This document shows positions 1 to 64,000 of a DNA stretch of 64,000 bases, one piece after another; positions within the stretch are counted from its first letter, which is position 1; the number at the start of each line of letters is the position of its first letter. The notes below the pieces were generated by a model. That model saw only the letters and a program-made list of their open reading frames with translations. It made no database searches and was not told where the DNA came from. The translations under genes and the position numbers were made by a program. The stretch covers positions 288,001-352,000 of the forward strand of contig CAWGMA010000004.1 of NCBI GenBank assembly GCA_963823555.1, read 5' to 3'. The DNA comes from Candidatus Eiseniibacteriota bacterium. GTDB lineage: Bacteria > Eisenbacteria > RBG-16-71-46 > CAVPCR01.

Positions 1-208
1 ACTCGAACATATTCGAGAGCGGGATGTGTCCGGCCAGGTTCCAGCGCATTCCGAGCCCGATGGTCTGGAATCCGCCTCCCACGAACAGGACGGCGGCGGC
101 GATCCGCCCGAGGCCGATGTTCCGCAGGGCGAAGAAGCCGGTGAAGAGAACGAAGGCGGCCAGGTACAGCCACAGGCTGACGGTGAAGAGATGAACGTCC
201 GGAGTCAT
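1..208 (-). CDS. ccsA: Cytochrome c biogenesis protein CcsA/ResC, N-terminal part (runs off window edge)
   Basis: Manual translation MTPDVHLFTVSLWLYLAAF...LGMRWNLAGHIPLSNMFE shows the GHxPlsnxxE motif. The ATG overlaps the resB stop (ATGA). Confidence 0.85.
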   Translation of the reverse strand, partial: MTPDVHLFTVSLWLYLAAFVLFTGFFALRNIGLGRIAAAVLFVGGGFQTIGLGMRWNLAGHIPLSNMFE

Positions 209-1557
209 GCTGCCTTCCGCTGCTCGATGGTGGCCGCGACGGCCTTGGTGATGGATGCAAACTCACGCTTGAATGCATCGCGGTTGCCGCTCGATATTCC
301 TGCGACGTACAGCGCGTCGGCATCGATCACGACCCAGAGCTTGCGGTGCGTGAGGTAGAAGGAGAAGACGAGACCGAGCGTGGCCACGGCGAAGCCGGCC
401 CAGATGGGCGGACTTCCGGGGCTCGTGCGGGCCTGGAGCCCGGTGGCGTAGGCCGGCGCGACGCCGGCGAGGCGGAGGTCGTCGAGCTTGGAGTCGGCGT
501 GCCCGAAATCGGGATGATGGAGGAAGAGCCACTGCCCCGCGACCGCCTCGTCGCCATCGTAGAGCACGAGGCGCGCCGCCGGGTTCCGCATCTCGTTCGA
601 GGCCGAGATCACGCCCTCGGCCGTCATACGGAAATGCGACACGAAGTCGTCGACGGCGATCTCCCGGCCATCGGAAAGCCGCGTGCGCGTCTTGAAGGGC
701 ACGGTCACCCGCTCCCCGCTGTCACCGGCAATGAGCTCGAGGCTCTGGAGCCGCCCAGGGAGAGCCCGGTACGAGGACTGATAGAAGCTCACTCCGTCGA
801 TGCGGAGTGGATGATTGACCGAGATGGTCTGCGTGAATTGACCGCGGTCGGGGTCCGTCACATCGACGGTGGAGTTGTACTGCATGATCTCGCCGCGCGT
901 GTTCTCCGGCACGTGGAAGCTCGCGAGGCGGATTCTGAAGTCCTTGCCCATGCCGGACCACTCCTGTCCCGGCTCCAGCCACACCCACTCCGAGCGGCCG
1001 AAGATCCCGCTCGCGATCCCGCCGAAGATGAGGAGCAGGAGTCCGACATGGGTCAGGTAGGGGCCGGTACGGGAGAGGCCGCCGCGGGATGCGGCGAGCG
1101 CCACCAAGTCACCACCAGGCGCCCGCCGCACCGCGAAGCCGCGCCGGCGGAGCGCCCTGCTGACATCGTCAGCATCGACACTCGCGCCGTCCGCGAGGGC
1201 CAGCCGCGCATGCTGCTTGAGGCTCATGAGCTCTGCCGGTGACCGCCGGAAGTGAAGACCGAGGGCGGTCTTCACGGTCACCCGGAGCCGGCTCACGCTG
1301 CATGCCACCAGGCTGGCAGAGAGGAGACCGAGCAGCGCGTGGAACCAGAACGACCGGAACGGCTGGAAGACTCCCAGCACGGCCAGGGTCTCATAGGTGC
1401 GATCTCCATACTGGGACCGGTAGTGCTCCTCGGCGCCATAGAACCCGACAGGGAACTTCTCGCCGAGGACGATGCCACCGATCGAGGCGATCGCCAGCGC
1501 AATGAGCAGGATGATGACGAACCTGGTCGAGTTGAGAGTCTTCCACAGCGTTTTCAA
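205..1557 (-). CDS. resB: Cytochrome c biogenesis protein ResB/Ccs1 (System II)
   Basis: N-terminal TM helices, FRSFWF, YLTHVGLLLLIFG, VNHPL...FYQSSY and C-terminal PG...W TM, all typical of ResB. Adjacent to ccsA. Confidence 0.9.
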   Translation of the reverse strand: MKTLWKTLNSTRFVIILLIALAIASIGGIVLGEKFPVGFYGAEEHYRSQYGDRTYETLAVLGVFQPFRSFWFHALLGLLSASLVACSVSRLRVTVKTALGLHFRRSPAELMSLKQHARLALADGASVDADDVSRALRRRGFAVRRAPGGDLVALAASRGGLSRTGPYLTHVGLLLLIFGGIASGIFGRSEWVWLEPGQEWSGMGKDFRIRLASFHVPENTRGEIMQYNSTVDVTDPDRGQFTQTISVNHPLRIDGVSFYQSSYRALPGRLQSLELIAGDSGERVTVPFKTRTRLSDGREIAVDDFVSHFRMTAEGVISASNEMRNPAARLVLYDGDEAVAGQWLFLHHPDFGHADSKLDDLRLAGVAPAYATGLQARTSPGSPPIWAGFAVATLGLVFSFYLTHRKLWVVIDADALYVAGISSGNRDAFKREFASITKAVAATIEQRKAA

Positions 1558-1619
1558 GCTGCCTGTCGCTCCGATGCGCCGGGTCCTTTGCTGCCCGGAT
1601 CAGGGTTTCGGTTGCTTGC

Positions 1620-2213
1620 TTACTTCTTCTTGGTCGGATCCGGATGCGCGACCTTGGCCACGTACTCGTCGTACTTGAAGCCCTTGAAGGTCGGGCTCTT
1701 CTCGTTGTGGCACTTGGTGCAGGCCGCGGCATCAGGAGTCACCAGACCGACCGCCTTGGCATCCTGCGTACCGGCAGCGATCGCCTTCATCACGCTCATC
1801 GGCGAGTAGGCGCTTCCCGGTCCATGGCAGGACTCGCAGGACACGCCCTCCTCCACCTTGAGCTTGGCCGAGGCACCGGTCGCAGCCGCCGTGGCATGGC
1901 ATGACAGGCACTCGGGCGACTCGTGGGCCGGCTTGGCCAGCTTCTTGTCGGTGGCGATGGTCACGGCCTTCTCGCCCTTGAGCGTCTCGAACGCCTTGGC
2001 GTGTGGGCTCTTCTGCCACGACTGGAACTGGCCACCCTTGGCTTCGGTCTTGTGGCACATGGCGCACTTCTGGGTGCCGATGTACTCGAACTTGACTTCG
2101 GCCTTCTCGGCCTTCGCCGGTTCCTCGCCGACGGCGGGAACAGGCGTGAACCAGAACGCCGCCAGCACGATGTACATCACGACACCCAGACCCAACAGGT
2201 AAGATGCTCTCAC
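1620..2213 (-). CDS. Periplasmic tetraheme cytochrome c (c554-like)
   Basis: Signal peptide; 4 CxxCH (CAMCH, CLSCH, CESCH, CTKCH); YIGxxxC, WxxSxHAxA and GVSCESCHGPGS pattern. Confidence 0.88.
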   Translation of the reverse strand: MRASYLLGLGVVMYIVLAAFWFTPVPAVGEEPAKAEKAEVKFEYIGTQKCAMCHKTEAKGGQFQSWQKSPHAKAFETLKGEKAVTIATDKKLAKPAHESPECLSCHATAAATGASAKLKVEEGVSCESCHGPGSAYSPMSVMKAIAAGTQDAKAVGLVTPDAAACTKCHNEKSPTFKGFKYDEYVAKVAHPDPTKKK

Positions 2214-2281
2214 CTTCAGTTACCTCCTCCTTAGCTCGGGGCCTTGCGGAACCCTCCGGCCCGGGTCTCAAGCCTGGCTGT

Positions 2282-2677
2282 TCAGCGCGCGGCCAGGCTG
2301 TCCTCCACCACCCAGCGCTCGACCAGCGCCACCTCATCCGGACTGGAGTAAAACGAGTTCATGCTACCACCCGGCCTCGACACGACAAGCAGAAGGCAAT
2401 CCGGGTCACCGGCGATGGCGTTCGGTGTGCCATCCAACCCATTCCCCATGATCTCCTCCAGCGTTGTCATGCCGTACTGAGCCGCCGGGTTGGCTCCACT
2501 GTGACACGAGACGCATCTCGCGTCGAAGATGGGCTTTATGTCGGCCTCGTAGGTCACCCGCTCGGGCGGGGCAGGCGTGGCCGGCAACTCCCGCCGCTCG
2601 GCGCACCCCTCGGTCAGGGCCGCCGCGGCCAGGAGGATCAAGAGGCTTATACCCCGGAACGCTCGGCACCGCTCCAT
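2282..2677 (-). CDS. Monoheme c-type cytochrome, probable lipoprotein
   Basis: Hydrophobic signal ending in LTEGC; TYEADIKPIFDARCVSCH; distal Met (GSM); ERWV end. ATG 2677 follows the upstream stop at 2680. Confidence 0.8.
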   Translation of the reverse strand: MERCRAFRGISLLILLAAAALTEGCAERRELPATPAPPERVTYEADIKPIFDARCVSCHSGANPAAQYGMTTLEEIMGNGLDGTPNAIAGDPDCLLLVVSRPGGSMNSFYSSPDEVALVERWVVEDSLAAR

Positions 2678-2679
2678 GG

Positions 2680-3903
2680 CTAGTCCCCTCCCTTGGGGCC
2701 GTGGCAGTAGCTGCAGAAGCCTGGTGATGAATACGCCGACGGTGTGTGGCAGGCGTAGCATGTGGCCTGACGATCGTTGTGCCATGGCCCGTGGACGCTC
2801 CGCATGTATCCAGGCTCGTGAGTCCGCGGATCGTTGCCGCGCCCCAGCTGGCGGTCCATGTGACAGGCGAGGCAGACCGGATCTTCGCCCTGCACATCAT
2901 GACAGGCCGCGCAGTTCTCGATGTCGCGCCGGGCCAGCTGCCCGTGTCGTCCACCGCCGGTGCCCACGCCGCCGGAGACCGCACCCCAGTCCGCTCCGCC
3001 GTGCCACTCGGGCTTCTGACCGCCCAGGATCTTCTCCGTGCGATGGCATTCGGCGCAGAACGTGGCTGGTTCGTGGCAGCTCTGGCAGTCCTTCTCCTTG
3101 CCGCGGGCATCGAGGCCGTGCTGGTACACGTAGTCGAGGTCGTGCACCCGCTCGAGCACCATCGGCTGGCCTTGCTTGGCCGCGTTCGGGGCATAGGGCG
3201 CGTAGTGATCCGCGGGCTTCCCCCCGGCGCGGGCCAGCACGGCTCCCTCGTGACATTCCTGGCAATCGGTCACGCCGGCTGCGCGTGCTCCGTGACACAT
3301 GGTGCAGTTCGCGGCACCGGCGCTGGCGAAATCCTTGTGGCGGTGGAGCCAGTCCTGCGTGTGCGATTCCGGCCGCAGATCAGCCGAGGCCGCATGGCAG
3401 ATCTCGCAGTTTCCCGCCGCCTGGTTCCCGTCGTGACACTCGGCGCAAGTGGCCATCGTCGGCAGCTGCGCCGCACCGGCGTAGTCGACCTCGGCCATGC
3501 CGGCGTGGCAGCGGTCACAGGTCAGCCCCTTTCCGATGTGCAGCTCATGGCTGAAGAAGATCGAGCGCTCGGCGGGCGCGAAGGCCGTGTAGTCGGGCCC
3601 GCTCTCCTTGTGGCAGAACGAGCACTCGGTCGAGCTCTCATCGTGACAGGCGTAGCAGGTCTGCATGTTGCCGAGGTGGTTGTCGGATGCCTTCTGGCTC
3701 GACTCGATTCCACCGTGGCAGCTCGAGCAATCGGCGCCGACATCGACGAGGTGCTTCTGGTGCGAGAAGTGGATGAGCGCGCTCTCATCCTGGGAACTGG
3801 TCCAGCTCCCAGCGCCGACCATGCCGGCGAGAACGAGCAACACGATCACCACGAGGCCGATCACGGCGTGGCGCCGCATCTGGATCCGGTGGTCATGTTC
3901 CAT
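2680..3903 (-). CDS. 14-heme periplasmic cytochrome c (c3/c7-like repeats)
   Basis: N-terminal signal/TM; 14 CxxCH counted; FSHxxH c7-type segments. Start overlaps the porin stop (TGATG). Confidence 0.92.
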   Translation of the reverse strand: MEHDHRIQMRRHAVIGLVVIVLLVLAGMVGAGSWTSSQDESALIHFSHQKHLVDVGADCSSCHGGIESSQKASDNHLGNMQTCYACHDESSTECSFCHKESGPDYTAFAPAERSIFFSHELHIGKGLTCDRCHAGMAEVDYAGAAQLPTMATCAECHDGNQAAGNCEICHAASADLRPESHTQDWLHRHKDFASAGAANCTMCHGARAAGVTDCQECHEGAVLARAGGKPADHYAPYAPNAAKQGQPMVLERVHDLDYVYQHGLDARGKEKDCQSCHEPATFCAECHRTEKILGGQKPEWHGGADWGAVSGGVGTGGGRHGQLARRDIENCAACHDVQGEDPVCLACHMDRQLGRGNDPRTHEPGYMRSVHGPWHNDRQATCYACHTPSAYSSPGFCSYCHGPKGGD

Positions 3904-5240
3904 CAGAACACCCCCGTGACGTTACGCCCGGCGAAGAACCAGTACGTGATGCGGGCATGACCGCGCCAGTCGTGCGTGTATCCGGTGAAGTCGGGCAGGG
4001 TGTGCAGGTCCTGGCTCAGGTTCTGGATTTCGACATCGAAGGATAGCGTTCGCATCGGGCGCAGCTCGCCGCCGAAGCTCAAGACGATCGATTCGTCCCG
4101 ATCGTCCTGGCCCTCGAACACCTCGAAGCTCGTGTAGCCGGCTTCGACCCGGGCCGAGCCCATCTCGGAGAACTGATGCCGGTAGGCGCCGGTCACCGCA
4201 TCCGACGCTCCCGTGTAGCCCATCCGGTGCGCGTAGTTCACGCTCCATGGACCACGCCCCGCACCTACTCCAAAGTACTGCCCGGAATCATCATCGAGGA
4301 ACGTGGATGAGAAATGGCCGAAGGCGCGCACCTCGGGAGTCACCACGTAGCTCGCCCGCACGCCGAACTCGTCGAAATCAGACTGAGTGAAGACGCTGAA
4401 GAGCGAGTTGGCGTAGATCGAGGGCGCGCGATGGAAGTACTCGAAATCGGCGGTCCATTTCTCTCCCGGGAGTGCCACGTTGAGCGCCCCGCTGGCGACC
4501 TTGAGACGCCACTCGGGAAGACGATCCACCTCCACCCGGCCGTACACCGTCGATCCCTGACGCCAGCCCCACGCCACGTCCGCTCCGTAAAGCTCTTCCT
4601 GGCCGTCGGGAAGAACGAGGAGTTCGTTGGTGTACTCCCCCGGCTCCTCGTACTCGAACGACTCGCGGTTGCGCCGGGCGAAGCTCACGGCGGTGGTCAG
4701 GTTCTGGGGCTGGTGAAAGGTGAGGCGGCCGCCGTAGGCTCGATTCTCCCAGCCCTGGACCTTGAAGTCTCCGGTCAGTGGAGCCTGGGCGCCGGCGAAG
4801 AGCTCGAGGGTGGCCAGGTTGCGGAAGCGGTAGCTCCCGAAGCCGCCGTCGATGAGCGTGTTGCCGACGCCGGCGAACACCCGCATGCGGCCCCCGCGGA
4901 GCTCGTAGGCGTGCCGCCGATCCTTCCACTGCGCGTAGAGATTCGTGACCCGGTAGTCCGAGGCGTCATGGTTCACGGTAGCCACGTCCTGGTGGCCACT
5001 CATGTAGGTATGGAGAGAGAAACGCGGGTCGCCAAGGCCCTCGAGATGGAAGATCCCCAGGGCCTGGGCCCGCATGTAGTCGAAGCTCGTCGAATCGGTT
5101 GGCGCACGGTCATAGCGGTAGAACGAGGTCGTGATGCGCCCGTGAAAGGTCTGCCCGCTGGCCGCCGGCGCGAGGAAGGCAACGATCGCGATCGATGCTG
5201 CCAGGCCGGTGCAGAGGGGGATGCGCGCAGAAGGGTTCAT
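3903..5240 (-). CDS. Outer-membrane beta-barrel (porin of a putative porin-cytochrome complex)
   Basis: Signal peptide (APAASG-Q), alternating amphipathic Y/F/G-rich strands, terminal Phe; GGAGG RBS before ATG 5240; coupled to the 14-heme gene. Confidence 0.75.
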   Translation of the reverse strand: MNPSARIPLCTGLAASIAIVAFLAPAASGQTFHGRITTSFYRYDRAPTDSTSFDYMRAQALGIFHLEGLGDPRFSLHTYMSGHQDVATVNHDASDYRVTNLYAQWKDRRHAYELRGGRMRVFAGVGNTLIDGGFGSYRFRNLATLELFAGAQAPLTGDFKVQGWENRAYGGRLTFHQPQNLTTAVSFARRNRESFEYEEPGEYTNELLVLPDGQEELYGADVAWGWRQGSTVYGRVEVDRLPEWRLKVASGALNVALPGEKWTADFEYFHRAPSIYANSLFSVFTQSDFDEFGVRASYVVTPEVRAFGHFSSTFLDDDSGQYFGVGAGRGPWSVNYAHRMGYTGASDAVTGAYRHQFSEMGSARVEAGYTSFEVFEGQDDRDESIVLSFGGELRPMRTLSFDVEIQNLSQDLHTLPDFTGYTHDWRGHARITYWFFAGRNVTGVF

Positions 5241-5442
5241 GACCTCCTCCATGGCCCGGGCGCATTCCGGCCCAAAGATGGCTTCCCAGCTTGGGTGAGA
5301 TTGCCCGGGACGAGACTCCTCAGCGCTGACGCAAGAAGGATGCAGCCCGAGCCTGTGGACCTTCGATACGTATATTACTTGATCATTTAAAGAGTTAGCT
5401 ATTTGAGTGGAGACCCGGTGATGATTGGGTTATCTGCAAGCC

Positions 5443-5546
5443 CGACATTTTGTCGACGCACGTGCCCGCCAGCCGTGACATATTGCCCGGAATGATGGGT
5501 CTGAGGCCGCCGTGACTTCCAAGCAGGGCAGGCTTGACAAATTGTC
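5443..5546. promoter_or_regulatory. Three GACA-N3-TG(T/C)C palindromes, candidate enhancer (UAS) sites
   Basis: CGACATTTTGTCG 5443-5455, GACATATTGCC 5477-5487, GACAAATTGTC 5536-5546, in the divergent intergenic region. Confidence 0.5.
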
Positions 5547-5647
5547 GGTTGGCTCCGAGACGTCCTGCGGTCTTGTCCGGCGGTTCCCCATCATGAAACG
5601 GAGCTGGACCGCCCTCCGGGCAACGGTGGATAACTTAACATTATATT

Positions 5648-5660
5648 TATCAATCGGTTA
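5648..5660 (+). promoter_or_regulatory. IHF binding site
   Basis: TATCAATCGGTTA is an exact WATCAANNNNTTR match with an AT-rich 5' tract in GC-rich DNA. Confidence 0.6.
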
Positions 5661-5697
5661 GATCATTGATCAGGAACCTCTTCGCGGGACAGGTGGG

Positions 5698-5713
5698 CGG
5701 CACGCAGGGTGCA
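5698..5713 (+). promoter_or_regulatory. Sigma54 (-24/-12) promoter candidate for the rightward cytochrome operon
   Basis: CGGCACGCAGGGTGCA has GG-N10-GC spacing with a GGCAC core, about 40 bp downstream of the IHF site and about 110 bp upstream of ATG 5821. Confidence 0.55.
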
Positions 5714-5820
5714 ATTGACCAGGAGGCTAGCCCCGGATGGGGCGGCGCATGTCTCGGACTCGACCGATCCGCTGGCCACCTGGTCAAGCGGGAAGCTGCT
5801 AACGGAGGGAGGTCGCGATA

Positions 5821-7503
5821 ATGACGCGAAAGTTCCGTCCATTCGCCCATCTTCTCCTGGCGGTCCTGGCGGCCACGACAGTGGCCATGTTCAGCGGCTG
5901 CGAGGATGACGATGACAATGTCGTGGTTCCGGAACCTGCGATCTCGGTCACGGTTTCCGCCTCATCCGACACGCTCAGAGGCGGAGGGACAGTGACCCTT
6001 ATCGCATCGGCCACGACCTCGGACGCGGCGGGGGACCTCACGTACAGCTGGTCGTCTACCGCAGGCTCGTTCTCCAGCACCTCAGAAGACACCACCACGT
6101 GGACCGGGCCCGAGACGGCCGGGATGTATGACATCTCCTGCATCGTGACCGATGGGAAGAACGCCGGGATCGGTACCAAGACTCTCGGCGTGGATACCTA
6201 CATGCCAGCGGATAGTCCCTTCTATCGCGGTGCGACCTACTGCCAGGGCTGCCATGACGGCGGTTCGGGCGGTGATCAGTACGCGACGTGGGAAATGACC
6301 GGGCATGCCAACGCCTGGGAGACCCTGAACGCGATCGGCCAGGGCCGGAACAATGTCTGCCTGCCGTGCCACACCGTGGGGTCGGTGGGGACCAACGCCG
6401 ATCCGGACCTCAACAACGGCGGTTATGACGAGACCGCGGTGGCGAGGCTCCAGGGTGTGCAGTGCGAGAACTGCCACGGCCCCGGCAGCGCCCATCCGGG
6501 CGACTTCGCCTCGGTGGACGTGGCGCTGGAAGCCGACCTGTGCGGTGCCTGCCACAATGGAGCTCATCACCCGACGTTCGACGAGTGGTCGGGGTCGCCG
6601 CATGCCAGCGTCATCGAGTCGGCGGCGCTCCGTGGCTCTTGTTCCAAGTGCCACAACGGGCTCGTCGCGGTCAACTACCTCGATGCTCCGCAGGGATTCC
6701 CGAATCCTCCGGATCCCACCGAGACGTTGCCCTTCACCTGCGCGGTTTGCCACGACCCGCACGGCAACGAGAACAATGCCTATCTGCGGAACGCTGCGGC
6801 CACCGATGTCGTCCTTCCCGACGGCACCGTGGTGCCCGAGGCGGGCGCGGGCCGGCTCTGCATGTCGTGCCACAACGGGCGGCGGACGCCGGAGAACATC
6901 GAGGACCAGATTGCGAACGGTAGCTCGCACTTCGGGCCTCACCACTCCGTGCAGGGCGACATGCTCGCCGGCACCGGCGCCTACGAGGATGTCCAGCCCG
7001 GATTCCCGTGGACCTCGAGCCGGCACCTGGCGGTGCGCGACGGCTGCGTCCATTGCCACACGCACGGGCACGAGGGTGAAGAGGTCTACACCGGACACGG
7101 CTTCCTGCCGACGGTCGAGGCCTGCGCAGAGTGCCATGGTCCGATCACGGACTTCACCGAGATCATTGCCAAGCAGGACTACGACGGCAACGGCCAGATC
7201 GAAGGCGTGCAGCTGGAGATCACCGGGCTCCTCGGGATCCTCAAGCAGGCGATCGTGGATGCCAGCTTGACGCCTGGCGCTGCCGATTCCCTCGCCAACG
7301 CGGAGGATTTCTCGGCGGCCGTCGGGGACACGCTGATCACGACGGTCGAGCAGCGGGAGGCCGGTTACAACTACTTCTTCGTCGACTTCGACGGATCGCA
7401 TGGCGTGCACAACACGACCTACGCGATCCAGCTCCTGCAGCAGAGCACGCTCGCGATCGCACCCGGGAAGTTGCCACCGGGGGCGTACATCCTGCGTGAC
7501 TGA
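5821..7503 (+). CDS. 9-heme c-type cytochrome lipoprotein with N-terminal Ig-like domain
   Basis: Lipobox FSGC followed by EDDDDN; S/T-rich Ig-like domain; 9 CxxCH; C-terminal DGSHGVHN helical segment. Confidence 0.9.
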   Translation: MTRKFRPFAHLLLAVLAATTVAMFSGCEDDDDNVVVPEPAISVTVSASSDTLRGGGTVTLIASATTSDAAGDLTYSWSSTAGSFSSTSEDTTTWTGPETAGMYDISCIVTDGKNAGIGTKTLGVDTYMPADSPFYRGATYCQGCHDGGSGGDQYATWEMTGHANAWETLNAIGQGRNNVCLPCHTVGSVGTNADPDLNNGGYDETAVARLQGVQCENCHGPGSAHPGDFASVDVALEADLCGACHNGAHHPTFDEWSGSPHASVIESAALRGSCSKCHNGLVAVNYLDAPQGFPNPPDPTETLPFTCAVCHDPHGNENNAYLRNAAATDVVLPDGTVVPEAGAGRLCMSCHNGRRTPENIEDQIANGSSHFGPHHSVQGDMLAGTGAYEDVQPGFPWTSSRHLAVRDGCVHCHTHGHEGEEVYTGHGFLPTVEACAECHGPITDFTEIIAKQDYDGNGQIEGVQLEITGLLGILKQAIVDASLTPGAADSLANAEDFSAAVGDTLITTVEQREAGYNYFFVDFDGSHGVHNTTYAIQLLQQSTLAIAPGKLPPGAYILRD

Positions 7504-7529
7504 TGCCTGACGGGACGGCGCGCGGTTTG

Positions 7530-7559
7530 GGCGCGGTCGCTCCTTCGAGCGACCGCGCC
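7530..7559 (+). other. Perfect 13-bp GC-rich hairpin after the lipoprotein cytochrome gene
   Basis: GGCGCGGTCGCTC-CTTC-GAGCGACCGCGCC with no U-tract. A second hairpin lies at 7603-7645. Confidence 0.55.
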
Positions 7560-7716
7560 TCGCCCCCCGGCGCCGACGACACTCCGGGGCCCTATCCGCG
7601 TCGGAGCTCGAGCCCAGTCTCACCGCGGAGCTGGGCTCGGGCTCCCGCTGTTAATGGGGCTCCTTCGCAGAGATTAGAACGCGCAGAGAGATGAGAAAGA
7701 GGAGAGAGGAGAGACG

Positions 7717-9159
7717 ATGAGCGTGTTCCGGCCGTTCAAGTCCCTGCTGGGTGGGTTCCGGGATCTGATGAGCCATGCCTCACGCCACCCGATCGGGCTC
7801 ATGGGCGCCAATCTCATCTTCTTCTCGGTTCTCCTCTTCATCTTCTTCCTGGCGGTCGAGCTCATTGGTATCGAGACCAATCCCTACATCGGAATCCTCG
7901 CCTATCTCGTGCTGCCCGGCCTGTTCGTCGCCGGCATCATCCTGGTGTTCGTTGGCCGCGGGCTGTACAGGCGGCAGAAGGTGGCCGCTGGACGACCTGC
8001 CTTCACCATCATTGACCTGAACCGCCCCGATCATCGGCAGCGGCTCAACGCGGTGCTCATCGTCAGTGTGCTCTGTCTCCTGGTTCTCGGGGTCGCTGGC
8101 TTCCAGGCCGTGCACTACATGGATTCGAGCGAATTCTGTGGGCTCGTGTGCCACAAGGTCATGATCCCCGAGTTCACCGCCTACGAGGCTTCGCCACACG
8201 CCCGCGTCGAGTGCGTCGATTGCCATATCGGTCCAGGCGCCGGCTGGTTCGTCAAGTCGAAGCTCTCGGGACTGCGCCAGGTGGCGGCTGTCACGTTCAA
8301 TACGTACCACCGGCCGCTGCCGAACCCCGTGCACAATCTGCGCCCGGCGCGCGAGACCTGCGAGCAGTGCCACTGGCCGGCCAAGTTCCACGGCGACCGG
8401 GTCAAGGTGAAGAAGAGCTACGCGCCGGATCATGACAACACGGAGCTGACCACGGTTCTGCTGCTGAAAGTGGGGGGTGGCAGCCTCGAATCGGGTTTCG
8501 CCGAGGGTATTCACTGGCACATGAACCTGGCGAACCGCATCGAGTACATTGCCGATTCGACGCGCACGGATATCTACTGGGTGGGGGTGACGAATCAGGG
8601 CGGTGATGTGACCGAGTACACCAAGGACGGGATCGATTTCGATCCCAAGACTCGCCCCGAGCTCGAACGGCGAGTGCTCGACTGCATGGACTGCCATAAC
8701 CGCCCCACGCATGCCTTTGAACAGCCCAACAAGGCCGTCGATCATGCCATCTGGTCCGGGGCCATCCCGCGCGATCTACCTTACATCCGCCGGGAGTCAG
8801 AACGCGTACTGACCACGGAGTACCCGGACCGGAAGACTGGTTTCGCGACGATTGCCGCGGAGATCGAGGCCTTCTACCGCGATTCGGAGCCCGGACAAGA
8901 TCCGGAAAAGGTCGCTCGAGCGGTGGAGAATCTGCAGGCCATCTACGGCCGCAACATCTTTCCGGAGATGAAGGTGACCTGGGGGACCTACCCCAACCAC
9001 ATCGGTCACGAGACGTCTCCGGGCTGCTTCCGCTGTCACGATGAACAGCACACCAGTTCCGACGGGCAGACGATCAGTCAGGAATGCTCCAACTGCCACC
9101 ATCTGCTGGCCATCGAGGAATCGAACCCCGAGATCCTGGATCGCCTGTACGCCGAGTGA
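7717..9159 (+). CDS. ImcH-like inner-membrane NapC/NirT-family multiheme cytochrome (quinol dehydrogenase)
   Basis: 3 N-terminal TM helices; NapC-type FCGLVCH...SPHARVECVDCHIGPG..K; 5 CxxCH plus 1 CxxxCH; 480 aa. Confidence 0.85.
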   Translation: MSVFRPFKSLLGGFRDLMSHASRHPIGLMGANLIFFSVLLFIFFLAVELIGIETNPYIGILAYLVLPGLFVAGIILVFVGRGLYRRQKVAAGRPAFTIIDLNRPDHRQRLNAVLIVSVLCLLVLGVAGFQAVHYMDSSEFCGLVCHKVMIPEFTAYEASPHARVECVDCHIGPGAGWFVKSKLSGLRQVAAVTFNTYHRPLPNPVHNLRPARETCEQCHWPAKFHGDRVKVKKSYAPDHDNTELTTVLLLKVGGGSLESGFAEGIHWHMNLANRIEYIADSTRTDIYWVGVTNQGGDVTEYTKDGIDFDPKTRPELERRVLDCMDCHNRPTHAFEQPNKAVDHAIWSGAIPRDLPYIRRESERVLTTEYPDRKTGFATIAAEIEAFYRDSEPGQDPEKVARAVENLQAIYGRNIFPEMKVTWGTYPNHIGHETSPGCFRCHDEQHTSSDGQTISQECSNCHHLLAIEESNPEILDRLYAE

Positions 9160-9182
9160 TGCGCTTGAGCGAGGAGAGGGCC

Positions 9183-11264
9183 ATGGGCTGGAACATGAGG
9201 TCGGGTAGGCGCCGCACGCGCACTGGGGAGAGGTCGGTGGAGGTCGGGCGCAAGTCCCCGCTGGCCCTCCTGCTCGTTCTTGCCGCCATGCTCTGGGCCG
9301 GTGCGGTGGGGGGGCAGCCGGCCAGCGATGACTGCCTCATGTGTCACGGTGAGCAGGGTCTCACCGGTGCCAATGCCGCCGGCCAGGAGATCTCGATCTA
9401 CGTCGATCCCGTGCTCTACTCGAACTCAGTGCATGGCGGCTTTTCCTGCGTCGATTGCCATTCCGGGGTGCCGGTCGAGCACGACCCCGATCTCGGCGCG
9501 GTCAGCTGCGCGACGTGTCATGAGGACATCGATCATGAGGTGCGGGCGAGCGATCACGGCAACGGCAATCACCGCCTCGGGGCCGGAGCCTGCACCATGT
9601 GCCATGGAGACGCGCATCAGATCCTGCCGGCGAGCGATCCGAACTCGCTGATGCACAAGACGAAGATGCCCCAGCAGTGCGCGACCTGCCATGAGAGCAA
9701 GACCCCGCCCCCGGTGGCCATGGGACATCCGATCACGGCCTATGCGCTCACGGTTCACGGTCTGGCCATCCTGGAGAGGGGCAATCTCGATGCGGCGAGC
9801 TGCACCGATTGCCATGGCGCCCACCACATCACGAAGGCTGCAAAACCGGATTCACCGGTGAATCGCTTCAACATCGAGAACACCTGCGGCAAGTGCCACG
9901 GCACCGTGGCCGAGGCCTACGCCAACAGCATCCATGGCGTGGCCCTGGCCCGCGGCGTCAGCGAATCCGCAGCGTGCACCGATTGCCACGGCGAGCACAC
10001 CATCCTCGCCCACACCGATCCTCACTCCTCGGTGTTCGCCACGGCGATCTCGACCGAGACCTGCGCTCGGTGTCATGCTGCCGAGCGGCTCACCTCCAAG
10101 CTGGGGATACCGGACCGCCGGGTCGAGAGCTACCAGCAGAGCTACCACGGGCTGGCCTCCGAGGCCGGGAAGACGACGGTCGCCAACTGCTCGAGCTGCC
10201 ATGGCGTGCACGACATCCTGCCCTCGAGCGATCCCCGCTCCTCGACCTACCAGGCCAACTTGCCGGGGACCTGCGGCAAGTGCCATCCGGGGGTTTCGCA
10301 GGCCACGTTCACCGGGCTCACGGTGCATGCCGGGCCCGAGGACTCGGTCCCCATCATCCGCTGGGTCGTGCTCTTCTACCAGATCGCGATCCCCGTCATC
10401 ATCGGCGGCATGCTCCTCCACCACGCGCTCGACTTCGGGCGCAAGTTCAAGCGCCACGTGGCCCGCGAGCGGTTGACGCGCTCCTTCCTGCGTTGGAGCG
10501 GGGGAGAGCGTCTGGAGCACCTCTTCCTGCTCGTCTCCTTCATCGCGCTGGCGTACTCCGGCTTCGCCATCAAGTGGCCCAAGGAGTTCTGGGCCGCGCC
10601 GTTCCAGTGGCTGGGCGGGGAAGGGTTCCGCGGCAACTTCCACCGCGTCTTCGCCGCGATCTTCATCATCCTGAGCTTCGAGCACACGATCCGCGTGATC
10701 CTGAAGCCCCGCGGACGGCGGCTCATTGCCGGACTGGCCTTCCGGATCAACGATATCCAGCATGCGCTCGGATTCATGCGGGGCAAGGTGCCTTCGATGC
10801 ATGCGCAGGATCCAAGCGGCTTCAGCTACGTGGCCAAGGCCGAGTACTGGGCGCTGGTCTGGGGTGGCGTGGTGATGTCGGTGACGGGCTTGCTCCTCGT
10901 CTTCCAGGACTGGACACTCGCCAACCTGCCGTCCTGGGTTCCTGATTTTGCGACCTACGTTCACTACTACGAGGCAGTGCTGGCAACGCTCGCCATCATC
11001 GTCTGGCATTTCTACTCGGTGATCTTCGACCCCGATGTCTATCCGCTCGACACGGCGATGCTGTCGGGGAAGGTGCATGCCGCTGGGCACGGGGCGGGAC
11101 ATGGCTCTGGTCACGGAGCCGCAAAGACGCCGTCCGGCCCGAATGTTCCAGCGGATTCCAGGCCGGCCGAGGGAGCGGGGCGGCCGGGAGCGGATGGCGA
11201 TGGTGGCGCGGGGTCGAGCCCGGGTGCCGCGCGGGAGACCCGGGCCCCGAGCCGACACGGATGA
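9183..11264 (+). CDS. CbcL-like fusion of an 11-heme c domain and a cytochrome b (FdnI-type) membrane domain
   Basis: 11 CxxCH; then ERLEH...LAYSGF, FHR, KAEYWALVWG, VHYYEAVLA...WHFY cytochrome b motifs. GAGGAG RBS before ATG 9183 (ORF track starts at 9084). Confidence 0.88.
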   Translation: MGWNMRSGRRRTRTGERSVEVGRKSPLALLLVLAAMLWAGAVGGQPASDDCLMCHGEQGLTGANAAGQEISIYVDPVLYSNSVHGGFSCVDCHSGVPVEHDPDLGAVSCATCHEDIDHEVRASDHGNGNHRLGAGACTMCHGDAHQILPASDPNSLMHKTKMPQQCATCHESKTPPPVAMGHPITAYALTVHGLAILERGNLDAASCTDCHGAHHITKAAKPDSPVNRFNIENTCGKCHGTVAEAYANSIHGVALARGVSESAACTDCHGEHTILAHTDPHSSVFATAISTETCARCHAAERLTSKLGIPDRRVESYQQSYHGLASEAGKTTVANCSSCHGVHDILPSSDPRSSTYQANLPGTCGKCHPGVSQATFTGLTVHAGPEDSVPIIRWVVLFYQIAIPVIIGGMLLHHALDFGRKFKRHVARERLTRSFLRWSGGERLEHLFLLVSFIALAYSGFAIKWPKEFWAAPFQWLGGEGFRGNFHRVFAAIFIILSFEHTIRVILKPRGRRLIAGLAFRINDIQHALGFMRGKVPSMHAQDPSGFSYVAKAEYWALVWGGVVMSVTGLLLVFQDWTLANLPSWVPDFATYVHYYEAVLATLAIIVWHFYSVIFDPDVYPLDTAMLSGKVHAAGHGAGHGSGHGAAKTPSGPNVPADSRPAEGAGRPGADGDGGAGSSPGAARETRAPSRHG

Positions 11265-14203
11265 TCCCCTCGAGAGAGATGAGTTCGGGCCGCAAACGGA
11301 GGACGCGCGGGATGTCAGGCAACTTACGACGCTTGCTGGCGGCGGCAGGCCGGCTTGCGGGGCGGCGGGCGGGGCTCGTCGTTGCGATCGGCGTCGCCCT
11401 CGGGATCGCTCTCCTCATGGCCGGAGCCGATCTGGGCGGGCTCGGCGGGGGCGCGGCGCCGGCCTCGGCGCAGAGCGAGAAGCCGCTGCCTCCAGGGGCC
11501 GAGGCCTGCATCGATTGCCACGAGGCAGGCCGGCCCGGCCGTCGCGTGGCCGGGGAGCCGCCGCGATTCGACCCGGCCGCCATCCTCGCTTCGCCGCATT
11601 CCGGGCTCGATTGCACCGATTGCCACCAAGATCTGGCCGGCGCCGAGATGCCGCACGCCGAGGAGCTATCTCCCGTGGCGTGCGCCATGTGCCACGACCA
11701 GATCCAGACCCAGTTCGAGGAGAGCCTGCACGGAGTCGCCGCCAACCGGGGCGACCCGCTGGCTCCGACCTGTGCGACGTGCCACGGCAAGCACGACATC
11801 CGCCGCGCTTCGGATCCCGATGCCATGACCGCGGTCATCAACGTTCCGCTCCTGTGTGGTCGCTGTCATCACGAAGGGAGTCCGGTCTCGCTCACTCACT
11901 CCATCCCGCAGGACTCGATCCTCGAGAATTACTCGGAGTCGATCCACGGCGAGGGCCTCTTCAAGCAGGGTCTCGTGGTCACTGCCGTGTGCACGAGCTG
12001 TCACACGGCACACCATGTGCTGCCCCACACGGATCCACGGTCTTCGATTTCCCGCGGCAAGATCGCCGATACCTGTACCCAGTGCCACGGGCAGATCGAG
12101 GAGGTTCACCGCAAGGTGATCCGCGGCGAGCTCTGGGAGAAGCAGCCGCACATGATTCCGGCCTGTGTCGACTGCCACTCCCCGCACAAGGTGCGCAAGG
12201 TGTTCTACACCCAGGGACTCGCGGATCGCGACTGCATGCGCTGCCATGCACGCAGCGATCTGGCCTCGGCGACGGGCCTCGAGGCCGCGGATCTCCACGT
12301 CAATACGCACGAACTTGCCGGCTCGCGGCATGCCAAAGTGGCTTGCGTGCAGTGCCATACCGACTGCACGCCCTCGCGCGAGCGCGCCTGTGAGACCGTT
12401 ATCGAGCGCGTGGACTGTTCGATCTGCCACAATGAGGTCGTCGAGGAATACAAGGGGAGCACGGCATGGGCAGCTGGCCAGCGAGGGCAGCCCCGATGCT
12501 CCGGACTGCCGCGATTGCCACGGCACCCACGGCACGCTCGGCAAGACCGATTCCAAGTCGCCGATCTTCTCCCGCAACATTCCCGCTCTCTGCGGTCGCT
12601 GTCACCGGGTGGGGGAGAAGGCGGCCGTGCGGTACCAGGGGCACGAGACCGAGGTGGTCGAACACTATACCGAGTCGATCCACGGCAAGGGGCTCCTGGA
12701 GAGCGGGCTCACGGTCACCGCAACCTGTGCCAACTGCCACACCGCACACGGCGAGCTGCCGGCGAGCGATCCGACCTCGACTGTGAACCGAGCGAACATC
12801 GCCGAGACCTGCGCGCAGTGTCACCGGGGAATCTACGAGCTCTTCACCGCAAGCATCCACTCGGCAGACTGTGACCAAGACCGACAAGAAGCTGCCCGAT
12901 CTGTAGCGATTGTCACTCGGCCCACACGATCCGCCGCACCGACATCACCGATTTCCAGCTCCACATCATGGATCAGTGCGGCAACTGCCACGAGGACATC
13001 GCCGAGACCTACTTCGACACCTATCACGGCAAGGTGTCGAAGCTCGGGCTACGTGAAGACGGCCAAGTGCTACGACTGCCACGGGGCGCACGACATCCTT
13101 CCGGTCTGGAACCCCAGATCGCACCTGAGCCGTGAAAACATCGTCGAGACCTGTGCGCAATGTCATCCCGGCTCGAATCGCCGGTTCGCCGGCTATCTGA
13201 CCCACGCCACGCACCACGACCAGCACAAGTACCCGTTTCTCTTCTACGCCTTCTGGGGCATGACCGCTCTGCTCGCCGGAACCCTGAGCTTGGCTGGGAT
13301 GCACACGCTGGCCTGGCTGCCGCGCTCGCTCCAGTACCGGAAGAAGCTGAAGCAGGCTCACGCCGAAGACAAGAGCAAGACCTATGTGCGTCGCTTCCCG
13401 CCCTTCTACTCGAAGCTGCATCTGATGGTGATCGTGAGCTTCTTCGCCCTCGCGCTCACCGGAATGACGCTCAAGTTCTCCTACACGGACTGGGCGCGGG
13501 TGATGGCGCGGCTCTTCGGCGGCTTCGAGGCGGCCGGCTTCATCCACCGCGTCGCCGCCGTCATCACCTTCGCCTACTTCGCGCTCCATGTCTTCGATCT
13601 CATCAAGAGCAAGCGCAAGGCGGCGGGTGGGCTGGGCAAGCTCTTGCTCGGCCCCAACAGCATGCTGCCGACCCTCAACGATTTCCGCGAGTTCGTGCAG
13701 ATCCTACGCTGGTTCATCGGGATCGGGCCCGCGGCCCAACTACGGGCGCTGGACCTACTGGGAGAAGTTCGACTACTTCGCCGTGTTCTGGGGGGTGGCG
13801 ATGATCGGCACGACCGGGCTCCTGCTCTGGTTCCCCGAGTTCTTCACCCGCCTGATCCCCGGCTGGGTGCTGAACGTGGCCACCATCATCCACAGCGACG
13901 AGGCCCTGCTCGCGGTCGGCTTCATCTTCACCATCCACTTCTTCAACACGCACTTCCGCCCGGAGAAGTTCCCCATGGACACCGGTGATCTTCACCGGGC
14001 TGGTGCCGCTCGAGGAGTTCAAGCTGGACCGCCCGCGCGAGTACGCGGAGCTCGAGGCCTCGGGCCGTCTCGAGAGCCTGCTCGAGTCGGGGCCGGACCC
14101 GAAGACGGTTCGCAGGTGGCGCATCTTCGGATTCACGGCGCTCGCGATCGGGATCTCGCTGATCGGCCTGATCCTCTACGCCGCGATCTTCGCCTATCGG
14201 TAG
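11261..14203 (+). CDS. Second, larger CbcL-like c/b cytochrome (about 19 hemes), split by about 6 single-base insertions as assembled
   Basis: ORFs 11261-12874, 12165-13988, 13588-14217 and 13985-14203 join into one protein with 19 CxxCH plus LHLM...[27 protein letters not shown]...IHFF. Frameshifts near 12463, 12864, 12898, 13048, 13730 and 13984. Confidence 0.82.
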
Positions 14204-14213
14204 GCAAGGGCGG

Positions 14214-15428
14214 CTAGCGGGGGCGGGGCGTGGACTCCGGCGTGAACCAGCCCTGGGTGGCGAGGCAGATCCGGACCAGGAACAGCATCACCGGCACCTC
14301 GATCAAGACGCCGACCACGGTGGCGAGGGCGGCTCCGCTCGACAGGCCGAAGAGCAGCGTGGCGGTGGCGATCGCCACCTCGAAGTGGTTGGAGGCCCCG
14401 ATCAGCGCGGCGGGCGCGGCATACGCGTAGCGCAGGCGAAGCAGCCGGGCCAGGGCGTAGGCGAGCCAGAAGATGAGGTTCGTCTGCACGAAGAGGGGGA
14501 TCGCAATCCAGATGATGGTCAGGGGTTGCGAGACGATGACCTCGCCCTTGAAGGAGAAGAGCAGGACCAGGGTCAGGAGCAACGCCCCGATCGTGACCGG
14601 GGTCAGGAGATGGAGGAAGCGTTCCCGGAACCAGCGCTCGCCCTTGGTCGCGATGATGCGGCGGCGAGTCCAGTAGCCAGCGGCCAGCGGCAACGCCACG
14701 TAGATCGCAATCGAAAGCAGGAGTGCCTGCCACGGGACGGGGAGCCGGCCGACTCCCAGGAGGAAGCCCCCGAGCGGCCCGTAGAGGAAGAGCATGGTCA
14801 GCGAGTTGAGAGCGACCATGACCAGGGTGAGGCCGTCGCTGCCCCGGGCCAGAGTGCCCCAGACCAGCACCATCGCCGTGCAGGGCGCCACCCCGAGCAG
14901 GATGCAGCCGGCGAGGTAGCTCCGCCACAGCGGCACGGCGAGCATCTTGACGCCATCGACGAGGACGACCCGTCCCACGCCGTGCATCGCCCCCACCGGG
15001 AGATCGAGGCCGAGCGGCATCTTGAGCGTGTCCATGGCCTCGGGCCCGATCATTCCGCGGAACACGGTGCCGAGGAAGAAGACCGAGATCGCCACCATCG
15101 TGAAGGGCTTGATCGCCCAGTTCACGATCAGCGTGAGCAGCACCGGTTTCAGGCTGCTCTCGCGCCGAACCACGGTGGCGAAGTCGATCTTCACCATGAT
15201 CGGGTACATCATGAGGAAGAGGCAGACGGCGATCGGGATGGACACCACCGGGGCCCCGCCGACGCGGATCGAAAGACCATCGAGCGTGCGGGCTACCTCG
15301 GGCGCCGCCTTGCCGAGCCCGATCCCCGCCATGATGCAGAGCACGACCCAGAGCGTGAGGTAGCGCTCGAAGGCCCCGAGCCCGCGGCCTGCGGCGGCCG
15401 GGGCCCCGCTTGACTGCGCCTTCTTCAT
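14214..15428 (-). CDS. acr3: Arsenite efflux permease Acr3
   Basis: [49 protein letters not shown]. Confidence 0.95.
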
Positions 15429-15880
15429 GACGTCTCCCTGATGGTGCGCGGCCGCATGCTCTCGAGCGAGTGGGGGAGCCCCGCCACGAAAGCGCGGATC
15501 TCGTCGCGCACCCGCCGGTAGTGATCGAGGGCCTTTTCCTCGTCGATCTCGTCCCGGGCAAGCGCCGGTGGGTCATCGAAACCGACATGAACCACGCGTG
15601 TGGCTCGCGGAAAGGACGGGCAGTGCTCGTCGGCATGCCCGCAGACCGTGACCACCCAGTCGAACTCGATCGCCGCCACCTCATCGAAGTGCTTGGCGCG
15701 CTGCCCCGAGATGTCGATCCCGGCCTCGGCCATGACGCGGACCGCACGGGGATCCAGCCGGCCGGGAGCGACGCCGGCGGAATGGGCGGCGATCCGCTCG
15801 CCATGCAGGTGGCGGGCGAGACCCTCGGCCATCTGGCTGCGGCAGGAATTGCCGGTGCAGAGGAAGAGGACCGTGAGCAT
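15425..15880 (-). CDS. arsC: Thioredoxin-dependent arsenate reductase (LMW-PTP fold)
   Basis: [17 protein letters not shown]-loop, [12 protein letters not shown] redox pair, FDDP; coupled to acr3. Confidence 0.93.
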
Positions 15881-15893
15881 TACCGTCTGAGCC

Positions 15894-16634
15894 CTAGCCC
15901 ATGAACCGGCGCCAGTCCTCGAGCGATCGCACCTGCAGGTAGACGTTGGCGCGCCGTTCCTGGGCAAGCGTCGAGGTCGGTGTCGGACCATAGTCGTGTC
16001 CGGGGAAGAGAACGGTCGATTCGGGTAGCCGGGTGAGACGCTGGGTCAGCGTGCGGTACATCTCGTCGGGATCGCCTCCGGGTAGATCGACCCGCCCACA
16101 GCCCTGGACGAAGAGCGTGTCCCCGGCCACCAGGCGCCCGCCGACGAGGAAGCACTGGCTTCCCGGCGTGTGCCCCGGGGTATGCACGAGCTCGATCTCG
16201 ACCTCGCCAATGCGGACAATATCCCCACCCTCGTGGGGGACCAGATCGGTGCTGCTGAGCCCCGTGACGAGGCGGATCCCACGGACCTCGCTCTTGTGCG
16301 CATGGGCCCGCGCCCCGGTGAGCTCGACGAGGCGGGCGAGCCCGACCACGGAGTGGCCGAACAGGTCGCCGCCGACATGATCGGGGTGGTAGTGGGTGCA
16401 GAGGGCTCCCGTGATGCGCATCCCATCGGCGGTAGCCAGGGCGACGAGCCCATCCACATCCCAGGCTGGATCCACGACCAGGCACTCGCCGCGTTCGCGA
16501 TCCCCGATCAGGTAGACGAAGTTGACCATCTGGGCCGCGATCGGGTCGGTCGCGGCGATCTCGCGCCCGCAGAGGAGCTGGCGGAAGTAGAGGCGGGAAG
16601 GTTCAGGACTCATCGTCGTCTCGGTCCTCGCCAT
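15894..16634 (-). CDS. MBL-fold metallo-hydrolase (glyoxalase II/ETHE1-like)
   Basis: THYHPDH, HTPGHTPG, GDTLF..GCGR.D, PGHDY. Confidence 0.85.
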   Translation of the reverse strand: MARTETTMSPEPSRLYFRQLLCGREIAATDPIAAQMVNFVYLIGDRERGECLVVDPAWDVDGLVALATADGMRITGALCTHYHPDHVGGDLFGHSVVGLARLVELTGARAHAHKSEVRGIRLVTGLSSTDLVPHEGGDIVRIGEVEIELVHTPGHTPGSQCFLVGGRLVAGDTLFVQGCGRVDLPGGDPDEMYRTLTQRLTRLPESTVLFPGHDYGPTPTSTLAQERRANVYLQVRSLEDWRRFMG

Positions 16635-16671
16635 GGTCTGGGGACGGGATCCGTCTCATGTTTGCCGTTCC

Positions 16672-17139
16672 TCACAGCACCCGTGCCGACTCGTACCGTC
16701 GCATCCGTTCCAGGAGCTCCGCAGGTGAACCGGCCGTGAGCAGCGCCTCCGCTGTGCGAGCATCCTTGAGCAGGCGGGCCAGCGCGGCCAGGAGCCGCAG
16801 ATGCTCGCCGTGGTTGGCGAGCGGGGAGAGGAGGAGCACCACGAGCCTAGCCGTGGCCCCGGTCTCCTCGTCCCACAGGACAGGACGGGCGAGACGGGTC
16901 CACCCGCACAGGCTCCTGGTGAGACCAGGCACGCGGGCGTGGGGTAGCGCGAGATCGCGCGTGAGGAGCGTCGACTGCTTCCCCTCACGCTCGGTGAGGA
17001 TCCGCTCGGCCTCCTCGGGACTCGCGAGCGCGCCGGAAGCGACCGCCCGCGCCAGCAGGGCGGAGATGACGGCCGACTTCTCCGTGCAATCGGGGTCGAG
17101 GAGGATCATATCTTCGGGCAGGATCTCCGCGATCGCCAT
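16672..17139 (-). CDS. Stand-alone PTS EIIA type-2 (PtsN-like) protein
   Basis: ERE..ST, LALPHAR phospho-His motif, HLRLLAALARLL; GGAGG RBS. Confidence 0.85.
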   Translation of the reverse strand: MAIAEILPEDMILLDPDCTEKSAVISALLARAVASGALASPEEAERILTEREGKQSTLLTRDLALPHARVPGLTRSLCGWTRLARPVLWDEETGATARLVVLLLSPLANHGEHLRLLAALARLLKDARTAEALLTAGSPAELLERMRRYESARVL

Positions 17140-17200
17140 GGTCACCTCCACCTCGGGAACAATATCGCAATCCCGGGCGGCCTTTCGACACTTCTCGTCC

Positions 17201-19960
17201 CTACCATCGCGCCCTCCGTCGCACGAGCTTGAAGACCTCCGCCACCACCATGAAGACTGCCACGCCGATCGCCGCCAGCTTCCAGTCCGCGAGTGCCAGT
17301 CCTTCCTGTCCGAAGACGCGGTTCAAGAAGGGGTGGTAGATGCCAAAGAGAAGCAGGGCCGTTGACAGCGCCACGCCGGCGAGGAGCCAGTGGTTGGCGC
17401 CGACCCCGGTGCGGAAGATGGACTCCGTCGCGTGTCGCGCGTTGAAGGCATGGACGAGCTGGACCAGAGCCAGCGTGGCAAAGGCCATGGTCCGCGCCCT
17501 GGCGAGTCCGGCCTCGCCGCCTGAAGAGGATTCCAGAACGAACACGGCCAGGGTGATCAAGCTCATCGCGAGCCCGTGCACGAGAACGCTGGCGATGGCC
17601 GGCGGCGGGAACAGGCTGGCCCGTGGGTTGCGCGGCGGTCGCCGCATGATGTCGTGATCGGGCGGATCGACCCCGAGCGCCAGGGCCGGCGGCGTGTCGG
17701 TCACCAGGTTGAGCCAGAGGATCTGGATCGGGGTCAAGGGCAGCGGCATCCCGGCGGCCATCGTGAACAGCATGAGAAAGATCTCGGCGACATTGCACGA
17801 CAGGAGATAGATGATGAACTTCTGGATGTTATCGAGGATACGCCGGCCTTCCTCGACGGCGGCGATGATCGTCGCGAAGTTGTCATCCGTGAGGATGATA
17901 TCCGCTGCCTGCTTGGTCACGTCGCTGCCGGTGCGGCCCATGGCGACCCCGACATTCGCATGCTTGATCGCCGGCGCATCGTTGACGCCGTCCCCGGTCA
18001 TGGCCACGATCTGACCCTGGCTCCGGAGCGCGCGGACGATCTTGAGCTTGTTCTCCGGGCTCACGCGGGCGAAGACGGCGGGTACCTCACGCATCTCCGC
18101 CAGCGCCTGCTCCGGGATGAGATCGAGCTCCTGGCCGGCGAGAACACCGGTCGCCGCGGAGCCATCGGTGCCCCGCGGGTCGAGGATCCCGGTCTTGCCG
18201 GCGATCGCGGCGGCCGTCGCCTGGTGGTCGCCCGTGATCATATGGACGCGGATGCCCGCGGCTGATGCCCTTTCAACCGACGCGGCCGCCTCCGGCCGCG
18301 GCGGGTCGCTGAGTCCGACCAGACCGATGAAGGTCATCCCGTGCTCGACGTCCTCTGGCTCGACATCGAGGTCGTACTCACCGATCGTTCGCCAGGCGAG
18401 CCCGAGAACGCGTAGCCCGCGACCGGCCATTTCACTGTTCGCCTGCTCGATGAGGTGGCGTTCGTCGTCATCGAGAGGTGCCGCGCTGTCATGCCGCTGC
18501 CATGTCGTGGAAACCGCGAGCACCGCCTCGGGAGCGCCCTTGGTCAGCACGAGCACTCGTTCCTCGGGGGCTTCGTAGATGACGCTCATTCGTTTGCGCT
18601 GGCTGTCGAAGGGCAGCTCGGTCAGGAACTCATGGCTTGCAGCCAGCTCCGCCTTGCCGCGCCCGGCCTTGGAGGCCAGGACCTGAAGCGCCGCCTCGCT
18701 GGCATCCCCCACCACTTCCCACCCTTGCTCCTCGTCCTCCTGCAGCACTGCATTGTTACAGAGCGCCGCCGTCATGAGCGCGAGCTCGAGGGGCAAGCCG
18801 AAGGCCGTCACCGTCTCTCCGTCCTTCTGGATCTCGCCCGCAGGGCGGATGCCGGTTCCGGTAACGGTGAAGGAATCGCCAGCCACCCAGAGGTCCGTGG
18901 CCACCATGCGGCCTTCGGTGAGCGTTCCGGTCTTGTCCGAGCAGACGGCGGTCACCGAGCCCAGGGTCTCGACGGCGGGCAGGCGACGCACGATCGCGCT
19001 CCGGCGCGCCATGCGCTGCACGCCGACCGCCATGGTGACCGTGACGACGGCGACCAGGCCCTCGGGGATGACGGCGACGGCGAGGCTCACGGCCGTCATG
19101 ATGACCTCGCCCACGGCGCGACCCTGGATGAGCCCGATGGCGGCAATCAGGGCGCAGAGCGCAAGGCTCACCAGCACGAGCAGGCGGCCGAGCGCGGCGA
19201 GCTTGATCTGGAGCGGCGTCGGTTTCTCGCTCGGAATGGCGAGGGCGTCGGCAATGCGACCGATCTGGGTGTTGCGGCCGGTGGCGACGGCGATTCCCTT
19301 GCCGCGCCCGGCCGTGACGACCGTGCCCATGAACGCCATGTTGCGCCGGTCACCCAGCGGCACCCTCCGGCTCAGGATGACCTGGACGCCCTTCTCGACC
19401 GGCAGCGATTCCCCGGTTAGCACGGATTCCTCGATCTCGAGACCGACCACCTCGGCGAGTCGGATGTCGGCGGGAACCTGGTTCCCCTCGTCGAGGAAGA
19501 CGATGTCCCCCGGGACGACCTCCACGGCCGGAATGGTCTCCACCTGCCTCTCGCGCAGCACATGGGCCTCGGGCCCGGCCATCTCCCGCATCGAGGCCAG
19601 CGTTCGTTCGGCCTTGTATTCCTGGAAGAAGCCGATCACCGCGTTGGCCACGACGACGATGGCGATGACCACGGCGTCGCCGTAGTCGCGCATGGCGAGG
19701 GAGAGGATCGTGGCGCCGATCAGGATCAGCACCATGAAATCCATGAACTGCTTGGCGAAGAGGCGGAGGGGCGAGATCTGCGCCGGCTCGGGGAGGCGAT
19801 TGGGTCCGTGCGTGGCGAGGCGGTTTGCGGCCTCGTCGGCGGCAAGCCCTTGATCCAGGCGCGTTTCGAGCTGGGCGCAGATCTCCTCGACCTTGCGGCT
19901 GTAGTGGACCGCCTCGGCGGCCGGCGTTGCAGGGCCCGGTTGGGTGCCGGTCGTCATCAC
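17201..19960 (-). CDS. Cation-transporting P-type ATPase (type II, Ca2+/Na+-like)
   Basis: TGES, IPEGL, CSDKTGTLT, KGAPE, TGDGVNDAP, LWLNLVTD. Confidence 0.95.
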   Translation of the reverse strand: MMTTGTQPGPATPAAEAVHYSRKVEEICAQLETRLDQGLAADEAANRLATHGPNRLPEPAQISPLRLFAKQFMDFMVLILIGATILSLAMRDYGDAVVIAIVVVANAVIGFFQEYKAERTLASMREMAGPEAHVLRERQVETIPAVEVVPGDIVFLDEGNQVPADIRLAEVVGLEIEESVLTGESLPVEKGVQVILSRRVPLGDRRNMAFMGTVVTAGRGKGIAVATGRNTQIGRIADALAIPSEKPTPLQIKLAALGRLLVLVSLALCALIAAIGLIQGRAVGEVIMTAVSLAVAVIPEGLVAVVTVTMAVGVQRMARRSAIVRRLPAVETLGSVTAVCSDKTGTLTEGRMVATDLWVAGDSFTVTGTGIRPAGEIQKDGETVTAFGLPLELALMTAALCNNAVLQEDEEQGWEVVGDASEAALQVLASKAGRGKAELAASHEFLTELPFDSQRKRMSVIYEAPEERVLVLTKGAPEAVLAVSTTWQRHDSAAPLDDDERHLIEQANSEMAGRGLRVLGLAWRTIGEYDLDVEPEDVEHGMTFIGLVGLSDPPRPEAAASVERASAAGIRVHMITGDHQATAAAIAGKTGILDPRGTDGSAATGVLAGQELDLIPEQALAEMREVPAVFARVSPENKLKIVRALRSQGQIVAMTGDGVNDAPAIKHANVGVAMGRTGSDVTKQAADIILTDDNFATIIAAVEEGRRILDNIQKFIIYLLSCNVAEIFLMLFTMAAGMPLPLTPIQILWLNLVTDTPPALALGVDPPDHDIMRRPPRNPRASLFPPPAIASVLVHGLAMSLITLAVFVLESSSGGEAGLARARTMAFATLALVQLVHAFNARHATESIFRTGVGANHWLLAGVALSTALLLFGIYHPFLNRVFGQEGLALADWKLAAIGVAVFMVVAEVFKLVRRRARW

Positions 19961-20015
19961 CGCGGATCCTAGCGCATTCCGGTCCCCGCGGGCGATCTAG
20001 CGACCGCGGCGGGAA

Positions 20016-21032
20016 TCACACGTAGCGGACGTGCCGATCGGACCGGGGACCGAGATTCCACCGGGCGAGGAGAGAGCGGAACGCAGCGCGCGAGGACTGA
20101 CCGCTCACGGTGACGAGGAGGGCGCGCCAGGGTCGCCGGCGGAGCTCTTCGAGCGGGACAACAGGCGCATCGAGGATGCGCTCGCCGATCCGCCGCGGCT
20201 CGATCTCGGCGATGAACTCAGGGCGCGCGCCGATCCGCCGGAGCCACTGGCGCCAGGGGCGGGCGAACGGCGCCGCTCCCGCCAGCACGAAGCCTGGGCC
20301 ACGCATCAGATCGCCATCGAGGGTTTCGAGGTGCCTCTGCTTGAGTGCGGTGAAGGCCGCGCGACGATAGCGGGGATCGCTACGAGTCAGGCGTCGCGGC
20401 GAATCGCGCCAGGAGAGAAGAACCTCGGGCACCTTGCCGAGCGGGTGGCCGGCGGCATGGAGGCCAAGCCAGAGGTCATAGTCTTCGGGGAAGTCCCCAG
20501 CGCGATAGCCGCCGAGGTCGCGGACGATATCCGCGCGGTAGCAGACAGCGGGATGGATGAGGGGGCTCTCCACGAAGAGATCGCCGGCGATCGATTCAGG
20601 AGTGCTGTGATCGTTGGCCCAGTCGACATAGGCGCGCATGCCGGCGTTGCGCCGGCCGCCGAGGAGCTGGACCCGGCTGTCGGCGGCGACGATCGAGGGG
20701 TGGGCGCGGAGATAGGCGGCCTGGGCGCCGAGCCGATCCGGATGGGACACATCGTCGGCGTCCATGCGGGCCACGAGCGGGGCCCGGCAGAGAGAAAGAC
20801 CATGGTTCAGCGCGGCAACGATGCCCTGCGGGGGAGTGGTGACCACCCGGAGGCGGGAGTCTTCCCGGGCCCAGCGCTCGAGCAAGCCGGTGGTGCCATC
20901 CCGGCTGCCATCGTCGATGAGAATCCACTCCCAGCGGGTGAGGGTCTGCGCCCGGATGGACGCGATGGCCGCCTCGAGGTGCGGCCGGCCATCACGGACC
21001 GCCGTGAGAATGCTGACTTCCGGGTCTGGCAA
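20016..21032 (-). CDS. Glycosyltransferase family 2
   Basis: IDDGSRD, ARMDADD, EDYDLW. TTG 21032 is preferred as start because the ORF-track start (21101) overlaps the rrf2 promoter. Confidence 0.85.
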   Translation of the reverse strand: MPDPEVSILTAVRDGRPHLEAAIASIRAQTLTRWEWILIDDGSRDGTTGLLERWAREDSRLRVVTTPPQGIVAALNHGLSLCRAPLVARMDADDVSHPDRLGAQAAYLRAHPSIVAADSRVQLLGGRRNAGMRAYVDWANDHSTPESIAGDLFVESPLIHPAVCYRADIVRDLGGYRAGDFPEDYDLWLGLHAAGHPLGKVPEVLLSWRDSPRRLTRSDPRYRRAAFTALKQRHLETLDGDLMRGPGFVLAGAAPFARPWRQWLRRIGARPEFIAEIEPRRIGERILDAPVVPLEELRRRPWRALLVTVSGQSSRAAFRSLLARWNLGPRSDRHVRYV

Positions 21033-21094
21033 TGGTCGCTCGCTGGTGCCGCGGGGAGTCTGCCGGTGGCCTGGCTTCTTGCCATTCGCCGATC

Positions 21095-21123
21095 TTGACA
21101 CTCGATATGCTGGATATTAGGAT
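21095..21123 (+). promoter_or_regulatory. Sigma70 promoter of the rrf2 gene
   Basis: TTGACA-17 bp-TAGGAT. Confidence 0.7.
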
Positions 21124-21211
21124 GACCAGGTGTTCAATTGGGTGCGAGGCGGCATTCGCCGTCCCTACCGCACCTTCGGCGCCGACGAAATGCTGACATG
21201 GGCCAGGATCA

Positions 21212-21634
21212 ATGATCTCGCAAACCGCCGAATACGCCATTCGCGCTCTGGGTTACATCGCCTCCCAGGGGGGGGAGCGCCGCATCCTGGCGCGTGAGAT
21301 CTCCCAGGAACTCAACGTCCCTGCCAACTACCTGTCGAAGATCCTGCACCATCTGGCCCGCTCGCGCATCCTCTCCTCGGCGCGAGGCGCCAGCGGTGGG
21401 TTCTCGCTGGCCCTCGATCCCGAGAGCGTCACTCTCCTCGATATCGTGAACCTCTTCGACGGGACGGCCACGCGCCGCGAGTGCTTTCTCGGGCAGGCGA
21501 TCTGCTCGGATGAGGACCCGTGTCACGTGCATCACCGCTGGAAGCCGGTGATCACGTCCTACCTCGAATTCCTCGGGCAGATGACGCTCGCCGAGATGGC
21601 GCGCCGCCCGCCCGACGCGCCGATCCAGCCCTAG
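21212..21634 (+). CDS. Rrf2-family transcriptional regulator with 3-Cys Fe-S motif
   Basis: EYAIRAL, YLSKIL, S.RG..GGF.L, CFLGQAICSDEDPC. Confidence 0.92.
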   Translation: MISQTAEYAIRALGYIASQGGERRILAREISQELNVPANYLSKILHHLARSRILSSARGASGGFSLALDPESVTLLDIVNLFDGTATRRECFLGQAICSDEDPCHVHHRWKPVITSYLEFLGQMTLAEMARRPPDAPIQP

Positions 21635-21660
21635 TCGGGTATCTATCGCCTCGGTCCGGG

Positions 21661-24104
21661 TCAGCCCTGGGCTGACTCGAGCGCCAGCTTCACGCCGGAC
21701 TCGCCGCGCTCGCCAGCGGCGAACGCCTGGATGTACCGGCGCACCGCCTGATACTGCGCGGCGCCGTCGAGTCCCGCTTCCTCCAGCACCTTGTACGCCT
21801 GGCCGCTTCCTGAATAGCGCCCCTTCGCGAATGCGTGCAGGCTCAGGGCGCGCCCTTCCTCCGAGGTGATCCAACGGTACATTGTGGGAAGCGTGAATCC
21901 CGTGATGCCCATGGCCTCGCGGGCGCGCGCGGCCGGGAAGATGCTCTGGCGTTCGGCCAGCGGTAACCGGTCGAACAGGCCGGGGCTCGTCACCAGGTAG
22001 ATGTTCATGCGAAAACCGTCGCGATCCAGTTGCGGCAGGACCTCGTCGACGAACGCGTAGACGACGCCGCTCTCCTGAAGGACGATCGTGCCGTGGTACG
22101 GCTTCGCGTCAGGATCGGCGGTGCGCAGAGCGTAGAGGCCCTTGGCCGCCGCGGTCGCCGGCGGGATCGAGAGCGCCGCGCGGTCCGGGACCTCTTCATT
22201 CGGGCGGGTGACGAAGGGCGCGAGCACAGCCGGTCGAGCCTTGAGGCCGGCGATGACGAGCGGCCACAGCTCCTGGGGTTCCCATGGCGTGAGGGTGATG
22301 CACACCCCCTCCGGGAAGTTCTCTTGCAGGAGCTGCAGCGCCTGCGGATCAGCGTGCGTCGGGCCATCCTCCCCGGTCTTGAGTCCGGCGTGAGCGCAGA
22401 CCATGATGAAGGTGTGCAGGGGATCACCGAAGGTCTCGTGACGCGCCTGCTGGCCGATACCGTGCAGGCGGGCCGCAACGTGCTCGAGCGCCGCGATGAA
22501 AGCCGCATAGGACGAACCGGCACCGATGTGAACGCCATAGGAGGCGAGTCCACCGAGCATCGCGCCGATCGAATCCTCACAGATGCCGCCGCCGGCGATG
22601 AGTCGGGTGCCGGCGTTCGAGCGGGCGTGATAGAAACCCTCGGCGAAACCCTGGTTCAGGTTGGCAACGCTCGTCGATCCGAGGAGATCCGCCGCTGCAC
22701 CGATGATCGCGCCGCGTGTGGCCCGGTTCACGTACCCGAGAGCGTCTCCGAGCGCGCCGCGCAGCGTGGTCTTCTTTCCGGGCGGTAGCGTGAGCTCGTC
22801 CGGAATCGATTCGACCTGGATCTCACTGCCATAGAGCGGCTTCAGATCCGGGGCTCCCGCCCGCGGTCTACGACCGTGCTGGACGAGGCGTTTCTTCCTG
22901 GCCTCGAGATGAGCCGCAAGTCGCGGCCCGAAGTCGCTCTTCTCGATCACTTGCCGGAAGACCAGAAGGGTGTTCCAGAACGTGCGCTCCACGTTCTCCG
23001 GCGAGTCGTCTCCTTGATGTCGCGGGAACTTCACGCCGAAGGTCTTCTCGGCTTCGGCCAGTGCGCCGTAGTATCCCTCCGAACAGAACTTGTGCCCGGC
23101 GCCGTGCGAGACACGCCCCTCGATCCCGTAGTGCCATCCCTTGATGGTGCGATAGACGATGGCGCTCGGCTGGTCGTTCGGGTGATGCCGGGCGAGGGTG
23201 ACGGCGGCGAGGACCTGGTGGAGGTCGCGGCCGTCATCGACACGGTAGACGTTCCAGTCGTGAAGATAGGCGAACTCGACGGGATCCCACTGCACGTACT
23301 CGCCTGGCACATCACCGTCGCGGCAGACGTGGTTGGAGTCGATCGAGGCCTGGTTCCAGTCGATGTGGATCGTGGCATTGGAGAGCCCGGCCGTGGCTGC
23401 GGTGGCGAACGCCTCAGCGACCCGCCCGGGCGTCATGCCGCCCTCGCCCTCCAGGAGATGGACCTGGGGTGCGTGGTCGGGCCCATAGGTGTCGATGGCG
23501 CCGAGCGCGAGCCCGATCGCCGCCGGGACTCCCACCCCCGAGGCTCCGGTGGCCAGACGCACACCGGGAGTTGCCGGAGTGGGATGGCCATCGAGCGCCT
23601 TGGAGCGGAACGATTCGAAGAGCGGCGTGCGGTTGGTCGGGTTGCGGCGGAACCCGAGGAGGTCCTCGAGGCGAAGCTGGTGTCGCTCGGCGCGCGGCAA
23701 GAGCGGGGGGAGCCGGCGCGCACGACCTCGTTGCGCAGCGCCCACATGGCGTAGAGGCCCATGGCCTTGTGCCCGGCGGCATAGACCAGGACATCATTGG
23801 CCGGGTCGTCGGGGTTGGAGAAGTCGTAGTCGAGGCCGGCGAAGAGCAGCGCGGCGACGATGCGCCCGGAGGATATGGATCCGCCAGGATGACCTGAAGT
23901 CGGCACGAAGTTGTAGAGCACCGCGCAGAGGGCACGGTAGAGCATGTCATAGCGTTCGAGATCGCCGACCAGGGCCGGGTCGGGGCGCGGCACGCCTGAG
24001 GGCAGGGATCCGGAGGCCAGGAGGTCGGCGACCGGAACAAAGACGGCCCGGCGCGGGCCGAGCTCGAAGGGGCGCGAGGGAATACTGGCGCTGGCGTGGT
24101 TCAT
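21661..24104 (-). CDS. Divergent single-chain transketolase-like ThDP enzyme (one frameshift at the G6 run, about 23705-23710)
   Basis: SGHPGGSIS, AAGHKA, LDGHP, TIKG, AADLLGST, GEDGPTH. N-terminal part is in ORF 23433-24503 and the rest in ORF 21661-23745. Confidence 0.8.
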
Positions 24105-24237
24105 AGTCGGTTTCCTTCCCAACGCCAGGTCGCCTGAGATGGGTGACTGGAAGGAGACTAGCTCAATTGCAGCTCCCAGGCAAGAACAGGTAGCCCGGCT
24201 GGTCATCGAGCTCTCCAGCGACGAGCCCCGGGTTTGC

Positions 24238-25572
24238 CTAGCGAATGAGGACCAGGCGGCTGGTCTGCTCGTCACGGCCGGCGATGAGATGGCAAGTGTA
24301 GACTCCACTGGCCACAGATCGTCCGCCCTGATCCCGGCCATCCCACGGTAACGAGTGGATACCGGCCTCCTCCGGCTCCTGTTCGACGAGGCGCCGTACG
24401 AGGCGACCCGATGCATCGTGGATGGTGAGGTTGACCGTCGCCGCAGCGGGGAGTTCGTAGCGGATTGTGGTCTGCGGGTTGAACGGATTCGGACTGGCGA
24501 CAAGCGCCAGATTGGACATCACCGCGGGGGCGGGTGAGTCGATGATCGCCATCGAAGCCTCCGGCGTGAGAAGCAGCGGACCACTCTGCCCGGTGGTTGG
24601 ATTGCTCCCCCAGACCACCATGTGGCGCGCGTTGTTGATGGCGGCGCCGAAGCTGTTGAGCAGGTACCAGTGCCCCACTTCCGGCACGACCAGATCCTCG
24701 ATCAGAAACGTGCCCACTCCTTCCAAGGTGACATAGTTGGCGAGGTTGAGCCGCATGATCACGTCGCCCCGGTCATTCATGTCACAGGCCGTGTTGTAGG
24801 GCCCGCAAGTGCTGAGGATCTGCCACCCCGCCCCATCGGAATAGCGGGCCGCCTGGCGATCGCAGTTGGTGCTGGTCGCCAGGATCGCAGTACCTGCCAC
24901 CTGTCCCGATTCGTTGATCGCCACCGCTCGCGTGGCAAGGTAGCGGGGGCCCCCAGGTATGTCGGGTATGCCCAGATCCTCGGTGATCATGGTGTCGAGG
25001 TCCAGCCGCTTGGCAGTGAAGGATTGATCCACGAGGATTCGTCCATCATTGATGTCGACGGGATCGAAGATCCCGGTCGCCGACAGGTCCAGCACACCGC
25101 CGGGAGCGGTGAAGAGCACTGGATACCGGTAGGTTCCATCGGAGGAGTAGCCGACGATATCCCCGACGTTGTTGACAGCCGTGGCCCGGCTGACGGCCTG
25201 TCCAGCCAGTTCCCCGAGGAGCCGGACCGTGTATCCCCCCTGCCCGTCCCGCTCCCAGGCAGCCGCCTTGCCATTGAACTCGGGTGAAGTCAGAGGGCTC
25301 ACGGCGCCGACGATCACCCCGTCCTCATTGAGGTCGAGGGCGTTGCTGCTGGCCATACCGGCCGGCAAGGGAAGCAGCTCCAGAGGCCCATCCGGGCGAA
25401 CCACCAGGCCCCTTTCCGCGCCCCCGGCGGTGACCCGCCCCAGGATCTCGCCGCTTTCGTTGATCCGGCCGGGAATGAAGTCCCCCAGGAACTGGGCGGA
25501 ATACCGCGGCTGAGCGGCAGCGACCGATGGTAGAAGTAGCAGGGAAATCACCAGTTCGAAGAGCCGGCGCAT
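24238..25572 (-). CDS. Secreted HAF-like repeat protein with C-terminal FlgD-Ig/T9SS-type domain
   Basis: Signal peptide; repeated A..IN..G.IVG motifs; PNPFNP.T.I.Y...D.SGRLVR.L...WDGRD..G..VASGVY tail. Confidence 0.82.
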   Translation of the reverse strand: MRRLFELVISLLLLPSVAAAQPRYSAQFLGDFIPGRINESGEILGRVTAGGAERGLVVRPDGPLELLPLPAGMASSNALDLNEDGVIVGAVSPLTSPEFNGKAAAWERDGQGGYTVRLLGELAGQAVSRATAVNNVGDIVGYSSDGTYRYPVLFTAPGGVLDLSATGIFDPVDINDGRILVDQSFTAKRLDLDTMITEDLGIPDIPGGPRYLATRAVAINESGQVAGTAILATSTNCDRQAARYSDGAGWQILSTCGPYNTACDMNDRGDVIMRLNLANYVTLEGVGTFLIEDLVVPEVGHWYLLNSFGAAINNARHMVVWGSNPTTGQSGPLLLTPEASMAIIDSPAPAVMSNLALVASPNPFNPQTTIRYELPAAATVNLTIHDASGRLVRRLVEQEPEEAGIHSLPWDGRDQGGRSVASGVYTCHLIAGRDEQTSRLVLIR

Positions 25573-25660
25573 GGTCAGTACCTCGAGGTGGGTTGTCTTT
25601 GCTCGATTCCGGGATACAATCAGGATACAGAGGCCTGCCGGGTGAGGGAAATACCCGAGA

Positions 25661-26566
25661 TCAGCGTGGCGGGTCTCGCACGGCCTCCAGGTCCAGCGAT
25701 TCCAGGAACTCGCGGACAACGGCGCCGACATCCCGCCCCTCGCCATCCACCGCGTAGTTCATCCGCCGCATCTGGTCGGCCGAGATGCGCCCCGCCAGCT
25801 GCTCCAGAGCCGCACGCACCTCCGGGTGCCGCCGCAGGGTCTCCGCCCGCGCGATGGGAACGGCTTCGTAGGGCGGGAAGTAGTGACGGTCGTCCTCCAG
25901 CACCGCCAGGTCGAGGGCCATGATCGGTCCATCCGTCGAATTGCCGGCCACGAGGTCGACCTGGTGTTCGGCCAGCGCCCGGTAGAGGAGTCCCAGATCC
26001 ATGATCCGTGGCGGAGCGGCGAAGTGCCATCCATAGGCCTTTGCCAGACCCGGGTAGCCGTCCGGCCGCTCGAGGAACTCGTAGCCGAAACCCGCCCGCC
26101 ACTCCGGGGTGTGCTGCGCTGCGTCCGAGAGGGTTCGCAGGCCCAGTCGGCGTGCGTCCTCGCCGCGCACCACGAGGGCGAAGGTGTTCTCGAATCCCAG
26201 TGACGGGGTGACGGCAAGTCCGAACTGCGATGCATAACCCTGCTGCACGATATGAAACGCCTGCGCTGCATCGTGAACGACCGGTTCCTTGAGAATGACG
26301 GTGAGCGCCGTCCCGGTGTACTCGACATAGGCGTCGATGCGGCCCGAGACCAGCGCCTGGTGGGCGATATACGTTCCTCCCAGGTAGAAGCGTCTCTCGG
26401 TCTTGATCCCGGTGCGCGTTTCGATGTGCTGGGCGAGAAGCTCGCTGAGCACGACCTGCTCGGTGAAGTTCTTCGAGCCGATGACGATGCGATCGTCTCG
26501 CCCGCGGCCGCAGGCCGCGACGAGGAGCCCCAGCGAGAGGAGGCAGGCGGCCCGGATGGTCGTCAT
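25661..26566 (-). CDS. OpuC/OsmF/EgtU-like quaternary-amine ABC substrate-binding lipoprotein
   Basis: Lipobox VAACG; GSKNFTEQ, EYTGT, NTFAL, EF.ER.DG, LEDD..YFPPY. Confidence 0.9.
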   Translation of the reverse strand: MTTIRAACLLSLGLLVAACGRGRDDRIVIGSKNFTEQVVLSELLAQHIETRTGIKTERRFYLGGTYIAHQALVSGRIDAYVEYTGTALTVILKEPVVHDAAQAFHIVQQGYASQFGLAVTPSLGFENTFALVVRGEDARRLGLRTLSDAAQHTPEWRAGFGYEFLERPDGYPGLAKAYGWHFAAPPRIMDLGLLYRALAEHQVDLVAGNSTDGPIMALDLAVLEDDRHYFPPYEAVPIARAETLRRHPEVRAALEQLAGRISADQMRRMNYAVDGEGRDVGAVVREFLESLDLEAVRDPPR

Positions 26567-27210
26567 CGTTGCACTCGCAGGCGGCGCTCGGCCACGCCGA
26601 GAAGAGCATCCACGAGCAAGGCCAGAAGGGCGGCGGGCACGGCGCCGGCCAGGATCAGGGGGTTGGAGACGGACGCCAGTCCGCGAAAGATGAACTCCCC
26701 CAGACCGCCGGCGCCGACGGCGGCGGCAATGGTGGCGACACCGACGCTCGTCACCGCCGCGACGCGAATGCCGGCCAGGATCACCGCCATGGCCAGGGGC
26801 AGTTCGACCTCGAGCAGGAGCTGGAGGTCCGTCATGCCCATGCCCACCGCGGCCTCGCGGACAGCAGGATCGATGCCTCGGATTCCGGTATAGGTGTTGC
26901 GGAGAATGGGAAGCAGTGCATAGAGCGTGAGGGCCACGATCGCCAGCCGATCGGCCCGCGCGCCCAGCCACGGCAACGGCAAGAGGAAGCCGAAGAGAGC
27001 CAGACTGGGCACGGTCTGCATGATGTTGGCGCCGCCCAGGATGAGCTTGCTCAGAGCTCCTGAGGGCCCCGGCCGCCGGACCAGGACGACACCCAGGGGT
27101 ACCCCGATCAGGATCGCGAACAGCATCGACACGCCCACCAGCCACAGATGTTCGGCCGCGAGCGTCATGATCTGGCTCATGTTGCTGCGAACAAAGCTCA
27201 CCGCATCCAC
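26563..27210 (-). CDS. Quaternary-amine ABC transporter permease
   Basis: QTVPSLAL, EAA.GMGM, GAGGLG. Confidence 0.9.
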   Translation of the reverse strand: MDAVSFVRSNMSQIMTLAAEHLWLVGVSMLFAILIGVPLGVVLVRRPGPSGALSKLILGGANIMQTVPSLALFGFLLPLPWLGARADRLAIVALTLYALLPILRNTYTGIRGIDPAVREAAVGMGMTDLQLLLEVELPLAMAVILAGIRVAAVTSVGVATIAAAVGAGGLGEFIFRGLASVSNPLILAGAVPAALLALLVDALLGVAERRLRVQR

Positions 27211-27231
27211 GGCGACACAGCCCTCCTCTCC

Positions 27232-28041
27232 TTAGCGGTCCGGTTTCGGCCCCAGAGCGAAGGCGGAAACGTACGCCGCCGCCACCGGATCGCTCGTGCT
27301 CATGAACTCATCGGGCGAGAAGATCCCGGACAGCCTGCCATCTTCGAGCAGCGCGATCCGCGTGCCCAGGAGAAGAGCTTCGCGCAGATCATGGGTCACG
27401 AAGACCACTGTCTTGCGCAATCGGTTCTTCAAGTTCCTGAACTGCTGCTGGAGATCCGCACGGGTGATGGCGTCGAGCGCTCCGAATGGTTCATCCATGA
27501 GCAGGAGTTCCGGGTTCGCAGCGAGGGCTCGGGCCACGCCGACACGCTGCCGCTGCCCGCCGGAAAGAGCGCGGGGATAGCGCCGCGAGAACTCGCCGGG
27601 GTCGAGCCCCACCAACTCGAGCATCTCCTCGACGCGTGCCCTGACGCGGGGGGCCGGCCAGCGCGCGAGCCGGGGCACGATGCCGACATTCCGCTCGACC
27701 GTGAAATGCGGCAAGAGGCCCGTGTCCTGGATGACGTAGCCGGTGCGTCGCCGGAGCGCAATCGGATCCCAGTCCCGTGTCGATACGCCCTCGACCATCA
27801 CCTGTCCGCTCGTCGGTTCGAGCAGCCGGTTGATCAGCTTGAGCGCGGTGGTCTTCCCGGAACCGCTGCGGCCGAGGAGGATGAGGGTCTCCCCCCTGCG
27901 AATCTCGAGGTGCAGTTCGTGCAGGATCGGTTTGACGGCGCCGCTGTCCGGGACAGGCACCGCAAAGCTCGCGGCGCGAAACTCGACCTCGATCGGAGCG
28001 GGATCATCCACAGCAGCAAAGCTAACAAGCAGCGCTCGCAA
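27232..28041 (-). CDS. Quaternary-amine ABC transporter ATPase (no CBS domains)
   Basis: GRSGSGKTT, LSGGQRQR, LLMDEPFGALD. Start could be GTG 28011. Confidence 0.9.
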   Translation of the reverse strand: MRALLVSFAAVDDPAPIEVEFRAASFAVPVPDSGAVKPILHELHLEIRRGETLILLGRSGSGKTTALKLINRLLEPTSGQVMVEGVSTRDWDPIALRRRTGYVIQDTGLLPHFTVERNVGIVPRLARWPAPRVRARVEEMLELVGLDPGEFSRRYPRALSGGQRQRVGVARALAANPELLLMDEPFGALDAITRADLQQQFRNLKNRLRKTVVFVTHDLREALLLGTRIALLEDGRLSGIFSPDEFMSTSDPVAAAYVSAFALGPKPDR

Positions 28042-28044
28042 GTG

Positions 28045-28614
28045 TCAATCGAGAGAGATGTTCTCGCGTCCGAAACGCAGGGTTCGAGCCATCCAGATCA
28101 GCTCCTTGAGGAACTTGTCGATCCTTCGATGATAGGACTGGTCCTGGATCCGGCCTTCGGCGTCGAAGATATCCTGGACCTTCGAGAAGTTCACATCCCA
28201 GAAGATGGTGACCAGCCCCAGTTCCCTCATCACCGGCAGCAGGTTCTGGATGACGCGCGTGCCACCAAAGGACCCCTTCGACACTCCCACGAGGCCCACG
28301 GCCTTGTGGATGTACTCCTTGAGGCAGCTGTCGAGCACGTGCTTGAGTAGACCTGGATATCCGTGGTTGTACTCCGGAGCCACGATGATGAGTGCGTCCG
28401 CGCGGCTCATCCGGGCTGAGAAATCGGCATCCTTGATGTTCTCTCCGGCGTCGTTCGTGGGCAGCCGAAGGTCGGCGATGTCGATCAGCTCGGTCTCCAT
28501 CCGTGGGTGCTTCTCGAGTTCGGATAGCACGAGGTGGGCGGGGTGAATGCTCATCCGGCCGCGACGTGCCGTACCGAGGATGACTGGGATGTAGAGTGGA
28601 CGATCGTGGAGCAT
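28045..28614 (-). CDS. NADPH-dependent FMN reductase
   Basis: LGTAR..R.S, PEYNHGYPG.LK..LD, S.G.FGG. Confidence 0.88.
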   Translation of the reverse strand: MLHDRPLYIPVILGTARRGRMSIHPAHLVLSELEKHPRMETELIDIADLRLPTNDAGENIKDADFSARMSRADALIIVAPEYNHGYPGLLKHVLDSCLKEYIHKAVGLVGVSKGSFGGTRVIQNLLPVMRELGLVTIFWDVNFSKVQDIFDAEGRIQDQSYHRRIDKFLKELIWMARTLRFGRENISLD

Positions 28615-28696
28615 GCTTCGTATCCTCCCAAGAGCGTGATATCCAGACCCGGGATACGACAATCCCGGGGCTCACGCGCCCGAATGACGCCAGGAG

Positions 28697-28725
28697 TTGA
28701 CATATGAAGAGGAGACGGGCAAGCT
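28697..28725 (+). promoter_or_regulatory. Possible sigma70 promoter of the egt operon
   Basis: TTGACA-17 bp-CAAGCT, about 70 bp upstream of ATG 28798. Confidence 0.4.
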
Positions 28726-28797
28726 GGCATCTCCCCCCCCAGTCATCACTGCCGCCTGCATCTTTCTCCCCTGGGACGCAGGACGCGGAAGCGAGTC

Positions 28798-30126
28798 ATG
28801 ATACCTGTCTCAGCATCCCGGATCAGCCTTCACCATCTCCAGGCGCGAATGGACGATGCGCGGGAGCGGACCGACGATCTCTTCCGTCTGGTTCGGCCGG
28901 AAGCGCTCCATGATCGACCCATCCCCGAGCGTCATCGCATCCTCTTCTACATCGGTCATCTCGAGGCCTTCGACTGGAACCTGATCGGGGGACATGTTCT
29001 GGGCCTCGAGTCGCCGCATGCGGCTCTTGATCGTCTCTTTGCCTTCGGCATCGACCCGGTCGGTGGCCATCTGCCCACCGACCGCCCCGAGGACTGGCCG
29101 CGGCTCGATGAGGTTCACGGCTACGCCAAGCGAACGCGGAGCGCCATCGATGCTGCCCTCGCCGCCCCCGCGGCCCCCGGGACGCCGCTCCTCGATGACG
29201 GGGCCGCGCTCAACGTGGCTATCGAGCATCGGCTCATGCACGCCGAGACGCTCGCTTACATGCTTCATCAGCTCGCGTTCGATCGCAAGCGGATCGATGC
29301 GATCGCAGCCCCGGCCGCCGCTGCCGTGTCCCCGGAACCGAAATCCATGATCGAGATTCCCGCCGGCACCGCGCTGCTCGGCCTGCGCCGGGACAGCGGG
29401 ATCTTCGGCTGGGACAACGAGTACGAGGCGCACCAGGTGGATGTGCCGGCGTTCGCCATCGATGCCGCCAAGGTCACGAACGGCGAGTTCCTCGAGTTCG
29501 TGACATCCGGAGGCTATGAGGAGGCGGCGTTGTGGTCGGAATCCGACCGGGCCTGGATCCGGGATTCCGCACGGAAGCATCCCAGCTTCTGGGTTGCGAG
29601 AGGAGGTTCCTTCAGCTATCGCGCGATGGGCGGCGAAGTGCCGCTTCCGCTCGCGGCTCCGGTGTATGTGAGTCACGCCGAGGCCGCGGCATACGCGCGC
29701 TGGTGCGGGAAGCGACTGCCAACCGAGGCTCAGTGGCATCGCGCGACCTTCGGCACTCCCGAGGGGGCGGAACGTCCCTATCCCTGGGGCGCGGATTCCC
29801 CCAGCTCACGATTCGGCAATTTCGACTTCCACTCCTGGGATCCGTTGCCAGCCGCTTCCTTCGCGGCCGGGGCGAGTGCCTGGGGGGTGCGCGATCTCGT
29901 CGGCAACGGCTGGGAATGGACGCGCACGGTCTTCGGCCCGTGGCCCGGATTCACCCCATTTGCCTTCTATCCTGGGTACTCGGCTGACTTCTTCGACGAC
30001 AAGCACTTCGTCATGAAGGGCGGTTCCCCGCGCACGGCGGCCTGTCTTCTCCGGCGCTCGTTCCGCAACTGGTTCCAGGCGCACTACGGATTCGCTTACG
30101 CCGGGTTCCGTTGCGTCGAGGATTGA
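28798..30126 (+). CDS. egtB: Sulfoxide synthase of the EgtB/OvoA family (DinB plus FGE-sulfatase domains)
   Basis: Iron ligands GH...H-x3-H (IEHRLMHAE), FGWDNE, RLPTEAQW, GNGWEW, FRNWF, GFRC; next to egtD. Confidence 0.85.
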   Translation: MIPVSASRISLHHLQARMDDARERTDDLFRLVRPEALHDRPIPERHRILFYIGHLEAFDWNLIGGHVLGLESPHAALDRLFAFGIDPVGGHLPTDRPEDWPRLDEVHGYAKRTRSAIDAALAAPAAPGTPLLDDGAALNVAIEHRLMHAETLAYMLHQLAFDRKRIDAIAAPAAAAVSPEPKSMIEIPAGTALLGLRRDSGIFGWDNEYEAHQVDVPAFAIDAAKVTNGEFLEFVTSGGYEEAALWSESDRAWIRDSARKHPSFWVARGGSFSYRAMGGEVPLPLAAPVYVSHAEAAAYARWCGKRLPTEAQWHRATFGTPEGAERPYPWGADSPSSRFGNFDFHSWDPLPAASFAAGASAWGVRDLVGNGWEWTRTVFGPWPGFTPFAFYPGYSADFFDDKHFVMKGGSPRTAACLLRRSFRNWFQAHYGFAYAGFRCVED

Positions 30127-30146
30127 GTCCCTTCCCCGGAGGTGCC

Positions 30147-31118
30147 ATGCGAACCCACGCGATATCCCGATACTCCACGTCCAGCATGGCCGAGGACATC
30201 CGCGCGGGGCTGACCCGTCCCGGCCAGAAGGAGCTCCCTTCGAAGTACCTGTACGACGACGTTGGCTCGGCCCTCTTCGAGGTCATCTGCCTGCTTCCGG
30301 AGTACGGGCTGTTTCGAGCCGGCTCTCGCCTCCTCCGGCAGTACGCCGGCGACATCGTCGATCGCCTCGAGCTACCGGTGCTGGTCGCCGAACTGGGGAG
30401 CGGCAGCGGCACCAAGACCCGCTGGATTCTCGAGGAGCTGGCCCAACACCAGCCCACGACCTATTGCCCGATCGATATCTCACCGACGGCGCTCGCGCAG
30501 AGCGCACGGGAACTGGGGCGCATCGATGCGGTGAGCGTCGTCGGGTTCGAGCAACCCTATCTCGACGGACTCCTGGCCGCGGCGGCCCGCCGCCGGCCGG
30601 AGGAGCGCCTCCTCGTGCTCTTCCTGGGCAGCACGATCGGCAACTTCGATCGGCCGGCTGGAGAGAAGTTCATGAGCGAGGTGCGAAATGTCCTCGTGCC
30701 AGGTGATACCCTCCTCCTGGCGACGGATCTCGAGAAGCCGATCGACCAGCTCCTGCTCGCCTATGATGATCCGATCGGAGTCACCGCCTCGTTCAATCTG
30801 AACATGCTTGCCCGCGTCAATCGCGACCTCGACGCCGACTTCGATCTCCGGGACTTCCGGCACGAGGCGCGCTGGAACAAGCAGGAGCGCCGCATCGAGA
30901 TGCACCTGCGTTCGCTTCGCGACCATGCCGTGAGCGTGCGTGGCGGCGGGGGGTTCCGCGTTCGCTTCGTCGAGGGCGAGACCATCTGGACCGAGAGCTC
31001 CCACAAGTACAACCTCGAGGAGGTGGTCGAGATGGCGCGCCGGACGGGCTTCCACTGCGAGGAGCAGTGGGTGAACGAGGAGTGGCTGTTCGCGCAAAGC
31101 CTGTTCCTGGCCGTGTAG
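30147..31118 (+). CDS. egtD: L-histidine N-alpha-trimethyltransferase
   Basis: PSKYLYD..GS.LF, ELGSG...KT, FLGSTIGN, AYDD..GVTA.FN.N, TE.SHKY; GGAGG RBS. Confidence 0.93.
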   Translation: MRTHAISRYSTSSMAEDIRAGLTRPGQKELPSKYLYDDVGSALFEVICLLPEYGLFRAGSRLLRQYAGDIVDRLELPVLVAELGSGSGTKTRWILEELAQHQPTTYCPIDISPTALAQSARELGRIDAVSVVGFEQPYLDGLLAAAARRRPEERLLVLFLGSTIGNFDRPAGEKFMSEVRNVLVPGDTLLLATDLEKPIDQLLLAYDDPIGVTASFNLNMLARVNRDLDADFDLRDFRHEARWNKQERRIEMHLRSLRDHAVSVRGGGGFRVRFVEGETIWTESSHKYNLEEVVEMARRTGFHCEEQWVNEEWLFAQSLFLAV

Positions 31119-31215
31119 CTGCGGTCGGGCGGCCCCGCCGGGATTCGGCTAGACTCCTGCCGCCGGGCCCGGCATCCCGCCGGGGGACACGACTCCCTCA
31201 AACTCGTGATGGCCC

Positions 31216-32063
31216 ATGACACCCGATAAAGAGTCGCAAGAGTTTCTGGATCTGCTGGCTGCGGAACGCCGTGGCTACCGCCTGCCTTTGCGCGCTTCGG
31301 CGGTGGCTCGCGATTTCGTCTACGATCTGCTGGCCCTCCTCTTTCCCCACTTCTCGGAGGAGAGCCGCAGCGAGCCCGAGCAGGTGGCCTATGACTACTG
31401 GCGGGCCCGCGAACGGATCGCGCTCTTCTTGAAGGCCCATCCACGCAATCGGGAGCGGGCCGGGGACCTGGCCCGCGAGTTCCTGGCGCGTCTGCCCTAC
31501 ATCCGGCAGGTGTTGCTCGAGGATGCCGCGGCCATCAACCGGGCCGATCCGGCGGCGCGCAGTGTGGACGAGGTCATCGTCGCCTATCCCGGTTTCTTCG
31601 CTCTGGCCTGCTATCGCTTCGCCCATGAACTCCACACGCTCGGAGTCGAGCTCTTGCCACGCCTGGTCACCGAGGTCGCACACAAGGAGACCGGCATCGA
31701 TATCCACCCTGGTGCCGTGATCGGCCACTCCATGTCCATCGACCACGGTACCGGCATCGTCATCGGCGAGACCACCGTCATCGGCGACCGCGTGCGCCTC
31801 TACCAGGGCGTGACCTTGGGCGCGCTCTCGGTCGACAAGCAGCACTCGAACGTCAAGCGCCACCCGACGATCGAGGACGACGTCATCATCTACGCCAACG
31901 CCACCATCCTGGGCGGCCACACCGTGATCGGAGCCGGCAGTGTCATCGGCGGTAACGTGTGGCTCACCCAGGGTGTGCCGCCGGGAAGCCTGGTCACCGA
32001 GGTGACACAGGTGCAGAAGCAGGCCGCCGGTGCCGGCGAGGGAGCAGAGAAGGGAAGGCGGGA

Positions 32064-32067
<4 letters not shown>
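31216..32067 (+). CDS. cysE: Serine O-acetyltransferase
   Basis: [33 protein letters not shown] hexapeptide repeats. Confidence 0.93.
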
Positions 32068-32975
<908 letters not shown>

Positions 32976-32990
32976 CAGGAAGCCGCCCGC

Positions 32991-34754
32991 TCAGACCCCC
33001 GGGCCGGCGAGTGCGGGTTGCACGCCGGAGGCAGAGACATGGCGGCAAGGCTCGGCCCTGGCGCTGCCTTCGAGGTAGTTGCTTTCGAAGAAGGTGGGAG
33101 GTTCCGAGGTCTCCCCGCGCGCGAGTCGCTTCACTTCGCGTTGCATCATCGAGTAGACATAGCGGCCGCCGAGCCACGAGATGAGCCTGGCCTTGAACCC
33201 GAACTCGCGATGCAGCTCGCCGAGGAGGGCGTCCAGCTTCTCGCGCATTCTCCGGTCCTTGCGGTAGTGGCGTCTGGCCGCCGCCGTCACTGCGCACCAG
33301 GTCTTGGCGAGATCTTGTCCCTCCCAGCGGATGCGGTCGCGGATGCGCGCATCGGGGTGGTCCTTGTACCGGCGCCAGCCCTTGAGTGTGGTCGCGAAAA
33401 TCCGCACGACGCTCGGCCCGTTGATCTCGAAGTCGCGGTTGAAGGCGCGTAACAGCAGCTCGCTCTCGAGGCCCTCGTCGATGTGCGGATGCCAGTAGTT
33501 GAAGCGTGCCTGGCCATGGACTTCCGGCAGGCCCACTCGCTCTTCATCCATGATCAGGCCCTTGGCGGTGAACTCGCTGTGCAGGGCCGTGCCGGGCATG
33601 GGCATGTAGAGCATGAACTGATGGAAATCGGTGGCGTGGCTGACGGCGTAATCGATGACGGCATCGATGTTGTCGGGCGTGTGGTTCTCGAGCCCGATGA
33701 TGCTGCTGCCGAGCACGCGGATGCCATGCGACTGGAATTCGCCGATCATCTCCCGGGTGTCGACGCCGCGCAACTTGCCGTACTCGCTCTGCTCGCCTTC
33801 GAGGCCGATCCAGATCCAGGACACGCCGAGGCGCACGAGTTGCTCGATCGTGTACTTGCACAGCACGTTGGCTGACGCAAACACGTAGAACGACCAGGGC
33901 TTGCCGTGTTCCTCCATCAGCTCGAGCAACCGCAGGGCACGGGGGCGATTGAGCAGGAAATTCTCGTCCATCACGAAGAACGAGCGGGCCCCCGACTCAC
34001 GCTCCAGGCCGGTCAAGATCTCGAAGATCTCATCGCCGGTTTCGTAGAATGTGTTGAACTTGCCCTTGCCGCCGAACATTGCGGACGTGGAGCAGAAGTT
34101 GCAGCCCAGGGGGCAGCCGACGGAGGGGATCAGCGTGGCCGCGGTATCACCCGGGCGGTTGGGAACCTCGATGCCCATGCTGCGCATGTTGATGGGCGAA
34201 TAGACCACGGGGTGGCGGTACGGGCGGCTGGTGTCCTCTCCCAGGTAGTGGCGGAACCACTCGACACCCTCGCCCTTCACGATGTGGTCGGCATCGACGC
34301 GCTGGTCCAGGTCGCTGAGGCTGGCGACGTGGCCGCCGATCACGATCTTGGCTTTGGGCTGATGGAGGCGAATCAGCTCGCACATCTTCCGCACCTTCAG
34401 CACGTTGACGAGAATGCTGCTGATGCCGATCACGTCGTAGGGCTCCGTCTTCAGCTCCTCGACGAAGCGGTCCAGGGTGGGGAAATCCAGCAGATTGCAG
34501 CGCGCCTCGACATTGCACTGGATCAGCATGATGCCCCAGCTGCGGTGGAACATGCGGAGCGAGAAGGGCCCCTGGGTGCGAGTGACCTGGTTGTGGTAGA
34601 GCTCCATGGGGTTGATGCGGCTGCTGCCGTACTCGTCGTCCTGGGCGTAGGGCCCGAACACGCTGGTCAGCAGCACCTTGGCGCGCGAGCCCAGCGGGTG
34701 CACCGGGCGGTCGTCGCCAGCGCTGGCGGCGGTGTTGTCGTTATCACGGGTCAT
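32991..34754 (-). CDS. B12-binding-domain radical SAM protein
   Basis: IVIGGH cobalamin-domain motif, GEG, GCPLGCNFC, DENF, IGLE, PMPGT. Start uncertain (34754-34922). Confidence 0.88.
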   Translation of the reverse strand: MTRDNDNTAASAGDDRPVHPLGSRAKVLLTSVFGPYAQDDEYGSSRINPMELYHNQVTRTQGPFSLRMFHRSWGIMLIQCNVEARCNLLDFPTLDRFVEELKTEPYDVIGISSILVNVLKVRKMCELIRLHQPKAKIVIGGHVASLSDLDQRVDADHIVKGEGVEWFRHYLGEDTSRPYRHPVVYSPINMRSMGIEVPNRPGDTAATLIPSVGCPLGCNFCSTSAMFGGKGKFNTFYETGDEIFEILTGLERESGARSFFVMDENFLLNRPRALRLLELMEEHGKPWSFYVFASANVLCKYTIEQLVRLGVSWIWIGLEGEQSEYGKLRGVDTREMIGEFQSHGIRVLGSSIIGLENHTPDNIDAVIDYAVSHATDFHQFMLYMPMPGTALHSEFTAKGLIMDEERVGLPEVHGQARFNYWHPHIDEGLESELLLRAFNRDFEINGPSVVRIFATTLKGWRRYKDHPDARIRDRIRWEGQDLAKTWCAVTAAARRHYRKDRRMREKLDALLGELHREFGFKARLISWLGGRYVYSMMQREVKRLARGETSEPPTFFESNYLEGSARAEPCRHVSASGVQPALAGPGV

Positions 34755-34873
34755 GTCGACCGGCAGGGTCGCTACCGTCGCGTCCCCCCGGGGTGAGCCA
34801 GTCGGGCGACCCGGCTCCGTGACCGCATGACGCCGGGAGACGTGGCCCTCACGCGAAGGATGTCTGTGGTCGG

Positions 34874-35299
34874 TCAAGTTGTTGACTTCTTGCTCTTGGG
34901 GCACGACGACCGGCTCGGACACTTGCCGCAGTCACCCTGGGCCGCCGGCTTGGCGCTGGCCTCGTGCACAGCGTCGAGCTTCGCCTCCGGAGCCACCTTG
35001 GTCACCACCTTGGTCAGGGTCTCGGGAGAGGTCTTGGCCGTCTCGAAGGTGACCAGGAACTTCCCGGCCTCCGCCTCGGCCTTGGCGGTGATGATCCCCT
35101 CTTCCTTGGCGAGGGCCTTGGTCAGATCCTTGACGACCGCCGCATCCGAGAGATTGGGCACGCTGTAGATGGCCGTCTGGGCGTACGGCGCCGCCTGGGC
35201 CGGTGCTGCATCTTGGGCCGGCGCGTCGCCGGCGAAGGACGCCGTTGCGGTGAGAAGCAAGGTGCTGGTCAGGATGAACAAGAGAGACTTGACGCGCAT
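34874..35299 (-). CDS. Exported HMA-fold-like protein with Cys-rich C-terminal tail
   Basis: Signal peptide (ASFA-G); ferredoxin-like pattern without GMxCxxC; tail CGKCPSRSSCP. Confidence 0.65.
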   Translation of the reverse strand: MRVKSLLFILTSTLLLTATASFAGDAPAQDAAPAQAAPYAQTAIYSVPNLSDAAVVKDLTKALAKEEGIITAKAEAEAGKFLVTFETAKTSPETLTKVVTKVAPEAKLDAVHEASAKPAAQGDCGKCPSRSSCPKSKKSTT

Positions 35300-35334
35300 G
35301 GAATCGTCCTCCAGTGACAGGATTGGTCGTGAAA

Positions 35335-35736
35335 TCAACGGGGGCTCTCCGCGACCTCGACGCCGTCGATCTCGCGGACGGCATAGACTCCGAACAGGAA
35401 CTCGCCGGTCGTCTCGTTGTAGACCGGCCCTTCGATCGCATCCTTCATGGCTGCCGGGTCGGTGACCGCCGGATCATAAGTCACCTCGACCTTGGCCCGG
35501 GGCGCCCACGCCGTGAACCGGATCACGCCCGGCACATCTTCGAGCTGCCGCGAAGCTCGTTCGGCGGTATCGACGCAGCGCACTCCTTCGACGACGAACA
35601 CGACGCGGCGCTCTTCAGACGCAGTGGCGGCGAAGTCGCGAACCACGCTGGGTGCCGCAAAGAGCCGTGCGCCGCCGATGCCGGCTGCCGCTGCCACGAC
35701 CACGAGTGCCGGTACGATCCAGAGTGGGGCCTTCAT
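35335..35736 (-). CDS. Membrane-anchored HMA-like domain protein
   Basis: N-terminal TM; F.VEGVRCVDTA (degenerate GMxCxxC), VPGV, V.YDP. Confidence 0.7.
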   Translation of the reverse strand: MKAPLWIVPALVVVAAAAGIGGARLFAAPSVVRDFAATASEERRVVFVVEGVRCVDTAERASRQLEDVPGVIRFTAWAPRAKVEVTYDPAVTDPAAMKDAIEGPVYNETTGEFLFGVYAVREIDGVEVAESPR

Positions 35737-36524
35737 CGTCGCATCCCCGCCCAGCGTAGCTCCAGCGCTCCGCTCGGGCAGACTTCAGTGCACTCGAAGC
35801 ACAGCGTGCACTCCCCGGATTGTACCGTTTCCGCCTGCGACACGTCGATCGTTTGCGGGCAGGCGTGGTCGCATGCACCGCAGGCCGTGCAGCTGTTCTC
35901 CTCCCGCACCAGGCGGAGCCGCCCCGCGGCGGAGAAGGGCCAGATCGCCGCGCCGAGGGGGCACAGGTAGCGGCACCAGGCCATGGGCAAGAGGAGGCCG
36001 ACGATCGCGAGTCCGGCGAGGATGGCATAGCTCATGGCTCGCACGTCGTGACCGTTGGCGCTGAACAGGATGTAGTAGGGATCGTAGCCGCGGAACACCA
36101 GTTCGCCGGTGGTCCAGGTCGCAACGAGCACGAGCGCCAGGACGGCGATGCGCAGGACGACGCGTAGCACCCGGTCCACACGCGGCGGAATGCGCCACAG
36201 ACCGGTGAACCCTTGCCGGGCAAACAGCCGCTGGGCGAGCCGCCCTTCCCACTCGGAGAGCGCGCCCACGGGGCAGACCCAGCCGCAGAAGGCCTTTCGC
36301 GCCAGGAATGTAAGACCGATCAGGGCGATGAAGAGGGCGAGGTTCGTGTCGCCGGCAGCACAGGTGAAGCGCTGGCGGGTCAGGAATGCATAGGCCGTCT
36401 CGAGCCCGCCAAAGGGGCAGTAGGTCTCGACCGTGATGACGGAACGGCCCAACGCAAAGCGAGCCCCCGCAACGGAGGCGGCGAGGATGACAGCGATTTG
36501 TGTGACTAGACGTAGCCGCTTCAC
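35733..36524 (-). CDS. NapH/MauN-like membrane 4Fe-4S protein
   Basis: YCPFGG, FCGWVCP, WCRYLCP, CTACGACDHACP, CTLCFECTEVCP; several TM helices. Confidence 0.88.
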   Translation of the reverse strand: MKRLRLVTQIAVILAASVAGARFALGRSVITVETYCPFGGLETAYAFLTRQRFTCAAGDTNLALFIALIGLTFLARKAFCGWVCPVGALSEWEGRLAQRLFARQGFTGLWRIPPRVDRVLRVVLRIAVLALVLVATWTTGELVFRGYDPYYILFSANGHDVRAMSYAILAGLAIVGLLLPMAWCRYLCPLGAAIWPFSAAGRLRLVREENSCTACGACDHACPQTIDVSQAETVQSGECTLCFECTEVCPSGALELRWAGMRR

Positions 36525-36583
36525 GCTCCGGTCTCCCAGGACTGACGGAGACCGAGGCGGGTCTCCCTGCTGCTTTCCCAATG

Positions 36584-36629
36584 ACCATATCAGGAGACCG
36601 CGGGTTGTGTCAAAACGTGAGTTCTGACA
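36584..36629 (-). promoter_or_regulatory. Sigma70 promoter with overlapping inverted-repeat operator
   Basis: Minus strand TTGACA (36613-36608), 18 bp spacer ending TGA, TATGGT (36589-36584). Inverted repeat TGTCAAAAC-GTGA-GTTCTGACA at 36608-36629. Confidence 0.6.
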
Positions 36630-36699
36630 ATAGGATAGGCGGGAGGAGGGAAGGCCCGCCGGGGCCCGGCAGGGGATGAAGCCGGGCCAGGGGAGGGGT

Positions 36700-37257
36700 T
36701 CAGAAGCTCCCGAACTTGAACGTCAGGACGCCGAACGGCGCGCTCAGATCGCTGTTGGAGAGGTCCAGGTCCGCCGCCGTCACGATCCGGTAGCCACCTC
36801 CGACACCGATGCGGAAGAACGTTGCCACGTTCAGCATGAGGTTGGCTGCAGGCTCCAGCACGAAGACGGTATCCGTTCGATCGAAGAGATACGTCGCCCC
36901 GCCGGCGCCGATGAGGGTGTAGATCGAGAAATGAAGCAGGTCATCGGACCGGTTGATGTACTCGATCTCGACGCCGCCGTAGCCGAACTCGATTCCTCTC
37001 TCGAAGGGAAATTCGAACTCCCCGATGCTGTTGGCGACGCCATAGCCGCCAGCGCCGACGACGAACGTGTGATTGATGATCCAGCCGCCGCGGCCACCGG
37101 CGAAGACCGCGAAGTCGCCGCCGACGTCGCTGAACTTGACGACCGGGCCGCCGAAGCCGCCGGACTCGAGCCCGCCGCCCAGCAACGTCCTCTGCTGGGC
37201 GGCCGACAGCGAGCTCGTGGCGAGCAGGCCAAGGATGATCAGTGCGAACTGTCTCAT
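36700..37257 (-). CDS. Small outer-membrane beta-barrel protein
   Basis: Signal peptide, Gly/aromatic-rich amphipathic strands, ends FKFGSF. Confidence 0.72.
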   Translation of the reverse strand: MRQFALIILGLLATSSLSAAQQRTLLGGGLESGGFGGPVVKFSDVGGDFAVFAGGRGGWIINHTFVVGAGGYGVANSIGEFEFPFERGIEFGYGGVEIEYINRSDDLLHFSIYTLIGAGGATYLFDRTDTVFVLEPAANLMLNVATFFRIGVGGGYRIVTAADLDLSNSDLSAPFGVLTFKFGSF

Positions 37258-37706
37258 CGATTCCCTCCGTCGGATCTGCGACCTATCAGGTGCGCTTGCC
37301 TGACGAGTCCCAACCTAGAGTCCCGCCGGGTGCCTGTCAACCTGCGGCCAACCTGATCCCAGGAAGTCCGGGTCTCGATTCTGCTTTGTCCTGGTGGAGT
37401 GACGAGGTCGTCGTCGAGGAGATCTCGATCTGCCCTCACGGCATCCAGTTCCTGTTCATGGCCGAGGAACGTGGTAGTCCCTACCTCGTGGCGCTGGTGT
37501 TCGTGAATCCCCTGGTCTGCCCGCGGCTCCGCCCCCGGCCCGACCGGCCGCGGATCGTGGAGCCTTCGCTTCGGCTCGCTCTGGTATGGCGCGGCCGAGA
37601 GATCGAACTGAGAGGGTGCCTGGATGCCTACATGATGCTGTTGACGCGATCCGTGGGGTGACGACGTTGTCGACCAAGAGGGGAAGGCAAGGGGCGATGC
37701 GGCTCG

Positions 37707-38210
37707 CTAGCGGGGCTCAAGGCTGCCTACCTCGGATTCAGCCATCGCACTCGATCCAGAATAGGCGATGACGCGCCAGACCAGGATCGGATCGGGGTCG
37801 GGAATCGTGGCTGCCGGAAGCACGAGGATAGTGTCGAACTGGATGGGTGACTCGTAGAGGAGCTTGAGGCTCGAGTCGTAGATCTTGAGCTGGTACCCGC
37901 TGGCGCCCTCGACCGCGCGCCAGCGAAACATGACCGACCCCGAATTGAGGAATGTCGGTTCCTCGATCCCGAACATGCGATCCTCGTTGCCACTACCGAC
38001 CAGCGGGTTGCTCCCTTCGAGCCCATCCAAGCGGTCGAGCACCCGGAGGCCGAGGAGGAGGGCAACGCAGGCTACCAGGGCGAGAACCCAGGCCGCGCGG
38101 CGCGGTGTCAAGATGCCGCGGCCGACACGAGCCGGTTGCGAGCCCGGAACGCGATCAGGGCCCCTCATCTCCGCCCACGGGTGCTCACGCTCGATGCGGG
38201 CAGATGTCTT
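37707..38210 (-). CDS. Hypothetical single-pass membrane protein with beta-rich (Fn3-like) extracellular domain
   Basis: One TM (WVLALVACVALLLG); FRW..V.GA..Y...I...W.V.A pattern. Start uncertain. Confidence 0.45.
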   Translation of the reverse strand, partial: KTSARIEREHPWAEMRGPDRVPGSQPARVGRGILTPRRAAWVLALVACVALLLGLRVLDRLDGLEGSNPLVGSGNEDRMFGIEEPTFLNSGSVMFRWRAVEGASGYQLKIYDSSLKLLYESPIQFDTILVLPAATIPDPDPILVWRVIAYSGSSAMAESEVGSLEPR

Positions 38211-38358
38211 GATGGTTGTTGGGTCCGTCGAATGGCCAAGAGGGCGAGATTCTAACATGGAATCATGACGCCTCCGCCGGGGGGTGCATGGTGACTCGGG
38301 CGTGGCCGCGTTACACTCCGCTCATGAGCCTCAGTTCTCCCGATCACGAGCTCCGCCC

Positions 38359-39423
38359 ATGACGCCGCGCGAGCGGATCCGCTGCGTGCTCCGCCACGAG
38401 CGGCCCGACCGCGTTCCGCGGATGGTCAACTTCTATCCCACGACCTTCGGTCCCCATCCTGGACGCGACAGGAACACCGAGTTCGCGACCGACATCCGTT
38501 TCGTGAGCATCGAGGCGCCGCGAGAGCAGGGGGATTTCCTCCGCTATCTCGAGTCGCTCCCGCGCGACGCCTACGTGGGAAACCTCGATACGCTCCGCAC
38601 CTATCACCTCTGGGGCTACCACCCGGAAATCGAGCGGGATGCGCGCCTGGGCGATGCCCGCACGATCGCGGAGATCGCCGCCGCCCCGCTTCCCGATTTC
38701 ATGAGGCAGCTCAGGCCGGAGCGGCTCCGCGCCGAGGTGGAAGCGCACCACGACCGCGGCTACCCGGTGATGGCCGCGCCGCCGCACCTGGGCGGGGAGC
38801 TCTTCGAGACCGCCTACCGGCTCCGCGGCTTCGAGCAGTTCATGATCGACCTCGCCACGAACCCGCCGCTCGTCGACTACCTCCTCGAGCAGCTCACCGC
38901 CATGCACCTCCCGGTGTCCCTCGCCCTCACCCGCGCCGGCATCGACATCCTGGCCCTCGATGACGATGTCGCCGATTCCGGGCGCATGCTCATGAGCCGC
39001 GCGATGTGGCAGCGCTACTTCAAGCCGCACGTGAAGACGGTCATCGATACCTGCCGGGCCGCCAACCCCGAGCTCGCGGTCTTCTGGCACAGCGACGGCA
39101 ACATCGAGGCCATCATCCCCGACCTGATCGAGATCGGGGTCGACATCCTGAATCCGGTACAGCCAGATGTCATGGATCCGGCCCGGCTCAAGCGGCTCTA
39201 CGGCGAGCGGCTCGTCTTCTTCGGCACCGTCGGGACGCCCCATCTCTGGTCCTTCGGCACGCCCGCGGACATTCGCGCCGAGGTGCAGGAGCGGATCGCG
39301 ACCGTGGGTCGGGACGGCGGTCTCATCATCTCTCCGGCCTACGACCTCGAGCCGGCGGAGAACATCCCCTGGGCGAACGTCGTCGCCTTCTTCGCGGCGG
39401 TCGAGGAGTTCGGCGCCTACTGA
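38359..39423 (+). CDS. Uroporphyrinogen decarboxylase/MtaA-CmuA-family protein
   Basis: MTPRERI...PDRVP, LRGFEQF, DD.A, FWHSDG, G.D.LNPVQP, LIISPA. Confidence 0.85.
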   Translation: MTPRERIRCVLRHERPDRVPRMVNFYPTTFGPHPGRDRNTEFATDIRFVSIEAPREQGDFLRYLESLPRDAYVGNLDTLRTYHLWGYHPEIERDARLGDARTIAEIAAAPLPDFMRQLRPERLRAEVEAHHDRGYPVMAAPPHLGGELFETAYRLRGFEQFMIDLATNPPLVDYLLEQLTAMHLPVSLALTRAGIDILALDDDVADSGRMLMSRAMWQRYFKPHVKTVIDTCRAANPELAVFWHSDGNIEAIIPDLIEIGVDILNPVQPDVMDPARLKRLYGERLVFFGTVGTPHLWSFGTPADIRAEVQERIATVGRDGGLIISPAYDLEPAENIPWANVVAFFAAVEEFGAY

Positions 39424-40340
39424 CTCCCGCAGCGCTGCGCCGCCGCACCGCCACTCGCGGCCGGCGCCAGGCTCCGGAAGTAGGACTCGATGCCTTGGGC
39501 ACGGTACTGGCGGTGGGCCGGTGGATCGACGGGCCGCACGAGCTCGGTGCTGCCGGTGGTCTTGTTGATGTCGAGGAGCACCGCCCGATCCCCGACCATC
39601 ACGTAGTCCAGCTTGCCGTAGTCCAGGTTGAACCGCTGCCGCCAGCCGTCGACTTCGGCCGGAGGATCCACCTCGGTCCAGCGGGTCGTCGTGCGAGCCT
39701 TGACCAGCCGTTCCGGACTGCCGAGGCGCGTGCAGGTCCAGCGATCGCCGAGGAAATGGTAGGTGCGGATGAAGTACAAACCGTCCTCTCTCTCCGGGAT
39801 GAACTTCTCGACGATCAGCCGCCGATCGTTGAAGCAGCGCAATGGAACCTGGCGCAGGTGATCGTAGGTGAGGTAGTGGTCCTCGCTCTTCATCGGCGCG
39901 CCGATCTCGCCGAGTGAGTCCAGGAACCGCCAGGCCTTGAGCATCCGCGGGCGCCGGCGCAGCCATACCGGCTCGCGGTTGACCCGTTCGGGGCGGCCGG
40001 CATTGTTCAGATCCGTCTTGACGATGACGGGTCCATCCCAGTCGTCACTCGGAGTGAGGCGGCTTTCGCTGAATGCGGATTTCTTGATGTTCTTGACGCA
40101 TGCGTTCAGGGCAATGGGATAGCGGGCTGCGAAGGCCAGGTATTCGTCGGGAACGACCGACAGATCGACATGAACCAGAACCAGGTCGGCCGGTTCCATG
40201 CGGCCTGTTCCGAACAGGAAGACGACATCGTGGCCCATCTGGCGCCAGGATTCGGCCAGATCGTGGATGACGTAGGACGCGATCTTGCGCCCACGGTCTT
40301 TCCTGTGGAAGAGAACGGCGATTCGCCGCAGCCTGGTCAT
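39417..40340 (-). CDS. Hypothetical protein, ATP-grasp-like
   Basis: PVIVKTDLN, IVEKFIPE, LDYGKLDY...LLDINKT resemble ATP-grasp motifs. Confidence 0.6.
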   Translation of the reverse strand: MTRLRRIAVLFHRKDRGRKIASYVIHDLAESWRQMGHDVVFLFGTGRMEPADLVLVHVDLSVVPDEYLAFAARYPIALNACVKNIKKSAFSESRLTPSDDWDGPVIVKTDLNNAGRPERVNREPVWLRRRPRMLKAWRFLDSLGEIGAPMKSEDHYLTYDHLRQVPLRCFNDRRLIVEKFIPEREDGLYFIRTYHFLGDRWTCTRLGSPERLVKARTTTRWTEVDPPAEVDGWRQRFNLDYGKLDYVMVGDRAVLLDINKTTGSTELVRPVDPPAHRQYRAQGIESYFRSLAPAASGGAAAQRCGSQ

Positions 40341-40535
40341 GGGGGTTCCGGCAGGTGACGTTCCAGGGATGCACTGCACTGCGGAGGAGGAGAGTATAAC
40401 CGAATTCGGGCCGAGAGTCCAGCCTGGAGAGCAGGAAGCGATCCCTGATACGTGGTCCCCGCGACCCGTCGTGGCATCTGGTATCATGGCGCACTCGGCC
40501 GTCCTCTCTCTACGTCTCCCAGGAGTTAGCGCGCG

Positions 40536-42008
40536 ATGAGACCGCTGGTCCGGTTCTTGGATGATTCCCTCATCGAGAGCATCGTGGGCGAGGCGCGCGA
40601 TCTCCTCGCGACCCTCGGGGTCGAGATCCATAACCCGGGCATCCTCTCCATGCTCGCCGAGCACGGCGCCCGGGTGGATATGGGCAAGAGCCGCGTCTAC
40701 CTCGCGGCCGATCTCATCGACCGCGCGCTCTCGACCGCCCCGCGCTCCTTCCAGGTCTACGACGTCCTCGGCCGGGAGGCGCTCGATCTCTCCGGTGCCA
40801 ACGTGCATTTCACCCCCGGCTCGGCGGCGATCAACATCCTCGACCATGCCACGGGCCAGATCCGCAAGCCGACGACCGCCGATGTCATCGACTACGCGCA
40901 GGTCGTGAACGAGCTCACGCACCTGGCTTCACAGGCGACGGCGCTCATCCCGAGCGACGTGCCCGAGCGGATCTCGGACAGCTACCGGCTCTTCCTGAGC
41001 CTCCTCGTCGGCGAGAAGCCGGTGGTGACGGGCGCTTTCACCATCGACGCCTTCAACATCATGCGCGATCTCCAGCTTGCCGTGCGCGGATCGAAAGAGG
41101 CGCTCAGGGAGAAACCGCTCACCATCTTCTCCTGCTGTCCGACAGCGCCTCTCAAGTGGAGCGATGTCACATCGCAGAACGTCATCGACTGCGCGACCTA
41201 CGCGATCCCGGTCGAGTTCATCTCGATGCCGCTCTCGGGATTCGTGGCGCCGGTGACGCTCGTCGGCACTCTCGTGCAGCACACCGCCGAGACCCTGAGC
41301 GGACTTGTCCTGAGCCAGCTCACGCGGCCGGGCGCGCCCATCCTCTACGGTGGATCCCCGGCCATCTTCGATGTCCGCTACGAGACGACCCCGATGGGCG
41401 CCATCGAGACCATGATGGTGGACTGCGCCTACAACGAGATCGGGAAACACCTGGGATTGCCCACGCAGGCCTACATCGGTCTGAGCGATGCCAAGCAGCT
41501 CGATGCCCAGGCCGGTCTCGAAGCGTCGACCGGAGCCACGCTGGCCGCGCTCTCCGGGATCAACAACGTCTCGGGTCCGGGGATGCTCGATTTCGAGAGC
41601 TGTCTCTCCCTCGAGACCCTCGTCCTCGACAACGAGATCTGCGGGATGGCGCTCCGCATGGTGCGGGGCATCGAGCCGCGCGAGGACTTCCCGTCCCGCC
41701 CCCGGTTCGAGGAGCTGCTCGCGGATCAGCACCTCCTCATCTCCAAGCACACGCGCCGTTACCTGAAGGAGGAGCACTATCTCCCCGGCCGCGTCATCGA
41801 TCGCGCGAACCGCTCGCGCTGGCAGGAGGAAGGGGGTCTGACGCTCGGCGAACGCGCCCATCGCGAGGTCGAGCGCCTGATCGCCGCCTATCGCCCCTCG
41901 GCCCTGCCTGCGGACATCCAGAGCGACATGGCGGATCGCATGCAGCACGAGGCCGGACGCTTCGGGATGAGCCGGCTCCCGCACGTGGATCTATGGCCGA
42001 AGTCGTGA
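40536..42008 (+). CDS. MttB-superfamily methyltransferase, non-pyrrolysine (MtgB-like)
   Basis: PL.W, APVTL.GTLVQ..AE.L.G, PG.PI.YG, SDAK..DAQAG.E, GML....S.E.LVLDNE. No in-frame TAG. Confidence 0.9.
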   Translation: MRPLVRFLDDSLIESIVGEARDLLATLGVEIHNPGILSMLAEHGARVDMGKSRVYLAADLIDRALSTAPRSFQVYDVLGREALDLSGANVHFTPGSAAINILDHATGQIRKPTTADVIDYAQVVNELTHLASQATALIPSDVPERISDSYRLFLSLLVGEKPVVTGAFTIDAFNIMRDLQLAVRGSKEALREKPLTIFSCCPTAPLKWSDVTSQNVIDCATYAIPVEFISMPLSGFVAPVTLVGTLVQHTAETLSGLVLSQLTRPGAPILYGGSPAIFDVRYETTPMGAIETMMVDCAYNEIGKHLGLPTQAYIGLSDAKQLDAQAGLEASTGATLAALSGINNVSGPGMLDFESCLSLETLVLDNEICGMALRMVRGIEPREDFPSRPRFEELLADQHLLISKHTRRYLKEEHYLPGRVIDRANRSRWQEEGGLTLGERAHREVERLIAAYRPSALPADIQSDMADRMQHEAGRFGMSRLPHVDLWPKS

Positions 42009-42706
42009 CCCTCTCCTTCGCCGAGGCGGCTCCCGCCCGGGATCACGTGCTCGAGCAGCAGGGCATCCCGGCTGGCCAATCGCTGTCCGCGAAGGTCACG
42101 CGGATCCTCGATGACTCGTGCGTTCTCCTCGAACGCCTGGCGTCGCCCCGCGGCATCATTGGCGAGATCTCGATCGCCGACTTCGCGACCGTCTATGCGG
42201 GCGAGGGTCAGAACGAGCCGGTTACGCCGGTGGGGGATATCTACTTCCGTGCCGATCGTCTCGCCCTCTTCGCGGTGACCCTCGGGGAGGAGGTGAGCGC
42301 GGAGATCCGGAGCCGGTTCGAGAACGGCGATTTCGCCTTCGCGAGCATGCTCGATGCGGCGGCCTCGGTCGCCGCCGACAACCTGGCCGAGGCGCTCGAG
42401 CGGCGCGCGATCGCCTGGCTGTCCGTGGGTGGGGCGGAGGATCCGTACCCCGCGGTCCTCCGCTACAGCCCCGGCTATTGCGGCTGGCACGTGAGCGGCC
42501 AGCGGCAGCTCTTCGCCTATCTCGAGCCGGAGCGCATCGGCATCACGCTCGGCGAGAGCTGCCTCATGCAGCCGCTCAAGTCCGTATCCGGAGTCCTGAT
42601 CGCCGGACCGCGAGAGATCCACCTTTTCAAGGACGCCTATCCATTCTGTGCGCAGTGCGAGACGCGCGGATGCCGGGAGCGGATCCGGGCGCTCTACACC
42701 AGCTGA
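41993..42706 (+). CDS. Methionine synthase B12-reactivation-domain-like protein
   Basis: FAVTLG, DA.AS..A, RYSPGYCGW...Q, IGITL.ES.LM.P.KSVSG, C-terminal CAQC...C. Confidence 0.85.
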   Translation: MAEVVTLSFAEAAPARDHVLEQQGIPAGQSLSAKVTRILDDSCVLLERLASPRGIIGEISIADFATVYAGEGQNEPVTPVGDIYFRADRLALFAVTLGEEVSAEIRSRFENGDFAFASMLDAAASVAADNLAEALERRAIAWLSVGGAEDPYPAVLRYSPGYCGWHVSGQRQLFAYLEPERIGITLGESCLMQPLKSVSGVLIAGPREIHLFKDAYPFCAQCETRGCRERIRALYTS

Positions 42707-42747
42707 GGAAGCGAGAGCCGTCGCGAAAGGCGACGAGGAGCGAGACA

Positions 42748-43383
42748 GTGAACGTGCTCGACGAGATCTCGGAGCACCTCCGGCGTGGGGATGACGCCGA
42801 GGTGAAGGAACTCACCCGCGAGGCGATCCGGCAGGGGATCGAGACCAAGAAGATCCTGGATGAGGGCCTGATCGCCGGCATGGCCGTCGTCGGCGAGCAA
42901 TTCAAGGCCCATGAGATCTTCCTCCCCGAGGTCCTGCTCTCGGCGCGGGCGATGTACGCCGGCATGGAGGAGCTGAAGCCGCTCCTCGTGAAGGAGGGGG
43001 TCCCCGCTCTCGGTCGTGTCGTGATCGGCTCGGTTCAGGGCGACCTCCACGACATCGGCAAGAACCTCGTGGGCATCATGCTCAAGGGCGCCGGGTACGA
43101 GGTCATCGATCTCGGCAACGACGTCGCCCCGGAGCGTTTCATTTCGACCGCCATCGAGCACGACGCCGGCATCATCGGCATGTCGGCGCTCCTGACGACG
43201 ACGATGCCGGTGATGAAGAAGGTGGTCACCCTCGCCCGGGAGCAAGGCGGAGGCCGGATCAAGACGATCGTCGGCGGCGCCCCGCTCTCGGCGGCGTTCG
43301 CCCGCGAGATCGGCGCCGATGCCTATGGCTACGACGCGGCCAACGCCGTCGATCAGGTGAAGATGCTGGTCAGGAGCCGGTAG
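42748..43383 (+). CDS. Corrinoid (cobalamin-binding) protein
   Basis: GLIAGM..VG..F...IFLPEVL cap, GDLHDIGKNLV, SALLTTT, VGGAP. Confidence 0.93.
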   Translation: MNVLDEISEHLRRGDDAEVKELTREAIRQGIETKKILDEGLIAGMAVVGEQFKAHEIFLPEVLLSARAMYAGMEELKPLLVKEGVPALGRVVIGSVQGDLHDIGKNLVGIMLKGAGYEVIDLGNDVAPERFISTAIEHDAGIIGMSALLTTTMPVMKKVVTLAREQGGGRIKTIVGGAPLSAAFAREIGADAYGYDAANAVDQVKMLVRSR

Positions 43384-43416
43384 GCGCGCGAGGCTGCCGC
43401 GGTGACGACAGGGACG

Positions 43417-44301
43417 ATGGCATTTCTCGACCGGTTGCAACGGGGAGACGTGCTCGTGGGGGACGGAGCCATGGGAACGATGCTCCTCCACCATGGGCTC
43501 GGTGCGGGAGAGTGCCCCGAAGCCCTCAACCTCGCGCGCCCGGAGATCCTCGAAAGGATCGCGGCCGCCTACCTCGAGGCGGGGGCGGATGTCATCCAGA
43601 CCAACACCTTCGGCGGCACTGCGCTCAAGCTCGCGGCCTACGGTCTGGCCGAGAGGGCCGATGAGATCAATCGCCTCGCCGTCGGCGCCGTGCGCACGGC
43701 GGTCGGCGATCGCGCCGCCATCTCCGGATCGTGCGGGCCCACCGCCAGGCTCCTCCAGCCCTACGGCGACGCCACACCGGAGGAAGTGGGGGAGAGCTTT
43801 CGCGCCCAGATGACGACCCTCATCACGGCGGGCGTGGATGTCATCTGCGTCGAGACCATGACCGATCTCGCCGAGGCCGCCCTCGCTGTGCGTGTCGCGA
43901 AGGAGGTCTCGCCGACAACACCGGTCCTCGCCACGATGACCTTCGATCCCACGCCGCGTGGCTTCTACACGATCATGGGGGTCACGATCGAGCAGGCGGC
44001 CGCCGGGCTCGTCGCGGCGGGGGCGGATGTCGTGGGCTCGAACTGCGGGAACGGGATCGAGCGTATGGTCGAGATCGCGCGTGTGTTTCGCCAGTGCACC
44101 GATCGTCCCCTCATCATTCAATCGAACGCCGGTCTCCCCGAATCGCGTGACGGGGAGCTCGTCTACAAGGAGACGCCGGAGTTCATGGCCGAGAAGGCCG
44201 CCGAGCTCCTCGCGATCGGGGTCTCGGTGATCGGCGGTTGCTGCGGCACCACGCCGGACCACGTCCGGGCGCTGCGCGCTCTGGTGGACGCGCAGCGGTG
44301 A
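43417..44301 (+). CDS. Stand-alone homocysteine S-methyltransferase domain protein
   Basis: DGAMGT, YLEAGAD.I.TNTFG, G.NCG, NAGLP, IGGCCGTTP.H zinc ligands. Confidence 0.92.
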   Translation: MAFLDRLQRGDVLVGDGAMGTMLLHHGLGAGECPEALNLARPEILERIAAAYLEAGADVIQTNTFGGTALKLAAYGLAERADEINRLAVGAVRTAVGDRAAISGSCGPTARLLQPYGDATPEEVGESFRAQMTTLITAGVDVICVETMTDLAEAALAVRVAKEVSPTTPVLATMTFDPTPRGFYTIMGVTIEQAAAGLVAAGADVVGSNCGNGIERMVEIARVFRQCTDRPLIIQSNAGLPESRDGELVYKETPEFMAEKAAELLAIGVSVIGGCCGTTPDHVRALRALVDAQR

Positions 44302-44341
44302 TCGTGTGGCGCCGGCGGTCGCGCCGGCGCCCGGCGCCCGA

Positions 44342-47206
44342 TCAGCGGGACCGCGGGGCCGCGGTTTCCCGCCCTGCCGGCCTGGGGGGCCCTTCCTCCT
44401 GCCGCTTGAGCTCGCGGAGGATCTTCTCGGGCGTGATCGGGAGCTCGGTCACCCGCACCCCGCAGGCATCGTAGATGGCGTTGGCGATGGCGCCGAGGAC
44501 GGGGAGGAGGGAGCCTTCGCCGATCTCCTTGGCGCCGAAGGGGCCGCGTGGCTCGTAGCTCTCGACGGCGGCGCTCACGATCGCCGGCGTGTCGCCGATC
44601 GTCGGGATCAGGTAGTCGTGGAGGTTGGGATTGGCGATCGTTCCCTTCGGCGTCATCACCATGTCCTCGAGGAGCGTCTCCCCGAGCCCCATGATGATCG
44701 CTCCCTCCACCTGCCCATGGAAGGCGGCCGGGTTGATGACCGTCCCCGCGTCGCTCGAGTCGACGAAGCGATCGACCGTGACGTAGCCCGTCTCGAGATC
44801 GACCGTGACCTCGCAGACGGCGGTCGAGAAGCTGTAGGCGGGCGAGGTGCCGACCGTCCCGCCCTTGAAGTCGCCGCCGAGCCCGGCGGGCGGCGAATAG
44901 TAGCCGGTGCCGACGACCGGCCCGCCCTTGCCGAAGGCGCGTCGCGCCGCCTCGTCCCAGTCCATCGCCACTTCCGGGCGCGCGGCGATGAAGATCTTGC
45001 CGTTCCGTGCCGCGAGGGTGCTCGCAGACTCCCCCAGCTCCGCCGCCGCGACCGCGAGGAGCTGCGCCTTGACGTGGGCGGCCGCCATCTTGACCGCGTT
45101 CCCGCCCATGAGCGTGACCCGGCTCGAGTAGGAGCCGAGATCGAGCGGACTCAGGACCGAATCGCAATCCACGAGCCACACCCAGTGGTAGGGGATGCCC
45201 AGTTCCTCGGCGGCGATCTGGGTGAGCACGGTATCGGAACCCTGACCGATGTCGGCGGCAGCGATGTGGAGCGAAACGGCGCTCCCGCTCTCGTCGACGC
45301 GGATCACCGCGTTCGAGTGCGGGAACTGGGAGCGATAGATCGGATAGCCGGCGCCCGATACGAAGCCGCCGCAGCCGACGCCGATCCCCCTGCCGCGCGC
45401 GAGCTTGCCCTTCTTCTCGCGCCACCGTGACTCCTTCTCCGCCCGCGCCAGCGTGGCCTCGAACTCGCAGGAGCCGATGTCGAGCGCGTTACAGGTACGC
45501 GTGTTGGGCTTCATCGCGTTCCGCCGGCGGATCTCGAACGGGTCGAGGCCGAGATCCTCGGCGATCATGTCGAGGAGCGACTCGAAGGCGAACCGCGGCT
45601 GCGGCACGCCATGCCCGCGGAAGGCGCCGCTCGCCGGCCGGTTGGTGAACACGCGATAGCCGTCGTACTTGTAGTTCTCCATCCGGTAGAGAGTCGGGAT
45701 CATGGATCCGGCGTAGTATGCCGTGATCACGCCGAAGGACGTGTAGGCGCCGCCATCGAGGACGATCCGCGACTGGACGGCGGTGATCGCACCGTCGCGC
45801 TTGACGCCGATCTTGAGATCCATGTGCTGCTTGTGACGCCCGCGGAAGTGATGGAACATCTCCTCGCGCGTGTACTTCATCATGACCGGTCGTCCGGTCC
45901 GGCGGGCGAGGATCGCCGCACAGAGATCGAGCGGTGTCGTCTCCGCCTTTCCCCCGAAGCCGCCCCCTACAGCCGGCTTGATGACGCGGATCCGCCCCAT
46001 CGGGATATCGAGGACGCGGGCGAGCATGTGCCTGAGGTAGTGCGGGACCTGGGTCGCGGACCACAGGGTGAGCTTGTGGCCATGGTGCTCCCAGCGGGCG
46101 AGTGCGGCGTGCGGTTCGATCGGGCTCTGGTAGGTGCGGTTGCCGGTGAAGCGCCCCTCGCGGATATGATCCGCGGCGGCGAAGCCCTCATCCACGTTCC
46201 CGAAGTGCCATTCGACCCGCGTGTTGATGTTGTGAGCGAAGCGCGGATCGTCGGGATGGATCTCGGGTGCCCCCTCCGTCATCGCCTCCTCGGCGTCGAA
46301 GACCGCCGGCAACTCCTCGTAGTCGACCTCGATCAGGCTCAAGGCCGCCTCCGCCGTTTCCTCGTCGATCGCGGCCACCGCGGCCACCTCGTCGCCCACG
46401 TAGCGCACGCGCTCCTTGGCGAGCACGTGCTCGTCGTAGCGCGCGGGGCTCACGCCGTAGCGTGTGTCGGGGACATCGGCGCCGGTGATGACGGCGAGGA
46501 CGCCGGGGAGTGAGCGCGCCTTCTCGACATCGATGCGGCGGATGAGGCCGTGCGCGATCGGGCTAGTGAGAATGCGGCCATAGATCATGCCCGAGAGATG
46601 GATGTCGGCCGTGTACTTGGCCCGCCCGCTCACCTTGTCCGGCGCGTCATAGCGAGTCACGGCGTGGCTCACGACCGCAAGATCGCGTTCCTGGTCGCGC
46701 TCGGCGGTGGACAGGGGGTGGGTGTCGAACTCGACTTCCGCGAACCGCCGCCAGTCCTGGATGGCGGCGATGATCCGGGGATACGTGCCGCACCGGCAGA
46801 GATTCCCGCCGAGAGCCGCCCGGATGTCCTCCTCTGTCGGCTCGGGGATGCGATCGATGAGAGCCTTTGCGGCCATCATCATGCCCGGTGTGCAGTAGCC
46901 GCACTGGAGCGCGGCGTGCTTGACGAAGGACTTCTGCAGGGCGTGGAGGTCGCCGTCCGCCGCCAGGCCTTCGATGGTGGTGATCGCGCTGCCGTCGGTC
47001 TCGACCGCGAGCACGAGACAGGCGTTCACCGGGCGTCCGTCGACGAGGACCGTGCAAGCCCCGCAGTCGCCCATGCCGCAGCCTTCCTTGGTGCCGGTGA
47101 GATGGAGCTCATCGCGGAGCGCCTTGAGCAAGGTGGTGCTGGGTTTCACGGCCAGCGCGTGACTCCGGCCGTTGACGTGGAGCGTGATCACCCTGGCGTC
47201 GGTCAT
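44342..47206 (-). CDS. Xanthine dehydrogenase-family molybdoenzyme with fused 2x[2Fe-2S] and Mo subunits (HcrA-like)
   Basis: [65 protein letters not shown]. Confidence 0.9.
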
Positions 47207-48093
47207 GCTCGTGGCTCCCGGTTCGTCTTTCGTGCGCGCGCGAGGGCGGCGGCGAGCGCGCGTCGTGTCAGGACCTCGACGAGCTCGCGTCGATACTCCG
47301 CCGAGCCGCGGATATCCGAGATCGGCATCGCTTCGGCGGCGGCGGCGCGGGCGGCGGTCGCGAAGAGGGCGGTCGAGGTGCGGTGGCCGGTGAGCTCTCC
47401 GGCCGCTTCAGTGGCGAGGAGCGGAATGGGGGCGACCGCCCCGAGCGCGATGCGCGCATCGCGGATCTCGTCGCCTGCCATGACGAGCCGTGCCGCGACC
47501 GAGGCCACGGCCAGGGCCGACCCCGAGCGGAGGGCGAAGCGCTGGTAGGAAGTACCCGAGTGCTCGGGCTGGGCGGGAATCACGACCGCGGCGAGCATGT
47601 CCCCGTGATGGAGCACGGTCTGCCGCGGGCCGGTGAAGAACGCCTCCGCCTTGACCGTCCACTCCTTGCCGTCGCGGGCGAGGAGGAGCTCGGCTTCACC
47701 GACGAGGCAGGCCGGAGGGAGATCGGCGCAGGGGACCGCGCGGCAGAAGTTGCCGCCGATCGTCCCCTGGTGGCGGATCTGCGGGCCGCCGATCACGGCG
47801 GCCGCCTCGGCGAGGAGCGGGAAGGCGCGATGGACTTCGGGTGAGCGCGCGATGTCCTCGAGCCGGGCCATGGCTCCGACATGGAGCGCGCCGCCCTCGC
47901 TCCTGATCGCGGCCAGTTCGGGAATGTCGCGGAGCGCGATCACATGCTGGGCGCTATCACGTCCGCGCTTGAAGTCGGGGAGCAGCTCGGTGCCGCCGGC
48001 GAGGAAGACCGCCGATTCCCCGAGCTTGGTCGCCATGATCGAGGCCTCGGCGACGGTGCGCGGCCGGTGATAGGCGAAGTCCGTGATAGGCAT
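47203..48093 (-). CDS. FAD-binding medium subunit (CoxM/XdhB-like)
   Basis: LAGGTEL, QIR..GTIGGN, A.PISD.RGSA.YR; no Cys-rich 4Fe-4S insert. Confidence 0.9.
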
Positions 48094-48128
48094 CGTGGTC
48101 CTGCCGGTGGTGCGACGCGGGTCGCTGA

Positions 48129-49438
<1,310 letters not shown>

Positions 49439-49452
49439 GCTCGTCCTCCGCT

Positions 49453-51465
49453 CTACTCGTGCAGGAAGGCCGCCGGCACGCGCGGGCCGTTCTGGATGAA
49501 GTTCTTCATGCCGATGTCGTAGTCGACCGTCTGCTTGCAGCGCGGCGAAGCCCTCGGCCTCGACCTCGCAGACCCTCGGCGAGCGGCTCGGCCAGGCCCG
49601 TCGCGCATCGACGTCGACCAGGATGCGCGTCGATGGCCAGCGAGTGGTGGCCGATGTCGACCGCCGGCAGCTCGGTCGGGCACCGCCATCGGCTCGGGGT
49701 CGACCGGCGCGAGCTTCGACCTTGCCGGCGAGGTGCTGCGCGGATCAGCTCCTTGGCCGCGGCCGACCGGGTCGTCGGCCGGCTCGCCGGTGGCCCAGCC
49801 CCAGCGCGCAGGCCTCCTTGGCGCCGACCGGCCGGCCGGTGCGCAGCAGGTCGAGCGCCGCGCTCGAGGCCGATCAGCCGCGGCAGTCGCTGCGTGCCGC
49901 CGTAGCCGGGGATGATGCCCAGGTTGACCTCGGGCTGGCCGAGCATCAGGTTCGTGCCCGACCACGCGCGCGTGGCAGGCCATCGAGAGCTCGGCGCCGC
50001 CGCCGAGCACCGGGCCGTCGACGGCGGCGACCACCGGCTTCGTCATGCGCGGCGATGCGCGTCGAGCACGGCCTGGCCGCGGCAGGCACTTGGCCTCGCG
50101 CCTCCTCCGGCGTCTTGCAGCGCCGCCAGCTCCGTTGATGTCGGCGCCGGCCAGCGCGCCGTCGAAGCTGGTGAGCACGATGCCCCTGCACCGCGTCGTC
50201 GGCGCTCGAGCTCGTCGAAGGCGTCGCTCGAGCTCCGCGCATCGTCTGCGTCGTTGAGCGCGTTCTTCACCTCGGGCCGCTAGATGCGTGACGACGGCGA
50301 TGTCGCCGTCGCGGCTCGACCTTGACGTTGCGGTAGAACGTCGACGAGCTTCTTCGTCGCGCGATGCTCGTCGGCACCTCGAAGCCCGGGTGCTCGGCGG
50401 CGTAGGCCGTGCAGATCTCGTGCACGCGCTCGGCGCCCAGCTCCTCGGCCAGATCGAGCAGGCCCTTGCGGAAGCCCAGGGCCGTTGCGCGTCAGCCAGT
50501 TGAGCTCGCGCCGGGTCGCAGATGCTCGTTGTCGACGACGAAGTAGGTGCGGCCGAGGAGCACCGCCAGGATGCGGTCGAGGACCTTCTTGCGCCAGCGC
50601 CTCGTCGTGGCGTCGGGTCGCCGGGGTTCTTGCGGTCGTGCCAGGGCGTGTTGCGCCTGCTTCGCGAAGATCGGCGGGCGGCGCGAACCAGTCGCTGCCG
50701 GTCGGGCGCCTCCTGCATCAGCTCCAGGCAGTGCACGTTGAGCAGGTTGCCGCGCGTCAGGTCCATGCACGTTGAACGGCCCGCCGCCGCCGATGGCGTC
50801 GTTGACGATCTTGTCGACCTGGGCCGGCGTGGCCATGCCCTCGGCGACGATGCGCGCCGCCTCGGCGCAGTAGTTGCAGAAGATGTCGTCGGCGGCGAAG
50901 CAGGGCACGTCGGCGGTGACGACGGGCACCTTGCCCAGCGTCTTCAGCGTGTCGAGCATGCGCGCGCTCGAAGCGCCTCGTCGTCCGGAGAGCACGACCT
51001 CGATCGGGCAGCGCGCGCCAGGCCGGGAAGAACGGGTGGTTGACGAAGCAGCGCTCCGGGTGCCTGGCCTCGGCGGCGATCTGCGCGCGCGGGATGCCCG
51101 AGGTGGCGAAGCCGATCAGGCAGTCGGGGCGCACGACCTCCTCGAGCTTCGCGAGGATCGCCTGCTTGATCGGCGAGATCCTCGGTGGCCGCCTCGAGCA
51201 CGTAGTCGCAGTCGGCGAGGTCCTCGAGCTCGAGCGTCGGGACGAGACCGCCCTCGATGGCGGCGGCGACCTTCGGGCTCAGCTTGCCGCGCGCGAGCCC
51301 CTTGTCGACGTAGCCCTGGATGCGCTCACGCCCGCGTCGAGCGCCTCCTGGCTGGATGTCGAGCAGGTAGACCGTTCCGCCTTCGCCCTTGGCGAGCGCG
51401 GAGACGAACCCGTAGGCCAGGTCGGGACCGATCGATCCCGAGCCGATCACGCCGACGTTCATCAT
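49453..51465 (-). pseudogene. Bifunctional 3-hydroxyacyl-CoA dehydrogenase/enoyl-CoA hydratase (HAD then ECH order), multiply frameshifted as assembled
   Basis: VGVIGSGSIG, LEAATEDL, ATSG, NHPFFPAW; then AGADI, KPVVAAVDGPVLGGGAEL, QPEVNLGIIPGYGGTQRLPRLIG. Confidence 0.75.
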
Positions 51466-51636
51466 CAGACTCCTTTCAGAGATGAGATGACGGCGTGGAA
51501 GCCACGCGCGTTGGGGCAGGGAGGTTTTCAGGCGCCAGGATGGGGCTTCGAGGCTACCCCACACCGCCTGTCGGTCGCAAGCGCTGGCGCGGGTCCCGGT
51601 TGTGAAGCGACGAAGCCAGCGGGCTGGCAGCAAAGG

Positions 51637-51665
51637 GAAGGGGGGACCCGCAGGGTCCCCCCTTC
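51637..51665 (-). terminator. Rho-independent terminator-like hairpin after the PKD gene
   Basis: GAAGGGGGGACCC-GCA-GGGTCCCCCCTTC, 13-bp perfect stem with only a short T run on the minus strand. Confidence 0.6.
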
Positions 51666-51710
51666 ATTCTTCCCCGGCGTCAGCCGCCGGGTCCGCCTGG
51701 CGGGATGCTT

Positions 51711-54470
51711 CTATCTCACCAGGACGATGCGTTCGACGAGGCTCGACGCATCGGCCTGCATCCGCACGTAGTAGACGCCGCTCGGGAGCCGCGCGACATC
51801 CCAGGTCAGCTGGTGCTGGCCCTCGGACTGCTGGGCGTTCTCCAGAACGGCGACCCGCCGTCCGGTGACGTCGAAGACGGCGAGCTGGACGGTGGCGGCG
51901 GCGGGCAACTGGTAATCGAGAACCACGATCTCCGTGGATACCGTGGCGGCCAGCGCGAGCTCCGCCGATTCGCCCTCCGATCCTCTCGGGATCGCGCACG
52001 GGCCGAACGAGTTCTCGAACTGACCCGAGTCGACGCAGGGCTGGCCCGACTGGTCGTGAGGCACGCACACGGTCACCGTGCCCGAGCACACGCCTCCCCG
52101 GCCGTCGCTCGCGGTGAACGAGATCTCGTACACGCGTCCGTCGCCCTGGCCGCTGCGCTCGCTGCGGACCTCGACATCGTTGCCGATACGGCGGGCATCG
52201 GGGCAGCGATTGCCGGATCCGGCACCCTGGATGAACTCATCCTGGGTGACGCCGTCGATGGTGATCGTGATCGGATCACCGTCGGGATCGGTCACGCCGA
52301 GGATGCGCTGGCGCACGAACTGACCCGACGGCGGCCACAGTTCGGGGCGGAAGGCAACGGCGTTCGAGCAGTCCGGAGCGTGGTTGCCGGTGCCGGAGAT
52401 TGTGGCGGTCGTCGTGCAGGTCGAGCTGGCGCCGTCGTCGTCGGTCACGGTCAGGGACACGGTGAAGGTGCCGGCCGCCGCATAGGTGTGCGTCGGGGTG
52501 GCGCCGCTCCCGGTCGAACCGTCACCGAAGTCCCAGGCATAGGAGACGATGGTGCCGTCCGGATCGCTCGAGCCGGTGCCGTCGAAGGAGATCGGGCTGG
52601 CCGGCGGTCGCCCGAGTACGGGCCGCCCGCATCGCACAGCGGAGGCTCGTTCGGCAGCGTCGCCGATCGTGGCGGAGGTCTCGCAGGTCGAGCTGGCCGC
52701 GTCGTCATCGGTCACGGTGAGCGTCACCGTGTAGACGCCGGGAGAAGCGTAGGTGTGCGTCGGCGTGGCGCCGCTGCCGGTCGTACCATCACCGAAGTCC
52801 CAGGCGTAGGAGACGATGGTGCCGTCGGGATCGCTCGAGCCGGTGCCGTCGAACGTGATCGGGGCGCCGGGATTCCCGGCGTACGGGCCATCGGCGTCGC
52901 ACACCGGCGGCTCGTTCGGGATCGCCTCGGTGATGGTGGCCGTGGTCGTGCAAGTCGAGCTGGCGCCGTCGTCATCCGTGACCGTGAGAGAGACGGTGTA
53001 GGTGCCCTCCACCGTATAGGTGTGCGTCGGCGTGGCGCCGCTGCCGGTCGAGCCGTCACCGAAGTCCCAGGCGTAGGAGACGATGGTGCCGTCGGGATCG
53101 CTGGAGCCGGTGCCATCGAACGCCACCGCCACACCGACGCCGCCCGAGTACGGGCCGCCGGCATCGCAGATGGGATCCTGGTTCGGTCCCGGCTCGATCG
53201 TGGCGGTCGCCTCGCAGGTCGAGCTGGCGCCGTCGTCGTCGGTGACGGTGAGGGACACGGTGTAGGTGCCCTCCATCGCATAGGTGTGAGTCGGCGTGGC
53301 GCCGCTCCCGGCCGAGCCATCACCGAAGTTCCAGTCGTAGGAGACGATGGTGCCGTCAGGATCGCTCGAGCCGGTGCCGTCGAAGGAGACCGATTGGCCG
53401 GCCGTGCCCGAGTACGGACCACCCGCGTCGCATACCGGAGGATCGTTCGGCGTCGCGGTGATGTTGGCGCTGGTGATGCAGGTCGAGCTGGCCCCGTCGT
53501 TGTCGGTGACGGTCAGCGACACGGCGTAGTTGCCGGGCGTCGCATAGGTGTGAGTCGGCGTGGCGCCGCTCCCGGTCGTACCATCACCGAAGTTCCAGTC
53601 GTAGGAGACGATCGTGCCATCAGGATCGCTCGATCCGGTGCCGTCGAAGGAGACCGCCTGCCCGGCGGTGCCGTTGTATGGACCACCGGCATCGCACACC
53701 GGAGGCTCGTTCGGCTCCTCGCCGATCGCGACCGCGGCCTCGCAGGTCGAGGTTTCGCCGCAGTTGTCGGTGAGTGTGAGGGTGGCGGTGTAGTTGCCGG
53801 CCGTGGCATAGGTGTGGGATGGGGTCGCACCGCTGCCGGTCGAGCCGTCGCCGAAATCCCACTCGTAGGAGGTGATCGTGCCGCCCGGATCGCTCGATCC
53901 GGTGCCGTCGAAGCTCACGGCCTGGCCGGCGGTACCGGTGTAGGGGCCGCCGGCATCGCACACCGGGGCCAGGTTGCCGGCCCCGGAGAGCGCCACCTCG
54001 AGCGGCGTGTTGATCGCACCGGCGGCGATCACGGTCGCCGTGCCCGAGGACTGCTGGGTATTGGCCGGGCAGAAGCGGACGGTGAAGGTGGCCACGGTCT
54101 GCCCGTCACCGGGGAGCGTGACCGGGAGCGTCGGACCGGCCTGCAGGGTGTACCCCCCGCCGGTGACCTGGAAGTTCGTGATCTCGAGGACCGAAGTCGG
54201 GTCGTTGACGTCGTTGAAGACATCGATCGTGAGGTCGGCACACTGGCCGACGAGCGTGCAGCTGCCGAAGTCGAGGCTCGTCGGATCGACCCCGATCACT
54301 GGCGTGAGAGGCGTCAGGTCGGGAGCGTCATTGGGCTGCGCAAGGGGAGTGTTGGTACCGCCTCCCACGCCGGGAGCCGCAACGGGAGGTGCTTCTTCGG
54401 CGGCCAGCGCGGCAGTGCCGGCGGTACAAAGAACCAGAGTCAGGAGTAACGTCGACCAGGCTGCTCTCAT
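51711..54470 (-). CDS. Secreted PKD-repeat protein (Ig-like domain, 6 PKD domains, FlgD/T9SS-type tail)
   Basis: Signal peptide; repeats CDAGGPY...FDGTGSSDPDG.IVSY.W.FGDG...HTY...LTVTD..G.SSTC; tail V.D.TGRRV...SGVYY. Confidence 0.9.
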   Translation of the reverse strand: MRAAWSTLLLTLVLCTAGTAALAAEEAPPVAAPGVGGGTNTPLAQPNDAPDLTPLTPVIGVDPTSLDFGSCTLVGQCADLTIDVFNDVNDPTSVLEITNFQVTGGGYTLQAGPTLPVTLPGDGQTVATFTVRFCPANTQQSSGTATVIAAGAINTPLEVALSGAGNLAPVCDAGGPYTGTAGQAVSFDGTGSSDPGGTITSYEWDFGDGSTGSGATPSHTYATAGNYTATLTLTDNCGETSTCEAAVAIGEEPNEPPVCDAGGPYNGTAGQAVSFDGTGSSDPDGTIVSYDWNFGDGTTGSGATPTHTYATPGNYAVSLTVTDNDGASSTCITSANITATPNDPPVCDAGGPYSGTAGQSVSFDGTGSSDPDGTIVSYDWNFGDGSAGSGATPTHTYAMEGTYTVSLTVTDDDGASSTCEATATIEPGPNQDPICDAGGPYSGGVGVAVAFDGTGSSDPDGTIVSYAWDFGDGSTGSGATPTHTYTVEGTYTVSLTVTDDDGASSTCTTTATITEAIPNEPPVCDADGPYAGNPGAPITFDGTGSSDPDGTIVSYAWDFGDGTTGSGATPTHTYASPGVYTVTLTVTDDDAASSTCETSATIGDAAERASAVRCGRPVLGRPPASPISFDGTGSSDPDGTIVSYAWDFGDGSTGSGATPTHTYAAAGTFTVSLTVTDDDGASSTCTTTATISGTGNHAPDCSNAVAFRPELWPPSGQFVRQRILGVTDPDGDPITITIDGVTQDEFIQGAGSGNRCPDARRIGNDVEVRSERSGQGDGRVYEISFTASDGRGGVCSGTVTVCVPHDQSGQPCVDSGQFENSFGPCAIPRGSEGESAELALAATVSTEIVVLDYQLPAAATVQLAVFDVTGRRVAVLENAQQSEGQHQLTWDVARLPSGVYYVRMQADASSLVERIVLVR
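52395..53975 (-). repeat. Six tandem PKD-coding repeats of about 265 bp
   Basis: Near-identical DNA units such as ggagacgatggtgccgtc.ggatcgctcgagccggtgccgtcgaa recur every 264-267 bp or so. Confidence 0.85.
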
Positions 54471-54827
54471 GTTGGTGGCTCCCAGAATCGTGTTCAGGCG
54501 TTGTCTTGCGTGTCGAACCGGCCGGTCCATGACGGCGGCGCCCAGGCTGCTCCGTGGAGGAATGCGGGCTCCTCGCCGGTTCGATCTCTGGCGTGGGCAG
54601 ACACAATAACTTAGCACATCTGGCCCGCCGGCGGGCCAGATCTTTTGCCGGGCGCTGGGGTGCGGTCCCGCGCGTCCTTGGAGCCGCCGATGGTGATCCG
54701 GAGAGGGCGTCTTCCCCTTTGACCTGAACTCGACCAACGCTTAGCCTGTGTCCAGATTTCCCGCCCGTCAGCAGGTGTCCCTCGACATCCCACCCGCGGG
54801 GGTGATCCCCGGCACCAGGAGGCGCGC

Positions 54828-55316
54828 ATGTCATTCAAGGACCCGATCGCTCTCCTCGGTCACGAGCATGATGAAGCCCTTGCCGCGCTCGATCGGCTGG
54901 AGGCGGGCGCCCGCGACGTGGAGGCGCCGGGAGCGCGCATCGCGGTGGAGCAGGCGGTGGGGTTCCTCGATCGCGAGGTGCGGGGGCACAACGAGCGCGA
55001 AGAACAGGTGCTCTTCCCGGTGCTCGAGCGCTACCTGCCGGCGGACGCCGGACCCACGGCGGTGATGCGCGCCGAGCATCGCCTCTTGTGGGACCTCCTG
55101 GGCAAGCTGCGCGCCGCGCTCGCCGGAGCCCCTTCCGGCGGCGCCAAGCCCGACACCGCTCCGGTGCGAGAGACCGGCCTCGCGATCGTCGACCTCCTCC
55201 GCCGCCACATCGAGAAGGAGAACGCCGTCCTCTTTCCCATGGCGAAGCAGATGCTCTCGCCCGCGGAAATGGAGGAGGTGGCCGGCGGCATGGAGCGGCT
55301 GATCGGCGAGCGGTGA
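54828..55316 (+). CDS. Hemerythrin-like (HHE) domain protein
   Basis: EH...HNEREE..LFP...EH...HIEKEN.VLFP. Confidence 0.88.
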   Translation: MSFKDPIALLGHEHDEALAALDRLEAGARDVEAPGARIAVEQAVGFLDREVRGHNEREEQVLFPVLERYLPADAGPTAVMRAEHRLLWDLLGKLRAALAGAPSGGAKPDTAPVRETGLAIVDLLRRHIEKENAVLFPMAKQMLSPAEMEEVAGGMERLIGER

Positions 55317-56095
55317 ATGAACGCACCGGGGCCAGGGGGAGCGGGAGCGACTTCTACACGGCGCTGGCGCCGGCGATGGCGGAGATCTTTCCCCTGTCGG
55401 ACCAGCTCTCCGGGCTCGTTGACGCTTTCCTCGATGCCATTCCGCCCGCGAGCCTGCTCGATCTCGGTGCGGGCACGGGCGAGCTCGCGCTCCATGCCGC
55501 AGCCGGTGGCCACGCGGCCACCGCCGTCGAGCCGGTGGGGGCCATGGTGGATGTCGGGGAGCGGGCCACCGTCGCAGCCGGGCTGGCCGTGCGCTGGATC
55601 CAGGGCGATCTCATCCGGGAAACACAGGCCCTCGCTGAGCGCGGGGAGCGCTTTTCGGTCGTGACCTGTGTCGGCAACACGCTCCCGCATGTCGGGAGCC
55701 GAGCGCAAGCGGCGGCGGCGCTCGCAGGCATGTACGAGGTTCTCGTTCCAGGCGGGGTTGCGATCGTGCAGACGATTCACATCGATCGCTGTCTCGACAC
55801 CGGCGGTTTCGTGCTTCCGGAGCGGAGCGCACGCGTGGAGGGGAAGAAGCTCGTCCTGTCCCGGACCTATGCCCCGGCCGATGGCGGCGAGCACCTCAAC
55901 TTTGCGACCGACGTGCGCCTGGGCGACGAGATGACGTCCTTCGTGCAGCAGCACCTGGCGCTCCGCCGCCACGAGCTGGAGAAGATGACGCGAGCGGCGG
56001 GGTTCTCGGCCGTCGATGTCCACGGCGGATACGACCGCTCCGCGTGGAGCGAGAGCGCGCCGGCGACCGTCATCATCGCCCGGAGAGGTGTCTAG
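55313..56095 (+). CDS. Class I SAM-dependent methyltransferase (glycine/sarcosine N-methyltransferase-like)
   Basis: LDLGAGTG, V.C.GNTLPH, L.PGG. GTGA overlap with the hemerythrin gene. Confidence 0.8.
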   Translation: MNERTGARGSGSDFYTALAPAMAEIFPLSDQLSGLVDAFLDAIPPASLLDLGAGTGELALHAAAGGHAATAVEPVGAMVDVGERATVAAGLAVRWIQGDLIRETQALAERGERFSVVTCVGNTLPHVGSRAQAAAALAGMYEVLVPGGVAIVQTIHIDRCLDTGGFVLPERSARVEGKKLVLSRTYAPADGGEHLNFATDVRLGDEMTSFVQQHLALRRHELEKMTRAAGFSAVDVHGGYDRSAWSESAPATVIIARRGV

Positions 56096-57543
56096 CCGCG
56101 CCGGCCCGGCTTCACCGTCTTCAGGAGCTCACCGGTCTCGAGATCGTCGGCGGTGTAGCGGTTGTTCAGGATCGCGGTCTCCTGGAGATCGAGGGCCTGA
56201 TCGCCGAGGCGAGTGACCGCCTCGACGAAGGAGGCCGGAGCGTCGAGCCGCGTCACCTGAACCCGGTCCGGCTCGGCGTTGAGCTTGCCGGGGTCCTTGA
56301 GCTCGCGGATCGAACGCGCCGAGCGTTCGATGTCCCGCTCCGCCTGATCACCGCGGCGGGCGCTCTGGCCGAGGATCTGCAGCATCTGATCCGGACTCCA
56401 GCGAATCCATGCGGCCAGGATCACCGCCGTCGAGCCATCGTTGCGCGGCGCGGCCACGTGCCCGAACCAGGCGCGGCGCCCCGCGATCGTCTCGGTATCG
56501 CCTTCGGCGCCGGTCAGGCGTCCGCTCCGGAGGAGCGAGTTCACGTAGCCCTCGGGTGATTCTCCCTCGGCATCGGCAAGAGTGATCTCCATGACGCCCT
56601 GCTTGTTGGGCTCGGCGGCGATGAGCGAGGCACGCTGATCCTGATACTCCCATCCCTCCGGCAGATGGATCTGGAGGTGTAGATTCGGGTGATAGTAGCT
56701 GGCGCCGACGAAGAAACCGTTGCGGGGATCCTGTCCGTAGACCAGATCCGCGAGCCTGAGCACGTAGGAATCGTGGTCGATGACGAGCCCGCTCTTTCCC
56801 GTTGCCGCCTCGGTCGCCAGCCGGGCCGTCCGCTGCTCGCGATCTCCCGGATCGGGGTGGGTCGAGAGAAACCCGGGCAAGCGTTCGCCGGATTGATCGC
56901 CGACTCGTTTGAGCATCGAGTAGGTCGACGGAATCTCGTGCGGATCGAAGCCGGTGGCGGTGGCGTACTGAACGCCGAGCTCGTCGGCCTGATTCTCGTC
57001 ATCGCGGCCGAACTTGAGGAAGAGGAGCCCGAGCGCGGTCTCAGCGTTGCCCCCGTAGCGGCGCATCGTGCTCGAGAAGAACATGCCCACGGCGAGGCCG
57101 AGACCGGCAAGCTGCTGCTGCGTGATGCGCTGCGCCGTGTGACGGGCCGTCACGTGCCCGATCTCGTGGCCCAGCACCCCCGCAAGCTGGGCATCGGAGT
57201 TCAGGTAGGCGAGAATGCCGCGCGTTATATAGATGTACCCCCCGGGGAGGGCGAAGGCGTTGACCACGGGGTCGTCGAGCACCGTGAAATGCCATTCCAG
57301 GTTCGGCAGATGAGACGATTTCGCGAGCCTCATGCCCATCTCCTGGACGTGGGCCTGGATCTCGGGGTCATCATAGAGACCGTACTCGGCGATGATCGCC
57401 TTGTGGCCGTCTCGGCCGATGGCGATTTCCTGATCCTGGCTCACGAGCGAGAGCTCGCGCTTGCCGGTCGCGGGGTTGACGGCGCAGCCGGCCAGAAGCC
57501 CGGCACAACCGACGAGGATCATGAAAGAACCCAGCTGCCGCAT
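56092..57543 (-). CDS. M48-family zinc metalloprotease lipoprotein
   Basis: Lipobox LAGC, NPATG, NAFALPGG, HEIGH, E.QAD, LSTHP. Confidence 0.92.
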   Translation of the reverse strand: MRQLGSFMILVGCAGLLAGCAVNPATGKRELSLVSQDQEIAIGRDGHKAIIAEYGLYDDPEIQAHVQEMGMRLAKSSHLPNLEWHFTVLDDPVVNAFALPGGYIYITRGILAYLNSDAQLAGVLGHEIGHVTARHTAQRITQQQLAGLGLAVGMFFSSTMRRYGGNAETALGLLFLKFGRDDENQADELGVQYATATGFDPHEIPSTYSMLKRVGDQSGERLPGFLSTHPDPGDREQRTARLATEAATGKSGLVIDHDSYVLRLADLVYGQDPRNGFFVGASYYHPNLHLQIHLPEGWEYQDQRASLIAAEPNKQGVMEITLADAEGESPEGYVNSLLRSGRLTGAEGDTETIAGRRAWFGHVAAPRNDGSTAVILAAWIRWSPDQMLQILGQSARRGDQAERDIERSARSIRELKDPGKLNAEPDRVQVTRLDAPASFVEAVTRLGDQALDLQETAILNNRYTADDLETGELLKTVKPGRRG

Positions 57544-57684
57544 CGATCTTCTCCTTGAACGCGTCGATCCGTCTCGCTGCCGGAGTATAGGAACGGTGCC
57601 CGGCCCGGGGTCAAGAGGGCGGCAAGCTCACCCCAAACCCCTGCCTTGCCGGCGGGGCGCTCGCGGTCTAACCTCCCACCCCTC

Positions 57685-58722
57685 ATGAAGGCGCTCTACT
57701 TCTCCAGACATGGCGAACGCGACGAGCTCGAGTTCGGCGATCTCCCCGATCCCACGCCGCGGTCGGGGGAAGCTCTGGTCGAGATCCGGGCGGCGGCCCT
57801 CAATCACCTCGATATCTGGGTGCGGCGTGGCTGGCCGGGGCTCGAGCTCCCCCTGCCGCATGTGGGCGGTTCCGACGGGGCGGGGTTGATCGTGGCGATC
57901 GGCCCGGACACGGATCCGCGAGGGCTGGCCATCGGCGACCGCGTGGTCATCGATCCCGGTATCTCGACCGTCGAGGACGAGTGGACCCGGCGCGGCCAGG
58001 ATTCCCTGAGCCCCGGCTACCAGATCCTGGGCGAGCATCGCGCGGGAACCCTGGCCTCGCTGATCGCGATTCCGGTCGCCAATCTGATGCGCGTCCCCGA
58101 GGGCATCGCCTTCCCCGAGGCGGCGGCCCCGCTGCTGGTCGGCCTCACCGCGTGGCACATGCTCATCGTTGCCGGTGAGCTCCGCGCCGGCGAGACGGTG
58201 CTCATCGTCGGCGCCGGAGGCGGCGTCAACTCGCTGGCGATCCAGCTGGCCAAGCTGGCTGGGGCGCGCGTCTTCGCGCTGACCTCGAGCGCGGAGAAGA
58301 TGGCGCGAGCGCGCGAGCTGGGAGCTGATCAGGTGATCGATTACCGGGCCGAGCCGGAGTGGGCGCGAGTCATCCACCGCCTGACCGACCGGCGTGGAGT
58401 GGACGTCGTGGTCGACAACGTGGGGCAGGCAACACTCCGCCACTCGATACGCGCTCTGGCGCCGGGGGGCCGGCTCCTCACCGTGGGCAACACGAGCGGC
58501 TACAACGTGGAGTTCGACACGCGGTACATGTTCGCCAAGCAGATCCGCTGGATCGGCACCACGATGGGGAGCCACCAGGACTTTCGCGACGTGATGAGCC
58601 TCATCTGGAGCGGACGGCTCAAGCCGGTCATCGACCGGGTGATGCCGCTCGCGGATGGACGCGAAGCGGTGCGCTTGCTCGAGGAGGGGCGCCAGTTCGG
58701 GAAGGTGGTGCTCGAACCGTGA
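57685..58722 (+). CDS. MDR-family (zinc-binding dehydrogenase/quinone oxidoreductase) protein
   Basis: ALNHLD.W, GSDGAG, GAGGGV, FGKVVL. Confidence 0.9.
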   Translation: MKALYFSRHGERDELEFGDLPDPTPRSGEALVEIRAAALNHLDIWVRRGWPGLELPLPHVGGSDGAGLIVAIGPDTDPRGLAIGDRVVIDPGISTVEDEWTRRGQDSLSPGYQILGEHRAGTLASLIAIPVANLMRVPEGIAFPEAAAPLLVGLTAWHMLIVAGELRAGETVLIVGAGGGVNSLAIQLAKLAGARVFALTSSAEKMARARELGADQVIDYRAEPEWARVIHRLTDRRGVDVVVDNVGQATLRHSIRALAPGGRLLTVGNTSGYNVEFDTRYMFAKQIRWIGTTMGSHQDFRDVMSLIWSGRLKPVIDRVMPLADGREAVRLLEEGRQFGKVVLEP

Positions 58723-59348
58723 CCGGGAAGACCCATGGGGGGAGTGCTGCCGCCCTGCTCTTCGATCTCGACGGCGTGCTCGTCGACTCGATCGGCGCCT
58801 GGCACGAGGTGCTGAACCGTGCCCTGGCCGAGCGCGGTCGCCCGCCGATCGATGAGGCGGCAATGCGCACCGGGTGGGGGCAGGGGATCCAGGAGGACTC
58901 GCGGCTCTATTTCGGCGGGGAGTCGATCGCCTCGCTGGCCGCGACGTACGACCGCCTCTTCCCCGAGTGCATCGACCATGTCCAGGCGATGCCAGGGGCC
59001 CACGAGGTGGTCGGGATGCTCGGAGCGCAGGGCCTGCGCCTGGCCGTTGTCACCAACACCCCGCGGGAGCTTGCGCTCTGCATTCTCGCCGCGACGGAGC
59101 TGGGGCCACACTTCCAGGCCCTCGCCGCCGGAGACGAGGTGCCCCAAGGCAAGCCCGATCCCGCGCTCGTCCGGCTCGGGGCCTCCCGGCTCGGCGTGCC
59201 GCTGGCGTCCTGTCTGTTCGTTGGTGACACCATGGCCGACGTCATGGCCGGCCGCCGGGCGCCATGCCGCACGATCGGGTTCCGCATCGATGCCGATCAC
59301 CGCATCGAGACGCTACCCGAGTTGCTTCGTCTGATCCGCTCCGACTAG
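58719..59348 (+). CDS. HAD-family hydrolase (phosphoglycolate phosphatase-like)
   Basis: FDLDGVLVDS, VVTN, KPDP, FVGD...D. Confidence 0.9.
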   Translation: MTGKTHGGSAAALLFDLDGVLVDSIGAWHEVLNRALAERGRPPIDEAAMRTGWGQGIQEDSRLYFGGESIASLAATYDRLFPECIDHVQAMPGAHEVVGMLGAQGLRLAVVTNTPRELALCILAATELGPHFQALAAGDEVPQGKPDPALVRLGASRLGVPLASCLFVGDTMADVMAGRRAPCRTIGFRIDADHRIETLPELLRLIRSD

Positions 59349-59364
59349 CGGCGAGGTCGACTCC

Positions 59365-60081
59365 ATGCACGGGACCAAGCTTCTCATCATCTGGAATGCG
59401 GTCATCGTGCTCGCAATTCTCGTCGGCGGCATGCTGCCGCTCGTGAGGCGCTGGTCGGATCGCGCGCTGCATCTCTTCGTGGCGGCGGCGACCGGTGTGT
59501 TCCTGGGGGCGGTCTTCCTGCATCTCCTGCCCGAGCTTCTCTATCAGGAACCGCCGCTCGCGGTCCTCGCCCTGATCCCGCTCAGCGTGTTCGTGCTCTT
59601 CGCCATCGAGCGCATGGTGCTCCTCGGCGGGGAGGCCACGCACGCCGTCGTCGGCTACGCCACCTTGATCGGGCTCGCGGTCCACAGCCTCGCCGGCGGT
59701 TTCGGACTCGCCGTGGGTGGGAGCGTTCCCGACCTCCAGCTCGCCATCTTCCTCTCCATCCTCGGCCACAAGACGGTCGAGGCCTTCTCGCTGGCGACCG
59801 TATTGCTCCTGGCCGGACGCCCGCTCAGGCGGATCGCGCTCCTGGTCTCGGTGCTGGCTCTGATGACGCCATTCGGGACGCTGCTCGGGGTCCTGAGCAT
59901 GGCCGCGCTTCCCGGCGGCCCGCCGCTCGCGCCGATGGCGATCGCCACCGGGACCTTCCTCTATGTCGCACTCTTCGACCTGATGCCGGAGGTCCTGCAC
60001 GAGAAGCGGGACCTGTGGGCCAAGCTCGGTCTCGTGGCCGCGGGCCTCGTCTTCATGGCGCTGCTGCGCAGCGCGCACTGA
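59365..60081 (+). CDS. ZIP-family metal transporter
   Basis: FLHLLPE, VHS, GHK..E, GTFLYV...L.PE; 8 TM. Confidence 0.88.
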   Translation: MHGTKLLIIWNAVIVLAILVGGMLPLVRRWSDRALHLFVAAATGVFLGAVFLHLLPELLYQEPPLAVLALIPLSVFVLFAIERMVLLGGEATHAVVGYATLIGLAVHSLAGGFGLAVGGSVPDLQLAIFLSILGHKTVEAFSLATVLLLAGRPLRRIALLVSVLALMTPFGTLLGVLSMAALPGGPPLAPMAIATGTFLYVALFDLMPEVLHEKRDLWAKLGLVAAGLVFMALLRSAH

Positions 60082-60102
60082 GTCGGGCGGCGTGCTCTGT
60101 GA

Positions 60103-61731
60103 TCAGCGGCGGCAGACCACGACCTCCGCGTCCTGCACGTTCACCGAGTTCGGCCCGGAGAGATCGCCCTGGGGCTCGTAGCACGGGAACGCGCCGGTCG
60201 AAACGTGCCACATGACCACGTCATAGTCTCCGGCCGGCACGTCCACGGCGCCGCACTCGACCCATACCGTCGTGTCCACCTCGTACGCCGGATCCGGCAC
60301 CGCCGGGCACGGGTTCCCCTCCCGCAGAGCCCAGATGATCCGGTCGCCGCTCCGGAGTCCCACCGCGAACGCCTCATCCTCCTGCCCGGGCACGTTCCCC
60401 GAGTACTGGTTGAGAAGCCGGATCCGCAGCGGGCCAATGTGCGGCGAGACGTGAATCGGACCCCGTGAATTGAGCGTGACGCGCGGCTCGCGGGTCGTCA
60501 CGCCCCCCTGCGGAAAGAGCGGGATCGGCGTGCACTGGGGCTCCTCGGGCCCGGCTGTCACGACGACGAGCGTCGTGTCGGAGGCGACACCGCCCTCGCC
60601 GATGGCGACAGCCGAGGTGACACGCGTGTGCGCGGGGATGGAGAGCGAGGTCCACTCGGCGGCGGTGGAGGCGACGACCTCCTGGCCCAGGAGGATCGAG
60701 TAGGTCGCGTTGGTGCTGCGAATGGTGTACGTCACGGTTTCCCCCGGCTCGACCTCGCGCGGCTCGACGCTGAGCTCGATCGTGGGTGGGGGAGGAGACG
60801 CGCCGACCGGCGCCAGATCCACATTGAGCTCGGTCACCTCGCCCGGGGCGAGCAGGAGCGCCCGCATGGTCTCGGCGTACCCCGGCTCGCTGAACGCGAA
60901 CGCCACCGGGCCCGGGCGCCGCTCGACGACGAACGGCGTGCGCAGGACCTGACCGGTCGGGATGAGCGCGCCATCCTGGGCGATATCGAAGATCTCGACC
61001 CGGCTCCGCGGGTTGGAGAAGACCAGAACCTGGGCCTGGTCCGGGTCCTCGGGCGGAGCTTCCACGATCACGGTGTCGGCGGCCGTGGCCCACAGACCGC
61101 CGCGGAACGCGGCGAAGGAGTAGATGAACGCCCCGGAGCGCGCCGGCCGATCGGTGTAGGTTCCGTTCGTCGTGAAGATGCCGATCGGGAGGATGATCCC
61201 GATGTCGCCATCCGATTCGACCGTGATCGTGACCGGGTCACCGAGAGCGATCGCCTCCGGCGTGACCTCGAGGACGACCGACGGCGGTTCACCGCCGGGC
61301 TCTTCCGGGATCGAATCCAGGGTGACCGAGATCTCGCGCAGGTCGCCCGGACCGAGGAGGACTCCCTCCAGGCGATCGCGGTGGCCCGAGCGAGAGAAGT
61401 GGACGACGTAGTCGCCGCTCTGGAGCCTGAGCGTTCGTGGGGTCTCGACGGCGATGAGCGGCGCGAGCTCGCCGTCCTCGACCATGAGCACCTGCGCTGT
61501 GGCCGGCGGGTCGCTGAAGAGGAAGACCGAAGCGCTGTCCGCATCCTGAGCCGAGTCGACATCACGCGCAGGGCTGTACTCGGAGCAGCCGCCGAGGCAG
61601 AGGGCCAGGATCAAGGCCAGGACCGGGAGCACAGCGAGCGCGTGGCCGGACGCGGCTCCGCCAGCGGTCCGATGCGTGGTGGTCCGAGGGGCAGCAGCAA
61701 GCGATCCAGCGTTTCTGGTTGTGTGCGCCAT
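60103..61731 (-). CDS. Lipoprotein with two PEGA-like plus Ig-like modules
   Basis: Lipobox LGGC; duplicated FS.P...TP......G.....S..GY...L.PG....V.L units. Confidence 0.7.
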   Translation of the reverse strand: MAHTTRNAGSLAAAPRTTTHRTAGGAASGHALAVLPVLALILALCLGGCSEYSPARDVDSAQDADSASVFLFSDPPATAQVLMVEDGELAPLIAVETPRTLRLQSGDYVVHFSRSGHRDRLEGVLLGPGDLREISVTLDSIPEEPGGEPPSVVLEVTPEAIALGDPVTITVESDGDIGIILPIGIFTTNGTYTDRPARSGAFIYSFAAFRGGLWATAADTVIVEAPPEDPDQAQVLVFSNPRSRVEIFDIAQDGALIPTGQVLRTPFVVERRPGPVAFAFSEPGYAETMRALLLAPGEVTELNVDLAPVGASPPPPTIELSVEPREVEPGETVTYTIRSTNATYSILLGQEVVASTAAEWTSLSIPAHTRVTSAVAIGEGGVASDTTLVVVTAGPEEPQCTPIPLFPQGGVTTREPRVTLNSRGPIHVSPHIGPLRIRLLNQYSGNVPGQEDEAFAVGLRSGDRIIWALREGNPCPAVPDPAYEVDTTVWVECGAVDVPAGDYDVVMWHVSTGAFPCYEPQGDLSGPNSVNVQDAEVVVCRR

Positions 61732-61760
61732 GTGGCTCCCATCCTGCTCGCGGGACATCT

Positions 61761-62810
61761 TCAGAAGACCTTGCCGATTTGAATGTTGAAGACGAATCCA
61801 TTGGTCCATCGTTGCTTCTGGTCGAGTTCATCCAGGCTGACCCGGGCATACCCGGCGCGAACGGCGCCGGTGAGCACCCAGACATCGGCGCGGGCCGTGG
61901 CCCCGATGGCCGGGCCATGAGCGAGAACGACGTACTCGGTCACGTTCCGGACGAACTCCGATCCGGCCACCCACCCGAGGAAGGGACCGACATGGCCAGC
62001 CGTGGGGATCCAGGGAGGGAACCAGGAGACGGTCACCTTGGTGGTGACGTCCGCCAGGTCGCCGAGGGAACTGTCGCCGGCGGGCTGCCAGCCCACGCCG
62101 AGATCGAGCCGCACCTCCGCCTTCTCGATCACGAGATCCACGGTCGGGGTCGCCAGTGTGAACCCCCCCGCGTCGAGCACGCCGTATCCGACCTCGAGGC
62201 CGAGGGCGAGCAGGGGGGGCTCGACCTTCTCCTCGATGATGTACGAGGGTGACAGGGCCGGGGGCGCGGTGACCGGGGACTCGGTGGGAGCGAAGGGGAT
62301 CACACGCTCGTCATAGCTCGCCACGTAGACGCGGAGCCCACGCTCGCTGGCGGCGAGTCGCGGCGGCAGTGTCGTCACCCGCTTCCTCTTCAGGTGGTCC
62401 AGCCCCCACAGATTGCGCGCCATCGCCACGTCGACATCGAGGCGGTGATTGTCCTTCCGGGGATGAGCGCGCCAGTGTGTCGTGTCGGCCGTGGCCTGCA
62501 CGAAGAGCCACTGATGGGGTTCCAGCTCGGACACGAGCGCTCGCAGGCGTTCAGCCTCGGCCGCTGGCAGATCATCCGAGCCGCCGAGCGAGAATCCGTC
62601 GAACCAGTGTTCATCGAGGGACACCCGGGCGAAGAGGTGGATCCCGTCGCTGTCGACTCGGGTGAGTTGTTCGGGAATCTCGTCGTCGGCAACCAGCGGG
62701 AGATCCGCCCTGGCGGACCCGGAAAGAAGGGCGATGGCGGCAGAGAGGAGAAGCAGACCGATGGCGGCCGGACGGTCCGGCTGCAGAAGTCGCGGGTGGA
62801 CGCAGATCAT
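61761..62810 (-). CDS. Exported protein with degenerate OmpA-like N domain and C-terminal beta-barrel
   Basis: Signal (ARA-D), Pro-rich linker, amphipathic strands, terminal GKVF. Confidence 0.55.
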   Translation of the reverse strand: MICVHPRLLQPDRPAAIGLLLLSAAIALLSGSARADLPLVADDEIPEQLTRVDSDGIHLFARVSLDEHWFDGFSLGGSDDLPAAEAERLRALVSELEPHQWLFVQATADTTHWRAHPRKDNHRLDVDVAMARNLWGLDHLKRKRVTTLPPRLAASERGLRVYVASYDERVIPFAPTESPVTAPPALSPSYIIEEKVEPPLLALGLEVGYGVLDAGGFTLATPTVDLVIEKAEVRLDLGVGWQPAGDSSLGDLADVTTKVTVSWFPPWIPTAGHVGPFLGWVAGSEFVRNVTEYVVLAHGPAIGATARADVWVLTGAVRAGYARVSLDELDQKQRWTNGFVFNIQIGKVF

Positions 62811-62949
62811 GGCGCCTTCCTGGGGCACGGAATGGGGGAGAGCCCTGGCGCGACGATGAGGAACCGGGCGAGATTCTATACCCGCTCCCGGACGGGCTGG
62901 CAAGGGGTCTGATAAACGGTTGGCGTCGCTCCTGTTGCGCTTCCGGGCC

Positions 62950-64000
62950 CTAGGCTGGCAGCCACTGGCGCCGCCAGGCCTGGAACATGAGGATGCCCCA
63001 CAGGATGCCATCCAGCTTGCGCTCGCCGCGCAGGTGGGCCTGCCAGGTCTGGCCGACGCCATGCGGCGCGAAATAACCCTCGGATCGGAGGTGTGCCGGA
63101 TCGAGCAAGTCCTCGGCCCAGTCGCGCAGGGGTCCCCGGATCCACTCGCCCACCGGAACCACGAACCCCATCTTGGGTCGCTCGGTCAGCTCTCGCGGCA
63201 CGTGACGGTGGAGCACTTCGCGCAGGATGTGCTTGCCGTTCCCGCCCCCGAGCTTGTACTCGAGGGGCAGGCTCCATGCGAACTCGATGACCCGGTGGTC
63301 GAGGAGCGGGACGCGGGCTTCGAGGCTGACCCCCATGCTTGCGCGATCCACCTTGACCAGGATGTCGTCGGGAAGATACGAGGAGAAGTCGCGAAACATC
63401 ATGCCTTGCACGGGCTGCGTCAGTCCCGGTTGCCGGGCGGGGTCGGTGAAGATGCTCGGCGGCTCGTGACCGCCCTGGACCAGATCAGCCACGTTTCTCC
63501 TCGGGCTGACGATATGCAGATGGGCCAGCTCCTCGCGTTCGATCTCCAGCAGTTCTCCGAGGACACGCACGCGATGAACCGGCAGGTCGCTGAGCCACCC
63601 CACCGCCCTGGTGCCTCCGGTCCGGACACGCCAGCGATCCGCCCCCTGGCCCGCCTGCTTGAGAAGAGGCGCCATGCCCTTCTTGAACCACCGCGGCAGG
63701 CGCTGCCTCAGCCGAAACACCTCTGCCGCGTACAGGTAGTGTGGGTAGCCGCAGAACAGCTCATCACCGCCATCGCCGGACAGGCTCACCGTGACATGCC
63801 GCCGAGCCAGCTTGGAGACGAGGTAAGTGGGAATCTGCGAGGAGTCGGCCAGGGGTTCGTCATAGAGCGCGGGTAGCAGGGGCACGACATCCAGCGCCTC
63901 CTCGGGCGTGACATACAGCTCGGTGTGATCGGTGCCCAGGTGCTGGGCGACGCGGTTGGCGTACTTCGCCTCGTTGAAGCGTTCTTCCTTGAAACCGATC
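62950..64000 (-). CDS. asnB: Asparagine synthase (glutamine-hydrolysing) family amidotransferase, C-terminal part
   Basis: DEP.ADSS, LSGDGGDELF.GY, YLPDDIL.KVDRASM..SLEARVP.LD, R.K.GF. Continues past the window edge. Confidence 0.9.
   Translation of the reverse strand, partial: IGFKEERFNEAKYANRVAQHLGTDHTELYVTPEEALDVVPLLPALYDEPLADSSQIPTYLVSKLARRHVTVSLSGDGGDELFCGYPHYLYAAEVFRLRQRLPRWFKKGMAPLLKQAGQGADRWRVRTGGTRAVGWLSDLPVHRVRVLGELLEIEREELAHLHIVSPRRNVADLVQGGHEPPSIFTDPARQPGLTQPVQGMMFRDFSSYLPDDILVKVDRASMGVSLEARVPLLDHRVIEFAWSLPLEYKLGGGNGKHILREVLHRHVPRELTERPKMGFVVPVGEWIRGPLRDWAEDLLDPAHLRSEGYFAPHGVGQTWQAHLRGERKLDGILWGILMFQAWRRQWLPA

Follow-up and report, generated by a model that had tools for sequence, protein, structure and literature searches.

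Does a single locus in a genome of Candidatus Eisenbacteria hold every stage of a route from the quinol pool to the cell exterior, and if so, in which direction and to which acceptor would electrons flow? At its left edge the window (i.e., the whole stretch of 64,000 nucleotides analysed here) carries a cluster of ca. 14 kb with seven heme proteins, a predicted outer-membrane barrel and a ResB/CcsA pair. The seven c-type cytochromes, the roughly 64 heme motifs, the beta-barrel and the ResB/CcsA pair announced by an earlier, sequence-only reading were all recovered by CxxCH counts (4+1+14+9+6+11+19 = 64), Pfam matches and modelling, and a chance origin of the motifs is ruled out because CxxCH is absent from all six frames of window positions 15000-64000. 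Its FlgD/T9SS-type tails elsewhere in the window were located at 24238-25746 and 51711-54737, and the FCB-type lineage that it proposed agrees with locus L009 (Ca. Eisenbacteria), which is the same stretch as that of a same-genus genome, G001. If "island" is taken to imply horizontal transfer, base composition lends it no support, as the GC of the cluster genes (0.62-0.67) is close to that of the contig (0.67). Within the divergent intergenic region, a pair of GACA-N3-TGTC palindromes (5444..5546, 92 bp apart) possibly represents putative regulator sites; it is the sole pair within 150 bp among 41 such sites genome-wide and is kept in G001, there 91 bp apart, with conservation stopping at the genus (none of 20 loci of other genera).

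We consider that the cluster probably encodes an outward respiratory wire that takes electrons from menaquinol to extracellular acceptors; the parts of the quinol-to-surface conduit already claimed for it are indeed present, judging by genes, motifs, family matches and linkage. An ImcH-type and two CbcL/MtrH-type cytochromes would oxidise menaquinol (futalosine-pathway menaquinone genes are present in the genome), probably over different ranges of redox potential, as is the case in Geobacter, the long heme chains of these proteins in the periplasm and a c554-like protein would hand the electrons on, a 14-heme protein inside a 22-strand barrel would span the outer membrane, and a nonaheme cytochrome on an Ig-like spacer would reduce the external acceptor (for instance Fe(III)/Mn(IV) minerals, humic quinones or a partner cell), while the adjacent ResB/CcsA pair would add heme-ligation capacity. 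Folds and cellular locations of the cluster proteins are predictions.

At the inner membrane, the ImcH-type quinol-interacting cytochrome (7717..9159, plus strand; PF03264, E 2e-7; NrfH match in the PDB) has three hydrophobic helices (34-52, 60-78 and 110-128) and six heme motifs, one CX3CH (CGLVCH at 141) and five CX2CH. Three N-terminal transmembrane segments, a CX3CH adjoining this membrane part and five to nine CX2CH motifs are what Zhong and Shi (2018) describe for ImcH, and the class assignment is by these published features and the NapC/NirT N-terminal match rather than by alignment to the ImcH of G. sulfurreducens. Two proteins of the CbcL/MtrH/MtoC type follow, one with 11 c-hemes and a cytochrome b domain (9084..11264, plus strand; 11 CxxCH; PF01292, E 2e-11) and a larger one of ca. 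950 aa with 19 c-hemes and cytochrome b (11261..14203, plus strand, by frameshift-aware alignment). Both have the 3-23 CX2CH motifs and the C-terminal cytochrome b with at least three conserved histidines that characterise this class, and His 479/520/627/642 of the 11-heme protein align with histidines of the 19-heme family (intact 950-aa homolog P0050); a crude hydropathy scan after the heme domain counted five segments in the former and three in P0050, where the published description has six (four to six).

As assembled, the 19-heme gene is broken and spread over three frames, and its alignment with P0050 takes six +1 shifts (near 12452, 12867, 12895, 13046, 13719 and 13984), meets no stop and restores all 19 CxxCH, the number seen in 113 of 116 homologs of at least 880 aa. 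Short-read contigs that lack a base at 12901, 13046, 13731 and 13980-84 contradict four of the six breaks, although their depth is low, their likeness of 88% means that they possibly derive from relatives, and none covers 12452 or 12867. The same gene in G001 needs 26 shifts and keeps all 19 motifs, COX1 and NiFe hydrogenase are likewise fragmented in the source assembly, and intact 19-heme ORFs adjoin the same cluster in loci L055 and L057. The shifts are thus most likely assembly errors; a true pseudogene is unlikely given the stop-free path, the uniform +1 breaks, the short reads, the motifs kept in G001 and the other fragmented genes.

These inner-membrane proteins also raise the question of direction, as the same wire could run inward or both ways. 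Fe(II), reduced humics or conductive particles would then donate electrons that come in by way of the barrel, reach quinone through the MtoC-like proteins and pass on to O2 or nitrogen oxides. A heme-copper oxidase that could act as the sink for inward flow is encoded in the genome, next to a cytochrome gene that we take to be ACIII-like, and the minus-strand run, which continues past the left edge of the window with most of ccsA, ends in a di-heme peroxidase-like gene (C4:286245-287354, minus strand). CbcL/MtrH/MtoC homologs occur in metal reducers and Fe(II) oxidisers alike, with no feature to distinguish them by sequence (Zhong and Shi 2018). We nevertheless regard inward or two-way flow as unlikely, given that ImcH is tied to high-potential acceptor reduction in Geobacter and that the surface component is closest to a terminal reductase, OcwA.

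Turning back to an outward wire, its periplasmic section would include the tetraheme c554-like cytochrome (1620..2213, minus strand; 4 CxxCH; PF13435, E 3e-17), whose signal-like N-terminus suggests a periplasmic shuttle. Upstream of it lies a monoheme lipoprotein (2282..2677, minus strand; 1 CxxCH), whose open frame spans 2282-2785 and whose probable start is 2677, where an RBS-like site precedes the ATG. Aligning at 41% over 107 aa (E 6e-25) with L070:12619-14226, it reads as a free-standing N-terminal domain of the 11+2-heme lipoprotein cytochromes that relatives have in this position behind the 14-heme gene. The heme-ligation pair next to the tetraheme gene, resB/ccsB (205..1557, minus strand; PF05140, E 7e-73) and ccsA (5' end at 1..208, minus strand; PF01578, E 4e-41), belongs to system II, as a ResB is joined by a CcsA with a WxWD motif (WGAFWSWD). 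Only ca. 69 codons of ccsA fall inside the window; the whole gene (C4:287399-288208, 269 aa) is 93% identical in G001. The pair may be dedicated to the cytochromes of the cluster, as the genome holds three ResB and four CcsA loci, and the claim of an own heme-ligation machinery is right in part. It is weakened by the pair being one of several and by its adjoining the barrel solely within the source genus (none of the 20 spans fetched for other genera has it), for which reason "self-contained" is an overstatement.

The candidate for the surface is the nonaheme lipoprotein (5821..7503, plus strand; 9 CxxCH), with a lipid anchor at an FSG-C-EDDDD tip, a PKD/Ig spacer, an OcwA-like heme domain and a C-terminal helical bundle. 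OcwA (PDB 6i5b) is its top match both in sequence (E 6e-11; family profile E 1e-35) and in fold, at a distance (22% identity, TM 0.36-0.41), and residues 126-239 of the model stay under pLDDT 50. The lipoprotein signals and the OcwA match suggest a surface terminal cytochrome, and for both predicted lipoprotein cytochromes surface placement is read from such signals. An acidic tip occurs in 11 of 18 aligned nonaheme rows (as a rough background, in 11 of 45 candidate lipoproteins of the source genome); the other seven have a Por-type tail, i.e., a TIGR04183/PF18962-type C-terminal domain, which the window protein lacks. The tip has neither the K nor the Q of the strict Bacteroidetes lipoprotein export signal, acidic-only versions of which give lower surface levels, and that signal was shown in Bacteroidetes, a group to which the host does not belong. 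A T9SS-type tail motif was found on nonaheme homologs in 24 of 25 fetched Calditrichota/KSB1 loci, and the SprA N-terminal family in all five genomes behind loci L010-L014 and in G000. What appears to be new is therefore that, by their signal motifs, the nonaheme homologs are acidic-tipped lipoproteins in Eisenbacteria and carry a T9SS-type tail in Calditrichota/KSB1, two export-type signals in one cytochrome family; no publication on a T9SS-linked multiheme cytochrome or EET was found in a search that lay outside most subscription journals. The 11 lipoprotein rows group together in the nonaheme tree, but as this tree is unrooted and their support is only 90/89, it gives no order of events between lipid anchor and tail.

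Instead of reducing minerals, the same protein could be a catalytic enzyme of the NrfA/HAO fold, with the cluster reducing soluble nitrite, hydroxylamine, peroxide or metalloid oxyanions at the surface or in the periplasm. Matches of its family profile extend to NrfA and to octaheme nitrite reductases (E 1e-11 to 1e-6), acr3/arsC-type genes and the peroxidase flank the cluster, OcwA itself reduces nitrite and hydroxylamine, and Ignavibacterium album, to which we return below, was reported to be incapable of growth with oxides of Fe(III) or Mn(IV) (PMC4245776). We hold this improbable, however, for all nine motifs of the nonaheme protein are CxxCH, with no CxxCK, and PF02335 is absent from the genome, which dismisses NrfA itself; OcwA turns over nitrite at only ca. 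1 per minute; in G001 the cluster has no acr3 match as a neighbour; and acceptors that are small and soluble would not require a barrel of their own whose 14-heme partner is long conserved. Met381 of the nonaheme protein is invariant.

In an outward wire, the outer membrane would be crossed by the barrel and its partner. The barrel (3903..5252, minus strand; probable start 5240) models as a 22-strand outer-membrane beta-barrel with no plug (AF2 pLDDT 81), in support of the barrel fold that had been claimed for it, and fold searches returned only outer-membrane barrels at identities of at most 13% (best Z 18.3; MtrB Z 15.4), the best being an usher and TonB-dependent receptor barrels, so that the modelled fold favours MtrB no more than other barrels. 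A TonB-dependent receptor was dropped because the model has no plug, and MtrB/PioB was rejected (no PF11854 match in protein or genome; 22 strands against 28 predicted). Neither the barrel nor any of 32 sampled members of its family reaches a curated Pfam or NCBIfam cut-off, its profile has no PDB sequence match, and the ESM Atlas returned unnamed clusters only. Clustered at the 50% level, the family counts 828 relatives, includes proteins named from Ignavibacteriaceae/Ignavibacteria MAGs and, being common yet below curated cut-offs, would be undercounted by Pfam/NCBIfam-based surveys. Its gene abuts that of the 14-heme cytochrome c (2680..3903, minus strand; 407 aa; 14 CxxCH), which has a single N-terminal hydrophobic stretch, a c7-like N-terminal half and 14 heme motifs invariant across 116 aligned homologs, and which we infer to be the conductor inserted in the modelled barrel.

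The predicted conservation across relatives was borne out, as an 11-13-heme homolog of this partner directly follows the barrel in all 20 same-phylum loci that were fetched, in 18 of the 22 metagenome loci (some of them duplicates; the other four end at or just past the barrel) and in four of the five loci whose titles name other phyla, the remaining one being cut. Within the 20 same-phylum loci, the ImcH-type gene occurs in 12 and the CbcL-type, nonaheme and c554 genes in 10 each (the nonaheme gene is thus absent from the other 10 fetched spans), and barrel, partner, nonaheme, ImcH and CbcL occur jointly in five, in at least three gene orders, so that the linkage survives rearrangement. A nonaheme gene lies no more than 2 kb from the barrel in all 13 genomes with a close homolog. 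Barrel matches under E 1e-30 were found in 25 of 206 same-phylum genomes, a count that leaves aside 41 with a weaker best profile match (a single-protein search had recovered it from just 3 of 41 relatives, a figure that the profile search raised), and in 83 of 151 genomes from a sample centred on the Calditrichota locus L010, where 54 of 56 genomes with a nonaheme gene also carry the barrel, which in 28 of these lies no more than 20 kb away. These linkage counts overstate the support, because kin are not independent. That the cytochromes store or buffer electrons in the periplasm, with the barrel serving transport or assembly and no wire inside it, is very unlikely, for although the barrel has no specific solved relative beyond the usher and receptor folds and no experiment on its family was found in a literature search outside most subscription journals, its model has no plug, the same multiheme family follows it wherever downstream DNA is visible, and the T9SS-type tails on nonaheme homologs indicate the outside of the cell.

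A plausible but tentative extension of the outward wire is FCB-wide EET, in which an unclassified 22-strand porin with a 14-heme wire would feed an OcwA-type surface reductase, exported interchangeably by lipoprotein flipping (Eisenbacteria) or, with its hemes already loaded, by T9SS (Calditrichota/KSB1). If this extension is true, T9SS would serve to export multiheme cytochromes of respiration, and over half of the genomes sampled from the Calditrichota group would be candidate electroactive bacteria. If the outward wire itself is right, uncultured sediment and freshwater FCB lineages, which are usually taken to live by fermentation or peptide degradation, possess the full set of steps needed to respire acceptors outside the cell. 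With all stages in one 14-kb locus, heterologous reconstruction would be practical, and the swap of lipid anchor and T9SS-type tail on one cytochrome family offers a direct test of T9SS export of folded heme proteins.

As for known systems, no description of this cluster was found in the accessible part of the Eisenbacteria multiheme and EET literature, most subscription journals lying outside the search, and the Melioribacter paper (PMC5492636) does not mention porin, Pcc or multiheme. Still, the suggestion that the system is undescribed is unsupported, because its porin-cytochrome pair resembles the Pcc cluster of I. album and ImcH/CbcL homologs had been listed across FCB phyla. The likeness to ImcH/CbcL and OmbB-OmaB-OmcB of Geobacter sulfurreducens, one of class and criteria rather than direct homology comparison, lies in the same quinol-interacting cytochrome classes and a porin-cytochrome module; the Eisenbacteria cluster differs in having five rather than the six CX2CH of the Geobacter clade in its ImcH-type protein, CbcL-types of 11 and 19 hemes, a partner of 14 rather than 8 hemes, and a single locus. 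In Geobacter, ImcH acts at high and CbcL at low acceptor potentials.

The nonaheme protein shares nine CxxCH, a c554-like start and a C-terminal three-helix bundle with Thermincola potens OcwA (PDB 6I5B), which is described as a terminal reductase on the cell surface (PMC6703420) and whose Gram-negative nonaheme relatives have already been placed in a tree (PMC7829351), but differs from it by its lipid anchor, Ig spacer, diderm host, porin partner and low identity (22%). An inner-membrane MtrH/MtoC-type gene beside a porin-cytochrome pair recalls MtrCAB/MtoAB with MtrH/MtoC (Rhodoferax, Gallionella), although the barrel is not MtrB/PioB, having 22 rather than 28 predicted strands, and its partner is not a decaheme; the 2018 survey (Zhong and Shi) found no mtrAB/mtoAB next to imcH. 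A 22-strand barrel with an adjacent cytochrome inside the range of 5-14 hemes corresponds to the Pcc of Shi 2014, some members of which lack an outer-membrane cytochrome, and the in silico Pcc cluster of I. album (porin IALB_1839, 14-heme IALB_1838 and outer-membrane cytochrome IALB_1837; Shi, Fredrickson and Zachara 2014, PMC4245776) likewise has an 18-22-strand porin beside a 14-heme cytochrome of ca. 400 aa, then a slot for a lipoprotein-type cytochrome. The 14-heme protein has the same size and heme count as IALB_1838, in a resemblance of length, heme count, gene order and taxa compared by description, not sequence. As this is the cluster most like that of Eisenbacteria, the reported failure of I. 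album to use Fe(III) or Mn(IV) oxides counts against the outward reading. In the Eisenbacteria cluster, just a monoheme domain occupies the third slot, as opposed to the outer-membrane cytochrome IALB_1837, and, unlike in the cluster described for I. album, the pair is joined by an OcwA-like nonaheme protein, an ImcH-type and two CbcL-type proteins and ResB/CcsA.

Seven c-type cytochromes and a barrel are encoded within window positions 1-14203, and the presence and linkage of these genes are directly observed. The source genome (G000; 4.62 Mb, four contigs, 92.5% complete) carries the window at C4:288001-352000. The sequence-only reading had put the heme motifs of the cluster at about 64, and this tally is exact (4, 1, 14, 9, 5 + 1, 11 and 19); no CxxCH occurs in any frame of window 15000-64000. 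At the left edge ccsA starts inside the window; its bulk lies upstream, where a di-heme peroxidase-like gene comes next. The nearest genome among those searched, G001 of the same genus, retains the entire gene set in unchanged order (locus L009; intact genes 68-93% identical), several homologs of the 19-heme protein bear Ca. Eisenbacteria names, and window-identical pieces of short-read contigs came from one freshwater, one aquatic and one sediment run. The divergent promoter region (5444-5546) contains two GACA-N3-TGTC palindromes and, at 5477, a further copy with one mismatch, kept in G001 only. Abutting the cluster (14214-17151) are genes for an acr3-like transporter (no match at the corresponding place in G001), a low-molecular-weight phosphatase/ArsC-like protein, a metallo-beta-lactamase-fold protein and a PTS EIIA-like protein. 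Farther along lie a glycine-betaine-binding protein, an EgtB-like DinB/FGE protein, a B12 radical SAM protein and a trimethylamine methyltransferase (MttB) family gene (25661-42008), xanthine-dehydrogenase-family molybdoenzyme subunits near enoyl-CoA hydratase-like genes (44342-50766), and a multi-PKD protein with a Por/FlgD tail (51711-54737).

Folds and cellular locations of the cluster proteins are predictions. The beta-barrel first recognized from sequence (3903-5252, minus strand) is upheld by an AlphaFold2 model, built from a 22-sequence alignment, that has 22 strands and no plug (pLDDT 81), and fold searches returned exclusively outer-membrane barrels, at identities of 13% or less, with MtrB (Z 15.4, rmsd 7.2, 350 aligned) ranking 17th, behind FimD (Z 18.3, rmsd 5.0, 333 aligned). 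No Pfam or NCBIfam family was found for the barrel, nor at cut-off for its relatives (32 scanned of 127 aligned), and PF11854 was not found in the genome. At a cut-off of E 0.001 its profile matched 828 representatives, some named from Ignavibacteria MAGs; within the phylum, 66 of 206 genomes gave some match and 25 reached E < 1e-30, none of the latter from the two largest families (130 genomes). We fetched loci from 20 of these 25, leaving out G000, G001, G005 and two with the barrel split over contigs. Directly 3' of the barrel, all 20 encode a homolog (11-13 motifs) of the 14-heme protein (2680-3903, minus strand), an order also present in G001, G005, both split-barrel genomes, four of five loci titled Calditrichota, KSB1 or Cytophagia, and 18 of 22 metagenome loci (some of them duplicates; the remaining four end too soon). 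All 14 motifs of this partner are invariant across 116 homologs. One relative (L076:12276-19625) encodes a 2449-aa cytochrome with 66 CxxCH and 10 longer motifs directly after its barrel and 13-heme genes.

On the plus strand, the product of 7717-9159 has three N-terminal hydrophobic helices, one CX3CH and five CX2CH, and fits the ImcH description in Zhong and Shi 2018 (PMC6295460). In both the 11-heme (9084-11264) and the 19-heme (11261-14203) protein a heme chain is joined to a cytochrome b domain in which four His align; the two fit the CbcL/MtrH/MtoC description (3-23 motifs) in the same text. ImcH-type genes occur in 44 of 206 phylum genomes. Companions within the 20 barrel loci (spans of 4-20 kb) were the ImcH type in 12, the 11-heme CbcL type, c554-like tetraheme (1620-2213, minus strand) and nonaheme in 10 each, and the 19-heme protein in two. 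ResB/CcsA was found in none of these spans; the genome encodes ResB at three loci and CcsA at four, and a search of it for CcmE came back empty. Thus, of the proposal that the cluster brings its own heme-ligation machinery, what stands is that the adjoining pair may be dedicated to it, whereas the module does not generally include the pair. A possible fourth quinol-interacting multiheme, in which nine c-hemes are fused to a cytochrome b, is encoded elsewhere, beside a 5-heme protein (G000:C4:98719-103357).

Aligned to an intact 950-aa homolog (P0050), the 19-heme gene requires six +1 shifts along a path without stops. Assembly error is the likelier cause: short-read contigs have one base fewer at 12901, 13046, 13731 and 13980-84, albeit at low depth, possibly from relatives, and with two of the six breaks uncovered. 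In G001 the gene has 26 shifts beside intact neighbours, L055 and L057 have intact 19-heme ORFs flanking the same cluster, and COX1 and a hydrogenase of G000 are likewise in fragments.

Among PDB entries OcwA matches the nonaheme (5821-7503, plus strand) best, both in sequence (E 6e-11, or E 1e-35 with the family profile) and in fold, where the TM score is 0.36-0.41 at 22% identity and hemes 1-4 lie in a poorly modelled region. OcwA is described as a cell-surface terminal reductase with slow nitrite turnover too (PMC6703420). Close homologs (E < 1e-150) lie within 2 kb of a barrel in 13 of 13 such phylum genomes. In an 18-row alignment, 11 rows, all of them this phylum's, are lipoproteins in which two or more acidic residues come right after the cysteine (of 45 roughly picked lipoprotein candidates in G000, 11 share such a tip). 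The tip resembles Bacteroidetes export signals but does not have the K/Q that the strict consensus calls for (PMC5080379). The remaining seven rows lack a lipobox and finish with a TIGR04183-type tail. Among 151 genomes sampled in the phylum of L010's genome (the Calditrichota group), the barrel occurs in 83, the nonaheme in 56 and both in 54, 28 of these within 20 kb. The tail motif is present in 24 of the 25 best nonaheme loci (the other runs off its contig), top ranks being biased toward tailed forms because the query contained the tail, and counts not being independent among kin. The SprA N-terminal family is found in G000 and all five genomes behind L010-L014; the G000 nonaheme is lipid-anchored despite at least 150 TIGR04183-type tails elsewhere in that genome, which also has a 2238-aa SprA-like ORF (C1:1891942-1893324). 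Other tailed cytochromes are a 6-heme protein with no similarity to cluster proteins (G000:C1:989784-992657) and, upstream of barrels, one with 7+2 hemes and an ethylbenzene-dehydrogenase-type domain (L010:5057-8059) and an 8-heme one (L077:6620-8302).

Most likely, the ImcH- and CbcL-type proteins would oxidise menaquinol (futalosine genes are present) and hand its electrons, by way of periplasmic heme chains and the c554-like protein, to the 14-heme protein inside the barrel; the surface nonaheme would provide the exit. Binding, flow direction, acceptor and potential windows are drawn by analogy with Geobacter (PMC4251993 and 10.1101/2021.04.15.440034). Electrons might instead flow inward: G000 has a heme-copper oxidase, and CbcL/MtrH/MtoC proteins are found in reducers and oxidisers alike, a point stressed in PMC6295460. 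Against a mineral acceptor for the outward path, Ignavibacterium album is reported to show no growth on oxides of Fe(III) or Mn(IV) (PMC4245776). Two other G000 loci carry multihemes. At C1:542828-554217 a pentaheme gene, presumably ACIII-like, adjoins the heme-copper oxidase, subunit I of which is broken into eight pieces. At C2:492969-503225, a second, unrelated and heavily frameshifted cluster, which we take to be of PCC3 type, has paired-CxxCH 6-heme and 36-heme pieces, a barrel-like ORF, an NHL-like protein and more cytochrome fragments.

Porin-cytochrome (Pcc) porins of 18-22 strands with partners of 5-14 hemes are described in Shi 2014 (PMC4245776), which singles out IALB_1838 (400 aa, 14 hemes) together with the porin IALB_1839 and an outer-membrane cytochrome whose motifs are atypical. 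This I. album order (porin, 14-heme, outer-membrane cytochrome) recurs in relatives L070 and L073, and the monoheme lipoprotein of the window (2282-2677, minus strand) corresponds to the N-terminal domain of their third protein. Likened by published description and gene order, the core is therefore probably of the I. album type, and the suggestion of an undescribed system gives way, for this core, to a type probably already published. Such clusters in anode Ignavibacteria (Arbour 2020, PMC7399161) and Gram-negative OcwA relatives (PMC7829351) were also noted before. Distinct here are the anchor/tail swap on the nonaheme family, for which literature searches found no earlier account, the combination of ImcH and two CbcL types in one locus, the OcwA-like partner, and the breadth across the Eisenbacteria phylum and the Calditrichota group.
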